A DNA stretch of 64,000 nucleotides. It comes from Macrostomum lignano (Eukaryota). Positions 1 to 64,000 of the stretch are shown one piece after another. The stretch's first letter is position 1. Each line of letters starts with the position of its first letter. The stretch spans positions 1 through 64,000 of the forward strand of contig NIVC01000967.1 of the NCBI GenBank assembly GCA_002269645.1. The letters run 5' to 3'. The notes under the pieces were generated by a model. That model searched no databases, was not told the origin of the DNA, and was given only the letters and a program-made list of their open reading frames with translations. A program made the position numbers and the translations under genes.

Positions 1-3000
1 ACGTGCCCGGAGCTGAAGCTATCGAAGCTGGCGAAGCCAACAAGCTGGAGCCAACGATCTCGCTGGCGTCAGCGGAGGCTGTGCAAGCAGCAGCAGCCGG
101 TGCTGTCCAGAAGCTGCTACGCCAGTTTGCGCGCTCGCCAAGCGTGACAGCGAGCTGGCCGACTTCGACTGGCTGGTGAGTTTGAAGCCGTCGCCAGCTG
201 CGCCTGCTGTGCTGCGATCCCATCGATGCTGAGCCCGCCGTTGCAGGCAGCAGCAGGCAGCAGCATCAGCTGAAGACAGCGCGTCAACGTGCGGCAGCGG
301 CCGCCGCAGCTTCGCAATATGCACCGTGCCGTTATGCGCCACGCTGCGCGCGCTGAGCGGCGATTACGATCCGCCAGGCCGACCGGCTGATGAAGCGCGC
401 CCTATTCGTTCTCCTGCCTAATCTTATGGCGCTGGAGCTTCGCCAGACAAATGCCTGCCAGTTAAGAAGATCTACCAATGGATTGAGGACAATTTTCCCT
501 ACTACCGGCACGCCAACAACGGTTGGAAGAATTCGTTCGCACAATTTGTCGTTGAATAAAAGTTTCACCAAGGTGTTCCGCGACGTGAGTATGCTTTTTT
601 CTTCGATAATTGAATTTGGTTGTTTGTTGCCAAGGCATGATTCCAGTATTTAGTGAGAAAAGGGGTGTGAACTATAGAGTCAAAATTGAGCCCGAAGCAT
701 TCGGTCCCGGTTTCTCTAATCCAATACCTTCATTTGGAGCTTCAAATGCACGCAGAATAGAAGCGATAGTTATGATACTATGTAATGTTATGCCCCCATT
801 ATGTTATCTCTTAATAATGTTGACAAGTAGGTTATCCTCCCACCCCAGCACTCTGTGTTTCCCCGCCTTGATGGAGGTATAAATAGCCTCAAGATGGGGT
901 GTTTGTATCACATATTTTATAGACGATAGCGGGAGCTGTTTGGCTTCAAATGAAGGAATTGGATTAGAGAAACCGAGATTGAATGTTTTGGCTCAATTTT
1001 GACTTTGCCTCAGATTTTTGCCTGCCTGCTCAATTCTGTATTTTTTTGGTTCGTCTGAAAAATCGTTGAAAAAGAGTTGAAGGTCAAAGCCTTGTTGTAC
1101 GTTCTTCTGTTCTGTGATGGGTAAAGATAAGTCTTACCGAATATCAAACCCGGAAATTACGAAGAACAAAACATAATAACAAATCTTGAATTTAAAAAAA
1201 AATAATTTATTGTGTTGCTTCTGTTATTGTTATGAACGCGCGGTAAAATACAGCTTTAGCTTAGTTGAATAATTTGTGTTGTCCGAAGTGTTATAAAACC
1301 GTTCGCTTTGAAAACTGTTTTTTTATTAATTCTACAATGAAATTTGCTCATCTGCGCTCAGGTGGCCGATTGCGATTCTGCAGCCGAGGATGAAGAGGTT
1401 TGCACTTGCACACCAGTAGCTCATGTGCTGTGCCCTGTGTTACTTCTAATCTTATTTTAACACAGCTCTTGTGCTGCTTTTCTATTTAGCGTCTTTTTAT
1501 ATTTACAAACCTCTCTGGTAGCTTTCAATCACTGATACCGAGCTAAACTCTGAGATTCCCTATTTTTTCTGTGCAATCTATGCCCCTGTTCAGTACTATA
1601 TAGCGCTAGCGCCCCTTGACATCCTAATTTGGCGCCCCTTGACATCCTAATTTGGCGCCCCTTGACATCCTAATTTGGCGCCGCTTGACACCCTAATTTG
1701 GCGCCGCTTGACACCTAATTTGGTGCCCTTGAAACCCTAATTTGGTGCCCCTTGACACCTAATTTGGTGCCCTTGACATCCTAATTTGGCGCCCTTGACA
1801 TCATAATTTGGCGCCCTTGACACCCTAATTTGGCGCCGCTTGACACCCTAATTTGGCGCCGCTTGACACCCTAATTTGGTGCCCCTTGACATCATAATTT
1901 GGCGCCCCTTGACATCATAATTTGGTGCCCCTTGACATCATAATTTGGCGCCGCTTGACACCCTAATTTGGTGCCCTTGAAACCCTAATTTGGTGCCCCT
2001 TGACACCCTAATTTGGTGCCCCTTGACATCCTAATTTGGCGCCCCTTGACATTCTAATTTGGCGCCCCTTGACACCCTAATTTGGCGCCCCTTGACACCC
2101 TAATTTGGCGCCCCTTGACACCCTAATTTGGCGCCGCTTGACACCCTAATTTGGCTCCCCTTGACATCATAATTTGGCTCCCCTTGACACCCTAATTTGG
2201 TGCCCCTTGACATCATAATTTGGCGCCCCTTGACATCCTAATTTAACGCCGCTTGACACCCTAATTTGGTGCCCCTTGAAACCCTAATTTGGTGCCCCTT
2301 GAAACCCTAATTTGGTGCCCCTTGAAACCCTAATTTGGTGCCCCTTGAAACCCTAATTTGGTGCCCCTTGAAACCCTAATTTGGTGCCCTTGAAACCCTA
2401 ATTTGGTGCCCCTTGACACCCTAATTTGGTGCCCCTTGACATCCTAATTTGGCGCCCCTTGACATTCTAATTTGGCGCCCCTTGACACCCTAATTTGGCG
2501 CCCCTTGACACCCTAATTTGGCGCCCCTTGACACCCTAATTTGGCGCCGCTTGACACCCTAATTTGGCTCCCCTTGACATCATAATTTGGCTCCCCTTGA
2601 CACCCTAATTTGGTGCCCCTTGACATCATAATTTGGCGCCCCTTGACATCCTAATTTAACGCCGCTTGACACCCTAATTTGGTGCCCCTTGAAACCCTAA
2701 TTTGGTGCCCCTTGAAACCCTAATTTGGTGCCCCTTGAAACCCTAATTTGGTGCCCCTTGAAACCCTAATTTGGTGCCCCTTGAAACCCTAATTTGGTGC
2801 CCCTTGAAACCCTAATTTGGTGCCCCTTGAAACCCTAATTTGGTGCCCCTTGAAACCCTAATTTGGCGTCCCTTGACACCCTAATTTGGCGCCCCTTGAA
2901 ACCCTAATTTGGTGCCCCTTGAAACCCTAATTTGGCGCCGCTCGACACCCTAACTTGGTGCCCCTTGACACCCTAATTTGGTGCCCCTTGACACCCTAAT

Positions 3001-6000
3001 TTGGCGCCACGACACCCTAATTTGGTGCCCCTTGAAACCCTAATTTGGTGCCCCTTGACACCCTAATTTGGTGCCCCTTGACACAATAAAATTGGTGACT
3101 TTTGCAGTGGCGCCACTTGAGACCCTAAAGTGCCATCTATGATGGCTTTTAGCGCCTATTTCTTCAAGTAGCGCCTTCGTGACTCTGTGATATACGCGAA
3201 TTGAGTGCCTGCTCTAACAGAATTATTGGCTTTGACAGCCAGTTACAATGACCCTCTGACCGAATCGTATAACAATGATTTAATTGCTTATGATTTTTTT
3301 AATCACTGTTCTTGCAAATATATTTGGCAAATTCTAGACTTTCTAGTGCTAACTCTTCACAAAAAAGCCGCAGGTTGGCTTTTGTTTGTTAGGCTTCATT
3401 TAAAAAATGGAAATACCAGCTGACTGACCTCGCGGCTACGCGAAGCATTGCGTACGATTCTATTTTTAGTATATGGACTAGCTCGGAAATAAGGAAAACC
3501 AGCTCGTCTTCTGTGTGTCTCTCTTTATCTCTGGTTTTAGTTGACTTGAACTTAGTCTGTCTATCTTGTATTTTCTATATACCTGCTTACGGCTGTTTTA
3601 TATTATAGGAATAGCAAAATTAATGTACTCAAAAATGACGCAACATTCTATAGTTTGTTAGGATTTTTTTCACACTTTGTAGATTTGCTCATTTTTATGT
3701 AATAGACATTTTCTCCGTTCAAGCTTGCCGCCTAACCTTTCATTGCGAAGGTATTAATTATATAAGCTACTAATAGTAGAACTAATTGCGCATTATCAAT
3801 TCCGCATTAACAATCAGGTGTCAATCAAAGGCTCCCTGTGGACAGTGGATCCCATGGCCAGGGCCGGCATGCTTCAGGCGTTAAAGAAGACGCCTTATCA
3901 TCCGTTTGCTCAGGTGCAGATGTACTGCACAGCTGGGACTCTTTATAAAACTGGCGCCAGCGGTGGCCGCGAGCGTCAGCAGCAACAGCAGCAGCAGCAG
4001 CTTCAACAGGCTGCTGGCTCTGTCGCGTCCGCCACCTCGGCTGTCCCGGCCACTACGCTGGGCCGCCTGCGCTACAGCGGCCTGCTGGGAACCGCACTGC
4101 TAGCCGCCGCCGCGGCAGCTGCCAATCCCGGCGCTACGCCATCTGGCGCCGATGCTTCGTCGCCAGCCGCTGCTGACGCTGGAGCTTGCGGTTCCGGTCA
4201 CCAGGAAGCCAGTGCCGCCGCCGCTGCTGCACCCGACGATGCTCCATCGGCGACAACATCAGCAGCGGCAACTCCAACTCCGACGCTGCATCAGTATCAT
4301 CCGCATGTTAACAGCTTCCGCGGTGTACAGACTCCTCGCGTGAAGTTGGAGCTGTTCGACCCCGCCAGCTCGGCTGCTGGTGGCACGGCTGGCGTCGCCA
4401 AGGAGGCCTCTGACGAGGACGCCTGCAACGGTGGCGTCGAGCGTCAGCAGGCGGGTCGAACTCCGCGCAAGCAGGACCTGGTGCCGTCTGCGCATCTCTA
4501 TCCGTTTCTGGCGGCTAAGATGCGACGCCTGGTGCACTTGTTAGGCGATCAGGTGAGAGTCAGCGATGCTTGTTTTATATAAGGACTTATGAGGCTATTT
4601 CGGCGGCCAGCGGGTCTGGCTTTTCAACTGTCAGGCCTGTACACGGCTATCCGTACCTGCTCAAAGATCAGCTGATTGGGCATAACTGCGGGTCCGACTG
4701 TCGTCTTAAAGGGCCTGTCAACTTGGGCTCATAAAGTGGAGCCCGAGTAACCTATGTACACAAATGATACGTCATTCTGCTCACAGTGACGCCAAGAAAC
4801 TGGGGGGGGGGCTAACAACAAGAGCATAATTAGGGACTCGACTTTAAGAGCTTAAGTCGATATAATAGTCACTAATCATCCCATTGCTTTTTCTCCCCTA
4901 TCCCAATTCTAACTCTTGTCCGTTTTTGCCGAACCCAGCTTCTTGGTGTCACTGTGAGCAAAAGACGTGTCATTTGTGTTCATAGGTTACTCGGGCTCCA
5001 CTTTATGAGCTTAAGTTGACAGGCCCTTTGGCGGCAGTGTCCAAGGCCTCCCTAGTTCGTGCATAATCCATTCATCGCATCCATTCCAATGAACGCCCCG
5101 CAGGCGTCCGACCCCGACTGTCTGCAGCACGCCGACGCCAACACCGACGACGACGACGACGAAGAGGAAGATGGCTACGTTGAAGTTGAGCAGCCAGTCA
5201 AGCGGCCGCGCGGTCGGCCTCGCAAAGACAGCGCCCCGGTGTACCGGCCGCTGCCGCTGGCCAAGTCGGCCAATCGCAGGAAGAAAAATCGTCGACTTGG
5301 TGGCGGCAAATCCTCGGGAATGCCGTCAGTCAACGAACTGGTTGCCGCCGCCCAGATGACTCAGATGAAACGAGAGGCTGCCGCCACCGCTGCCGTCGCG
5401 GCCGCTTCTGCTGGTAAGCCGAAGCCGCCAAAACTGGAGCCGGCACCGGCGCCAACATCGCTGCCAGTGTCTCCGTCTCGGCTGCAGGATGCTCAGGCTC
5501 TGTGCCTAGTGTTCAAACGGGCCGCCGACGAGGCCGCTGCCACAACCGCCGCCACCGCTGCCGCCGATTCCGCTGCCGACGCCGAACAGTGCCGCCCGAC
5601 TGAGGCAAAAATGCCCAAGCTGATTGCGGCCTCGCGTGCGGCGGCCGACTTGCAAGAGTCAGCGGCCGCGTGAGTAGTCGGGTGGGCTGGGGGCTCTCGG
5701 ATCCGCTTGCTTGGCCGGCCACCTTCACCCACATTGGCAGGTTTATTTGTCCGCCTTCACCCCACATTGGCAGGTTTATTTGGTCACCTTCACCCCACAT
5801 TGGCAGGTTTATTTGTCCGCCTTCACGAACATATTGGCACACAATTAATAGCCAACCGTTATAAAATCCCAGCAGCTCGGCAGATGGAGACGAATCGGAG
5901 GCGTCCTCCTCGGCACTGGTCCGTCTGGCGCTGAATCCGTCGGCCCTGCGTGTACCCTGCGGCCCGGTCAGCCCCACCAACTCGGAGCCCGGCTCAGCCG

Positions 6001-6320
6001 AGCAGCAGCAGCAGCAGCAGCCAGTTCCAGCTGTTGGCCAGCAGGAATCCAAGACGCGTACAATTGGCGGTGCTCGCGTCCGGGTACTTCAATCGACTAA
6101 GTCGACTGTCGCCAATACTGCGTCGCAATTTCAGCCGATGATCTCGCTGCCGAAGCTTCATCAGCAGCAGCCTCTGCTGCAGCCGCAGCCTCAGTTGCTG
6201 TTGCAGCCGTTTCTAGCCGCGGCTTCAATGCCGGCTGTTGTTGGAGCGCCAGCAGCTCCAGCATCCACTGTTGGCGGCTCGCTCTCTCATTTTATTATTA
6301 AACTGGCTGGCAATCGGTGA
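1..6320 (+). CDS. FOXN2/3: Forkhead box transcription factor FoxN2/3 (CHES1-like), 5'-partial; exons <1-584, 3818-4552, 5104-5669, 5873-6320
   Basis: Restoring five single-base deletions in exon 1 gives [64 protein letters not shown], spliced in phase 0 (GT 585, AG 3816-3817) to [23 protein letters not shown]. This matches the FoxN2/3 signature ([27 protein letters not shown]). Downstream exon phases are compatible through to TGA at 6318-6320. Confidence 0.88.
677..1005. repeat. Inverted repeat, ~64-bp arms (677-740 and 943-1005) with ~200-bp spacer, in Fox intron 1
   Basis: GAGTCAAAATTGAGCCCGAAGCATTCGGTCCCGGTTTCTCTAATCCAATACCTTCATTTGGAGC closely matches the reverse complement of 943-1005. 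Confidence 0.8.
1611..3085. repeat. Minisatellite, 21-22 bp unit GCCCCTTGACACCCTAATTTG(G), in Fox intron 1
   Basis: Directly visible tandem array of about 65-70 units. Confidence 0.95.
4710..5027. mobile_element. MITE with ~94-bp terminal inverted repeats (Kolobok/T2-like), in Fox intron 2
   Basis: Arms 4710-4803 and 4934-5027 are about 90% reverse-complementary (AGGGCCTGTCAACTT...AAGTTGACAGGCCCT). The left flank is TTAA; the right flank is degenerate (TTGG). Confidence 0.7.
5722..5830. repeat. Short ~33-bp tandem repeat (about 3 copies) in Fox intron 3
   Basis: CCTTCACCCCACATTGGCAGGTTTATTTG repeated. Confidence 0.85.
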
Positions 6321-6889
6321 TCAAGACCGTCAACCTGAACATGAATATGAACAAACGCTGGTATATTTCTATAAATAGCCCACGGGAATCCCCGCAGTCT
6401 TAATTTAGAAGCGAATCCTTTCTCTCTTGTTAGTATATGCGTAAACCACGTTGGATTTTTGTTGGGGCTGCGAGCATATATTCTGGCAGTAGTTATTTCT
6501 CTTTTTTTGCGCACAACATTGCAGCAATATATTGTGTATATCTGTGTAATATGTGCGCGACAGGCATCTCATTTGCGTCTACAAGCAATTGTTTCTATCT
6601 GTACTACATATATGCCATTTTGTGCGCGCCCAGCGCTGCATACTGAGAACAGTTTGTGAATTTCTTGACGCTTCTATCATTGTTAAATTACGCATTAAGT
6701 TGCCCTGGTATTCAATCTCTGTGTGTGATTGCAATTTTTATCCAGTTCAGCTAGCTATTCTGTCAGCAGGACTTATTCGGTTCAATATTGATGTAGTTGC
6801 ACATGATATTCTCTCTCAGTAAATACTTTTTTGTCCACCCTCCCAAATTGCTCTCTAGCCCATTATTTTTCCAAAAATCCGCAAAATTA

Positions 6890-7320
6890 TTACCGTGTAG
6901 AAACCGGGCCTATCACAATGTAGAAACCGGCCCAATACAGTGTAGAAACCGGCATATTACCGTGTAGAAACCGGGCCTATCACAATGTAGAAACCGGCCC
7001 AATACAGTGTAGAAACCGGCATATTACCGTGTAGAAACCGGGCCTATCACAATGTAGAAACCGGCCCAATACAGTGCAGAAACCGGCATATTACCGTGTA
7101 GAAACCGGGCCTATCACAATGTAGAAACCGGCCCAATACAGTGTAGAAACCGGCATATTACCGTGTAGAAACCGGGCCTATCACAATGTAGAAACCGGCC
7201 CAATACAGTGTAGAAACCGGCATATTACCGTGTAGAAACCGGCATATTACCGTGTAGAAACCGGTATATTACCGTGTAGAAACCGGCATATTACCGTGTA
7301 GAAACCAGGCCATTGCTCGT
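6890..7320. repeat. Higher-order minisatellite: 67-bp unit built from three GTAGAAACCGG-containing subunits
   Basis: GTGTAGAAACCGGGCC recurs at 6895, 6962 and 7029 (period 67). Confidence 0.9.
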
Positions 7321-8199
7321 ACAATGTAGAAATAGGCCCATCGCCATGTAGAAATCGTAAGCAGTAATTCTGTTGCTATGCGAGAAGGAACTCAGCTGTT
7401 TCTAATAAGTAATAAGTTAGCTCAGTTCAAGTCATCATTGTGCATACCAATGAAACTATTGTATTCAGAGCTCAGTCAGTCATGTAAATAAATCATTACT
7501 AAAAACAGTGTGTTTAATACAAGCTATAGTCTTCAGTTGTTACTATGAGTAATCTAATGCATAGCAACTATCTATGCAATGCATCATATTAATCTCTCTC
7601 TCTCTCTCTCCTTGTCTCTTGCATTTTGTGGCCCATTGTATTCTAGTTTATTCTAGGCTTTGCTTGGCAATCGGTTTATAATCTTATTAATTAAATATAA
7701 TAGTTTCGTAAGTCTTATTGGTATTGCTCCATTTCGCACGCTTCATAGCTGCGGTGCAATCTGTTTAATAAATTTAAGTATACAATTATCATATCTATAT
7801 TATATATACCATTAAATGCAGTCATTTTTTCGCTGAAATAATTCAAAATCCTTGCCCATCTGGTCGCTCTGTCTCTGTCTGTCTGTTTTATCTTCTTGTA
7901 TTTATTTACAGATATATACACATCTATTCATTTATCTGCATTGTTGTTTTCTTCTCATTTACGCTCGACAGTTTATACAGACGCTTCTCCGTATATGCAT
8001 ATTTGATAATAAGCAACCATGCACACTATAGATTGATGGCTTATGAGTATTCAACTAATTTTATTGTGTTATTTCTATCATGGTTTACTGCTTATGTATT
8101 GCTAAACATTTCATGTTTGCTTTTCCATGCTTTTTCATTGAAGCCAGTTTTTGACGTGTAAGACTTGTGCAAATAGTTACGATTATATAATTGCTTGTA

Positions 8200-8785
8200 G
8201 GGGCGCCACAATGGGTGTGTCAGTAGCGCACCACAATTGGTGTGTCAGTGGCGCCAAGTATGGTTGTTATTAGCACCCAAAGCGGCCTTATTAGCGTTAA
8301 ACGGGTGTTATTAGCGTCTATTATGGGTGCAATTAGCGTTTAATATGGGTGTCATTAGAGCCTAATATGGATACCATTAGCGTCTAATATTGATACCATT
8401 AGCGCCTAATATGGATGTCATTAGCGTCTAATATGGATTCCATCAGCGCCTAATATGGGTGTCATTAGCGTCTAATATGGATTCCATTAGCGCCTAATAT
8501 GGGTGTCATTAGCGTCTAATATTGATTCCATTAGCGCCTAATATGGGTGTCATTAGCGCCTAATATGGATACCATCAGCGCCTAATATGGATACCATTAG
8601 CGTCTAATATGGGTGTCATTGACGTCTAGTATGGGTGTTATTAGCGTCTAATATAGGTGTCATTGGCGTCTAATCTGGGTGTCATTGGCGTCTAATATGA
8701 ATACCATTAGCGCCTAATATGGGTGTCATTGGCGTCTAATATGGATTCCATTAGCGCCTAATATTAGTGTCATTAGCGCCTAATG
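8200..8785. repeat. Minisatellite, 22-bp unit ATTAGCGCCTAATATGGGTGTC
   Basis: Visible array; ATTAGCG recurs at 8464, 8486 and 8508. Confidence 0.9.
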
Positions 8786-10099
8786 TGAGGCTCAATTATT
8801 GGCTTCGATTTAGTAGTGGAATCGCACCACCTCCCACTCCCAGTTCATGACGCGCGAATTTCATATCGAAGCGGAACTCAATTATTGTTTTGCATTGTCC
8901 ACACTAATATTTTGTTATTATTTATCTAACGCAGCAGGGGTCTTCCGCGTTCGTTTTTATTATGAAAGAAAGAATTATGTTTTTTGTGCTTATTCCCCTT
9001 TCCCTGGTGAAAGCATTCAGCAGGTATTCATTTTTCTGGTTATGGTTTGCCAAGCAATACAGTTTGTTGTGGTTTTTGTTGCAATCTTAACCCTACAATC
9101 AGTTTTCCTGTGCGAGTATTATTGTTATATTATTTATTATTATTATTATTGCTGCTAATTGTCATATTTTGCTATTTTATAATTATTTTTAATGCAAGAC
9201 AATTTTGCTCTGGAGTTTATCCAACTATCCTGTTGCACACAGGCTTAGGCGGTACTACCATTAGTATTTACATTGTCTTGCTATATTTGCTACAACCTCT
9301 TTTGTCTTCATTTCAGAATCAGTTTTTATTCTCCTCCAGCTCCGCTTCCTAAGATTCTTCTTGTATTAAGTAGAGCGGCGAGGATGAAGTTATTATTTTT
9401 TGAGAAATTATCGAGTTTCTAACGAATATAACGAATTTCATTGGTTTAAATCCAGCAGTTATTGGCGTGTGAATTTAAAAAAGTAATGTTTTCCCCAGGT
9501 TGTAGACATGAATTTGTATGTTTTCTTTTCTTTGTCTCTTTTTGAGCTTCTTCATTCACTGTCAAATTGTGAAAGCTTGCCGTCAGAGTCTGTTTTAAAA
9601 CCAAGCTGTATAGTCGGAATTATTTATGCATGCGCTGTAATTTGCTTGGCGTATTGAGTTAGACTAGGCCCAGTATGGTAGTCGCATCGGTCTGTGTTGT
9701 AATCATTTTAGTATATTAATCCTAGGATTGCACACACTTATACTGTTATTTTTTAGAGAATATTTGCGCTAATGAGCACTATCAGTGGTCACGAGTGATT
9801 TGTCACAGACATTTTTATTATTATTAATGCCGTGTCCATCAGGGGTTGTTGGCTTACAATAAATATTATATGAGCTATATGCACCTTTTTGCTCGCTTGT
9901 TTGCTAATTTTGTTCATTATAATTGAAATATATATATATATATATTAATACACTTTAAAGCACATTGTAAAAGGCTTACCCTAACACCATGATACATTTT
10001 TCCCTGGCACTAAAAATAGCGCTGAAAATGTCAGACTTTTCATTATTTATTTGTGCATATTTTCATCTATTTAGTACTTAGAGGTAAATGAATTTCCCC

Positions 10100-10742
10100 A
10101 GTTCCCCATTGAGTCTGTGGGGATATTCTAGGCCTCCAGTTTCCGATTGAGTCTGTGGGGATATTCTAGTGCCTCCAGTTCCCGATTGAGTCCGTGAGGG
10201 ATATTCTAGTGCCTCCAGTTCCCGATTGAGTCTGTGGGGATATTTTAGTGCCTCCAGTTCCCGATTGAGTCCGTGAGGGATATTCTAGTGCCTCCAGTTC
10301 CCGATTGAGTCTGTGGGATATTTTAGTGCCTCCAGTTCCCGATTGAGTCCGTGAGGGATATTCTAGTGCCTCCAGTTCCCGATTGAGTCTGTGGGGATAT
10401 TCTAGTGCCTCCAGTTCCCGATTGAGTCTGTGGGGATATTCTAGTGCCTCCAGTTCCCGATTGAGTCCGTGAGGGATATTCTAGTGCCTCCAGTTCCCGA
10501 TTTAGTCCGTGAGGGATATTCTAGTGCCTCCAGTTCCCGATTGAGTCTGTGGGGATATTTTAGTGCCTCCAGTTCCCGATTGAGTCTGTGGGGATATTCT
10601 AGTGCCTCCAGTTCCCGATTTAGTCCGTGAGGGATATTCTAGTGCCTCCAGTTCCCGCTTAAGTCTGTGGGGATATTTTAGTGCCTCCAGTTCCCGATTG
10701 AGTCTGTGGGGATATTTTAGTGCCTCCAGTTCCCCATTGAGT
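10100..10742. repeat. Minisatellite, 39-bp unit CCTCCAGTTCCCGATTGAGTCTGTGGGGATATTCTAGTG, just upstream of the FLCN acceptor
   Basis: About 16 copies, ending ~45 bp before the AG at 10787-10788. Confidence 0.95.
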
Positions 10743-10788
10743 CTGAATCCATCCCTCGATGCGTCCCCCGCACCCCTAACCCTCTCAG

Positions 10789-13700
10789 AACTGCCTAGTG
10801 GCGCTGACCCACTTCTGCGAGGACCACGGGCCCTCGGTGGTGATGTGCACCCAGGCGGTGAGGCTGTCCGGCTTGCCGGTAGCCAAAGGCGGCAGCTGCT
10901 TGGACGGCGCAACAATCAGCTCGGCGCTGCCAGGCGGTCCGGCCAGTCTGACTTCAACGAAATGCCCGGCTTGCCGCTCGATGCCGCCCAACACCTTGGC
11001 AATGTACACAGCCGACTGGCAGGGCGACTTGCTGCTTGTGTCCAGCCAGCACCCAGCCGCTCCCAATCAGTTATATAGCCAGCTGCGTCAGGCCTGCCTT
11101 CGTGTGCACTCGTGCGAAGTCTGTCCAACCGGAGCTATGTACTTTGGCGACGATGCCGGCGGCGGCGGCGGCGGCGGCGGCTGCCACGTGTTCGCCAGTC
11201 CGTTCCAGCTAGACGACGTGAAAGCTCGCGGCCTGTCTAGCCAGTTCTCTGTGCTGGCGCTGTCGCGCGACGGTCGAATGCTGCTGCAATCCTGGCCTTG
11301 GCTGGTCAACCGCTCGGCCGAGATCATTGCCGGCCTGCGCGACGCCGCCGCAGCCCAGTTCTCAGCTGAGCAATCGGCCGGCTGTTCGGCTAGGGCTGCG
11401 CGAATCAACGGGTCCGGCTGGGTTCGAATGCGCCGGTCTGACGTGCCGACCAGGTCGCTGGCCCAGCTGACTAGCGATCCAAGCGTCTATAGGCGGTTGC
11501 ACACCTGCTTTGCCCGACTGTTGCGCGGCTGGCAACGGGAAGAGCTGGCGCCTGGCAGGCCTACCGAGGATCAGCTGGCTTTGGACTCGGTGCTGTGCCT
11601 GGCTGAGGAGGTGAGAGTGTGTGAGAGTGCTCGTGAGGACTAACCGGTCTGACCTGTCCTAAAGAATCGCCTCTGAGCTGCCCTTAGAAATTGCCTATGA
11701 GCTGCCCTTAGAAATTGCCTATGAGCTGCCCTAAGAATCGCCTCTGAGCTGTCATAAAGAATCGACGTTGAGTCTCCCTAAAAAAACAAACACCATCCCT
11801 GAGTCTCTAACACCATCCCTGAGTCTCTAACACAATCCTGAGTCTCTAACACCATCCCTGAGTCTCTAACACCATCTTCGAGTCTCTAACACAACCCTTG
11901 AGTCTCTAACACCATATTCGAGTATCTAATACCATCCTTGAGTCTCTAACACTATCTTCGAGTTTCTAACACCTTCCTTGAGTCTCTAACACCATCTTCG
12001 AGTCTCTAACACAATCCTTGAGTCTCTAACACCATCTTCGAGTCTCTAACACAACCCTTGAGTCTCTAACACTATCTTCGAGTTTCTAACACCTTCCTTG
12101 AGTCTCTAACACCATCTTCGAGTCTCTAACACAATCCTTGAGTCTCTAATACCATCGTCGACTCTCCCCTAAGGATTGTTCTTAAGCCGCCCCAAAAAAT
12201 GACTCTTTAAAATCGCTCTTTTCAATGCACTTGTAAGCATCTAAAGCTGGTTTTCACACACCAATAAGAAATAATCGTAGTTAATAAAAAAACAACCGTC
12301 TCAGGACGAAGACTCCGCAGATGACGGCATTCGCACTGTGGTTCCCACACCCACAAAACTTGTCGGAGGAGGCGGCGGCGGCGGCAGCAGCGGTCTAGGT
12401 GGGGAAGGCGTCCAGCTCCCGGTTGTGAGCGCAGTATTTCACTCTCTGCGCCACCTGCGCGAGCGTTTGCACCAGGCGCCGCCAGCTTGTCAGTCGATTG
12501 ATAATTTTAGTCTGCTGCTGCATCACCTGCTCACAGGCAATCAGATCGTGTTTCGAACTTCGCTGCCTGAACTGGCTAAATCATTTTTCACTTTGCTGCG
12601 TTGCCTACTGCCTAGCAACTGTTCTCAGGAGCTGCTCAACTGGCAACGATATGAGGAACCCTATAGGTGAGTGGGATTCTTGTAAGTTTAGATTGTGTAG
12701 GTCTTTGATCGCTGTGACATTATCAGGCCTGACTGTCTAATCGTCAGGCATGTGTACTCTCTGTGTCTTTGTGGTTGAATGTTCAATCCCGCTGAAAACG
12801 TCACCGAGACAAGAATCGCTAGAGTCATTGCAAACAACTCACTCAGTGACTCTAGCGTCTCTTGGGGCGACTCTTGTGGCTTTTTAACGACTCAAACAAC
12901 TGCAATGCGACGGAGAGGCGACTGTTGAGTCACGAGCGCATCGCGTGAGTTGCAGAGTCGTAATTAAAGAGTCGCGAAAGAAGTCGTTCAAGAGCCGTTG
13001 TGTTTGCGCTTAACTTTCTACTAACATAAGTAGACTAAATAGAGTTGTGTTATAAATGCGAAATGCGATTCTAATTCATTAAGTGACCAGATGCGCTTTA
13101 GACGCAACTCAGTGATTCTGCAGCGGCTCTGGCACGCCTCAGATACGACTCTACGGACTTCCTAATAGTCCGTCCTAGTTAGCATTTTATTATACGAATG
13201 GACCTTATTGAAAGTGTCTGGCTGCAATGGGTTATTTAACGGTCAGTTTCTATCATGCTGCATCATCAAACCAGGTGCAACCTGTTAGGCCTGACTGCCG
13301 ATACTCGCCTACCAGATTGGATCGCCGCCGACGGCGAGGGCCATCCAATGCTACTGCTGGACTGTCGGCCTGACGCGTCAGCGCTTGCTGCACAGGTAAG
13401 CTCTGGCTGGGCTTGTGCGTGTGCGTGAGTGTTGGTTGATGAGTGCTCCCTGGCGCTTATGTACCAGTACCTGGGTGATATAGCACTAACTGAAGCTGGG
13501 AGCAAGCAATTCAATCCTTTCGATGGAGAATCAAGCTATTGATAAAACTAAAGATAAAGCTCTCCTCACTAAATTCCTCGTCTGCCATATCCGGGTTTTT
13601 CTGATGAAATCTGTGGTTGCTCCATTGAACCATCTTTTGGACCATGGACAATGAAAAACAAGTCTTTAATAGCTGGATTCTCCCAGTGAGGGTTGAATTG

Positions 13701-15979
13701 ACTGCTACTAAGGCTCAATTGGCTTCGAAAAATGCTACATTAATTTGGGGACAAGCTGGCATTGTCGTGTGATTCACGACCATTAGGGCCAACCTCAAGG
13801 CACAGAGAGTGTACATGCTTTGAAGTCCGTGATGCAGTGACAGTTTGGCAAGAAACTTTAAAAGAGATAAACAACCTATCCATTAGTGTTGTTTTTAGTT
13901 AACATAGCGCCAAGTGAGGATTTTCCATAGACATTACCAGCGGACAAGCTGCCGTCATGGAGGAAACATGAAACAAGAGAAAAGGTTATCTATGTTAATA
14001 CTACAGCCTAGCATGCGCGTTAATCGTGAATTTCCCCCGCGTACAAGCTTCAGCCATTAAGAAATTAGGGGGGGGGCTATTATTAAATTCAAGCAGCCAA
14101 TGAAATTCATGGAAGGGATATCCCTATTTTTAGGAAGTCTTGGCCATAGACTCGCTTTCAGATGAGCGATCCTTTCTATTCCTTCATCCATGGCTGCCGT
14201 GCACACAGATTCAATTCACCCCTAGATGGGCCACTCAAGGCCGCAGTGCGAAAACCCCGGGGTTCAAGCCATAGACTGTAGCTTCTTTTGCGGTCAAGCA
14301 TTACCAGCAGCAGCTGGTGTCTGTGGCCCAAACCCTGGGTTTCCGTGACCTCGGAGAGGGCCGCTAAATACATTAGCGAATGCTGGAGCGACAGCTAAGT
14401 CTAATATAGAATCTGTAGCCGTGCATTTTCGTACTTCGTTTGAAGTCTTGACTTATCAGCGTATCATACACACTTCCGGCGGCTTATTTATTGTTTTATT
14501 AATGTATAACAAATAAAAGTTCCTACTTTGTTAGTAGTATGCATTTACCAACCCCAAAATACGCAACAAACATTGCAACAGGCTTTCATACCCGTAGACG
14601 ATCTGGATCTAGTAGTGACAACCAATAGGCCTGCCCGGCCGGCCGCTCAGCTGATTGGCCAAATTGACTCCCTGCTGGGCGATCCGGTGCTGCCTGAAGA
14701 GTCTCTCGATCTACTTCTGGCCAATGCTAAAGAGGATTGGCTAGAACGGGCTAGACAAACCTACGCTTTTATGCAGGTGAATATTTGTTTGATTGTGTAC
14801 TTTGGTGTCTGCCTAATCTGATAATTGGCAGTGGCTACTTCAAGTTAAATTTATTGATTGTCGCTATAAAGCGCGCCAATATCAGTGTAAGGAGCGCCAA
14901 TATAAGTGTAAGGAGCGCCAATATCAGTGCAAGGAGCGCCAATATCAGTGCAAGGAGCGCCAATATCAGTACAAAGGAGCGCCGATATCAGAACAAGGAG
15001 CGCCAATGTCAGTACAAAGGAGCGCCGATATCAGAACAAGGAGCGCCAATATCAACAGTAGGGGCGTCAATATCAGTAAGATTAGCGCCAATATCAGTAC
15101 AAGGGGCGCCAATATCAGTACAAGGGGCGCCCATATCACTACAGGAGCGCTAATATCAGTACAAGGGGCGCCAATATCAGTACAAGGGGCGCCAATATCA
15201 GTACAAGGGGCGCCAATATTAGTACAAGGGGCGCCAATATCAGTACAAGGGGCGCCAATATCAGTACAAGGGGCGCCAATATCAGTACAAGGGGCGCCAA
15301 TAGCAGTACAAGGGGCGCCAATATCAGTACAAGGGGCGCCCATATCACTACAGGAGCGCTAATATCAGTACAAGGGGCGCCAATATCAGTACAAGGGGCG
15401 CCCATATCACTACAGGAGCGCTAATATCAGTACAAGGGGCGCCAATATCAGTACAAGGGGCGCCAATATCAGTACAAGGGGCGCCAATATCAGTACAAGG
15501 GGCGCCAATATTAGTACAAAGGGCGCCAATATCAGTACAAGGGGCGCCCATATCACTACAGGAGCGCTAATATCAGTACAAGGGGCGCCAATATCAGTAC
15601 AAGGGGCGCCAATATCAGTACAAGGGGCGCCAATATCAGTACAAGGGGCGCCAATAGCAGTACCACCAGTAGCTCAGCGGGTCAAAAATTGTTCAAATCA
15701 GTTTTTAGATTGATCAAACCGATTGTAAAGCCGTAATTTGAAACGGCCTTAAGCCTTGCTGACACTACTATTAGTAGTTTAATCTAAAGGTAATTTGTTC
15801 ATAAATTGTGTCAAAAATGCAATTCGCAGGCGCACAGGCGGCAGTTCTCCGATGGCCAAGTGACCGCCTTTCTGTCCTCTCTAGGCTGTCAACGAGCCGA
15901 CGAGATTGTACTGAAATTCTGGACTCGCGGTATCAGCGGATTAACCCGTAGAGAGATTATCAAATCGTGCAGGCAATAG
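10789..15979 (+). CDS. FLCN: Folliculin; exons 10789-11610, 12305-12666, 13275-13395, 14582-14776, 15830-15979; initiator ATG not found in the genomic exon
   Basis: N-terminus NCLVALTHFCEDHGPSVVMCTQ resembles human [23 protein letters not shown]. It has CPACRS, then YEEPYR|CNLLGL across a phase-2 junction (human YEEAYRCNFLGL), and C-terminal LKFWTRG (human LKFWMTG). All junctions are GT-AG and phase-consistent. Confidence 0.92.
11665..12160. repeat. Minisatellites (24-bp, then 20-bp unit GAGTCTCTAACACCATCCTT) in FLCN intron
   Basis: Visible tandem arrays. Confidence 0.9.
12788..13156 (+). mobile_element. Partial copy of a non-autonomous DNA transposon (CCCG terminus, many GAGTC/GACTC subterminal motifs)
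   Basis: About 370 bp that are near-identical to the reverse complement of 25959-26329; begins CCCGCTGAAAACGTC. Confidence 0.75.
14872..15660. repeat. Minisatellite, 21-bp unit GCGCCAATATCAGTACAAGGG, in the last FLCN intron
   Basis: TACAAGGGG recurs at 15181, 15202 and 15223. Confidence 0.95.
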
Positions 15980-16188
15980 AAATTGCTGCCCTATGCTTGG
16001 CAGTTGGTTTTATATGTTTTGTCCATTGACGTTTTTTAGTTTTGTTTCAGTTGTTTAAATACTGGCTCGTTACTCTTTAGAGTAAATAATATCAAACATT
16101 TAGGAATTAGTTCTATTGTTGTGAATTAGAAATCTGCGTCTCCTTTGCTTATGCAAATCTTGTACACATTGCGCTAAATGCGTACACT

Positions 16189-16840
16189 GGTCCTTCAGCG
16201 GGTGGTTGCTGCTAGCCATTGGTCCTTCAGCGGGTGGTTGCTGCTAGCCATTGGTCCTTCAGCGGGTGGTTGCTGCTAGCCATTGGTCCTTCAGCGGGTG
16301 GTTGCTGCTAGCCATTGGTCCTTCAGCGGGTGGTTGCTGCTAGCCATTGGTCCTTCAGCGGGTGGTTGCTGCTAGCCATTGGTCCTTCAGCGGGTGGTTG
16401 CTGCTAGCCATTGGTCCTTCAGCGGGTGGTTTCTGCTAGCCATTGGTCCTTCAGCGGGTGGTTTCTGCTAGCCATTGGTCCTTCAGCGGGTGGTTTCTGC
16501 TAGCCATTGGTCCTTCAGCGGGTGGTTGCTGCTAGCCATTGGTCCTTCAGCGGGTGGTTGCTGCTAGCCATTGGTCCTTCAGCGGGTGGTTTCTGCTAGC
16601 CATTGGTCCTTCAGCGGGTGGTTGCTGCTAGCCATTGGTCCTTCAGCGGGTGGTTGCTGCTAGCCATTGGTCCTTCAGCGGGTGGTTGCTGCTAGCCATT
16701 GGTCCTTCAGCGGGTGGTTGCTGCTAGCCACTGGTCCTTCAGCGGGTGGTTTCTGCTAGCCATTGGTCCTTCAGCGGGTGGTTGCTGCTAGCCATTGGTC
16801 CTTCAGCGGGTGGTGCTGCTACCCATTGGTCCTTCAGCGA
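16189..16840. repeat. Minisatellite, 32-bp unit GGTCCTTCAGCGGGTGGTTGCTGCTAGCCATT
   Basis: About 20 near-identical copies downstream of FLCN. Confidence 0.95.
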
Positions 16841-17654
16841 ACCGCTCATAGCCCCCAAAAACCCCCACTTGCCGATAACTTTTTGATTCTATCTTACCTC
16901 GCGCATATGAAGTTCAATATCAATATGTCAATTATAAATTAGATGGATTATTCAAGACCTAGTTAGGTGCGAAATTGTTTTATACATAATTTGTTTCTTA
17001 TTTATTATTGAAATTCCCGCCAAAAAATATTTATAATCGATATTTAGTACTTACTATGCTACTACTGTTAAGATTTTGAACCTGCTTAAGCGCGTGTACT
17101 ACAGCCTACTGCTCGTCTACAAAGATTACATTTAATTTTTCTTAATTCTAAAGTCACTTTATTTATACATTTTTTAGCCATTTTAAATACAGCTTATATC
17201 TGCTGTAGCTGGCTGCTGCACTCATTGTTAGCTTGCAGTTTTCATTGCGCTTTATGTGTCCTCAGATTTATAGAATGCGGACATTTTTCTTTCTACGTAT
17301 TGCTGCGTCTTTCAGCAAATTCTCCCCCCCCGCAAAGCGCAGTGCTTTATGACTGCGTGTATATTTAACTGTTCAAAAGAATCGATGTATCCTACTGTTA
17401 GTAGGAGTCCAATTTCCTGTGGAAATTTTCAGTTAATCACATATACGCGCGACATGCGAATTATTCTACTTCATCACTGATTTTACAGACCGGCTTTCAG
17501 TGTGCGCGCTTTTTGTATTTCCACAGCGCAGAGCAGATATTTTATAAACTTGATAGCAAATAAATTTGCAAAGATATATATATATATTTTTCCTTTGTTT
17601 TGGTATTTCTGTTATTTTTGTATCAAACTAGGTGTCAATGGATACATACATACA

Positions 17655-17996
<342 letters not shown>

Positions 17997-18120
17997 GACA
18001 TGTTCGAGCTACGCTAGATTTTCAATCACTTACATCAGCTGTTGCTTTTCCTGGTCAAGCAGAAAGCATTAGCCTGCAAGCCGCCCTCTAACAGCTTCAG
18101 CTGCAGCCGTAGATAGCGCA

Positions 18121-18876
18121 ATGAATTCGCACGCCCAGCAGGCGGCGCCCTATCACGAGCGCCAGCGACTATTATTATGCGCGGTGCACGCGGCTAATAA
18201 TCTTCTGCAACGGCCAGAGTTCACTCAGAGCCAGTTTGACCAGCTGTGCCAGTCTTTGTCGCCGCAACAGGTCAGGTTATTAGCTTGCTTATCGCCCTTA
18301 CTGACTCAGGTTACCGTGTGCACTGCTTAGATACCTATCTATGCCTACATGGGTCACTAACCTATGCTCATTCAATATCCTTTAATATAATATCATTATT
18401 AAAAGTACACCCGTCGCCGGGCCCGCTATCTCTCCCGACAGACCTGGCTGCTAAATCCTCATCGGAATCCCCTCGGCCTTGGCAACTACGACGCTAACGT
18501 GTTGGACGCCGCCTTGCAGAGCCGCGGCCTTCGCCTAGTCTGGTTCGACCGGCGCAAACCGGTCGCCTGCCTGCTGCCCGACAGAATCGAAGGCTTCCTA
18601 ATCAATTACCAATCGGCTGCCTGCTCCGTGCTGCCGATAATCCGCTCCCGCCATTGGGTGGCGCTCCGGCGCTGCGGCCCGAACAATGAGTATCATAATC
18701 TGGATTCCAAAATGGCCGAGCCCAGCCTCATTGGTTCAGGACAGCCTGCCGATCTGCTGCACTATCTGCAGGCCAGGCTGGATGCCGACGCCAGTCTGCA
18801 GATTCTCCCGGTTGTACTGCCCGAGGTGGCCGACTCTGGCGACTGGCAGCTGGCGCAACCGGCGTCTGATGAATGA
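18121..18876 (+). CDS. JOSD: Josephin-domain deubiquitinase (JOSD1/2-like); exons 18121-18270, 18442-18876
   Basis: YHERQRLLLCAVHAANN, LGNYDANVL, RHWVAL and YHNLDSK match Josephin motifs. The Cys-His-Asp catalytic triad is present, and the GT-AG intron is phase 0. Confidence 0.93.
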
Positions 18877-18981
18877 TAGAGGTTGATTAATTAATTTATA
18901 TGCGATGTTTACCTCTTGCTGCTCTCTACTACATAGCTAAGGATCAGTGGTATGGCCAGTATTTTCCTTAATATTTCCTTA

Positions 18982-19452
18982 AGTAGATTGTAAAAATATT
19001 GTTGAGTAGATTGTAGAGATTGTTGAATAGATTGTACGGAGATTGTTGAGTAGATTGTACGGAGATTGTTGAGTAGATTGTACGGAGATTGTTGAATAGA
19101 TTGTACGGAGATTGTTGAGTAGATTGCAGGTAAGATTGTTGAGTAGATTGTAGAGATTGTTGAATAGATTGTACGGAGATTGTTGAGTAGATTGTACGGA
19201 GATTGTTGAGTAGATTGTACGGAGATTGTTGAATAGATTGTACGGAGATTGTTGAGTAGATTGCAGGTAGATTGTTGAGTAGATTGCAGGTAGATTGTTG
19301 AATAGATTGTACGGAGATTGTTGAGTAGATTGTAGGGAGATTGTTGAGTAGATTGTAGGGATATTGTTGAGTAGATTGTAGGGATATTGTTGAGTAGATT
19401 GTAGCGAAGATTGTTGAGTAGATTGCAGGTAAGATTGTTGAGTAGATTGTGA
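18982..19452. repeat. Minisatellite, ~23-bp unit GATTGTTGAGTAGATTGTACGGA
   Basis: Visible array just after the JOSD stop codon. Confidence 0.93.
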
Positions 19453-19487
19453 AGGGTTTAAATAAGCTGTCAATCATCTTTGTAATA

Positions 19488-19939
19488 CGCATTAGGCGCA
19501 CGTTTGGGAATCTGGCAGCGGAGGCAGATTGAGGCGGGAGCGCGATTAATGTACCTAATGAGCTAATGGGAGCTAGATGAAGGTACCTAATGAGCCAATG
19601 GGAGCTAGATTAGTGTACTTAACTAGCTAATGGAGGTCATTTCAGCTAGATTAGTGTACCTACATGTAACTAGCTAATGGGGGTCATTTCAGTTTGATTA
19701 GTGTACCTAACTAGCTAATGGGGGTCATTTCAGCTAGATTAGTTTACCTAACTAGCTAATGGGGGTCATTTCAGCTAGATTAGTATACCTAACTAGCTAA
19801 TGGGGGTCATTTCAGCTAGATTAGTGTACCTAACTAGCTAATGGGGTCATTTCAGCTAGATTAGTGTACCTAACTAGCTAATGGGGGTCATTTCAGCTAG
19901 ATTAGTGTACCTAACTAGCTAATGGGGGTCATTTCAGCT
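19488..19939 (-). repeat. Inverted duplicate of the 3' end of XYLT intron 1 plus 24 nt of exon 2
   Basis: The reverse complement matches about 23090-23559: ~8 units of the 41-bp satellite, the unique acceptor region and ATTCCCAAACGTGCGCCTAATGCG. Confidence 0.9.
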
Positions 19940-20409
19940 GAATTCAAACTCTTGGAAAAATGTGATGGCAGATGAGCTCAAGCTTTGTCTACCTCAGATG
20001 CATGAGATAGCCAATTAGTTCTGTTAACTAATAATTCAATAGTTTATGCCTAATTTTCATTTATCAACTGCTCGCACGCATGCTTCTGTGCTTATGTCTT
20101 TCTTATAACATACCGTGTTCTCGTGCGCCGAATTAAATTCCTTTTTCGGATAGTGTAACTTTATTGCCGCATCATTGCATCTTCCAGTGCTTATCTTAAT
20201 CCTAAATGTGTTAAATAAATTTTTTAACTGTAATTAAGTTTTGAGTCAGCAGATTGTGTAATTTGTACTTTTATCTCAACTACGCAGCTATAAAAATAGA
20301 ACAAGATAGACTCAAATGTTTATTAATTACCCCTTTGCTAGTAATTCAGTTAGGACTTTTAGAATTCGAGTTATCTTTAGTCTAGAATCGCAAGATTAAC
20401 CCCATTAAA

Positions 20410-21340
20410 AATCGCCCCTGATCCCTATGAAAATTGCCTCTGACCTCCGCTGGAATCGCCACTGATCGCTCAAAAATCGGTTAATCTATGTTAATAATCA
20501 CCTCTAAATGATAAAATCGCCCCTAAATCACCTAGAATCGCCTCTAAATCATTGATAATCGCCCTTAAATCATCGAGAATCGCCCCTAGATCCTCAAGAA
20601 TCGCTCCTAAGTAAAAAATCGCCCTTAGATCCTCAAGAATCGCCCTTAAATCATCAAGAATCGCTCCTAAATAAAAAATCGCCCTTAGATCCTCAAAAAT
20701 CGCCCCTAAATCATCAAGAATCACCCCTAGGTCATCAAGAATCGCCCTTAAATAACCGAGAATCGCCCCTAGGTCGTCAGGAATCGCCCCTAAATCATCA
20801 AGAATCGCCCTTAAATCACCGAGAATCGCCCCTAGGTCGTCAGGAATCGCCCCTAGATCATCAAGTATCGCCCCTAGGTCGTCAAGAATCGCCCCTAGAT
20901 CATCAAGAATCGCCCCTAGGTCATCAAGAATCGCCCTTAAATCACCGAGAATCGCCCCTAGGTCGTCAGGAATCGCCCCTAGATCATCAAGTATCGCCCC
21001 TAGGTCGTCAAGAATCGCCCCTAGATCATCAAGAATCGCCCCTAGGTCATCAAGAATCGCCCTTAAATCACCGAGAATCGCCCCTAGGTCGTCAGGGATC
21101 GCCCCTAGATCATCAAGAATCGCCCCTAGGTCATCAAGAATCGCCCTTAAATCACCGAGAATCGCCCCTAGGTCGTCAGGGATCGCCCCTAGATCATCAA
21201 GAATCGCCCCTAGATCGTCAAGAATCGCCCCTAGATCATCAAGAATCGCCCTTAAATCACCGAGAATCGCCCCTAGGTCGTCAGGGATCGCCCCTAGATC
21301 ATCAAGAATCGCCCCTAGATCGTCAAGAATCGCTCCTAGC
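20410..21340. repeat. Minisatellite, ~21-bp unit AAGAATCGCCCCTAGATCATC, upstream of XYLT
   Basis: Visible array. Confidence 0.93.
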
Positions 21341-21462
21341 CTTCTATGAACTCATCAAATTGTTATAATATCTCTAACAATCAATAAACAGTCTCAGATT
21401 CATTTGCTGCATCTCATGGCACGCTCAATGATCTAATTTAATGCCTGCTCGCTGCTTGAACT

Positions 21463-24400
21463 ATGAGCGGCTCAAAACGCAGGCATCTTGGCCTACTATT
21501 AGTAGCAGCACTAGCGTCTGTCGTCTGTCTCTGCTTACTCGGCCATTTAAACTGGTTATTTAATTCGGACAGAGCCGCCGGACAGCCGCTGGCCGAATGG
21601 GAGCGCCTGCCGGATGGACCGGAGTCGCCAGACGATGGCTGCAGGCTCCGCTCCGAGCGGGCGCGCTATGCCGTTGACAGGGCAGCTCAGCCCGAGTGCC
21701 GGCGTCGGCTGCTGCGCGTCGCTTGCGCCTTCGAGTCTGGCCGGCTGCCATACCGGCTGCGGCATGTCGGACAGGCCTGTCCGGCTAGACTACTGTCCGG
21801 CTCTGGCCCGGCCACTTCCTGTCACAGCCTGCTACAGTCGGACAGTTGTCCGTATCCGCGCGAAGTGATTCCGTCGGCCAGTTGGACGAACAATATGCCG
21901 GCAGAGAGCCGGCGAGGCGAATGCTTGGCCAGATGTCGCTCGGCCGGCTATCGGCTGGCTAGCATTAGCAACCGGGACTGCGTCTGTCTTCAGTTGCTAG
22001 GCAACGGTTGCAGCCGACCTGCTATTGGCTATAATTGCACAGGTGCTTCGATTAGAGATGGTTACTATCTGGTTAGCCAAACCGGGCTCAATGCTAGCTC
22101 TTTGTTTGTGTCTCATACCGCACCTGCCTACGGTCCCGAGTTCGAATCCTATAGCTGGGAGAACGATCGAGTTCGATTAGTCTACCTGATGACGCTCAGC
22201 GGTAGAGGTGTGCGACAGGTAATGCGGCTGTTATCGGCTGTGTACTATGTTAATCATTATTACTATATACATGTGGACTCTAGAGACGATTTCCTGTACG
22301 AGTCGCTGATGCCGCTGGTAGCCAGGTGAGCACTGTTTGATTGATCTTAGGGTTCTAGGTAGGTAGGTAATAGGGTATCATCGGAACCTACCTACCCCAG
22401 TAGCTCATTAGGTACATTAATTTACGAGCTCCCATGACCCCATTGGCTAGTTAGGTACACTAATCTAGCTGAAATGACCCCCATTAGCTAGTTAGGTACA
22501 CTAATCTAGCTGAAATGACCCCATTGGCTAGTTAGGTACACTAATCTAGCTGAAATGACCCCCATTAGCTAGTTAGGTACACTAATCTAGCTGAAATGAC
22601 CCCCATTAGCTAGTTAGGTACACTAATCTAGCTGAAATGACCCCATTAGCTAGTTAGGTACACTAATCTAGCTAAATTGACCTCCATTAGCTAGTTAGGT
22701 ACACTAATCTAGCTGAAATGACCCCATTAGCTAGTTAGGTACACTAATCTAGCTGAAATGACCCCCATTAGCTAGTTAGGTACACTAATCTAGCTGAAAT
22801 GACCCCATTAGCTAGTTAGGTACACTAATCTAGCTGAAATGACCCCCATTAGCTAGTTAGGTACACTAATCTAGCTGAAATGACCCCCATTAGCTAGTTA
22901 GGTACACTAATCTAGCTGAAATGACCCCATTAGCTAGTTAGGTACACTAATCTAGCTGAAATGACCCCATTAGCTAGTTAGGTACACTAATCTAGCTGAA
23001 ATGACCCCCATTAGCTAGTTAGGTACACTAATCTAGCTGAAATGACCCCATTAGCTAGTTAGGTACACTATTCTAGCTGAAATGACCCCATTAGCTAGTT
23101 AAGTACACTAATCTAGCTGAAATGACCCCCATTAGCTAGTTAGGTACACTAATCTAGCTGAAATGACCCCCATTAGCTAGTTAGGTACACTAATCTAGCT
23201 GAAATGACCCCATTAGCTAGTTAAGTACACTAATCTAGCTGAAATGACCCCCATTAGCTAGTTAGGTACACTAATCTAGCTGAAATGACCCCATTAGCTA
23301 GTTAAGTACACTAATCTAGCTGAAATGACCCCCATTAGCTAGTTAAGTACACTAATCTAGCTGAAATGACCCCCATTAGCTAGTTAGGTACACTAATCTA
23401 GCTGAAATGACCCCCATTAGCTAGTTAGGTACACTAATCTAGCTCTCATTGGCTCATTAGGTACCTTCATCTAGCTCCCATTAGCTCATTAGGTACATTA
23501 ATCGCGCTCCCGCCTCAATCTGCCTCCGCTGCCAGATTCCCAAACGTGCGCCTAATGCGCCGCCGCTTCCCCACCATCTGGGGCGGCACAGGCCTCCTGG
23601 ATCTGATGCTGGCAGCATTTCGCGACCTGCTCAACTGCACCGATTGGCACTGGGATTTCGTAATCAACCTGAGCGAGTCGGATTTCCCTATTAGGCCGGA
23701 TCGGCAGTTGACCGCCTACCTGACCGAGATGAGGCATCTCAGCTTCTTGGCCTCGCACTCAGGAAACTACAGCGATTTCATGCGCAAGCAAGCTATTGAG
23801 CGCTACTTTGTACAGTGCGACAATCATATGTACTTTCTGGGCAGCCGGCAGCCAATAGAAGGCCTGCTGTTCGACGGCGGCTCTGATTGGCTGACGTTAA
23901 ATAGAGAATTTGTACAGTTTGTTATCAGCGGACTGGATAATAACCACACTATTGTGACCAATATTGTAGAGTATTTTAAATACGGCCTGCTACCAGGTTT
24001 GTAAAACTGTTTCTGTTATCAATCTCTTTGTGTGATGTTTTGTATTTATAGTATTCTGAAGTTGCTGGGATAAATCATCTGATCCTTTAAAGGCCCCAAA
24101 TTATAGGGGTAAATATCCCCAAGTACCTGTGTTTTAGGACACGTTTTAGAATAAAAAAATCCTCACGTGTATACGAGTAATCCAGATCCCAATGTCCCGG
24201 TATCTTCAAATCGAAATCCCAACTCTGGGATTTTATAGCCGAAATCCCCACTCAGTTTGAGATCCCTAATCCAGGGATTTTATAGCTGAAATCCTCACCC
24301 AGATTGAGATCCCAAATCCTCACCCAGATTTTAGAGCCGAAATCCTCACCCAGATTGAGATCCCAAAATCCAGGGATTTTAGAGCCAAAATCCTCACCCA

Positions 24401-27400
24401 GTTTGAGATCCCAATTCCAGGGATTTTAGAACCGAAACCCTCACATGTATATGAGTAGTCGAGATCCCATGTCCCGGTATCTTCAAATCGAAATCCCATT
24501 CTGCGATCCCTAAGGGCCTGTATTTCATAACCGAAATCCTTGGATTTGGGATCAAGATCCTCAAGTTCCAGCAGTACAGCAGCACGGCCCAACCAATCCA
24601 AACCCGCAGTGGAGTCTGTGTTCCACACCATCGCCCAGAACACTGAGCTATGCGGCCGGGTTGCCAACGCCAACCTCCGCTTGGTTAATTGGGACCGGAA
24701 GCGCGGCTGCCGGTGCCAGCACCTGCCGGTGGCTGACTGGTGCGGCTGCAGTCCCATGGTCTACCGGGGCGCCGAGGCTGCCGCCTACGCCAGCAGCAGC
24801 GGCAGCGGTGGTCACGGCGCTTTCTTTGCCAGAAAATTCGACCCAACAATCAGCGTGTCGGCTGTCGATGCCGCCTACGCCGAATTGATGAAGCAGCGGC
24901 ACGGAGGAGCCGCTGGCCGGGAGATGCGCGCCAAGCTCGGCCGGCCGCGCTACTGGCTCAGCGCGTTCACAGCTGGGGCGCCAGGCCTGACGCCGGTGCA
25001 GAGCGCCTTTGGCCGACTGTTGACTCGGCTGCTCTGCGCCGAACTGCTGTCCGGCACGTGTCCGGCTGGCTTCGATCCCGACAGTGTGCGCGCTGTTGAA
25101 GTGACCGAGTTCTACCTGGAGGACGCGTTCCAGGGTCCCTTGCTGACCGCCTCGATTGGCGGCGGTGTCGGCGGCGGCGGCGGCACCAACGCGGCGATGC
25201 TCCTAGACGCGCACTTCAGCCTGCAGTCTGGCATCGGATCCGGCCAAGCTGTCCGGATTGTCCACCCCAAGCAGCAACCGCATGGCAACGCGTCATCTTC
25301 GACGTCGGCCTACCAGTCTGTGATTGCCGCCAGGTTTATGGAGTTCGAGGTGAATTGCAGCGAATGCCCGATGAAAATGGTTCCTAGGTCAAGAAGCGTC
25401 CCAAGGGGGGGGGGGCGTAGCCCAGCGGTAGCGCAGCTGCTCTGGTGTGCCAGCGACCCAGGCTCGATTCCAAGTGCAGTCACATTAATTTGGGGCTGAA
25501 TTGGAATCTCGGCTTGGCTCTGCTCGTGCAATTAACGGCCTTGAGAGCCAACCCCCCAAGGCGCAGTGAAGTGTACATGCCTAACGATAAATAAAGTTAG
25601 GGCCGCTGTACACTCCTGTGTGAGTGTGTGCCTGCGTACGTATCCGCGCTTGTGTGCCTGCTCAGGGGAGTCGGCGGAATGGGCAGTAATGCCTCTCGCC
25701 GGTTGCGTGCCTATGTCGCTTAAAGTGCGCCAGGGTGCACACAACCCCCCTGCCTCTAATAAAAAAAAGAAGCGTCCCAGAGTCACTTGCGTCACCGCAA
25801 AGTCGTTAGAAGAGACTCAAGATGACTCTAAAACGGAGAGTTCACTGTTACAAATTGCCAAAAACTTGTCAAAGTGTCGCCTAAAAGTCTCATTTTGAGG
25901 CGTTGTATTGTCTGAAACTATATAACAACTCTGGGGGGCCTCTATAATGACCCTGGGGCCGTAGAGTCGTATCTGAGGCGTGCCAGAGCCGCTGCAGAAT
26001 CACTGAGTTGCGTCTAAAGCGCATCTGGTCACTTAATGAATTAGAATCGCATTTCGCATTTATAACACAACTCTATTTAGTCTACTTATGTTAGTAGAAA
26101 GTTAAGCGCCAACACAACGGCTCTTGAACGACTTCTTTCGCGACTCTTTAATTACGACTCTGCAAATCACACGATGCGCTCGTGACTCAACAGTCGCCTC
26201 TCCGTCGCATTGCAGTCGTTTGAGTCGTTAAAAAGTCACAAGAGTCGCCCCAAGAGTCGCTAGAGTCACTGAGTGAGTTGTTTGCAATCACTCTTTAGCG
26301 ATTCTTGTCTCGGTGACGTTTTCAACGGGATAAATTGTGCGTTTTAATAGACCGTATGAGTATAGTGAGTGACCAGCTACTTGAAAGGCATTCTTTAGTT
26401 GGAGCAAGTTCTCAACCAGAGACCAAAATAGTTTTTGCTGTAAAGCTTGGGGGAATGCTCACAATAAACTTCTCTGTTTATTGATGCAGACCATGCAGGG
26501 AATCTTTAAGACTTATTGTTCCTGGTGCAAAATGGTTGCTAACCATTCTAAATGCGCTTAATTGAACTGTTGAGCATCCTTGATCGGCCTTCGAAACACC
26601 TGTCTTCAGTTTGCATAGACCACAATATCTTGGCCTCTATTCACATTCGTAATCTATTGTAGTTTTAGTTCTTTTGAGGGAAAATTGGCCTTCAAAACTT
26701 TTCTTGAGTCTCGCATGATTCTTATTCGACAGGTTGGCCGCCAATATGATTGGAAAGAGGACCTCTTCCGGGACCGCTTGTCCCTGCTGGCCGCCGGCCG
26801 GGCCGCCGACTCCGGCCTGCAGCTGCGCTACGCCTGGGGCCCGGGGCCGGCCGTGACGGCCACCTTCCTGCTGCTGGACCCGGACGGCGCTATCCGATCG
26901 GCTTTCCAGCTCAGCGTCCCGGAACTGCTACTGGCTGAGGATTCAACAGCCAAGGAGGTCGGCTGCACCGATCTGCAGGCACCCGGCAGTCTGGAGCCCG
27001 GCGTCTGGCGCCTGCTGCTTCTTGATGAACAGCAGCCGCTTTCGGTCGGATCCGCCGTAGCTGAGTCCGAGTTCATCCTGTTGCCAACCGGTTCCGATGC
27101 CCATAGCAACCAGCTAGTGAAGCCGGATCCTAATTCGCCACAATACCTGGCCCTGTTCAAAGCCGTACCCGCCGCGTCCATTGCTCAGCTTCGATTAGCT
27201 AATAGAAATCCGGCCGAATCCGCCGCGGCCAATCCGGACATCCGGCTGGCTGTCCGGCTGCTGTCCAGGCGCTACAGATTGGAGACCGTCTGCCGGCACT
27301 CGGACAGTTCGGACAGTGCGGCCGCCTCTTCAGCCGCTTGTCCGGGAATTGTTGGCCTGACTGATTCGTGCTCTGGTTCGGACTGGAGCACCCGGTATGC

Positions 27401-27458
27401 GGATCTGCGGTACCGCCTGGGCGGCCTCGACCCGCTCACCGGCCACCTGCGGAATTAG
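21463..27458 (+). CDS. XYLT: Protein O-xylosyltransferase (XYLT/oxt/sqv-6 type); exons 21463-22325, 23536-23996, 24610-25349, 26733-27458
   Basis: Type II membrane anchor, WSC-like Cys segment, YYIHVDSR, TIWGG, WDFVINLSESDFPIR, DGGSDW, LLPVESVFHT across a junction, NLRLVNWDRKRGCRCQH..DWCGCSP, FFARKFD, VGRQYDWKEDLFR. Phases are consistent. Confidence 0.94.
22440..23430. repeat. Minisatellite, 40-41 bp unit TTAGGTACACTAATCTAGCTGAAATGACCCCCATTAGCTAG, in XYLT intron 1
   Basis: About 24 copies. Confidence 0.95.
24165..24540. repeat. Imperfect direct repeats (GAAATCCTCACCCAGATTGAGATCCC-type) in XYLT intron 2
   Basis: Recurring units plus a duplicated TGTCCCGGTATCTTCAAATCGAAATCCC block. Confidence 0.8.
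25367..26329 (-). mobile_element. Non-autonomous DNA transposon with short TIRs CCCG(A/T)TGAAAA (CMC/EnSpm-like), interrupted by a SINE
   Basis: Left end CCCGATGAAAA at 25367 and right end TTTTCAACGGG ending 26329. Dense GAGTC/GACTC motifs. A second partial copy lies at 12788-13156. Confidence 0.6.
25404..25766 (+). mobile_element. tRNA-derived SINE with A-tail and 13-bp target site duplication
   Basis: A box TAGCCCAGCGG, B box GGCTCGATTCC, tail [28 protein letters not shown] at 25391-25403 and 25767-25779. Confidence 0.85.
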
Positions 27459-27467
27459 GGAGTGCTG

Positions 27468-27811
27468 CTGTATGTCTGCTGTTTCCCTGGTGGTCCTTTG
27501 GTAGCCTGTCTGCCTGCTGTTTCCCTGGTGGTCCTTTGGTAGCCTGTCTGCCTGCTGTTTCCCTGGTGGTCCTTTGGTAGCCTGTCTGCCTGCTGTTTCC
27601 CTGGTGGTCCTTTGGTAGCCTGTCTGCCTGCTGTTTCCCTGGTCTTTTGGTAGCCTGTCTGCCTGCTGTTTCCCTGGTGGTCCTTTGGTAGCCTGTCTGC
27701 TTGCTGTTTCCCTGGTCCTTTGGTAGCCTGTCTGCCTGCTGTTTCCCTGGTGGTCCTTTGGTAGCCTGTCTGCCTGCTGTTTCCCTGGTCCTTTGGTAGC
27801 CTGTCTGCCTG
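27468..27811. repeat. Minisatellite, 38-bp unit, starting ~10 bp after the XYLT stop
   Basis: GTTTCCCTGG recurs at 27481 and 27519. Confidence 0.93.
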
Positions 27812-28304
27812 ATAATCGGATAAATGAAGTCATTACTTTGTATTTGCATTTCATACTACTTAAATACGAAAGAAATGATGCGCAGCAGTAGTAGCATAAG
27901 TTCATGCTATGATTTTTTATTTCAAGTTGACATCTGTTATGCTCTTTTTGTTAATAATAATATTCCATCTGCGAGCTATAGATTGTTTTCAAAGCATTCA
28001 AAGGTGTTTAGTATTACTAATTGATTGACATTTTTGTGCCTGCGTTGTTCCCATCGGATCTGTTCAACTTGTTTGCCTTATTCTGTTAGGGCTTTGTGTT
28101 TAGCTTTTTACGTATAATTTGAATTTTACGCTTTTAAACTACGACGTACATAATCCTTTTATGTTTGTTTGCCATTTTGGTAACCAACCCATCCCCAGTT
28201 TGTTGGTGTAAAACTTTTTATGAGTACTAAACAGGATTAAAGTGAAAATGGTTTGTATTCAGTTGTATTGACTTCTTTGCTTTCTCATTTGTTTTTAGAC
28301 CCTG

Positions 28305-28545
28305 TATCGACACTGCATAGACACTGCATAGACACTGTATAGACACTGCATAGACACTGCATAGACACTGCATAGACACTGTATAGACACTGTATAGACA
28401 CTGCATAGACACTGCATAGACACTGCATAGACACTGCATAGACACTGTATAGACACTGCATAGACACTGCATAGACACTGCATAGACACTGTATAGACAC
28501 TGCATAGACACTGCATAGACACTGTACAGCCACTGTATAGACACA
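28305..28545. repeat. 11-bp unit repeat (ACTGCATAGAC) upstream of TAF2
   Basis: Visible array. Confidence 0.93.
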
Positions 28546-28609
28546 GTTCCTGGCACTGTACAGCCATCTCAGCCGTCTGCCCACTCCAGCGGGTGCGCTG
28601 CTCTCCAAG

Positions 28610-31462
28610 ATGCAGAGCGCCCGGCCCTACAACCTGTGCCAGCAGACTGTGTGCATCAAGTCCATCAGCTTCCGCACGAAGTCTATAGTGGGCTACACAG
28701 AGCTGCTGTTGCAGCCGCTTACTCCGCAGCTTCGTAAGGTGAAGCTCAACTGCAAGCAGTGCACAGTGTACTCCATCTGGCTAGAGACACTGCCTGATTC
28801 CAGGGGTCATCAGCAGACCGCTATGGAGGCCTCGTTTGCTTTCAACGATCCGACAATGGAGATCTGTCGGGCAGAGATGAAGCAGAGGAATCTGGCTTTC
28901 TTTGAGCAGCGACACGAGCTGGCTGTTGGTTCTGTTGATCCTGATTCTAATAATGGCGAGATTCTCGTGCCCCTGCCTCAGGACCTGTGGCCTGCCGTTT
29001 CTCAGGTGAGACCTGTCACTGACACTGCTATTCCTGGCACTGACACTGCTATTCCTGGCACTGACACTGCTACTCCTGGCACTGACACTGCTATTCCTGG
29101 CACTGACACTGCTATTCCTGACACTGACACTGCTATTCCTAACCCTGACACTGCCATTCCTATCCCTGACAGTGCCATTCCTATTCCTGACACTGCCATT
29201 CCTATCCCTGACGGTGCCATTCCTATCCCTGACGGTGCCATTCCTATCCCTGATGGTGCCATTCCTATCCCTGATGGTGCCATTCCTATCCCTGACGGTG
29301 CCATTCCTATCCCTGATGGTGCCATTCCTATCCCTGACGGTGCCATTCCTATCCCTGACGGTGCCATTCCTATCCCTGATGGTGCCATTCCTATCCCTGA
29401 CGGTGCCATTCCTATCCCTGACAGTGCCATTCCTATCCCTGGCAGTGCCATTCCTATGCCTGACAGTGCCATTCCTATCCCTGGCAGTGCCATTCCTATC
29501 CCTGGCAGTGCCATTCCTATGCCTGACAGTGCCATTCCTATCCCTGACAGTGCCATTCCTATCCCTGGCAGTGCCATTCCTATGCCTGACAGTGCCATTC
29601 CTATCCCTGACAGTGCCATTCCTATGCCTGACAGTGCCATTCCTATCCCTGGCAGTGCCATTCCTATCCCTGGCAGTGCCATTTCTATGCCTGACAGTGC
29701 CATTCCTATCCCTGACAGTGCCATTCCTATCCCTGGCAGTGCCATTCCTATGCCTGACAGTGCCATTCCTATCCCTGACAGTGCCATTCCTATGCCTGAC
29801 AGTGCCATTCCTATCCCTGACAGTGCCATTCCTATCCCTGACAGTGCCATTCCTATCCCTGGCAGTGCCATTCCTATGCCTGACAGTGCCATTCCTATCC
29901 CTGGCAGTGCCATTCCTATGCCTGACAGTGCCATTCCTATCCCTGATGGTGCCATTCCTATCCCTGACGGTGCCATTCCTATCCCTGACAGTGCCATTCC
30001 TATCCCTGGCAGTGCCATTCCTATGCCTGACAGTGCCATTCCTATCCCTGGCAGTGCCATTCCTATCCCTGGCAGTGCCATTCCTATGCCTGACAGTGCC
30101 ATTCCTATCCCTGACGGTGCCATTCCTATCCCTGGCAGTGCCATTCCTATGCCTGACAGTGCCATTCCTATCCCTGACAGTGCCATTCCTATGCCTGACA
30201 GTGCCATTCCTATCCCTGGCAGTGCCATTCCTATGCCTGACAGTGCCATTCCTATCCCTGGCAGTGCCATTCCTATGCCTGACAGTGCCATTCCTATCCC
30301 TGACAGTGCCATTCCTATCCCTGGCAGTGCCATTCCTATCCCTGGCAGTGCCATTCCTATGCCTGACAGTGCCATTCCTATCCCTGACAGTGCCATTCCT
30401 ATCCCTGGCAGTGCCATTCCTATCCCTGGCAGTGCCATTCCTATGCCTGACAGTGCCATTCCTATCCCTGACAGTGCCATTCCTATCCCTGGCAGTGCCA
30501 TTCCTATCCCTGACAGTGCCATTCCTATGCCTGACAGTGCCATTCCTATCCCTGACAGTGCCATTCCTATCCCTGGCAGTGCCATTCCTATGCCTGACAG
30601 TGCCATTCCTATCCCTGACAGTGCCATTCCTATGCCTGACAGTGCCATTCCTATCCCTGGCAGTGCCATTCCTATCCCTGACGGTGCCATTCCTATCCCT
30701 GATACTGCCATTCCTAAGCCTGGCAGTGCAGTCTGGCATTGCAAGCGTTAACAAGCGTTAGCTGTATCCTCCCCATTCTGTCCGCAGGGCCGCCAGCTGC
30801 GCATCACAGTGGAATTCTCTCTGCAGCAGCCGCAAGCCGGCCTGTACTTCTGCTCGCCTCTGGGCGAAGATGGCGAAGTTGACATGCGCAGCGCCCACTG
30901 CTTCACCTCGGCTACGGGCAACTCAACCCGGCTCTGGCTGCCCTGCATTGACTCCTGCAGCGAGCTGTGCCAGTGGCGCCTCGAGATCACCGTGCCCGAG
31001 GACATGGTCGCCGTGGCGCCCGGCGACCTACTCGAGACCGTCTACACCCAGGACCTGCAATCCAAGACTTATCGTTACTTTCTGGCCCAGCCAACCTGCG
31101 CGCCAAATATCGGCTTCGCTATTGGCGCCTTCGAATTGGAGACTGGGCCGCCTCTGTCCGGCGCTACCGCCTCTTATTTTTGTCCGCCTCCGCTTGTCTC
31201 TCTGATGAAGCATACAGTCTCCCGGCTGCCTGACTGTCTGGCATTCTACGAGTCTCTGCTGGGAGTCCGGCTGCCCTATGGCTCGCTTAAACTGGTGTTT
31301 GTTGACCAAGCCTACGAGACTGTGCAGTCCTATGCCTCCGTGATCCTCGCCTCTGTCAGCCTGCTGCACTCGGCCCGCATTGTCGACCAGGCCATCGAGT
31401 CCCGGCGGGCGCTGGCACTGGCGCTGGCGCAGCAGTTTTTTGGTGGGTTCGCTGAGACAGGA

Positions 31463-31497
<35 letters not shown>

Positions 31498-31502
31498 GAG
31501 AC

Positions 31503-31547
<45 letters not shown>

Positions 31548-34500
31548 TTCAGACAGGCAGACAGACAGTCAGACACTCTGACAGACACGTAAAAAATGTT
31601 ATGATAAAGATTATGTTCATCCTGGGAACTACTTAAGCACTCAAAATTGAAATCACTAATAGCATAAATCTGTTATATTGTTTATCTCTCCCCATGTTTG
31701 CCAGCAACAGTTTCTGCAATAAAAATAGATAAACTTTCCGGATAGAAAAAGAGGCCGATTTAAAGTTAAAAAACTAGCCGATTACAAACTCTGCGATAAT
31801 TATAATTTATAGCTAAGAATTGTTGGCTATTCCGCTACCCGGAAGCGGAGAGCTGCAGAGCTGCACTGTGGGGAGTACAGATAAGCACGGCCGGGCCGCT
31901 AAGAGTTCAAAATTGATCTAATAATTTACGATTGCAATTGTACGACTCTCTGTTGCCAGCTTGTATTTACATAGTTCCTTGTGTCCTTTTCAAGTCGAAA
32001 AGACTTTGTTTGTTTCAAGAGAGCCTCGGATACTCAGACAAGCTGGCGGCTGTTAGAGGCTCTTATGATAGAGGTGACCACTCAAGGATATAGGAGCTAG
32101 TATTCACTGATAGGTCTGAAGGATGAGAGTCGGTAGAGTCACAAAAATCTCGCACTGAACACATAAGAGAGGATAGCCTCCCACTGACGGGTCAGAGGAG
32201 ATAGAGCCTCCCACTGAGAAGTCAGAGGAGATAGAGCCTCCCACTGAGGGGTCAGAGGGGATAGAGTCCCCACTGAGGGGTCAGAGGGTATAGAACCTCC
32301 AACTAAGGGGTCAGAGGGGATAGAGCCTCCCACTGAGGGGTCAGAGGGGATAGAGCCTCCCACTGAGGGGTCAGAGGGGATAGAGCCTCCCACTGAGGGG
32401 TCAGAGGGGATAGAACCTCACACTGATGGGTCAGAGGGGTTAGAACCGTCCACAGAAGGGATAGAGCTTCCCACTCTGAGGGGTCAGAAAATTGAAAAAG
32501 AAAAGAAAAGGGAAAGAAAGAAAAATTAAGAAAGAAAGAATTGAAAAAGAAAATGGATAGAGCCCCCCACTCTGAGGGGTCAGTTACCGGCTTAATTAGC
32601 TACTATATAATGTATAATTCCCTCGCCGCTACAGGCTGCTACATCGGCATGCAGACATTCAGCGACGCCTGGCTACCGCAGGGCATCTCGGGTCACATAG
32701 CCGCACTCTATCAGCGCAAAGTATTCGGCCACAATGAGTACCGAAACTACATATCGGATCAGATGAGCCAGGTGTGCCACTACGAGTCTACTAGGCACGA
32801 GGTGCTGCTGGATCCTAGCGGCGCTGCCGGACCGGACAAGCAATCAGCCGTGACTCCGTTCTGTTTGCGCTTCCCTCAGACTGTGCCGCCGGATTATGCG
32901 GCTATCTATAGGAGCAAAGCTATGCTTGTTATCCGGCTTCTAGGCTGCAAGCTGGGCGAGGAGGTAAAAACTAGAAAAATGTTTTTTTTCTTAGCTGAGA
33001 TCGTCGCTCAGATTGTCGCTCATATAACTGAGATTGTCGCTCAGATTGTCGCTGAGCTTTTCGATTAGATTGTCGCTCAGATTATCGATGAGATTATCAC
33101 TCAGATTGTCGCTGAGCTTTTCGATTAGATTGTCGCTCAGATTATCGATGAGATTGTCGCTCGATCAGATTGTCGCTGAGCTTTTCGATTAGATTGTCGC
33201 TCAGATTATCGATGAGATTGTCGCTCAGATTGTCGCTGAGCTTTTCGATTAGATTGTCGCTCAGATTATCGATGAGATTGTCGCTCAGATTGTCGCTGAG
33301 CTTTTCGATTAGATTGTCGCTCAGATTATCGATGAGATTGTCGCTCAGATTGTCGCTGAGCTTTTCGATTAGATTGTCGCTCAGATTATCGATGAGATTG
33401 TCGCTCAGATTGTCAGTGAGATTGTCGCTTAGATTATCGATGAGATTGTCGCTCAGATTTTCAGTGAGATTGTCGCTCAGATTGTCGATGAGATTGTCGT
33501 TCAGATTATCGATGAGATTGTCACTCAGATTTTCGATGAGATTGTCGCTCAGATTGTCGCTCATATAAATTGGGATTGTCGCTCAGATTGTCGCTTATAT
33601 AAATTGAGATTGTCGCTCAGATTTTTGCTCAAATTGTCCATGAGATTGTCGCTAGAATTGTCGCTCAGATTGTCGCTAGAATTGTCGCTCAGATTGTCGC
33701 TAGAATTGTCGTTCAGATTGTCGCTAGAATTGTCACTGAGATTGTCGCTAGAATTGTCGCTCAGATTGTCGCTAGAATTGTCACTGAGATTGTTGCTGGA
33801 GTTATTACTGAGATTGCGGCTCAGATTGTCGCTGAGATCGCTGAATTGTCGCTCAGAATATATCAAAATGTACAAAACCTGCCCATCCCCCCAACCCTCA
33901 GGTACTGCAGTACGTACTCAACAAGCTGATCACCCTGGCCAGCTCATACGATCCCAGTTTGCAGCAGCAGCCGCTGCAGCCCGGCACAGAGCAGAGCTGG
34001 CGGCCGGCCTTCCTGCTATCCAGCCAGGCGCTGCTAGACCTGATCCTGGCCCTCACCGGCAAGAACATGCAGTACCTGCTGGACCAGTGGGTCACCCAGC
34101 CCGGCCACGCTCGCCTCAGGGCCAGCTTCTCAATTAATAAGAAGCGCAACCTCATCGCACTGGAGATTCGCGACGACCCGCCAGTTGCGGCATCTGGTGG
34201 CGGCGGAGGCGGCGGCGGCCGTCGCAGGCGCTACACGGGCGCGGTGGCGGTGAGCCTGCAGGAGCTGGACGGGCCGTTCACGCACACGCTGAAGCTGGAC
34301 GAATCGGCAGCCGTCAGCGACCTGCCCTGTCACACTAAAAGTCGCAAAATTAAGCGTCGCAAAGTGTTGCTTAGCAACGGAGACGAACTGGAAGATCCGG
34401 ATCTGGGCAAACTGGAGTCGGACTGTTCGCTGCTGTGGCTGCGAGTCGATCCCGAGATGCAGCTTATCCGACACGTGGAAATTGTGCAGCCCGAGCCAAT

Positions 34501-37500
34501 GTGGCACCTACTGCTGCGCTACGAGAGATGCGTTGCCAGCCAGATGGCCGCCTGCAGGGCCCTCTGCCAGCCTTGTTTTCACAGCCGGGAGACCTGGCAG
34601 GCGCTGATGGAGGTGATAAGGGGATCGACAGTTGTAAGATCGCCCCTACCCTGAAGAATCCGCCCCTACCCTGAAGAATCCGCCCCTATCCTGAAGAATC
34701 CGCCCCTACCCCGAAGAATCCGCCCCTACCCTGAAGAATCCACCCCTATCCTGAAAAATCCGCCCTACCCTGAAGAATCCGCCCCTACCCCGAAGAATCC
34801 GCCCCTACCCTGAAGAATCCGCCCCTACCCTGAAGAATCCGCCCCTACCCTGAAGAATCCGCCCCTACCCTGAAGAATCCGCCCCTACTCTGAAGAATCC
34901 ACCCCTATCCTGAAGAATCCACCCCTATCCTGAAAAATCCGCCCCTACCCGAAGAATCCGCCCCTACCCCGAAGAATCCGCCCCTACCCTGAAGAATCCG
35001 CCCCTACCCTGAAGAATCCACCCCTATCCTGAAGAATCCGCCCCTACCCCGAAGAATCCGCCCCTACCCTGAAGAATCCACCCCTATCCTGAAAAATCCG
35101 CCCCTACCCTGAAGAATCCGCCCCTACCCCGAAGAATCCGCCCCTACCCTGAAGAATCCACCCCTATCCTGAAAAATCCGCCCCTACCCTGAAGAATCCG
35201 CCCCTACCCCGAAGAATCCGCCCCTACCCTGAAGAATCCGCCCCTACCCTGAAGAATCCGCCCCTACCCTGAAGAATCCGCCCCTACCCTGAAGAATCCG
35301 CCCCTACTCTGAAGAATCCACCCCTATCCTGAAGAATCCACCCCTATCCTGAAAAATCCGCCCCTACCCCGAAGAATCCGCCCCTACCCTGAAGAATCCG
35401 CCCCTACCCTGAAGAATCCGCCCCTACCCTGAAGAATCCACCCCTATCCTGAAGAATCCGCCCCTACCCGAAGAATCCGCCCCTACCCTGAAGAATCCAC
35501 CCCTATCCTGAAAAATCCGCCCCTACCCTGAAGAATCCGCCCCTACCCGAAGAATCCGCCCCTACCCTGAAGAATCCGCCCCTACCCTGAAGAATCCGCC
35601 CCTACCCTGAAGAATCCGCCCCTACCCTAAAGAATCCGCCCCTACTCTGAAGAATCCACCCCTATCCTGAAGAATCCACCCCTATCCTGAAAAATCCGCC
35701 CCTACCCCGAAGAATCCGCCCCTACCCTGAAGAATCCGCCCCTACCCTGAAGAATCCGCCCCTACCCTGAAGAATCCGCCCCTACCCTAAAGAATCCGCC
35801 ACTACTCTGAAGAATCCACCCCTATCCTGAAGAATCCACCCCTATCCTGAAAAATCCGCCCCTACCCCGAAGAATCCGCCCCTACCCTGAAGAATCCGCC
35901 CCTACCCTGAAGAATCCGCCCCTACCCTGAAGAATCCACCCCTATCCTGAAGAATCCGCCCCTACCCCGAAGAATCCGCACCTACCCTGAAGAATCCACC
36001 CCTATCCTGAAAAATCCGCCCCTACCCTGAAGAATCCGCCCCTACCCGAAGAATCCGCCCCTACCCTGAAGAATCCACCCCTATCCTGAAAAATCCGCCC
36101 CTACCCTGAAGAATCCGCCCCTACCCCGAAGAATCCGCCCCTACCCTGAAGAATCCACCCCTATCCTGAAAAATCCGCCCCTACCCTGAAGAATCCGCCC
36201 CTACCCCGAAGAATCCGCCCCTACCCTGAAGAATCCGCCCCTACCCTGAAGAATCCGCCCCTACCCTGAAGAATCCACCCCTATCCTGAAAAATCCGCCC
36301 CTACCCCGAAGAATCCGCCCCTACCCTGAAGAATCCGCCCCTACCCTGAAGAATCCGCCCCTACCCTGAAGAATCCACCCCTATCCTGAATAATCCGCCC
36401 CTACCCCGAAGAATCCACCCCTACCCTGAAGAATCCACCCCTATCCTGAAAAATCCGCCCCTACCCTGAAGAATCCGCCCCTACCCCGAAGAATCCGCCC
36501 CTACCCTGAAGAATCCACCCCTATCCTGAAGAATCCACACCTACCCTGAAGAATCCGCCCCTACCCTGAAGAATCCACCCCTACCCTGAAGAATCCACCC
36601 CTATTCTGAAGAATCCGCCCCTACCCCGAAGAATCCGCCCCTACCCTGAAGAATCCGCCCCTACCCTGAAGAATCCGCCCCTACCCTGAAGAATCCACCC
36701 CTATCCTGAAGAATCCGCCCCTACCCCGAAGAATCCGCCCCTACCCTGAAGAATCCACCCCTATCCTGAAGAATCCACACCTACCCTGAAGAATCCGCCC
36801 CTACCCTGAAGAATCCACCCCTACCCTGAAGAATCCACACTATACCTGCCACCAACCATCGCGGCCAGGTGGTCAGAGACGAGCGCCAGTACTATCGAGT
36901 CCGCATGCAGGCCTGCTACGCTCTGTGCATGATCAGCGGCCCGCTAGACCTGCTGGAGCCCCTCATGGCCGTCTTTCTGTCCCTGTTCGGCGCCAAGGAC
37001 ACCAGGTCGGTGACGCCGGCGAACGATTTCTCAAATCTCCAACGCTATTTCCTATTGAAAGAGGTGCCTCTGTGCATGTCGCTGCTGCACACAGCCCAGG
37101 GCGTCTGCCCGCCTGAGGTGCCCGAATTCATTCTCAATCTGTTGCGGTTCAACGACAATTCTAAGAATATCTACGCTGACGACTACTATCGGGCTGCGCT
37201 CATCGAGTCACTGTTTCGAACCGTTAGTCCTGCAGCCACTGTTACTACCGAGAATTTCCTGGCCAAGCTGCCGAAGCCTATTGCTGCGCTGCTGGAGGAG
37301 GTGTGTGGCTTGATTGGGGCCGGATGGGGCGGATGTCAGTGAGAGGGCGGTTCGAGATTGTCAGTGAGAGGGGGCGGATCGGGAATGTCAGTGAGAGGGC
37401 GGTTCGAGATTGTCAGTGAGAGGGGGCGGATCGGGAATGTCAGTGAGGGGGCGGTTCGAGATTGTCAGTGAGAGGGGGCGGATCGGGAATGTCAGTGAGG

Positions 37501-39913
37501 GGACGAATCGGGAATGTCAGTGAGAGGGGGTCGGATCGGGAATGTCAGTGCGAGGGGGCGGATCGGGAATGTCAGTGAGAGGGAGCGGATCATGCATGTC
37601 ACTGAGGGGGCGGTTCGGGAATGTCAGTGAAAGGGGGCGGATCAGGAATGTCAGTGCGAGGGGGCGGATCGGGAATGTCAGTGAGAGGGGGCGGATCATG
37701 CATGTCACTGAGGGGGCGGATCGGAAATGTCAGTGAGAGGGGGCGGATCAGGAATGTCAGTGAGAGGGGGCGGATCGGGAATGTCAGTGAGAGGGGGCGG
37801 ATCGGGAATGTCAGTGAGAGGGGGGTGGATCGAGAATGTCAGTGAGAGGGGGGCGGATTGATAATGTCAGTGAGAGGGGGCGGATCGGGAATGTCAGTAG
37901 GAGGGGGGCGGATCGGGAATGTCAGTGGGAGGGGGCGGATCGGGAATGTCAGTGGGAGGGGGCGGATCGGGAATGTCAGTGAGAGGGGGGCGGATCGGGA
38001 ATGTCAGTGAGAGGGGGGCGGATCGGGAATGTCAGTGAGGGGACGAATCGGGAATGTCAGTGAGAGGGGGCGGATCGGGCATGTCAGTGAGGGGGCGGAT
38101 CGGGAATGTCAGTGAGAGGGGGGCGGATCGGGAATGTCAGTGAGAGGGGGGCGGATCGGGAATGTCAGTGAGGGGACGAATCGGGAATGTCAGTGAGAGG
38201 GGGCGGATCGGGCATGTCAGTGAGGGGGCGGATCGGGCATGTCAGTAGATGCACCGGAGCCGGCGCCCCGACCCGCAGGTGACGCGGCACATGAACCTGG
38301 AGAAGCTGATGCCCAGCTATCGCATGGTGGTGACTGTGAAATGCCTCCGCGTGTTCCGCAAGCTGCAGCGCACCGGCTACATCCCGGCGGATATCGGCAT
38401 ATTCAAAAGCTACGCGGCTCCCGGCAACTACATTGATGTCCGTCTGGCCGCCATGGAGGCCGTGGTGAATCATATCAAGTGCGCCAAGGACGCGGCTGCG
38501 CTGGCCTGGCTGCTGGACTCTACAGTGTGCAACCCGGCTGAGGAGGCCTCTGTTCGTCACCAGGCTGTTGCTATGCTCACTATACAGCCGCCGTTTCTGC
38601 GCAGGAAGCGAGGCCAGTTGGACACGCCTGAGCTGGTTGAGCGCCTCTGGCGTCTGCTGAATACTGAGCTCAGCGCCGACTGCCGGCTCCGCTGCTCCGT
38701 TGCCAGCCTCTACCACTTGCTGTACGGCAGGCACCGGCCCAAGTACGAGCTTGTGACTCTGCTGCCAGTACTGATCTGCGAATGAGCCCCGAACCCTAGC
38801 CCTAATCCAACCCCGAGAACTGCCTTATTCTCTTCCTGAGAATCTATAATCTCACCCTGAGGATCGCTTTGATCTCAAATTAATAATTAGCCCCAATCTC
38901 ACCCTGAGAATCGCCCCAATCTCACCCTAAGAATTGCCTCAATCTCACCCTGAGAATCGCCCCAATCTCACCCTAAGAATTGCCCCAATCTCACCCTGAG
39001 AATCGCCCCAATCTCACCCTAAGAATTGCCCCAATCTCACCCCGAGAATCGTCCCAAATTCACCCTGAAAATCTTTCAAATCTTATCTTGAGAATCGAAT
39101 CAATTTCACCCTACTTGACTTGACTTAGCTGAAGGGGGCTCCGCGCGTCCGGAAACAGCGAGGAGGCGTTGCCGCCCATTTCGCTAACCCCTGGCGACCA
39201 CGGGCAGCTAGTGCTGCGGTGTCGCGCAGGGAGTTCCGGTGGTGCCGGCGTCCGCAGCGCGGTCCCCCTCCGGAGAGTCCAGGAGGTGGATGTTCGCTCG
39301 CCCAGTAGCCCTTTTCACCATAAGAACCGCCCCAGTCTCACCCTGAGAATCGGCTCAATCTCACCCTAAAAATCGCCCAAATCTCAACCTGAGAATCGCT
39401 CCAATCTAACCCCAAGCACACAGCCGAGTCATAAGTCAATCTCCCACCTGCTGCCCGCCTGCCAGGTGCACCCCGCTGCCGGAGAACTTCCTGGTGCTCA
39501 ACGTGCGCGAAGGCCGCACAAAAATCGCCCAACGAGCGCCAACGCCGACGCCGGCCCCGGCAGACACGGACGACGACAACGCCAACTTTGGCCTCACTGG
39601 CGCCGGCGTCGGCCTTGGCAGCTCCGGCGACGAGGCGGACGTCGACGACGATTTGGACATCGGGCTGGAGGATGACTACGAGTTCGCGCCGGATGAGCCG
39701 CCAATTGATGAGGCCGACTTTGTCTGGCCACCCGACTCCAGCTTCCCGGCTGCCGATGCCGCTGCACCCGCCGCTCCCGCCGTCGCCGCCGCCGCCGCTG
39801 CCGCTACGCCGGCGCTTGACGAAGAGATGCTGGACGATGGGGATCGAGATGCGGCTGAGGATGACGAAGACGAGATATTCGGCTACAGCTGGGACAACCT
39901 GCCTGACTGCTGA
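28610..39913 (+). CDS. TAF2: TFIID subunit 2 (~1144 aa); exons 28610-29005, 30788-31442, 32635-32963, 33902-34612, 36869-37300, 38279-38742, 39466-39913
   Basis: RPYNLCQQTVCIKSISFRTKSIVGYTEL, RLWLPCIDS, WRLEITV, QQFFG|CYI across a junction, LLWLRVDPEM, YYRVRMQAC, NDFSNLQRYFL, NLEKLMPSY, K|CTPLPENFLVLNV all resemble TAF2. All six introns are GT-AG with consistent phase. Confidence 0.95.
29015..30735. repeat. Minisatellite, 21-bp unit GCCATTCCTATCCCTGACAGT, filling TAF2 intron 1
   Basis: About 80 copies; explains the stop-free ORFs in several frames. Confidence 0.96.
31456..31590. repeat. (GACA)n microsatellite in TAF2 intron 2
   Basis: Visible. Confidence 0.95.
32168..32485. repeat. 30-bp minisatellite in TAF2 intron 2
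   Basis: GAGGGGATAGAGCCTCCCACTGAGGGGTCA repeated. Confidence 0.9.
32990..33855. repeat. 12-bp-based (GATTGTCGCTCA) repeat with 60-bp higher-order blocks, in TAF2 intron 3
   Basis: Lines 33181-33420 repeat with period 60. Confidence 0.93.
34640..36840. repeat. Minisatellite, 20-bp unit GAAGAATCCGCCCCTACCCT (~110 copies), in TAF2 intron 4
   Basis: Visible 2.2-kb array. Confidence 0.96.
37335..38246. repeat. G-rich minisatellite, ~27-bp unit GTCAGTGAGAGGGGGCGGATCGGGAAT, in TAF2 intron 5
   Basis: Visible array. Confidence 0.95.
38880..39410. repeat. ~23-bp minisatellite (AATCGCCCCAATCTCACCCTGAG) in TAF2 intron 6, interrupted by a retroelement fragment
   Basis: Visible array on both sides of 39111-39312. 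Confidence 0.88.
39111..39312 (-). mobile_element. 5'-truncated non-LTR retrotransposon 3' end (possibly RTE-like) with 7-bp TSD
   Basis: GC-rich 202-bp insert flanked by TTTCACC at 39104-39110 and 39313-39319; the minus strand ends in TAAGTCAAGTCAAGTAG, a microsatellite-type tail. Confidence 0.6.
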
Positions 39914-39969
39914 GCTGCTGACTCGTGGCATTTACTGGTGTGCTGTGGCAGTACTGCTGGTGTCTGGTT

Positions 39970-40680
39970 TGGACATTGTCAGTAGCTGATTTGGGGACAT
40001 TGTCAGTAGCTGATTTGGGGACATTGTCAGTAGCTGATTTGGGGACATTGTCAGTAGCTGATTTGGGGATATTGTCAGTAGCTGATTTGGGGACATTGTC
40101 AGTAGCTGATTTGGAACATTGTCAGTAGCTGATTTGGGGATATTGTCAGTAGCTGATTTGGGGACATTGTCAGTAGCTGATTTGGAACATTGTCAGTAGC
40201 TGTTTTGGGGATATTGTCAGTAGCTGATTTGGGGACATTGTCAGTAGCTGATTTGGGGACATTGTCAGTAGCTGATTTGGGGACATTGTCAGTAGCTGAT
40301 TTGGGGACATTGTCAGTAGCTGATTTGGGGATATTGTCAGTAGCTGATTTGGGGACATTGTCAGTAGCTGATTTGGGGATATTGTCAGTAGCTGATTTGG
40401 GGACATTGTCAGTAGCTGATTTGGGGATATTGTCAGTAGCTGATTTGGGGACATTGTCAGTAGCTGATTTGGGGACATTGTCAGTAGCTGATTTGGGGAC
40501 ATTGTCAGTAGCTGATTTGGGGATATTGTCAGTAGCTGATTTGGGGACATTGTCAGTAGCTGATTTGGGGACATTGCCAGTAGCTGATTTGGGGACATTG
40601 TCAGTAGCTGATTTGGGGACATTGTCAGTAGCTGATTTGGGGACATTGCCAGTAGCTGATTTGGGGACATTGTCAGTAGT
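39970..40680. repeat. Minisatellite, 24-bp unit GTCAGTAGCTGATTTGGGGACATT, after the TAF2 stop
   Basis: Visible array. Confidence 0.95.
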
Positions 40681-41349
40681 CAGAGTTGAGTGGCACTGTC
40701 AGTATCCAAATCAGCTATTTTCAGAGCATTGTCTCAGCTCAGAACAAAGCTCAAAAAGACATCAATTTATCAATAATTAGATAGTTCTCCAACTCTGTTT
40801 TGCTTATTTTGTGCCTCCGTTAGTTTCAATACCGGCATTTTGTATTACCTGCGCAAATCAGCTGTACATAATCAGCGTTTACTCAGTCTGTATAAAATAA
40901 ACTTCCTTCATCGTCAATTATGTGCTAATTAGTAAAATTTTATAATCATAAAATAACTTATCAGTGCATTTTTGTTGTTGCTAAAATTGGACTAGAGGAT
41001 GTGAGTCGCTTGCGGGGGAACAGGGATACTTGGGATAGATTTTTTTATTATTCGAGCCATTCGCAGGTGAGGACAGGTAAGGATCCGCTCCGTTGCTAAT
41101 GGCGCGATAAGCCTTGGCATTGGGAAGCCCACTTGTTGCTGGTATTTAAGCGGTTGCATATCCGCGATCGGCTGCAACCTCTGCGCTGACGTCTGTTGCT
41201 TTTTTCAGAATTGTTGTAAGGTAAGCACTGTTTATATTATGTTCATTTTCACCGGGTTGCATTGCACCAGACTATTAATTTCGCACCCATCGATAGGCCT
41301 GGTAAACTTGGGCAGAGCCAAGTGTGTTACATGTATATGCCTCATCTGT

Positions 41350-41995
41350 TAGTGCTCGCATCTGCTAATGAGCTCATCTCATTTGATGTGCTCGCATCTG
41401 CTAATGAGCTCATCTCATTTGATGTGCTCGCATCTGCTAATGAGCTCATCTGTGAGTGCTCGAATCTGCTAATGAGCTCATCTCATTTGATGTGCTCGCA
41501 TCTGCTAATGAGCTCATCTGTGAGTGCTCGAATCTGCTAATGAGCTCATCTCATTTGATGTGCTCGCATCTGCTAATGAGCTCATCTGTTAGTGCTCGCA
41601 TCTGCTAATGAGCTCATCTATTAGTGCTCGCATCTGCTAATGAGCTCATCTATTAGTGCTCGCATCTGCTAATGAGCTCATCTCATTTGATGTGCTCGCA
41701 TCTGCTAATGAGCTCATCTCATTTGATGTGCTCGCATCTGCTAATGAGCTCATCTCATTTGATGTGCTCGCATCTGCTAATGAGCTCATCTCATTTGATG
41801 TGCTCGCATCTGCTAATGAGCTCATCTCATTTGATGTGCTCGCATCTGCTAATGAGCTCATCTCATTTGATGTGCTCGCATCTGCTAATGAGCTCATCTC
41901 ATTTGATGTGCTCGCATCTGCTAATGAGCTCATCTCATTTGATGTGCTCGCATCTGCTAATGAGCTCATCTCATTTGATGTGCTCGCATCTGCTA
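41350..41995. repeat. Minisatellite, 36-bp unit GTGCTCGCATCTGCTAATGAGCTCATCTCATTTGAT, upstream of the GPCR
   Basis: Visible array; ends a few nt before a candidate AG at 42001-42002. Confidence 0.95.
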
Positions 41996-42056
41996 TCGGC
42001 AGCGCTTAAGGAGCTTTCCTGCAATCAATTCCCCGTCCCCGAACGCAGGCCCGACC

Positions 42057-44102
42057 ATGAGCTCGGAGCAGCGGAGCTCGCACTGGTACCAGTTCTGGCA
42101 CCCGATCGACTGCAACTCCACAGCCCGCTGGGAGCCGCTCCGCGAGCCGTCCTTTCTCGCATTCCTCTGCGCCGCCGACGCCGCCCAGTGCCTGCTGTGC
42201 CTGCTCAGCCTGCTGCTCAACTCTCTGTCCTACCTGGCCCTCGGCCGGGACGGCAGCGACAGCACCTTGGCGATGCAGCTGCGCTCCCTGGCCGTGACCG
42301 ACGTCATCTACGTGCTGGCCAACACCATCGACAACTTCTGCCACACTCTGGAGACCCTGCCGGCCCCGGCTGGGGACTCCCGCCTGTTCCTGCTGCCGAT
42401 TTTCGGGCACCCCATTGTCTGGGGCATCCGGGTGGCCTTCATCACCCTGCACAACTGGCTGATGCTCTTCATGGCCGCCGTCCGCTTCGCCAAGATCCGC
42501 TGGCCACTGCGCGCCAACCTCTGGTTCAGCCGGCGCCGCACCCGCAACTGGATGGGCGCCATCTGGATTGTTGCCATGGCAACTAGCCTAGTGCGCGGCC
42601 TCGAGGTGACCAGCGTGCTGGCCGACTGTCCGGACGGGTTCAACCGGATGGCCGTCGTCGCTTCGCGCATCTTCCCGGCGTACACCATGGCGGTGAACTT
42701 CGGCCTGCAGACGGTCACGCCAGTGGTGGCGGTCATGGTTGTCAACGTGCTGCTGCTGCGGACGGTGCGCCGGTCCAACAACTTCCAGCGCGACGCTGCT
42801 GGCGGCGGCAGCAGTCCGAATTCGACCATCGCCGTCAGCACTGTCAGCATGGCCAGCAGCGGTGGAGCCGGCCAGCTGGCTGCCAGCAGCAGCGACGTGA
42901 GCGGGAAGAAGCCGGCGGCGCAGAAGCAGGAGAAGCAGTTCCGCCAGCTGACCCGGATGGTCACCCTGCTGATGTACATGTACCTCATCTGCCAGACTCC
43001 CATGGTGCTCTACGGATTGTGAGTTCTTTTGCTGTGTGAGCGACCTTAAGTGTGTGTGATGTACCGATCCCAGGTGTGTTTGATGTACCGATCCCAGGTG
43101 TATTTGATGTACCGATCCCAGGTGTGTTTGATGTACCGATCCCAGGTGTGTTTGATGTACCGATCCCAGGTGTGTTTGATGTACCGATCCCAGGTGTGTT
43201 TGATGTACCGATCCCAGGTGTGTTTGATGTACCGATCCCAGGTGTGTTTGATGTACCGATCCCAGGTGTATTTGATGTACCGATCCCAGATGTGTTTGAT
43301 AAACCGATCCCAGGTGTTTTTGATGTACCGATCCCAGGTGTATTTGATGTACCGATCCCAGGTGTGTTTGATGTACCGATCCCAGGTGTATTTGATGTAC
43401 CGATCCCAGATGTGTTTGATAAACCGATCCCAGGTGTTTTTGATGTACCGATCCCAGGTGTTTTTGAGCGTACCGATCCCAGATGTGTTTGATAAACCGA
43501 TCCCAGGTGTTTTTGATGTACCGATCCCAGGTGTGTTTGGTAAACCGATCCCAGGTGTTTTTGATGTACCGATCCCAGGTGTGTTTGATGTACCGATCCC
43601 AGGTGTATTTGATGTACCGATCCCAGGTGTGTTTGATGTACCGATCCCAGGTGTGTTTGATGTACCGATCCCAGGTGTATTTGATGTACCGATCCCAGGT
43701 GTATTTGATGTACCGATCCCAGGTGTGTTTGATTTACCGATCCCAGGTGTGTTTGATGTACCGATCCCAGGTGTGATTTCATGTGTACCGGTTCCACCTG
43801 TGTTTGATGTGCCAAAGATGTTTGAAATGTACAACCCCAGTCGCCCCCATTGCAGCGTGGTGTCCTTCAAGATTCCCACCAACCTGTACATCATCATGAC
43901 TCTGGTCGGCAACGTGATCTCATCCATGGACGGCACCTGCAATTTCTTTATCTACGTGGTGACAAATCCGAAGTTCAAGCGGGAGGTGCGCCAAATCCTG
44001 GGCCTGGCCACCATGAATGCCACCGGGAAGGTCGGCCAGTCCGGGATCTCCATGGAGGCTGTCGGGGTGGCCAAGCAGCAACAGCAGCAGAACCGGCTTT
44101 GA
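42057..44102 (+). CDS. Orphan class A (rhodopsin-like, peptide-receptor type) GPCR; exons 42057-43018 and ~43818-44102 (junction phase unresolved)
   Basis: Seven hydrophobic segments: LLSLLLNSLSYLAL, LRSLAVTDVIYVL, WLMLFMAAVRFAKIRWPL, WMGAIWIV, LQTVTPVVAVMVVNVLL, LTRMVTLLMYMYLICQTP, CNFFIYVVTNPKFKREV. Confidence 0.88.
43056..43775. repeat. Minisatellite, 24-bp unit GATGTACCGATCCCAGGTGTGTTT, in the GPCR intron
   Basis: About 30 copies. Confidence 0.95.
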
Positions 44103-44417
44103 GAAGGGCCCCAGGTTTCAGCTGAGATATACGGCCTGACAGACTTAATAGTCTAGCAACTGTCTGTAGTGTCTCTTTGTTAGCACTCTGTTAGCACTTG
44201 TTGGTGATATCAGTTGTTTTACTCCACATTGTTGCTTTTTATAACTTTTCCTGTACCCCACTCGGTTTACTGTTCCAAGTTTAGTCAGTCACTTTGTTGC
44301 CTGATATCTGCACTGCACATCTCTGAGCTGCCTCTGGTCATTTTCCCTCTTGCTTCGATTTTATTGTGCCCTCCGCCCTCTCCTAACCTCTCACCATCTA
44401 GCTAGCTCTTGTACCCT

Positions 44418-44995
44418 CTGGCCCTTTCACCCTCTGACCCTTTCACCCTCTGACCCTTTCACCCTCTGACCCTTTCACCCTCTGACCCTTTCACCCTCTG
44501 ACCCTTTCACCCTCTGACCCTTTCACCCTCTGACCCTTTCACCCTCTGACCCTTTCACCCTCTGACCCTTTCACCCTCTGACCCTTTCACCCTCTGACCC
44601 TTTCACCCTCTGACCCTTTCACCCTCTGACCCTTTCACCCTCTGACCCTTTCACCCTCTGACCCTTTCACCCTCTGGCCCTTTCACCCTCTGACCCTTTC
44701 ACCCTCTGGCCCTTTCACCCTCTGACCCTTTCACCCTCTGGCCCTTTCACCCTCTGACCCTTTCACCCTCTGGCCCTTTCACCCTCTGGCCCTTTCACCC
44801 TCTGGCCCTTTCACCCTCTGGCCCTTCCACCCTCTGGCCCTTCCACCCTCTGGCCCTTCCACCCTCTGGCGCTTTCACCCTCTGGCCCTTTCACCCTCTG
44901 ACCCTTTCACCCTCTGACGCTTTCACCCTCTGACCCTTTCACCCTCTGACCCTTTCACCCTCTGGCCCTTTCACCCTCTGACCCTTTCACCTTTT
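44418..44995. repeat. 16-bp unit repeat ACCCTCTGACCCTTTC
   Basis: Visible array. Confidence 0.95.
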
Positions 44996-45723
44996 CACAA
45001 TTGATGTCAGGAGTTACAGAAAAATTTGCATACAAGCCGTGTAATCGCACAGTCATTAAGCTTGTTGATTGGTTGCGTAAACTGAACCTTACACACCGCT
45101 CTCGTTATCCTTGTTACCTGTTAGCTAAGCATAATTACATACATTGAAAAAATAATTCTTGTATTGCTCCCTAGCCGATGACACTGCACTCGGCCATAGA
45201 CAATAAAGTCAATCCAAGCTGCAGTCTCCCACAGACTTACTGCAGGCCAAGCCAGCTGTTGAAGGCTCTGCTCTCCTATTAAAAGACGAATAAAGTAGAG
45301 AATTTCAAATTGATTTATTTAATGGAATTTTTTATCAGCTTGGTTTGGTAACTTAACGCATATACGAAACTTATAAATTGCAAGTTCATTTTACGTTTAA
45401 ACCTAAAGTAATTAGCTGCACAACTGAAAATATCGTGATTAGGCTAATTAGAAGTTTTTTTTTAATTAACTTTCCTGCCCAAGAAATTGTTCGACACGCG
45501 ATGTAGGGCTTATTATAAATCAGGCCCCAGTCGCTGGGGGGATTATAGAAAAGAATTTGGTTTCCCAAGTGCATTCGAAGCAAGGCAAATGGCTTCTGAA
45601 TGGCCATGTGGAATTTTAGGATTTGCCTGAGTACCGCAGCGCAACACCATGTTCTGTATTACAAATAATACAAACTCCACTTACGTCAAAAAGGCTCGTA
45701 TAATGGTCCGCTCATTTTTCGGG

Positions 45724-46316
45724 AATGGGCTTGTCTATGGCCACACTCAAGTATCACTGGACCATTATCTGGAAAATGGGCTTGCTGTCAGGACCATTAT
45801 ATAGATAATGGGCTTGTCTATGGCCACACTCAAGTATCACTGGACCATTATCTTGAAAATGGGCTTGCTGTCAGGACCATTATATAGATAATGGGCTTGT
45901 CTATGGCCACACTCAAGTATCACTGGACCATTATCTGGAAAATGGGCTTGCTGTCAGGACCATTATATAGATAATGGGCTTGTCTATGGCCACACTCAAG
46001 TATCACTGGACCATTATCTGGAAAATGGGCTTGCTGTCAGGACCATTATATAGATAATGGGCTTGTCTATGGCCACACTCAAGTATCACTGGACCATTAT
46101 CTGGAAAATGGGCTTGCTGTCAGGACCATTATATAGATAATGGGCTTGTCTATGGCCACACTCAAGTATCACTGGACCATTATCTGGAAAATGGGCTTGC
46201 TGTCAGGACCATTATATAGATAATGGGCTTGTCTATGGCCACACTCAAGTATCACTGGACCATTATCTGGAAAATGGGCTTGCTGTCAGGACCATTATAT
46301 AGATAATGGGCTTGTT
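45724..46316. repeat. 83-bp minisatellite (~7 copies) built from two related subunits
   Basis: CTTGCTG recurs at 45781 and 45864; both halves run AATGGGCTTG...GGACCATTAT. Confidence 0.93.
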
Positions 46317-47094
46317 GGCATATATCATGCAATGGTCCGTAAGAAGCGTAAAGCAAGTGTCTTCAGAAGGCAAACATGTATTCAATAGCTCGTACAAAAT
46401 AGCAAATAACAGTTTTATCAATTTGCTTCAAGCAAGGTTCATCGAATTTTTTACTACAATCACTTGAACAACACCACAACCCTCTCACCGACAATCTCCA
46501 CCTTGTCGACAGTTGTTTGTTTTTCTTAGCAGGTGGTACAGTTTCCTGACCTGTCGATCCAAGAGGTTCAACGCGAACGTCAATCTGTTGAGAGCTGGAG
46601 ACAACCAGAGACAAAACAGTTCACCCTCTGAGGGAAAGTGCCGTCACTGAGGAGTCTCAGCCATGAGTCGAGCCGGGGAACGAGATGCCTTTATATGTCG
46701 TCCAGATGTCGTTGTAGATCTTCAGCCGTCAGTATTATTACCAAGCGGTCTCGTAGGTGTGTCATCGTTATTGACTCTTGTCGCATCTTTAGCTGGCTCC
46801 ATATCCATAAATAATTGGTCGAACGACAAATCGATTTCGTCAAGATCGACGTATAGCACTAGTTGAAAAGTGGTTAAAACCTGCTAGTCAGCTTGGGTGC
46901 CTTAAGTAATTTTCCAATACTGTACAGTATACATTTGTCTATGGCATTAGAAATTTTGCTAATCGTCCTGCTCATTGAAATCCATGCAGTTTGGCGTAAG
47001 TGAAGTTTACATACATGTACTATAATAGCACCATCACTTCAGTCATGTTTAGCTGTTTATGTCAATTAAATTGTAGGGATATCTATTTAATTAA

Positions 47095-47368
47095 GCTAAT
47101 TGCCAGCAATGTCTGACTGTCAGTTGTAGCTAATTGTCAGGCAATATCTGACCGTCAGTGGTAGATAATTGTCAGCAATGTCTGACTGTCAGTGGTAGAT
47201 AATTGTCAGCAATGTCTGACTGTCAGTGGTAGCTAATTTTCAGGCAATATCTGACCGTCAGTGGTAGATAATTGTCAGCAATGTCTGACTGTCAGTGGTA
47301 GATAATTGTCAGCAATGTCTGACTGTCAGTGGTAGCTAATTGTCAGGCAATATCTGACTGTCAGTGGC
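47095..47368. repeat. ~34-bp repeat related to the 17-bp ATTGTCAG satellite
   Basis: GTCAGTGGTAGATAATTGTCAGCAATGTCTGACT repeated. Confidence 0.85.
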
Positions 47369-47914
47369 ATGCAATTTAGCAAGAACGATAGCACCAGATC
47401 TCTGGTTACTATTTAGTTAATCCCCAGCGGAGTCGTGACAAAACCGCCCAGTGCAGCACGATTATTCCCTTTGTCTCCAGGCGGCCGACTTATCAAGTTT
47501 CTGATCTCTTTTGATGTGAAAGCAGTGCATGCGCAAGAAGCAAACACGACCAATCTGTGCGCAAACTGCTCCTGTTTGTCGAAAATTTAAGCGAACAATT
47601 TTGGAATTTTGTGTACCCAAAACTAAGCTGCGACAGTGACAATGTTATTCGTCTCTGGTAAGGTGAAGGCCGCATAGGATCCTGGATCAACTTGATGCTG
47701 CAGATGCGGATCAACTTAATGCCTATGGATTATTGCAAGCTGCAAGCTTCATCATACGAGACTTAAAAGAACGGCTCGCTTCCCTTACACGAATAGGAGT
47801 AGGAATACGATACCGGATTAATGAGCGTTAGCAACCAAGGATTACTACATCAGACTCTCAGAGAATCGTTTTGGAATGTGCATAGATCTGCTTGGTTGCT
47901 ACCCAGCTATATCT

Positions 47915-48622
47915 TATGAGCCTGCCTACTCATGAAGACCTTTGATCTCATCTTGTGAGCCTGCCTACTCATGAAGACCTTTGATCTCATCTTGTGAGCC
48001 TGCCTACTCATGAAGACCTTTGATCTCATCTTGTGAGCCTACCTACTCATGAAGTTCTTTGATCTCATCTTGTGAGCTTGTCTACTCATGAAGGTCTTAG
48101 ATCTCATCTTTTGAGCCTGCCTACTCATGAAGAGCTTTGATCTCATCTTATGAGCCTGCCTACTCATGAAGACCTTTGATCTCATCTTGTGAGCCTACCT
48201 ACTCATGAAGACCTTTGATCTCATCTTGTGAGCCTGCCTACTCATGAAGACCTTTGATCTCATCTTGTGAGCCTGCCTACTCATGAAGACCTTTGATCTC
48301 ATCTTGTGAGCCTACCTACTCATGAAGTTCTTTGATCTCATCTTGTGAGCTTGTCTACTCATGAAGGTCTTAGATCTCATCTTTTGAGCCTGCCTACTCA
48401 TGAAGAGCTTTGATCTCATCTTATGAGCCTGCCTACTCATGAAGACCTTTGATCTCATCTTGTGAGCCTACCTACTCATGAAGTTCTTTGATCTCATCTT
48501 GTGAGCTTGTCTACTCATGAAGGTCTTAGATCTCATCTTTTGAGCCTGCCTACTCATGAAGAGCTTTGATCTCATCTTTTGAGCCTGCCTATTCATGAAG
48601 AGCTTTGATCTCATCTTATGAG
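47915..48622. repeat. 39-bp minisatellite GAGCCTGCCTACTCATGAAGACCTTTGATCTCATCTTGT
   Basis: About 18 copies. Confidence 0.95.
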
Positions 48623-49077
48623 CAAGGTTATTTGCAAGGTTAACCTTTCGAACCCCGCTTTAGGAATTTAAGGATTGCACAAGCAGTCTCAATAAACCAT
48701 TTAAAAGACACAAAGGCGTGTACGTGAACATTGTTGTTAGCACTTATCTAACACCTGAAAGCACGTATTTGAATGTAGCAATCTTAAAATTCATTCCAAT
48801 TTTGAATTGAAGGCGGCGCATTACAGGCTTGAAATTGATATATGAATTCTCTGAACAAAAAGATGGTGAGTAACAAAAAATACTGTTTGACCTGGATGGG
48901 ATCTGCGGGATGGACTCGAGACAGATCTCTACAATGAGATCAAATTTTCTACTTCAAATGCTGAAAGAAAATATCTGCGACCAAGCCTTACTGAGTATGT
49001 GCCAACTTAGCAAAAACAGATCTAAAAGACTACTGTAGGGAATCACTTGCTTGTCTTGGCAAGACAAGGATCAAACA

Positions 49078-52000
49078 TCAAGAGCCACCGGGGGCTGCCG
49101 CAGTCTGAGAGCAGTTCCGCAGAAATTGAGTAACCTTTGAGCAGAACTCAACAGGCCGGTCCGCGTGCACCCAGTGGCCGGCGCCCTCCACGAATACGAT
49201 TTCAGAGCGGGGGAACAGGCGCAGAATGCTGGCGTCCTTGGGGCTGCAGTGGGGGATGTCAGCGATAGCTAATTTTCAGTGTTGGCTAATTGTCAGCGTT
49301 AGCTAATTGTCAGCGTTGGCTAATTGTCGGCGTTGGCTAATTGTCAGTGTTGGCTAATTGTCAGTGTTGGCTAATTGTCAGCGATAGCTAATTGTCAGCG
49401 TTGGCTAATTGTCAGTGTTGGCTAATTGTCAGCGATAGCTAGTTGTCAGCGTTGGCTAATTGTCAGCGATAGCTAATTGTCAGCGTTGGCTAATTGTCGG
49501 CGTTAGCTAATTGTCAGCGTTGGCTAATTGTCGGCGTTGGCTAATTGTCAGTGTTGGCTAATTGTCAGTGTTGGCTAATTGTCAGCGATAGCTAATTGTC
49601 AGCGATAGCTAATTGTCAGCGTTGGCTAATTGTCAGCGTTGGCTAATTGTCAGTGTTGGCTAATTGTCAGCGATAGCTAGTTGTCAGCGTTGGCTAATTG
49701 TCAGCGATAGCTAATTGTCAGTGTTGGCTAATTGTCAGTGTTGGCTAATTGTCAGTGTTGGCTAATTGTCAGTGTTGGCTAATTGTCAGTGTTGGCTAAT
49801 TGTCAGCGTTGGCTAATTGTCAGTGTTGGCTAATTGTCAGCGATAGCTAATTGTCAGTAAAAGCTAATTGTCAGTGCTGGCTAATTGTCAGCATTGGCTA
49901 ATTGTCAGCGATAGCTAATTGTCAGTAAAAGCTAATTGTCAGCGATAGCTAATTGTCAGCGATAGCTAATTGTCAGTGATAGCTAATTGTCAGTAAAAGC
50001 TAATTGTCAGTGTTGGCTAATTGTCAGCATTGGCTAATTGTCAGCGATAGCTAATTGTCAGTAAAAGCTAATTGTCAGTGTTGGCTAATTGTCAGCATTG
50101 GCTAATTGTCAGCGATAGCTAATTGTCAGCGATAGCTAATTGTCAGCGATAGCTAATTGTCAGTGATAGCTATTCAATAATTGTCAGCGATAGCTAATTG
50201 TCAGCGTTGGCTAATTGTCGGCGTTAGCTAATTGTCAGCGTTGGCTAATTGTCGGCGTTGGCTAATTGTCAGTGTTGGCTAATTGTCAGTGTTGGCTAAT
50301 TGTCAGCGATAGCTAATTGTCAGCGATAGATAATTGTCAGCGTTGGCTAATTGTCAGCGTTGGCTAATTGTCAGTGTTGGCTAATTGTCAGCGATAGCTA
50401 GTTGTCAGCGTTGGCTAATTGTCAGCGATAGCTAATTGTCAGTGTTGGCTAATTGTCAGTGTTGGCTAATTGTCAGTGTTGGCTAATTGTCAGTGTTGGC
50501 TAATTGTCAGTGTTGGCTAATTGTCAGCGTTGGCTAATTGTCAGTGTTGGCTAATTGTCAGCGATAGCTAATTGTCAGTAAAAGCTAATTGTCAGTGCTG
50601 GCTAATTGTCAGCATTGGCTAATTGTCAGCGATAGCTAATTGTCAGTAAAAGCTAATTGTCAGCGATAGCTAATTGTCAGCGATAGCTAATTGTCAGTGA
50701 TAGCTAATTGTCAGTAAAAGCTAATTGTCAGTGTTGGCTAATTGTCAGCGTTGGCTAATTGTCAGCGATAGCTAATTGTCAGTAAAAGCTAATTGTCAGC
50801 GATAGCTAATTGTCAGCGATAGCTAATTGTCAGTGATAGCTAATTGTCAGTAAAAGCTAATTGTCAGTGTTGGCTAATTGTCAGCATTGGCTAATTGCCA
50901 GCGCTATCTATTAGCAGCACTCACTCAATGTAGGGTGACTTTGAGCCGCCAATAAAAACGGTTGGCCCGTCGTAAACAGCCTGGCAGCTGTTCAACTCGC
51001 AGCCCATCAGCTGTTCAATATGAGTCAGCAAAGCTGGCAGATTGATTCGCCACCTGAACTTTCCCGGACAATCTGGCTCCTCCATCAGGTTGGTGAGTAG
51101 GAATTCTCGGATCGCCTTCTCCTGAAATTGATAAGTTTTCAGCAACAGTGTACTTTTGTGATAGTAGAAAGACTAATAAGATGACGAAGCATTTGTCATT
51201 TATAATACAGTCATAGTGACGCTCGCTGTTTACCCAGCTAATACAATGCAAATATCTTACAGGCACCTCGGCAGTCAGAAACTCAGAATAGGCCTTCTTA
51301 GTGCCGGCCAAAGACGGGTCAGGCGGCCGGCTCAGGTCCAGGCTGAGCATCAGCTCCATGATGCTGCGAAACCAACCCGGCTTGGAGCCGCTGGGCTGCG
51401 GCGAGGCGTCCACAACAATTAGCGACCGCACCAGCTGCGGCTGCGGCAGGCAGGGAATAGATCTCAGTCTGATATTTGCTTCCCATCTGATCTCACCCTG
51501 ACTCCAATCTAATCTCACCCTGACTCTAATCTGATCTCACCCTGACCCCAATCTGATCTCAGCCTGACTCCAATCTGTTCTCACCCTGACTCCAATCTGA
51601 TCTCACACTGACTCCAATCTTATCTCAGCCTGACTCCAATCTGATCTTACCCTGACTCCTAATCTGATCTCACCTTGACTCCTAATCTGATCTCACCTTG
51701 ACTCCTAATCTGATCTCACCCTGACTCCTAATCTGATCTCACTCTAACTCAAATCTGATCTCACCGACTCAAATCTGATCTCACCTTGATTCCAATCTGA
51801 TCTCACCCTGACTCCAATCTCATCTCACCCTGACTCCAAGTTGATCTCACCCTGACTCCAATCTAATCTCACCCTGACTCCAATCTGATCTCACCCTGAC
51901 TCCAATCTGATCTCACACTGACTCCAATCTGATCTCACCCTGACTCCAATCTGATCTTATCCTAACTCCAGTCTGGTCTCACCCCGACTCCAATCTAATC

Positions 52001-52997
52001 TCACACTGATTCCAAGTTTATTTCACCCTGACTCCAATCTAATCTCACCCTGACTCCAAGTTGATCTCACCCTGACTCCAATCTAATCTCACCCTGACTC
52101 CAAGTTGATTTCACCCTGACTCCAATCTAATCTCACCCTGACTCCAAGTTGATCTCACCCTGACTCCAATCTAATCTCACCCTGACTCCAAGTTGATTTC
52201 ACCCTGACTCTAAGTTGATCTCACCCCGACTCCAATCTAATCTCACACTGATTCCAAGTTGATCACACCCTGACTCCAATCTGATCTCACACTGACTCCA
52301 ATCTGATCTCACCCTGCCATTTCATCTCAACTCTTGGCTTCTTTTATCTCTCTCAACTCCTGATCCCTGCTTGCCTCTCTCTAACACTCCCCCAACTCAC
52401 ATGCAGCAGCGCAGTCCTCATGGCCACCTTGCCGCCCAAGCTGTGGCCAAGCAGGTGCACAGGCGTGGCGTCCAGCTGCTGCTCAATAAACTGCCTGACA
52501 TCGCCAACCATAGCCGCCACGCTCATATCCTGATGATGCGGACTGTCGCCATGGTTACGCAGATCGGCGCAAATTATTGGCGAATGATTTCTGGCCAGAG
52601 CTTTGGCCACAGAGCGCCAGTTGCGGGCCATGCCGAACAGGCCGTGCAGGACGAGCAGCGGCGGCTGCGCGGCCAGGCGCGGGTTGGAGACTGCGGTGTG
52701 GGCCAGGCGCACACTGGGGGGGGTGGCAGGCGGGTTGGAGACTGCGGTGTGGGCCAGGCGCACACTGGGGGTGGCAGGCGGGTTGGAGACTGCGGTGTGG
52801 GCCAGGCGCACACTGGGGGTGGCAGGCGGGTTGGAGACTGCGGTGTGGGCCAGGCGCACACTGGGGGGGGTGGCAGGCGGGTTGGAGACTGCGGTGTGGG
52901 CCAGGCGCACACTGGGGGTGGCAGGCGGGTTGGAGACTGCGGTGTGGGCCAGGCGCACACTGGGGGTGGCAGGCGGGTTGGAGACTGCGGCTTTGAT
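49078..52997 (-). CDS. ABHD11: ABHD11-like alpha/beta hydrolase; exons ~52997-52401, 51440-51261, 51121-50925, 49243-49078; start unresolved
   Basis: VLHGLFG, DLRNHGDSPH, nucleophile GHSLGGK, H|PQLVRSLIVVDASP, FLLTNL, WRINL, FIGGSKSPY and last exon LRLFPRSEIVFVEGAGHWVHADRP (not in the ORF track). Phases are consistent. Confidence 0.92.
49262..50905. repeat. 17-bp minisatellite GCTAATTGTCAGCGTTG in the last ABHD11 intron
   Basis: About 95 copies. Confidence 0.96.
51470..52325. repeat. 22-bp minisatellite CTGATCTCACCCTGACTCCAAT in an ABHD11 intron
   Basis: Visible array. Confidence 0.94.
52680..52990. repeat. 48/51-bp repeat at the ABHD11 5' end, in frame with the hydrolase domain
   Basis: G-run lengths across units are 8,5,5,8,5,5. 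Confidence 0.9.
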
Positions 52998-53324
52998 CTA
53001 CGGCGGCCCACAAAGCTCCATGCGGCTAACTAGCTGGCTAGATGTAGACAACTGATGAACTAACTAACAACCACAAAAAACTAACTAGCGAACTACATGT
53101 AACTTGTAATTTTTATTCCCAAAATAAAGAAACACACACACCTCATAGTCGGTAGCGGTCACAATGCGGAGTAGTTAAAAAATCACCTCAGCCAAGCAGG
53201 GTGAAGCGGCTGACAAACAAGGTCACTCGGAGAAAATTTCAGCACTGAAAATTTAGTGGTTGTAAAATGGATTTACTGACCATTTTAAGTGAATGCAGCG
53301 TTTTATTGGAAACATGTGGGCTAG

Positions 53325-53672
53325 CGTGGGTGCTGTGTGTCTGGGATGCGAGATGCTGTGTGCTGTGTGTCTGGGATGCGAGATGCTGGGTGCCTCAGTG
53401 TCTGAGGTGTGAGATGCTGGGTGCTGTGTGTCTGAGGTGTGAGATGCTGGGTGCCTCAGTGTCTGAGGCTGTGAGATGCTGGGTGCCTCAGTGTCTGAGG
53501 TGTGAGATGCTGGGTGCCTCAGTGTCTGAGGTGTGAGATGCTGGGTGCCTCAGTGTCTGGGGTGTGAGATGCTGGGTGCCTCAATGTCTGAGGTGTGAGA
53601 TGCTGGGTGCCTCAGTGTCTGAGGTGTGAGATGCTGGGTGCCTTAGTGTCTGAGGTGTGAGATGCTGTGTGC
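53325..53672. repeat. 31-bp minisatellite upstream of ABHD11
   Basis: GTGTGAGAT recurs at 53531 and 53562. Confidence 0.92.
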
Positions 53673-54409
53673 TTCGGTAGGGAAAATAATGAGAACAAGG
53701 CAGTCAAGACTCAAGCAAGCTTGATGTAATACGTACAGAAATATTTATATAAAATCAGCAATACAAATTGCAGCGCCAAAGCAACACTGAAGCGAAACCC
53801 GGTACAGATTCCAAGCTTTAATCAAGCTATTGAAGCCAGTGGAAATGCGGCGAAAAACTTATTGTTAGTGAATCGCATTATTGTTATTAAAATATTAATA
53901 AAATTCAAAAAGCTTATATAAAAAAGCTGTTATATTGCAAAAACTAATAACAATATGTAAGCAGCCACTGATGACTATAAACAATTTGCACAAATCAATT
54001 AAAGAGATTCAGCAGATGTGCTTGTGTCATTTGCAACTGCTAATTCATAATGTAAATATCGAGTTCTATCCAAAAGATATGGCATAATATTTGATAGCAA
54101 TTTTGTGCATAATACTGAGCAGCCATATTTAAAATCTATATATAAAAATTATCAAAACAGAAATATAACACACTGTAGAAAATTTAATTAGTAAATATTC
54201 TACATAATAATTTTATAGTAAGGCCTTAATAAAAGTATGGGATATCATTGAAAGCTGACTCGCGAGTAAGCAAATTTTTAATGCAAAATACACTGCAGAG
54301 GGCATTTTGACTTCAGCTATGGGTAAAGAGTTAAAAAGTGTGTAAATAGAACTCTTCTCATGCAGGTCAGTAAAGCACCTTGATTCGACTTTGGATATCA
54401 TTGCACAGT

Positions 54410-55160
54410 GATTGATAGGGTTGATATCAGCTCATTGATATGATAGATAGGGTTGATATCAGCTCATTGATATGATAGATAGGGTTGATATCAGCTCATT
54501 GATATGATAGATAGGGTTGATATCAGCTCATTGATATGATAGATAGGGTTGATATCAGCTCATTGAAATGATAGATACAGTTGATATCAGCTCATTGATA
54601 TGATAGATAGGGTTGATATCAGCTCATTGATGTGATAGATAGGGTTGATATCAGCTCATTGATGTGATAGATAGGGTTGATATCAGCTCATTGATATGAT
54701 AGATAGGGTTGATATCAGCTCATTGATATGATAGATAGGGTTGATATCAGCTCATTGGTGTGATAGATAGGGTTGATATCAGCTCATTGATATGATAGAT
54801 AGGGTTGATATCAACTCATTGATACGATAGATAGGGTTGATATCAGCTCATTGATATGATAGGGTTGATATCAGCTTATTGATATGATAGATAGGGCTGA
54901 TATCAGCTCATTGATATGATAGATAGGGTTGATATCAGCTCATTGATATGATAGATAGGGTTGATATCAGCTCATTGATGTGATAGATAGGGTTGATATC
55001 AGCTCATTGATATGATTGATAGGGTTGATATCAGCTCATTGATATGATTGATAGGGTTGATATCAGCTCATTGATATGATTGATAGGGTTGATATCAGCT
55101 CATTGATATGATAGATAGGGTTGATATCAGCTCATTGATATGATTGATACAGTTGATATA
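54410..55160. repeat. 32-bp minisatellite GATAGGGTTGATATCAGCTCATTGATATGATA
   Basis: Visible array. Confidence 0.95.
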
Positions 55161-55419
55161 AAATAAAATCTGTAAAACTTTTCAGTAACAAAAATAAAAA
55201 GGGACAGGAGAATCACACTACTAATAGTAACAATAATTTATTTAGCGATCTTTATACACTTCTAATCAAGGATTGTCAATCTGCTGATGCCTGCACATGC
55301 TGGGTGGCCATTAACTTAAGTGATTATTTTTGGTTTATAAAATACTGCATCATTTATTTTATCGCCTTCACTCAGAAATGTAGTTGCTTTGGTTATTTCC
55401 GTCCCAATTTGGTGTTGAT

Positions 55420-55845
55420 TTCGCTGCGTCTGCCCTAATTTGTTGTTGATTTTGCTGTGTCTCTCCTAACTTGTTGTTGATTTTGCTGTGTCTCTCCTAA
55501 CTTGTTGTTGATTTTGCTGTGTCTCTCCTAACTTGTTGTTGATTTTGCTGTGTCTCTCCTAACTTGTTGTTGATTTTGCTGTGTCTCTCCTAACTTGTTG
55601 CTTTGATGTGTCTCTCCTAATTTGTTGTTTTTTTTATGTGGTCTCTCCTAATTTGTTGTTGTTTTTTATGTGTCTCTCCTAATTTGTTGTTGATTTTGCT
55701 GTCTCTCCTAATTTGTTGTTGTTTTTTATGTGTCTCTCCTAATTTGTTGTTGTTTTTTGTGTCTCTCCTAATTTGTTGTTGATTTTGCTGTGTCTCTCCT
55801 AATTTGTTGTTGTTTTTTATGTGTCTGCCCTAATTTGTTGTTTGC
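55420..55845. repeat. ~31-bp minisatellite just downstream of the ADAP1 stop
   Basis: TGTGTCTCTCCTAATTTGTTGTTG repeated. Confidence 0.92.
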
Positions 55846-55867
55846 TGTGCCTGTCCCTGTTGGGATG

Positions 55868-58138
55868 TCAGACGTTGCTGCGGGTCATCGAGTACAGGCA
55901 GTCCTGCGGAGTAGGCGACGAATCCAGCAGGTTGTCGATGGCGGTGAGCCACTGCTGGCAGGCGGCGGCGGAGTCGGCGGAGAACACATAGTCCCTGTCT
56001 GGCGTGCTCAGAGTGAACACGTGCTGTCCGGCCGGTTTGACCTTCTTCCTGAAGCCGGGCGGGGGCCCAGCCGAGACGCTGTAAGCCGGCCGCTGTCCCA
56101 GCCAGATCTCGCCTCTCGGCCGCGGCTCCATGAAGCCGGCGCAGTAGAACAGCGACCGGCGCAGCAGGAAGCACCAGCGGCGCTGCCAGGCCTCCGTCTG
56201 GTTTGGCCCGGTCTTGGCCAGCCAGCCGCACACGGCAAAGTCGTAAGTTAGCGGCAGTCGGAGCAGCTCCTCGGGAGACAGCAGCGACACCCGATAGCGA
56301 TAGTACTTGCAGCCGCGGATGGCGTTGTACCAGCTGATGATCTCCTGCTCCTGTTCATGGTACACGTACAGGCTGCGAGTGCGGCCCTGGTCCGGGTACA
56401 GGATCTGCATCAGGTTGGGGTGGCTGCCCTCCACGGCGACGCCAACCATCGTCACGTTCAGCTGACAGTGACGGGAGAAAATTTAGCAGCAAATTGAAAT
56501 TGAAATCTGTGCCGCTGGTGTGCAAAACACAGAGGGGCCCACAAATACACCTTGAAATCACGGACAGGTGATCAAGGACACGAAGAATTATTTGAAGACA
56601 GGCAGTCAAGACACACGAGGACAGGTCAGCAAAGACACTGAAGGACAGGTCGGCAAAGACACACAAGGACAGGTCAGCAAAGACACACAAGGACAGGTCA
56701 GCCATGACACACAAGGACAGGTCAGCAAAGACACACAAGGACAGGTCAGCAAAGACACTGAAGGACAGGTCAGCAAAGACACACAAGGACAGGTCAGGCA
56801 TGACACACAAGGACAGGTCAGCAATGACACACAAGGACAGGTCAGGCATGACACACAAGGACAGGTCAGCAATGACACACAAGGACAGGTCAGCAAAGAC
56901 ACACAAGGACAGGTCAGGCATGACACACAAGGACAGGTCAGCAAAGACACACAAGGACAGGTCAGCAATGACACACAAGGACAGGTCAGCAATGACACAC
57001 AAGGACAGGTCAGCAATGACACACAAGGACAGGTCAGCAAAGACACACAAGGACAGGTCAGCAAAGACACACAAGGACAGGTCAGCAATGACACACAAGG
57101 ACAGGTCAGCAATGACACACAAGGACAGGTCAGCAAAGACACTGAAGGACAGGTCAGCAATGACACACAAGGACAGGTCAGCAAAGACACACAAGGACAG
57201 GTCAGCAATGACACACAAGGACAGGTCAGCAATGACACACAAGGACAGGTCAGCAAAGACACACAAGGACAGGTCAGCAATGACACACAAGGACAGCTTA
57301 GTAAAGACGCAATAACCAAACAAAGCCCATCCCACAGTGGCCCAACTCACCCTATCAATGGGAATGGTGGCCTTGACCTCCCTAGCGCTGCCGTCCTTCA
57401 CAAAGTACCGCAGATAATTATCCCTCTCGGACAGTTCAAAAAGTCTGGAAAAGTACTTGTCCGAATCTTTCGACCGTTTCCACAGTTGGCCCTCCTTGGT
57501 GAAGCCGCCGCCGCCGCCCATCCGATGGTAGGCGGCCTGCAGTGCGGGGTCGCAGAACTCCCTGCGCCTGTACTTGGCCAGCACGAACTGGTGCCGGATG
57601 GCGTCCGCCTCACTGACTGCGTGCGGTTTTGGCCGGCGATAGAAGGCCGGCAGGTTGCGCTCGAGCTCCTGGGCCACCGCCAGATTGCCCAGCAGGCTAG
57701 CCAGCTCGGCCGGCTGCCAGGAGTCCCGGTCAACCGATCTGGTGTGGAATCCCAGCCGCCTGTGGAATTGTGCGGACATTGTTTAGGATTTTAAATTGGG
57801 GAACCCAGTCTAATTCCCCTTTTAGACCAACTATTGCTATTGGCTATTCCAGTGGACACCCAGATCTTGCTATTAGATTCCAGTGGACACCCAGATCTTG
57901 CTATTAGATTCCAGTGGACACCCGCTCACGAAGGTCACCTGTAGACGGCGGCGCAGGCTACGCAAGCAAAGGTGCCGCCAGTCTCCAGGCCGACTACGCT
58001 AGTTGGCCTGGCGCCGCACTCTGCGCAGCTGGCATTCTCGCCTTTATTGGCTAGGGCGCGTATCGGCGAAACTGCCTCGCCGCTATTGGCTGGCTGGCTG
58101 TAGCCAGGCGACTTCTGATTGGCCGAGGCGAAAGCCAT
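55868..58138 (-). CDS. ADAP1: ArfGAP with dual PH domains (centaurin-alpha, ADAP1/2-like); exons 58138-57939, 57759-57351, 56461-55868
   Basis: Zinc finger CAEC-X17-CVAC-X4-R, RHQFVLAKYRRREF, PH1 KEGQLWKRSKD..SRLFELSER, PH2 GWLAKTGPNQTEAWQRRW. The domain order matches ADAP1 and phases are consistent. Confidence 0.92.
56600..57305. repeat. 24-bp minisatellite GACACACAAGGACAGGTCAGCAAA in ADAP1 intron 2
   Basis: About 29 copies. Confidence 0.95.
57845..57925. repeat. Short 31-bp repeat in ADAP1 intron 1
   Basis: GCTATTAGATTCCAGTGGACACCC, 2-3 copies. Confidence 0.85.
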
Positions 58139-58364
58139 CTGCTATTGGTTGACGCTTTTCTTGCTACTGCAATGCGTCAATCATTTTAGGACAGAAAAAT
58201 GAGCGGCCTAGATTTGGCATTCGATATTCTACTTAAACTACTTAAAACGGTGTAAATCAAGTAGTATTTGAAATCAACTCGGTTTACAAAATCGAAATTT
58301 TACAACGTAAAAGCGTAAGGAACATGAAACACAGAATTAGCTGCCAACGATTTAGGTTATGGTA

Positions 58365-58690
58365 GGGTTAGATGAGGGTTAGGGTTTAGGTTAGGATAAG
58401 GTAGGCTTTAAGTGAGGGTTAGGGTTTAGATCATGGTAGGGTTTATGGTTTAAACTAGGGTTTACGTTACGTTAGGGCTTAAGTGAGGGTTAGAGTTTAG
58501 GTTAGAGAAGGGTTCAGGTGATCGAGGGTTAGAGTTTAGGTTAGGGTAGGGTTATGAGTTTTTGTTACGGTAGGGTTTAGGAGAGCTTAGAGTTTATGTT
58601 ACGGTAGGGTTTAGGAGACGGTTAGAGTTTAGGTTACGGTAGGGTTGGGTCTAGGGCGGGTTGGGTCTAGGGTGGGTTGGGTCTAGGGCC
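58365..58690 (+). repeat. Degenerate telomere-like (TTAGGG-related) interstitial repeat
   Basis: Many GGGTTAG / TTTAGG / GGTAGGG variants on one strand. Confidence 0.7.
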
Positions 58691-59365
58691 AGCAGTCAAT
58701 TGTCGTAGACCCAGAAGCACAATAATGTTAAATACTTAGAAAGTTTACAAAGTAAAAACTTATATGCTAAAAATTTGCTAATAGACTAACCAATTAAGCA
58801 TTCTGGACTATCAGCTAGAAAAATAAAACCGAAAGTTCAGTTAACAACCTGAATAATAGAATCAACGGGTTATGTGTTGTGTGTATTTTTCTACAAATTA
58901 GAAGCACATATTGATCTTGTAGAGTAGTAAACGTTGCCAGATTCTATTATAGAAGCTAGTCTATTATAGAAGCTAGTGGACCCGGCAGCGACAGAAAAGT
59001 AATCATAATAACAATAAAAGCTATTAGCAATAATAATTAAGCGAATATGAATGAAAGCCTATGAATTCCTGCACAGGACAGACATACGCGCGGATATGCC
59101 TAATGGTCTGAGCCAAATCACCTTCCTTTGCTTTTAATTGAAGATTTCAAATAATAAAAAATTATAAAAGGAAAGTATTGGGCCCAGCTACCAATGCTAC
59201 ATTTCGAACAATATATATATAATTGATCTACAAGATAGATTACTAACTATTAGACTTAAGGATAATATAATAGAATAATAAATTGACCGCAATGTACCCT
59301 TGGCTTTAGGGATATGGATAGCGAATAACGGGGATAAAACCCGTATAGAAAGTTCATAGAATAAT

Positions 59366-59520
59366 AGACCTGTCATAGTGTCTTTATGCCTTGGCTGACC
59401 TGTCCTAGTGTGTCATGGCTGACCTGTCCTTGTGTGTCATGGCTGACCTGTCCTAGTGTGTCTTTGCTGACCTGTCCTTGTGTGTCATGGCTGACCTGTC
59501 CTAGTGTGTCTTTGCTGACT
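59366..59520 (-). repeat. Inverted copy (~6 units) of the ADAP1 intron-2 24-bp satellite
   Basis: GCTGACCTGTCCTTGTGTGTC is the reverse complement of GACACACAAGGACAGGTCAGC. Confidence 0.9.
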
Positions 59521-59669
59521 CTACTGTTACACATTGCTTGAAAATATTTAGGTAAAGTTTAGGAAAAGTTTAGGTTTGTGAAACTACTAAAGCACTGTTC
59601 CAGTCAGAAGAACGCTTGAATCAATGGAAGAAGACAGCCGGCCATTGAAACACGGCAGCTGTCAGAGCC

Positions 59670-62055
59670 TCAGATCTTAGTGAGCAGGCGGCAGGATGAC
59701 GAAGCGTCAACCTTGCTGCTGTCCTCCTCGGCGTTAACAGACTTGACAACGTTGTCCACAACGTGCATAGAGAACCGGCGACAGCGGACGCTGCCAAGAA
59801 CGGCTGTCAGATCGATGTCCATGCCCAGGGCTTTGGCGAACTCGGCCCGACTGTCGGCTAGCATCAGCACCTGGCAGTTTGGAATTGATTTAGGAAGTTT
59901 TAAAACTATCATTTCTACTTACAGTAGCGTACAAAGCCTTTCACCTAACTTTAATCACTCAATGCTCGATTTTTAATAACAAATTGGTGCAGAATAAGGA
60001 ATAATATTCTCGAAGAGCCACGACCTCTGGTTCGACTCCCCCCTCAGGCACAGAGAATGTACATGCCTGACGATTAGAAAGTCGGGGCCGCTGTACGAAC
60101 TGTGTCTGCGTACAGCAGGGGCTGGCAAACTTTTTTTACCTGAAGCGACCAGATAAAGAATCTGGATCATTGCTGCGGGCCGGATGAGACAGGAAAGCAC
60201 AGGGCCGGGCGATAGAAAAGGAAAGAAGAGATGAAAGATGACAGAAGAGAGGAGAGATGAGTGTTATGATGAGAGAAGTTGAGAGGAGAGAAAAGACAGG
60301 AGAGCAGAGCAGAGGAGATCAGAGCAGAGAGGAGAGGAAAAGGAGAAGAGAGGAGAGGAGAGGAGAGAGGAGATGAGAGGAGGGAGGAGAGGAGAGGAGA
60401 GGAAAAGGAGAAGAGAGCAGAGCAGAGGAGATCAGAGCAGAGAGGAGAGGAAGGGAGAGGAGTAGAGGGTAGGACTAGGAGAGGAGAGGAGAGAGGAGAT
60501 GAGAGGAGAGAGGAGAGGAGAGGAGATGAAAAGGAGAAGAGAGGAGAGGAGAGGAGAGAGGAGAGGAGAGGAGATGAAAAGGAGAAGAGAGGAGATGAGA
60601 GGAGAGAGGAGAGGAGAGGAGATGAAAAGGAGAAGAGAGATGAGAGGAGAGAGGAGAGGAGAGGGGAGGAAAAGGATAAGAGAGGAGAGGAGAGGGAAGG
60701 AAAAGGATAAGAGAGGAGAGGAGAGGAGAGAGGAGATGAGAGGAGAGAGGAGATGAGAGGAGAGAGGAGAGGAGAGGAGATGAAAAGGAGAAGAGAGGAG
60801 AGGAGAGGAGAGAGGAGAGGAGAGGAGATGAAAAGGAGAAGAGAGGAGATGAGAGGAGAGAGGAGAGGAGAGGAGATGAAAAGGAGAAGAGAGGAGATGA
60901 GAGGAGAGATGAGAGGAGAGGGGAGGAAAAGGATAAAAGAGGAGAGGAGAGGAGAGAGGAGATGAGAGGAGAGAGGAGATGAGAGGAGAGAGGAGAGGAG
61001 AGGAAAAGGAGAAGAGAGGAGAGGAGAGGAGAGAGGAGAGGAGAGGAAAAGGAGAAGAGAGGAGAGAAGAGGAGAGAGGAGATGAGAGGAGAGAGGAGAG
61101 GAGAGGAAAAGGAGAAGAGAGGAGAGAAGAGGAGAGAGGAGATGAGAGGAGAGAGGAGAGGAGAGGAGAGGAAAAGGAGAAGAGAGCAGAGCAGAGGAGA
61201 TCAGAGCAGAGAGGAGAGGAAGGGAGAGGAGGAGAGGGTAGGACTAGGAGAGGAGAGGAGAGAGGAGAGGAGAGGAAAAGGAGGAGAGAGGAGAGAAGAG
61301 GAGAGAGGAGAGAAGAGGAGAGAGGAGATGAGAGGAGAGAGGAGAGGAGAGGAAAAGGAGAAGAGAGGAGAGGAGAGGAGAGAGGAGATGAGAGGAGAGA
61401 GGAGAGGAGAGGAGAGGAGAGAGGAGAGGAGAGGAGATGAGAGGAGAGAGGAGAGGAGAGGAAAAGGAGAAGAGAGGAGAGGAGAGGAGAGAGGAGATGA
61501 GAGGAGAGGGGAAAGGAAAGGAGAGGAAAGCGTGGAGAACTGAGAAGGGAAACTTACCCTGAGGGAGCCGGGTTGCTATTCTAAAGTTTCAAAAGACCTG
61601 AGGGCTGGACAGAGGCTTCCCGGTCGAAAGTTTGCCGACTCCTGGCTTACAGTGTTGGCGCGCTTGCATGTGCTCAGGAGTGAGCGGAATGGGCAGAATT
61701 GCCGTCAGCGCCGCTTGTGGGCTGCTAATAAGGCATAATTATGAATATTATCATGAGTCAAGCAACTAACCTTGTCACCAGATCCCAGGGCGCCAGCCCA
61801 GGCGGCCATCACGAACGGATCGTTAACAGCCACGCAGATCACCAGGTTGACACCTTTGGCTTTGAGCTTGTCAAAGTCGGCTACAAAGCCGGGCAGGTGG
61901 CTGCTGTGGCAGGTCGGCGTGAAAGCCCCGGGGACGCCGACAATGACAACCGACTTGCCGGCGCAGAGCTCGTCAATGCGGACCGGCTTGTTAGGAGCGC
62001 CGTCGAACAGAGTGACCTGCGGCAGTCGGTCGCCTGGCTTCACTTGGCTGGTCAT
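59670..62055 (-). CDS. PRDX5: Peroxiredoxin-5 (161 aa); exons 62055-61771, 59870-59670
   Basis: VKPGDRLP, VPGAFTPTC (peroxidatic Cys), HLPGF, AVNDPFVM..W, LAD, RFSM..VDNVVK. The intron is phase 0 and GT-AG. Confidence 0.94.
60015..60115 (+). mobile_element. Diverged copy of the tRNA-SINE family, 5' part; the 3' part resumes at 61645-61705 after the hAT insertion
   Basis: B box GGTTCGACTCC at 60029-60039. TGTACATGCC and GGGCCGCTGTAC are shared with 25404-25766, and CGCGCTTG..GCGGAATGGGCAG is shared after the insertion. Confidence 0.65.
60116..61644. mobile_element. Non-autonomous hAT element containing a ~1.3-kb almost pure-purine tract
   Basis: TIRs CAGGGGCTGGCAAACTTT (60116-60133) and AAAGTTTGCCGACTCCTG (61627-61644) match at 15/18. 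The 8-bp TSD is GCGTACAG / GCTTACAG (7/8). Confidence 0.8.
60215..61545. repeat. GAGAG-type polypurine low-complexity tract
   Basis: Almost exclusively A/G on the + strand. Confidence 0.97.
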
Positions 62056-62984
62056 GGCTGTTTAGCTTAGCTGAAGTGGCAGAAATTTGCACATCAATTA
62101 GGTAGTTAAGTTTGCATAGCAGCCTGTTAGCCCCGGAGACACGCAGTCATGCCCAAGCGCAAGCTGTTTGTACAACAGGCAACAAATCAATGACGCGAGA
62201 GTCAGCTGTTCGATTTCCACTACAGATACTAAAATAACTAGATGGGCCACTCAGGCAAATATATTTAGTAAAACAGCTTTCTACTTTCAGTTCAGTAGCA
62301 AAGAAGAATACATAAGCTATTTTATAAAAATAAAGACAATTGAAACAACTTTGATAAGTTTAGAAGCCCAAGCTTGCAGGCAGGCGTAAACAACTTGCTA
62401 ATTGGTTCAGCAATAATGTACATAAGCCTGTCCACTGAAATGTACATTGCAGCTTTAGGCTGGAATTCCCAGAAAGGCAGTAAAGATTGGGGCGTGGGTA
62501 GTGTGGAAAGGCGCTGTTGGAGGGTTAAGACTGAGGGATAAAAGCCAATAAATGAGCCTTGGCTTTAAAAATACATTAAAATGCATCTTTTTAACTTACT
62601 ACTGAACTGAAAGTAGCTTACACGCAAATTTACTGAGTGGCGCATCCAGTCATTCTAGTATCTGTGGTCCCCACCGAAATTATAATTTATTTAGTTCGAA
62701 TTTCTTTATATCTTGTATATAAACAAGCATAACATTCGTAAGATAGCAAAATTTCTTAATGAGTAGTATATGACGTAAAATATTCAACCTGGTTTGTGTT
62801 AGGAGCAAGTAAGGCACGAGACGATCTTTATTATAAAATCTGCAAAAAAATCTGAAAAATTGAGCAAAAATACAGAATTAATCTCGTAGAAATCTGGAAG
62901 ACAAAAATGTTGATTTGAAAAAAGTATAGGCAGTAAACACTCTAATTAAGCATATGGAATGGCCTTGAATATTCAACTGTCGAT

Positions 62985-63388
62985 GGTCTAAAGTATTCAG
63001 CTGTCTATGGCCTAGAGTATTCACCAGTCTATGACCTAGATTATTCACCAGTCTATGGCCTAGAGTATTCACCAGTCTATGGCCTAGAGTATTCACCAGT
63101 CTATGGCCTAGAGTATTCACCAGTCTATGGCCTAGAGTATTCACCAGTCTATGGCCTAGAGTATTCACCAGTCTATGGCCAAGAGTATTCACCTGTCTAT
63201 GGCGATGGCCTAGTTAGAGTATTCACCTGTCTATGGCATAGACTATTCAGCTGTCTATGGCCTAGAATATTCACCTGTCTATGGCATAGAGTATTCACCA
63301 GTCTATGGCCTAGAGTATTCAGCTGTCTATGGCCTAGAGTATTCAGCTGTCTATGGCCTAGAGTATTCAGCTGTCTATGGCCTAGCGT
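62985..63388. repeat. 24-bp minisatellite AGAGTATTCACCAGTCTATGGCCT
   Basis: Visible array. Confidence 0.94.
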
Positions 63389-63537
63389 TAAAACAACATT
63401 TCTAAGTAAAAAATAATACAAAATAGACGCTCGAAATGTTAATAATGAACTGGTAAAATGAAAAATAGACAAGATCCGATAATACGAGATTCAGCAGTTT
63501 GGCTACAGACAGAAGCAAAAAAACACAATATGAATTG

Positions 63538-63843
63538 TCACAGGTAGCTCAGCCCATCCAGAGCATTGAGAAGATTGCGCCAAACTGGCCAAGTACGACG
63601 ACTACGCCAATTCCCAACGCAACCAACTAGAGGTTGAAATACGAAAACTCCGTTTTGCCCATCAACATCGGGGCCAAGCTGGCGAAGCTGCTCGACGCTC
63701 TCGGGCTGCTCTAAGCACCACAATATGAGCAGGTCAGGGCGATAGCGAGCGGCGTCGGTCACCAGGCGAATTGAACTGCTATAGAATTCGTCATCAGCAT
63801 CAGCCTCGCTACTAAGCAGGCAGACTACAGCGCCGATGCTTTC
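63538..63843 (-). CDS. Probable terminal exon of an unidentified gene continuing beyond the window
   Basis: Pyrimidine-rich acceptor CTCTCCCCAATCTGCAG, then an open, GC-richer frame ESIGAVVCLLSSEADADDEFY...ARYRPDLLILW...NALDGLSYL-stop. No family recognised. Confidence 0.6.
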   Translation of the reverse strand, partial: ESIGAVVCLLSSEADADDEFYSSSIRLVTDAARYRPDLLILWCLEQPESVEQLRQLGPDVDGQNGVFVFQPLVGCVGNWRSRRTWPVWRNLLNALDGLSYL

Positions 63844-63904
63844 CTGCAGATTGGGGAGAGAAGTGGTTGTGAGACTAGCGGTGAGATCGGGGGGAGGGCG
63901 GGTA

Positions 63905-64000
63905 CTAACTTGATTAGAGGACGGGAACTGGCTTGATTAGAGACAGGGTACTGGCTTGATTAGAGACAGGGTGTTGGCTTGATTAGAGACAGGGTGCTGG
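63905..64000. repeat. ~23-bp repeat (GGCTTGATTAGAGACAGGG) running off the window end
   Basis: Visible; probably intronic in the last gene. Confidence 0.8.

What the first reader, a model, noticed from the sequence alone, without database searches (positions are those of the whole stretch)
10777..10830. Folliculin may take its initiator methionine from a trans-spliced leader
Seen: the exon starts at a clean acceptor (CCCTCTCAG|AAC TGC CTA GTG GCG CTG ACC CAC TTC TGC) and encodes NCLVALTHFC, which aligns with residue 2 onward of FLCN (MNAIVALCHFC). An in-frame TAA at 10777-10779 blocks upstream extension. The best nearby cis donor (GAG|GTAAAT, 10083/10084) has an in-frame TAG and no ATG. So exactly one AUG in phase 0 is missing. 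Known: flatworm spliced leaders end in a conserved AUG that can act as the start codon. Inference: translation of this conserved mTORC1/AMPK-pathway regulator would depend on SL trans-splicing.
Basis: partly seen in the sequence, partly recalled or inferred. Interest (0 to 1): 0.8.

Follow-up and report, generated by a model that had tools for sequence, protein, structure and literature searches.

The report
Flatworm folliculin start codon from spliced leader
The folliculin gene of the flatworm Macrostomum lignano lacks its own start codon and almost certainly takes it from the ATG that ends this species' trans-spliced leader, a mechanism known in flatworms since 2006.

Summary
The window is Macrostomum lignano (assembly Mlig_3_7, contig NIVC01000967.1). 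It carries an intact five-exon folliculin (FLCN) gene. Exon 1 begins at a CAG acceptor (10788|10789) with the codon for residue 2, and an in-frame TAA lies 12 nt upstream. The first genomic in-frame ATG is 18 codons further in.

- The M. lignano spliced leader is 35 nt and ends in ATG.
- About 45% of its human-conserved genes are trans-spliced.
- Joining the leader to 10789 in silico gives a 550-aa ORF starting MNCLVALTHFCE, in the register seen in most homologues.
- All three genomic copies share the acceptor, are under purifying selection, and are annotated as 5'-partial proteins starting 0-9 nt after the acceptor. The annotation pipeline trims the leader before mapping.

A start at the internal ATG would remove five of the seven invariant residues of the family.

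Leader-supplied start codons are documented in Schistosoma and Echinococcus and noted for Macrostomum. This is a new example of a known mechanism and an annotation fix, not a discovery.

The parts
10760..10788 (+). 3' splice acceptor region, proposed as the trans-splice acceptor: a pyrimidine-rich tract (tgcgtcccccgcacccctaaccctctcag) ending in CAG. It contains a CTAAC branch-point-like motif at 10776-10780.
   Evidence: Read directly. It is identical in all three genomic copies.
10777..10779 (+). In-frame TAA that blocks any upstream extension of the exon-1 reading frame.
   Evidence: It is conserved in L003 and L004.
10789..11610 (+). FLCN exon 1 (274 codons, phase 0). It starts with the codon for residue 2 (Asn) and encodes the longin domain.
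   Evidence: Gene model; Pfam PF11704; alignments to human FLCN; AlphaFold model with beta-strand 1 at residues 2-10, pLDDT 94.
10843..10845 (+). First genome-encoded in-frame ATG (residue 20 of the full protein). It is the rival start site.
   Evidence: Starting here gives 531 aa and removes the invariant residues F9, C10, H13, G14 and P15.
12305..12666 (+). FLCN exon 2.
   Evidence: Canonical AG|...|GT boundaries. The spliced product matches PAA74221.1 and A0A1I8HPQ5 at 100%.
13275..13395 (+). FLCN exon 3.
14582..14776 (+). FLCN exon 4.
15830..15979 (+). FLCN exon 5, with stop codon TAG at 15977-15979.
   Evidence: The annotated CDS ends at 15979.
10098..10745 (+). 39-bp minisatellite (16.5 copies) inside the presumed outron. 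It ends 43 nt before the acceptor, and its copy number varies between the three gene copies.
   Evidence: TRF; blastn between copies.
6321..10788 (+). Region between the stop of the upstream forkhead gene and the acceptor, presumed to hold the 3'UTR, promoter and outron. It contains no ATG followed by a GTRAG donor.
   Evidence: The limits of the outron were not determined.

Best explanation
The window holds one of three near-identical copies of the Macrostomum lignano folliculin gene. Its pre-mRNA is trans-spliced at the CAG acceptor at 10788|10789 to the species' 35-nt spliced leader. The last three bases of that leader are AUG. This AUG is the only AUG in the leader and the first in the mature mRNA. 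It lies directly in frame before AAC (Asn2), so it serves as the initiator codon for a 550-aa full-length folliculin, MNCLVALTHFCE...

Shown here: species identity; gene structure; absence of a genomic start codon; frame compatibility with the published leader; purifying selection on all copies; and that the N-terminal 18 residues are essential for the fold.

Inferred: that the leader is actually joined at this acceptor, and that its AUG is the one used.
For: 1. **Species and contig.** A 100% match to PAA74221.1 [Macrostomum lignano] lies on NIVC01000967.1, and window coordinates equal record coordinates.
2. **Leader.** The M. lignano spliced leader ends in ATG. 30% of genes, and 45.3% of human-conserved genes, are trans-spliced (PMC8629364).
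3. **In-silico join.** Leader plus spliced CDS gives the first AUG at nt 33 and an ORF of 550 aa.
4. **N-terminal register.** It is exactly that of the family: 84 of 113 homologues with the motif, and alignment to human M1/N2.
5. **Annotations.** All are 5'-partial and Met-less, and start at the acceptor or just after it. PAA61881.1, A0A1I8GVS3 and A0A1I8HPQ5 start at +0, PAA74221.1 at +6 and PAA63135.1 at +9. The Mlig_3_7 pipeline trims the leader from reads and transcripts. It cuts genes (.g1.g2.g3) out of transcriptional units at leader-read peaks and poly(A) sites (PMC5730564), which explains a lost ATG.
6. **No cis alternative.** There is no ATG|GTRAG in 6300-10788. There are only four ATG|GT sites, all scoring 5/9 or less against the donor consensus. 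The 9675 candidate has lost its GT in copy L004.
7. **The gene is functional.** All three copies are intact, with pN/pS about 0.21-0.22.
8. **The N-terminus is needed.** Residues 1-18 hold 5 of the 7 invariant family positions and form strand 1 and part of strand 2 of the longin domain.
9. **Precedent.** Use of the leader AUG as initiator is documented in S. mansoni, S. japonicum and E. granulosus (PMC9851317; PMC3510090). The Macrostomum leader ATG is described as a likely start codon (PMC10468722).
Against: - No leader-containing read, cDNA or peptide for this gene was seen. Exact M+FLCN sequences are not in the 15-billion-protein collection, and the homology search returned no M. lignano sequences.
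- The annotated CDS starts are ragged (+0, +6, +9), not all exactly at the acceptor.
- The acceptor CTCTCAG does not fit the top trans-acceptor motif [T/C]TNCAG exactly.
- Flatworm acceptors are often shared between cis- and trans-splicing (PMC12582326), so a cis-spliced isoform may coexist.
- The leader AUG has a T at position -3, a weak context.
Confidence: 0.82

Rival explanations
1. A cis-spliced 5' exon in the roughly 4.4 kb upstream region ends in ATG, or carries an ATG plus a short N-terminal extension, and is spliced to 10789. The annotations simply missed it.
For: Four ATG|GT sites exist upstream, at 8080, 8260, 9042 and 9675. Flatworm acceptors can serve both cis- and trans-splicing. 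A relative of unknown species (L001) has an intron acceptor 5 nt before its own ATG, so an intron at this position is old.
Against: All four donors are poor (GTTTAC, GTTGTT, GTTTGC, GTAGTC; 5/9 or less), whereas 65% of M. lignano donors are GT[GA]AG. No donor scoring 7/9 or more has an in-frame ATG without a stop. The 9675 site lost its GT in L004, although that copy is intact and constrained. The GenBank CDSs for all three copies and the two UniProt entries attach no upstream exon.
Confidence: 0.08
2. Translation starts inside exon 1, either at the first genomic ATG (10843, giving 531 aa) or at a near-cognate codon such as GTG at 10798. This would produce an N-terminally shortened folliculin, whether or not the mRNA is trans-spliced.
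For: The ATG at 10843 is in frame with a purine at -3 (GTGATGT). Leaky scanning past a leader AUG close to the cap is conceivable.
Against: The skipped residues include the invariant F9, C10, H13, G14 and P15 and the near-invariant H8, as well as strand 1 of the longin domain at pLDDT 94. Their codons match the family consensus from residue 2 on, which is not expected of an untranslated leader. If the leader is added, its AUG comes first and is in frame.
Confidence: 0.06
3. The copy is a decaying pseudogene, or the missing ATG is an assembly or annotation artefact.
For: M. lignano is a hidden polyploid with redundant gene copies (PMC10468722). All GenBank entries are flagged partial.
Against: Three independent contigs carry the identical acceptor, TAA and exon start. 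All three ORFs are intact with canonical splice sites. pN/pS is about 0.2, while flanking DNA is only 92-94% identical. There are no Ns in the window.
Confidence: 0.03

Closest known systems
Flatworm mRNAs that use the spliced leader's 3'-terminal AUG as initiator methionine (Cheng, Cohen, Ndegwa & Davis 2006, J Biol Chem 281:733). Later examples are known in Echinococcus granulosus and S. japonicum. These are the 'slORFs' of slORFfinder.
   Same: The leader ends in AUG. The acceptor abuts codon 2 of a conserved protein. No genomic in-frame AUG precedes the conserved N-terminus. The leader AUG restores the orthologous N-terminus exactly.
   Different: The published examples come from parasitic flatworms and rest on cDNA and translation evidence. 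Here the species is the free-living, early-branching M. lignano, the gene is folliculin, and the evidence is genomic plus annotation only. I found no paper that names FLCN among such genes: 'folliculin' has 0 hits in PMC12582326, and the Mlig gene ids are not in searchable text.
Macrostomum lignano SL trans-splicing as annotated in Mlig_3_7 with the TBONE pipeline (Wudarski et al. 2017; Ustyantsev & Berezikov 2021).
   Same: It is the same genome and the same 35-nt leader. The gene is named as the third gene cut from a transcriptional unit (Mlig000131.g3). It is conserved with human, and 45% of such genes are trans-spliced.
   Different: Those papers do not analyse use of the leader ATG as a start codon. 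Leader trimming removes that ATG, so such genes appear as 'partial' proteins in GenBank and UniProt.
Folliculin (human FLCN, PDB 6ulg/6nzd; yeast Lst7), the GTPase-activating partner of RagC/D in nutrient sensing.
   Same: Longin plus DENN architecture (PF11704, PF16692), the conserved HFCE.HGP and CxxC motifs, and a full-length alignment to human FLCN.
   Different: In vertebrates and in most homologues examined, the Met is encoded in the gene. The M. lignano protein has Gly- and Ala-rich inserts and only about 35% identity.

Membership tests
Flatworm SL-AUG-initiated mRNAs (Cheng et al. 2006 type) | The organism has an SL RNA whose leader ends in AUG immediately before the GU donor. | tested here: met
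   Species identified as M. lignano. The published leader ...TTGCATG is followed by GTAAG (PMC8629364). The SL RNA gene itself is not in the window or the loci held.
Flatworm SL-AUG-initiated mRNAs (Cheng et al. 2006 type) | The first genome-encoded exon begins at a 3' splice acceptor with no credible cis donor partner upstream. | tested here: met
   CAG acceptor with a pyrimidine tract. No ATG-bearing donor scores 7/9 or more upstream. The annotated transcripts start at the acceptor with no upstream exon.
Flatworm SL-AUG-initiated mRNAs (Cheng et al. 2006 type) | The leader AUG is in frame with the main ORF, and no genomic in-frame AUG precedes the conserved N-terminus. | tested here: met
   TAA at 10777-9 with no ATG before 10843. 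Leader plus CDS gives a 550-aa ORF from the leader AUG.
Flatworm SL-AUG-initiated mRNAs (Cheng et al. 2006 type) | cDNA or RNA-seq reads show the leader joined to this acceptor. | not testable with these tools
   No M. lignano RNA data could be reached. The supplements held do not list the gene.
Flatworm SL-AUG-initiated mRNAs (Cheng et al. 2006 type) | Translation actually initiates at the leader AUG (reporter, ribosome profiling or N-terminal peptide). | not testable with these tools
   This needs an experiment.
Folliculin (FLCN/Lst7) | N-terminal longin domain (PF11704) followed by a C-terminal DENN domain (PF16692). | tested here: met
   PF11704 at E = 1.6e-30. PF16692 is precomputed for the annotated product. 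Human FLCN in PDB matches at E = 9.6e-39. The model has mean pLDDT 82.7.
Folliculin (FLCN/Lst7) | Conserved N-terminal HFCE.HGP motif and a downstream CxxC. | tested here: met
   F9, C10, H13, G14 and P15 are invariant, and H8, C59 and C62 are at least 90% conserved, across 47 homologues.

The most novel reading that the evidence does not exclude
The acceptor at 10789 may be shared between trans-splicing and cis-splicing or non-splicing. In that case full-length folliculin would be made only from trans-spliced mRNA, and trans-splicing efficiency would act as an on/off gate on a nutrient-sensing (Rag GTPase/mTORC1) regulator. The same logic could apply to a large hidden class of M. lignano 'partial' proteins that are really complete apart from a leader-encoded Met.
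Probability: 0.15. Interest if true: 0.45.

Novelty: new member of a known kind. Interest (0 to 1): 0.25.

Why it matters
**Annotation.** The GenBank and UniProt folliculin entries of M. lignano (PAA74221.1, PAA61881.1, PAA63135.1, A0A1I8HPQ5, A0A1I8GVS3) are labelled partial. They are probably complete except for a Met that is not in the genome. The same trimming artefact may affect many genes of this model flatworm.

**Experiments.** Anyone designing transgenes, knock-ins or expression constructs for this gene must add an ATG. A reporter driven by this upstream region would report on trans-splicing.

**Biology.** This would extend leader-supplied initiation from parasitic flatworms to an early-branching free-living flatworm, for a conserved growth regulator. 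It does not reveal a new mechanism.

Tried and rejected
- **Rfam on the whole window:** no hit at gathering thresholds.
- **SL RNA gene:** searches for the M. lignano leader or its 3' half plus donor in the window, L001, L003 and L004 found nothing.
- **Homology searches:** two homologous-protein searches with the N-terminal region returned no M. lignano sequence. They gave only one distant relative (P0001) or nothing, so no transcript-derived protein could be reached.
- **Exact look-up:** M+FLCN for all three copies, and the Met20-start form, are not in the collection.
- **Supplements:** the three Macrostomum papers either hold no supplement text or do not mention the gene ids or FLCN. A text search for Mlig000131 gave 0 papers.
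- **Cheng et al. 2006:** the paper is not held, so it is cited only through papers that describe it.
- **Acceptor motif:** comparison with [T/C]TNCAG was uninformative, with one mismatch.
- **Pseudogene idea:** rejected on pN/pS.

Full report
**1. What is in the sequence**

Reading 8900-11500 and translating from 10777 confirms each sequence fact in the finding.
- A pyrimidine-rich tract ends in CAG at 10786-10788.
- The next base, 10789, opens AAC TGC CTA GTG GCG CTG ACC CAC TTC TGC, which encodes NCLVALTHFC.
- TAA at 10777-10779 is in the same frame, and there is no ATG between it and the exon.
- The nearest good-looking donor upstream, GAG|GTAAAT at 10083/10084, is preceded by an in-frame TAG at 10072-10074.

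The exon-1 product matches Pfam Folliculin (PF11704, E = 1.6e-30) and human FLCN in the PDB (6ulg, E = 9.6e-39). In tblastn, human residue 2 aligns to base 10789.

I built the whole gene: exons 10789-11610, 12305-12666, 13275-13395, 14582-14776 and 15830-15979. All have AG|...|GT boundaries, and together they encode 549 aa without a Met.

**2. Which organism**

A full HMMER scan of 1.84 billion representative proteins found one 100% match, P0002. It is GenBank PAA74221.1, [quoted passage not shown]. It is encoded on NIVC01000967.1 of assembly GCA_002269645.1, at the same coordinates as in the window. So the window is the free-living flatworm M. lignano, assembly Mlig_3_7.

Two more genomic copies exist, L003 on NIVC01001989.1 and L004 on NIVC01001868.1. 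Both show the same gene order: forkhead, FLCN, Josephin, xylosyltransferase. This fits the known hidden polyploidy of the species (PMC10468722).

**3. Is exactly one codon missing?**

I examined 148 homologues. Of these, 113 start with Met and carry the HFCE-type motif. In 84 of the 113, the Met sits exactly eight residues before the motif, and 60 of those 84 have Asn as residue 2. In the M. lignano exon the motif is at index 7. The genomic exon therefore starts precisely at residue 2 of the family.

**4. Is the N-terminus translated and needed?**

In an alignment of 47 full-length homologues, seven columns are invariant. Five of them (F9, C10, H13, G14, P15) lie in the first 18 residues, and H8 is at least 90% conserved. 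An AlphaFold model (mean pLDDT 82.7) puts residues 2-10 in strand 1 and residues 14-25 in strand 2 of the longin domain, with pLDDT 94.

The first genomic in-frame ATG, at 10843, would delete all of this. The three copies are intact. They differ mostly at synonymous sites (pN/pS 0.21-0.22), while the flanking DNA is only about 92-94% identical. The gene is therefore functional and its N-terminal codons are under constraint.

**5. Where the Met can come from**

The published M. lignano spliced leader is CGGTCTCTTACTGCGAAGACTCAATTTATTGCATG. It is followed by a GTAAG donor in the SL RNA gene. 30% of genes, and 45.3% of genes conserved with human, receive it (PMC8629364).

I joined this leader to the spliced CDS in silico. 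The only ATG in the leader, at nt 33-35, becomes the first AUG of the mRNA, in frame, and gives a 550-aa protein starting MNCLVALTHFCE.

Use of the terminal leader AUG as initiator was shown for flatworms by Cheng et al. 2006. I could not read that paper, but several held papers describe it.
- More than 40 S. mansoni cDNAs require this AUG (PMC9851317).
- All flatworm leaders share it (PMC12582326).
- Use of the leader AUG is conserved among neodermatans (PMC3510090).

**6. Indirect transcript evidence**

All available annotations of this gene lack a Met and carry no upstream exon. The GenBank entries are flagged partial.
- PAA61881.1, A0A1I8GVS3 and A0A1I8HPQ5 start exactly at Asn, at the acceptor.
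- PAA74221.1 starts 6 nt further in.
- PAA63135.1 starts 9 nt further in.

The Mlig_3_7 pipeline trimmed leader sequence from the de novo transcripts and from reads before mapping. It then cut transcriptional units into genes (.g1.g2.g3) at leader-read peaks and poly(A) sites, and called ORFs with TransDecoder (PMC5730564). A gene whose ATG lies in the leader would come out of that pipeline exactly as seen: a 5'-partial ORF beginning at the acceptor. Had a cis exon been spliced to 10789, the mapped transcripts should have included it.

**7. Cis alternatives**

Between the forkhead stop (6318-6320) and the acceptor there is no ATG followed by GTRAG. Only four ATG|GT sites occur, at 8080, 8260, 9042 and 9675. 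Their donors score 5/9 or less against the consensus. No donor scoring 7/9 or more has an open in-frame ATG behind it.

Yet that copy is intact and constrained. The other three sites are conserved, but so is everything around them, so this says nothing either way.

**8. What is missing**

I could not see a single RNA read. The homology search returned no M. lignano sequences. The exact M+FLCN sequences are absent from the protein collection. The supplements held do not list the gene. The SL RNA gene is not in the window or the loci.

The ragged annotated starts (+0, +6, +9) are unexplained. They may reflect end-to-end read mapping near a junction that reads cannot cross.

Flatworm acceptors are often used in both cis and trans, so a non-productive cis-spliced isoform cannot be excluded.

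**9. Verdict**

It is a further example of a mechanism known for twenty years and already suspected in this genus. Its value is practical. It marks several database entries as complete rather than partial. It points to a probable class of such entries in M. lignano. It also tells experimenters that this gene's start codon is not in the genome.

A relative of unknown species (L001) has its own ATG 5 nt after an acceptor. This suggests the intron or outron boundary just before the start codon is old, and that the genomic ATG was lost in the Macrostomum lineage once the leader supplied one. That last step is inference.

Noticed in passing
window 10098-10745; L003 8754-9934; L004 9296-9925: A 39-bp minisatellite ends 43 nt before the FLCN acceptor. 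Its length differs between the three gene copies: about 16.5, about 30 and about 16 units.
   Followed up: partly
window 11157-11181: (CGG)8 encodes a Gly8 run in a low-confidence loop of the longin domain (residues 124-127, pLDDT below 50). The two other copies have Gly6.
   Followed up: partly
window 10776-10780: The in-frame TAA is part of CTAAC, a branch-point-like motif. It lies only about 9 nt from the AG, unusually close if it is the real branch site.
   Followed up: no
window 10789-10800; L003 10001; L004 9992-10001: The annotated GenBank CDS starts are ragged (+6, +0 and +9 nt from the same acceptor), and all are flagged partial. The UniProt entries start at +0. This is probably a side effect of leader trimming and end-to-end read mapping.
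   Followed up: partly
L001 300-330: An FLCN relative from Logan run ERR14224704 (organism unknown, 38% identical) has a genomic ATG 5 nt after an acceptor (tttttcag|ATGCAATGAAC). A two-codon ORF, ATG-CAA-TGA, overlaps the real start.
   Followed up: no
window 9660-9690 versus L004 8830-8850: Copy L004 carries a 28-nt deletion and a 1-nt deletion that turns ATGGTAGTC into ATGTAGTC.
   Followed up: yes
window 8290-8784, 11789-12166, 14873-15663, 16188-16839, 17655-17996, 18982-19450, 19603-19939: Introns and intergenic DNA are filled with minisatellites of 20-44 bp units. Examples are a 98%-identical 32-bp x 20 array and a (TAC)114 run. Exons are about 55-60% GC against about 36-45% in the spacers.
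   Followed up: no
window ~60170-61590: A strongly purine-skewed, low-complexity block (GC skew 0.65, AT skew 0.61). It reads as Glu/Arg/Gly-rich repeats on one strand and Ser/Leu/Pro-rich repeats on the other.
   Followed up: no
window 3758-6320, 18121-18876, 21463-27455, 28541-39900, 41979-44099, 55871-57782 (-), 61708-62061 (-): Neighbouring genes are forkhead, Josephin, xylosyltransferase/Branch, TAF2-like, a GPCR, a PH-domain protein and a peroxiredoxin-5-like protein. Of those whose starts I looked at, Josephin (ATG at 18121), xylosyltransferase, TAF2-like, the GPCR and peroxiredoxin-5-like show a genomic Met at or near the start of the ORF, unlike FLCN; only Josephin's was checked against an annotated CDS start.
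   Followed up: partly

Follow-up and report, generated by a model that had tools for sequence, protein, structure and literature searches.

The JOSD-XYLT locus

The sequence analysed here is a 64,000-nt stretch of the Macrostomum lignano contig NIVC01000967.1 (hereafter, the window), in which a gene for a Josephin-domain deubiquitinase (JOSD) is followed on the same strand by the xylosyltransferase gene XYLT. JOSD bears the annotation name BOX15_Mlig011848g1, and all the relatives returned by a homology search share at most 51% identity with it. XYLT is modelled with four exons (21463-22325, 23536-23996, 24610-25349, and 26733-27458), and because the translation of this model is 100% identical to the annotated M. 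lignano XYLT over 929 aa, the start of exon 2 at 23536 is correct; an exact look-up of the product of the exon 1 open reading frame gave no match. The features of the locus are as follows.

18121..18876, forward strand: JOSD coding sequence, exons 18121-18270 and 18442-18876, 194 aa, stop codon at 18874-18876
18982..19450, forward strand: 23-nt minisatellite between the JOSD stop and the inverted copy
19488..19939, reverse strand: inverted copy (left arm), reverse complement of 23115-23559
19940..20514, forward strand: unique spacer, 100% identical across four contigs
20515..21339, forward strand: 21-nt minisatellite upstream of XYLT exon 1
21463..22325, forward strand: XYLT exon 1, ATG at 21463, donor GT at 22326, inside the loop between the arms
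22434..23444, forward strand: 41-nt minisatellite of XYLT intron 1, 24.9 units, with a 41+40 higher-order alternation
23115..23559, forward strand: source arm (best register), comprising the final 421 nt of XYLT intron 1 and 24 nt of exon 2
23536..23996, forward strand: XYLT exon 2, whose first 24 nt encode (R)FPNVRLMR, conserved in orthologues

The unique spacer contains an ATTAAA at 20132, an AATAAA at 20214, and the TATA-like box TATAAAAA at 20289. At the gathering thresholds of Rfam, no RNA family was detected in the window; a tRNA-like stretch suspected near 25400-25470 was also unsupported, as ARAGORN reported no tRNA.

A splice junction copied in reverse

It had been proposed from the letters alone that the spacer between the two genes carries an inverted copy of the XYLT intron 1/exon 2 junction, and BLAST, pairwise alignment, and a search for the unique core all bear this out. 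The copy begins 612 nt downstream of the JOSD stop and lies 3.2 kb from its source; BLAST aligns 19488-19939 with 23559-23115 at 96.2% identity over 452 columns, so that the two form a long inverted repeat with highly complementary arms, and a repeat search pairs 19488-19662 with 23385-23559 at 98%. From its XYLT exon end, the left arm is composed of the following parts.

19488-19511, reverse strand: reverse complement of the first 24 nt of XYLT exon 2
19512-19544, reverse strand: reverse complement of the CAG and the pyrimidine tract
about 19545-19602, reverse strand: degenerate 32-nt units
19603-19939, reverse strand: eight 41-nt satellite units, of which one reaches 47 nt through an insertion of ACATGT

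The 57-nt core (CGCGCTCCCGCCTCAATCTGCCTCCGCTGCCAG followed by ATTCCCAAACGTGCGCCTAATGCG) has exactly two matches in the window, one on each strand, where none is expected by chance, and it is the same in both arms, without a single difference. Pairwise alignment shows that the identity stops right after ...AATGCG, 24 nt into exon 2, and that the splice acceptor is still intact in the copy. The small differences between the arms noted in the sequence-only reading are real: the alignment gives one substitution in the exon-proximal 115 nt, with a further two among the first repeat units, and it places the 6-nt ACATGT insertion in the copy. The part termed unique amounts to no more than about 33 nt of pyrimidine tract and the 24 exon nucleotides; from there to the 41-nt units, the sequence is made up of degenerate 32-nt variants of that satellite. 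The satellite portion of the arm can in fact pair in alternative registers anywhere within 22434-23444.

Because the copied exon fragment encodes the conserved FPNVRL motif, the XYLT gene is the source and the intergenic copy is derived.

Four assembled copies of the locus

The inverted copy is found at identical breakpoints in four of four contigs (NIVC01000967, 1868, 2686, and 1989), which represent three distinguishable haplotypes. All the copies of the locus are about 99.3% or more identical, with a divergence of 0.2-0.7% among the haplotype copies. The same fixed differences between the arms are present in all four contigs, which otherwise vary by single-nucleotide variants and repeat number: the array in XYLT intron 1 has 25, 21, 17, and 17 units, and the inverted copy has 8 units in every one.

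The assembly is PacBio-based and redundant (PMC5730564), and a fold-back or chimeric read could in principle create such a structure. An artefact of this kind is nevertheless exceedingly improbable, as had been argued from the arm differences, because four contigs with distinct single-nucleotide variants and unit numbers share the same breakpoints; moreover, private variants are found in each arm, the inverted copy is lodged between unique flanks, and the structure is thus not confined to one contig or read set lacking independent variants.

At the DNA level, two arms of 452 bp that are 96% identical and 3.2 kb apart might recombine homologously and flip the XYLT promoter and exon 1, and an invertible cassette had indeed been envisaged. 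The interval between the arms, with exon 1, has a single orientation in all four independently assembled copies, and there is therefore no sign of inversion. The flipped form would also inactivate a conserved gene, and we regard such a cassette as highly improbable.

Another possibility is a Foldback-like mobile element, with the arms as terminal repeats built of tandem units. Each arm does consist mostly of tandem units of variable number, and a second pair of this type lies 35 kb away. However, the loop holds a conserved host exon (XYLT exon 1) rather than a non-host interior, one arm terminates within a conserved host exon, no target-site duplication is seen at the junctions, and the 41-nt satellite is found nowhere else in the window, all of which make a mobile element very improbable.

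The exon-proximal 115 nt contain one difference between the arms, as against 0.2-0.7% between the haplotype copies, and the duplication is therefore young, yet predates the split of the haplotype copies. The structure is thus a genuine, young inverted segmental duplication, fixed in the sequenced line; on balance, we favour the view that it is a neutral or mildly deleterious passenger, which could form double-stranded RNA, rather than a selected regulator.

The JOSD 3' end and a shared transcriptional unit

The first ATTAAA and AATAAA downstream of the JOSD stop (18876) are those at 20132 and 20214, beyond the copy, just as the sequence-only reading had stated; it drew from this that JOSD mRNA would carry antisense to the XYLT 3' splice site. 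On such a reading, a mature JOSD mRNA with the copy in a long 3' UTR would act in trans on the XYLT pre-mRNA. Both the absence of AATAAA/ATTAAA from the JOSD stop to 20132 and the long 3' UTRs crossing repeats in the source annotation (PMC5730564) speak for this. The argument from missing signals is weak, however, because FLCN and XYLT likewise have no canonical poly(A) signal for 1580 and 778 nt past their stops; M. lignano probably uses other poly(A) signals or long UTRs generally, to judge from these sequences, so the missing signals do not single out JOSD. In addition, the annotated gene ranges examined cover the coding sequence only. We consider a mature antisense 3' UTR of this type unlikely.

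A read-through precursor from JOSD to XYLT, also suggested in the earlier reading, receives indirect support from the annotation. JOSD and XYLT are unrelated genes, and at all the loci they carry a common transcriptional-unit prefix (Mlig011848, as g1/g2, and Mlig022546); in the source annotation, such prefixes denote assembled precursor RNAs that were afterwards cut into genes (PMC5730564). The neighbouring same-strand genes PRDX5 and ADAP-like, taken as a control, have different prefixes, and the prefix is therefore informative. A JOSD-XYLT read-through precursor is thus plausible, and because both genes are annotated in one transcriptional unit, the inverted copy is probably transcribed, at least within read-through precursors. 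The identifiers Mlig011848 and Mlig022546 did not turn up in the supplements of two M. lignano papers or among the full texts searched.

The spacing of the genes points in the same direction. The intergenic distance of 2586 nt, less 1698 nt of tandem repeats, gives a repeat-adjusted distance of 888 nt between these adjacent same-strand genes, and the operon threshold for M. lignano is a repeat-adjusted spacing of <1 kb (PMC8629364). The locus thus resembles the SL operons and precursor units of this species (PMC5730564, PMC8629364) in its adjacent same-strand genes, repeat-rich spacer, and shared unit name. It differs in that the typical acceptor motif is missing: the 300 nt before the XYLT ATG contain no trans-splice-type acceptor YTNCAG, only ATAAACAG and GTCTCAG, and thus no back-splice or SL acceptor is evident for XYLT exon 1. 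Neither paper describes an inverted downstream splice junction in a spacer. The TATA-like box at 20289 is a hint that XYLT might be driven by a promoter of its own downstream of the inverted copy.

Predicted pairing and its possible effect on splicing

The arm duplex has a calculated energy of -846 kcal/mol. In the minimum-free-energy fold of a 4.25-kb read-through RNA, 438 of the 452 left-arm nucleotides pair with 23115-23559, and the resulting 438-bp stem runs from the branch region over the pyrimidine tract and the AG to 24 nt inside the exon. The prediction that the arms would pair and mask the intron 1 acceptor is thus reproduced in silico. In a read-through RNA, the copy would pair with the acceptor in a stem of about 440 bp, and such an RNA would be a poor substrate for intron 1 splicing and a substrate for enzymes that process double-stranded RNA.

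It could be that this pairing has been selected as a cis-regulatory hairpin, acting by acceptor masking, hairpin siRNAs, or exon 1 back-splicing in JOSD-to-XYLT precursors, so that the output of XYLT would be uncoupled from, or tuned by, JOSD read-through. The common transcriptional unit, the predicted stem from the branch region through 24 exon nucleotides, and an arm length unchanged in four copies beside a variable intron array are all in keeping with such a hairpin, as is the position of the arms on either side of exon 1, given that complementary sequences flanking an exon favour its circularisation. On the other hand, youth alone accounts for the high arm identity, the mature XYLT mRNA matches just 24 nt of the stem, YTNCAG is missing in the 300 nt upstream of the XYLT ATG, and the TATA-like box hints at a promoter downstream of the copy. 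We therefore hold a selected hairpin to be quite unlikely. A bolder form of the idea, namely that the copy is a selected element of the polycistronic unit and pairs with the acceptor so that JOSD read-through yields no XYLT mRNA, is in our estimation distinctly unlikely; it would work either by a splicing block, by feeding the stem to Dicer or ADAR, or by circularisation of exon 1. The constant number of eight units and the intact acceptor could reflect constraint, or simply the shortness and youth of the copy.

Work by Jeck (2013), Zhang (2014), and Liang and Wilusz (2014) is said to have established that intronic complementary sequences, such as inverted Alu pairs, flank circularised exons. 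The XYLT locus shares with them the complementary arms on both sides of an exon, but here the exon in the loop is the first of its gene and lacks any evident acceptor upstream, and the downstream arm, instead of lying deep in an intron, takes in the acceptor of exon 2.

Origin and comparison with known systems

A 452-bp block was copied in reverse into the JOSD-XYLT spacer, most likely by template switching during replication or repair in DNA rich in minisatellites, and the arrays later changed length independently, leaving 17-25 units in the intron and a fixed 8 in the copy. Replication template switching of the FoSTeS/MMBIR type yields inverted duplications, and the present case is similar in being a local inverted copy a few kilobases from its source in repeat-rich DNA. 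It differs in showing no visible microhomology at the breakpoints, so that the assignment is by exclusion only; neither a target-site duplication nor clear microhomology marks the junctions, and any repair mechanism named for them is therefore conjecture.

Young plant MIRNA genes are reported by Allen and colleagues (2004) to have formed through inverted duplication of their target genes. The M. lignano copy shares this origin, in that a segment of the prospective target was duplicated in inverse orientation close to or beside it, but here the organism is an animal, and one arm is still the working gene and not a locus apart.

Long inverted repeats are described as abundant in eukaryotic genomes in general, and LIRBase as holding 6.6 million of them from 424 genomes (PMC8728187). 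Like these repeats and the hpRNA loci of Drosophila that give rise to endo-siRNAs, the M. lignano structure is a long, near-perfect inverted repeat that arose from part of a protein-coding gene, and its placement allows both arms to lie on one transcript. In contrast to the hpRNA loci, its 3.2-kb loop includes a functional exon, and no more than 24 nt of the stem correspond to the mature target mRNA (the rest being intron and satellite). A search of the literature on inverted repeats, hairpins, and intronic minisatellites in Macrostomum found nothing specific.

As a passenger, the copy would be a clean, dated example of minisatellite-rich DNA spawning local inverted duplications that capture a working splice site, and it calls for caution when reads are mapped or transcripts assembled here. 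Were the copy functional, no earlier case would be known of a gene-derived hairpin acting within a flatworm precursor transcript. M. lignano can be made transgenic, and its poly(A), SL, and RNA-seq data are public, so that the question of function is cheap to settle.

A second inverted minisatellite pair

The window contains another inverted pair, formed by 24-mer arrays at 56597-57308 and 59392-59519. Its occurrence points to a recurrent, common mutational process. If the XYLT copy were nevertheless a selected element, the second pair would hint that stems built of repeats are a recurrent insulating device in a genome that is rich in repeats and bears operons. When PRDX5 and the ADAP-like gene, which carry this pair, were tested for a common transcriptional unit, none was found, and their assignment to separate units weakens the link between inverted pairs and operons. 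The 24-mer arrays flank the 5' exons of the ADAP-like gene, and two further contigs carry the same inverted pair, in which the unit numbers differ greatly.

The inverted copy and its source

The inverted repeat that links the Josephin-domain deubiquitinase gene (JOSD) with the xylosyltransferase gene (XYLT) is real, is fixed in the sequenced line, and is derived from XYLT. In the window, the first 64 kb of NIVC01000967.1 (assembly Mlig_3_7), FLCN, JOSD, XYLT, and TAF2 follow one another in this order on the + strand. The two genes concerned are modeled as follows:

18121-18270, 18442-18876; + strand; JOSD, two exons, 194 aa
21463-22325, 23536-23996, 24610-25349, 26733-27458; + strand; XYLT, four-exon model

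The XYLT model shows 100% identity over 929 aa to the M. lignano protein PAA74223.1 (BOX15_Mlig011848g2). The sequence-only reading had placed a reversed copy of the XYLT intron-1/exon-2 junction at 19488-19939, and a repeat search, self-BLAST, and pairwise alignment all find it there. Self-BLAST of the window returns a single alignment, 19488-19939 against 23559-23115 (96.2% over 452 columns), and the repeat search pairs 19488-19662 with 23385-23559 at 98% complementarity, besides the many alternative pairing registers given by the satellite. A 57-nt core, made up of the last 33 nt of intron 1 (pyrimidine-rich, with a final CAG) and the first 24 nt of XYLT exon 2, has exactly two matches in the window, one per strand, where none is expected by chance. 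According to the pairwise alignment, the homology breaks off sharply 24 nt into exon 2, the 115 nt nearest the exon contain one difference between the arms, and 6 nt, ACATGT, are inserted in one repeat unit of the copy. Within the window, the 41-nt satellite is confined to XYLT intron 1 and the copy. The arms do contain the satellite, pyrimidine tract, AG, and 24 exon nucleotides attributed to them, but the intron stretch described as unique is not fully so, because the 41-nt units are separated from the pyrimidine tract by degenerate 32-nt versions of this satellite.

The copied 24 exon nucleotides encode (R)FPNVRLMR. Because FPNVRL is kept in a comparison with eight XYLT orthologues, the XYLT gene is the source and the intergenic block the derived copy; copying ran from XYLT into the JOSD-XYLT spacer.

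Four assembled copies of the locus

The same locus is present on three more contigs, NIVC01001868, 2686, and 1989. In all four contigs the inverted copy has the same position and breakpoints, and its flanks are 100% identical, over 47 nt toward JOSD and 575 nt toward XYLT. The XYLT intron-1 array (22434-23444 in the window) varies in length, with 25, 21, 17, and 17 units, while the copy has eight units in every contig; the inverted copies vary at four positions, and their divergence among haplotypes or homeologues is 0.2-0.7%. A chimeric-read artefact, already argued against in the sequence-only reading, is therefore very improbable: four distinct contigs share breakpoints yet differ in SNV-type sites and unit number. 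In all four contigs the arms differ by the 6-nt insertion and by the substitution beside the unique core, and these fixed differences place the duplication before the split of the haplotypes or homeologues; with one difference in 115 nt of non-satellite sequence, it is nevertheless still young. The proposal that the arms bracket an invertible cassette is hardly tenable, because exon 1 and the unique spacer between them have one orientation, with no inverted state, in all four contigs.

A 41+40 higher-order alternation across the intron-1 array is seen only in NIVC01000967.1, and the other three loci (L002-L004) have long runs of 40-nt units. Single-base length differences affect the last JOSD exon of contig 2686 (L003 743-1176), where the annotation gives an 83-aa fragment, and XYLT exon 1 of contig 1989 (L004 9243-10104); either the redundant copies carry true frameshifts or PacBio sequencing introduced indel errors.

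Transcription and predicted folding

JOSD and XYLT are annotated as BOX15_Mlig011848g1 and Mlig011848g2 on NIVC01000967.1, and on the other contigs both carry the prefix Mlig022546 (g1 to g6). In the source annotation of M. lignano, assembled transcripts are termed transcriptional units (PMC5730564), and a prefix common to two unrelated proteins is possible only with one assembled unit holding both. As a control we used the neighboring same-strand PRDX5 and ArfGAP/PH "ADAP-like" genes, whose rebuilt models both exactly match database entries. Because their prefixes differ (Mlig019989 and Mlig007475), the common JOSD/XYLT prefix is informative evidence for an RNA reading through from JOSD into XYLT, with the caveat that transcript assemblers can be misled by spacers rich in repeats. 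The 2586-nt spacer includes 1698 nt of tandem repeats, and the remaining 888 nt is below the 1-kb repeat-adjusted distance used as the operon-calling threshold for M. lignano (PMC8629364). The acceptor motif reported for SL trans-splicing, YTNCAG (PMC8629364), occurs at most 25 nt upstream of the start codons of JOSD (18095-18106) and TAF2 (28584-28589) and was not found within 300 nt upstream of the XYLT start. Given this absence, and a TATA-like box, TATAAAAA, at 20289 between the copy and the XYLT start, a separate XYLT promoter 3' of the copy may drive some or most of the transcription of this gene. The copy is probably transcribed within a precursor.

Folding of the + strand RNA gives -846 kcal/mol for the arm duplex, versus about -145 kcal/mol when each arm is folded singly. 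Across the 4251 nt of 19400-23650, the minimum-free-energy structure joins 438 of the 452 nt in the left arm to 23115-23559 and places all 60 bases around the XYLT intron-1 acceptor within the stem. The suggestion that arm pairing masks this acceptor is thus borne out in the predicted fold, provided that a single RNA contains both arms; a very long stem could then bury the acceptor. Whether the arms meet on one transcript depends on the speed of JOSD 3'-end cleavage compared with that of transcribing the 3.6 kb that follow.

The copy might instead act in trans, as antisense carried in the JOSD 3' UTR. The first ATTAAA/AATAAA after the JOSD stop do lie beyond the copy, at 20132 and 20214, as had been noted, and neither signal was found in the intervening 1256 nt (18876-20132). 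However, both are equally absent for 1580 nt after the FLCN stop (15979-17559) and for 778 nt after the XYLT stop (27458-28236), so the argument from poly(A) signals carries little weight, and we regard the trans-antisense reading as unlikely. The signal-free stretches, each of which contains minisatellites, are either long repeat-filled 3' UTRs or reflect the use of other poly(A) signals.

Other inverted repeats and the origin of the copy

The window contains about 40 minisatellite arrays, in agreement with the published figure of 15% simple and tandem repeats in the M. lignano genome (PMC5730564), and two further inverted pairs:

56597-57308 and 59392-59519; inverted to each other; second pair, 24-nt units, 29 and 5 units
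12786-13156 and 25959-26331; opposite orientation; third pair, 373-nt dispersed repeat, 97% identity, sharp ends

The larger 24-nt array is intronic in the ADAP-like gene (minus strand), and the five-unit array lies 150-280 nt past the stop of PRDX5, the upstream gene, so that the pair brackets ADAP exons 1-2; the two genes belong to separate transcriptional units, and no common unique flank was found between the arrays. The same inverted layout recurs in contigs 1868 and 2686 (L005 3076-4750 and 7010-9040; L006 3100-4750 and 7010-8800), with about 60-69 and 45 units versus 29 and 5 in the window. The 373-nt repeat, with one copy in an FLCN intron and one in XYLT intron 3, probably represents a short, non-autonomous mobile element; for the XYLT-derived copy itself, a transposon origin has very little probability.

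Inverted local copies of satellite stretches are common in the window, which speaks for a mutational process rather than an adaptation specific to this locus. A regulatory hairpin maintained by selection, for which the predicted burial of the acceptor might speak, is rather improbable. We lean, by somewhat more than an even chance, towards a young, near-neutral inverted duplication, in which a reversed XYLT block would have entered the satellite-rich JOSD-XYLT spacer through repair or template switching. In general terms, long inverted repeats are described as abundant across eukaryotes (PMC8728187), and the XYLT/JOSD inverted copy is a further example of an already known type of feature.

The arrays seem to fall into families and not to have arisen independently, since the minisatellites at 20515-21339, 34641-36836, and 38848-39416 have in common a core near GAATCGCCCC, and those at 47097 and 49257, and at 1609 and 14873 (inverted), form related pairs. 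Degenerate TTAGGG-like repeats (58352-58646) lie between the ADAP-like gene and PRDX5, and a 1.2-kb GA-rich low-complexity tract (60281-61527) lies inside the PRDX5 intron.
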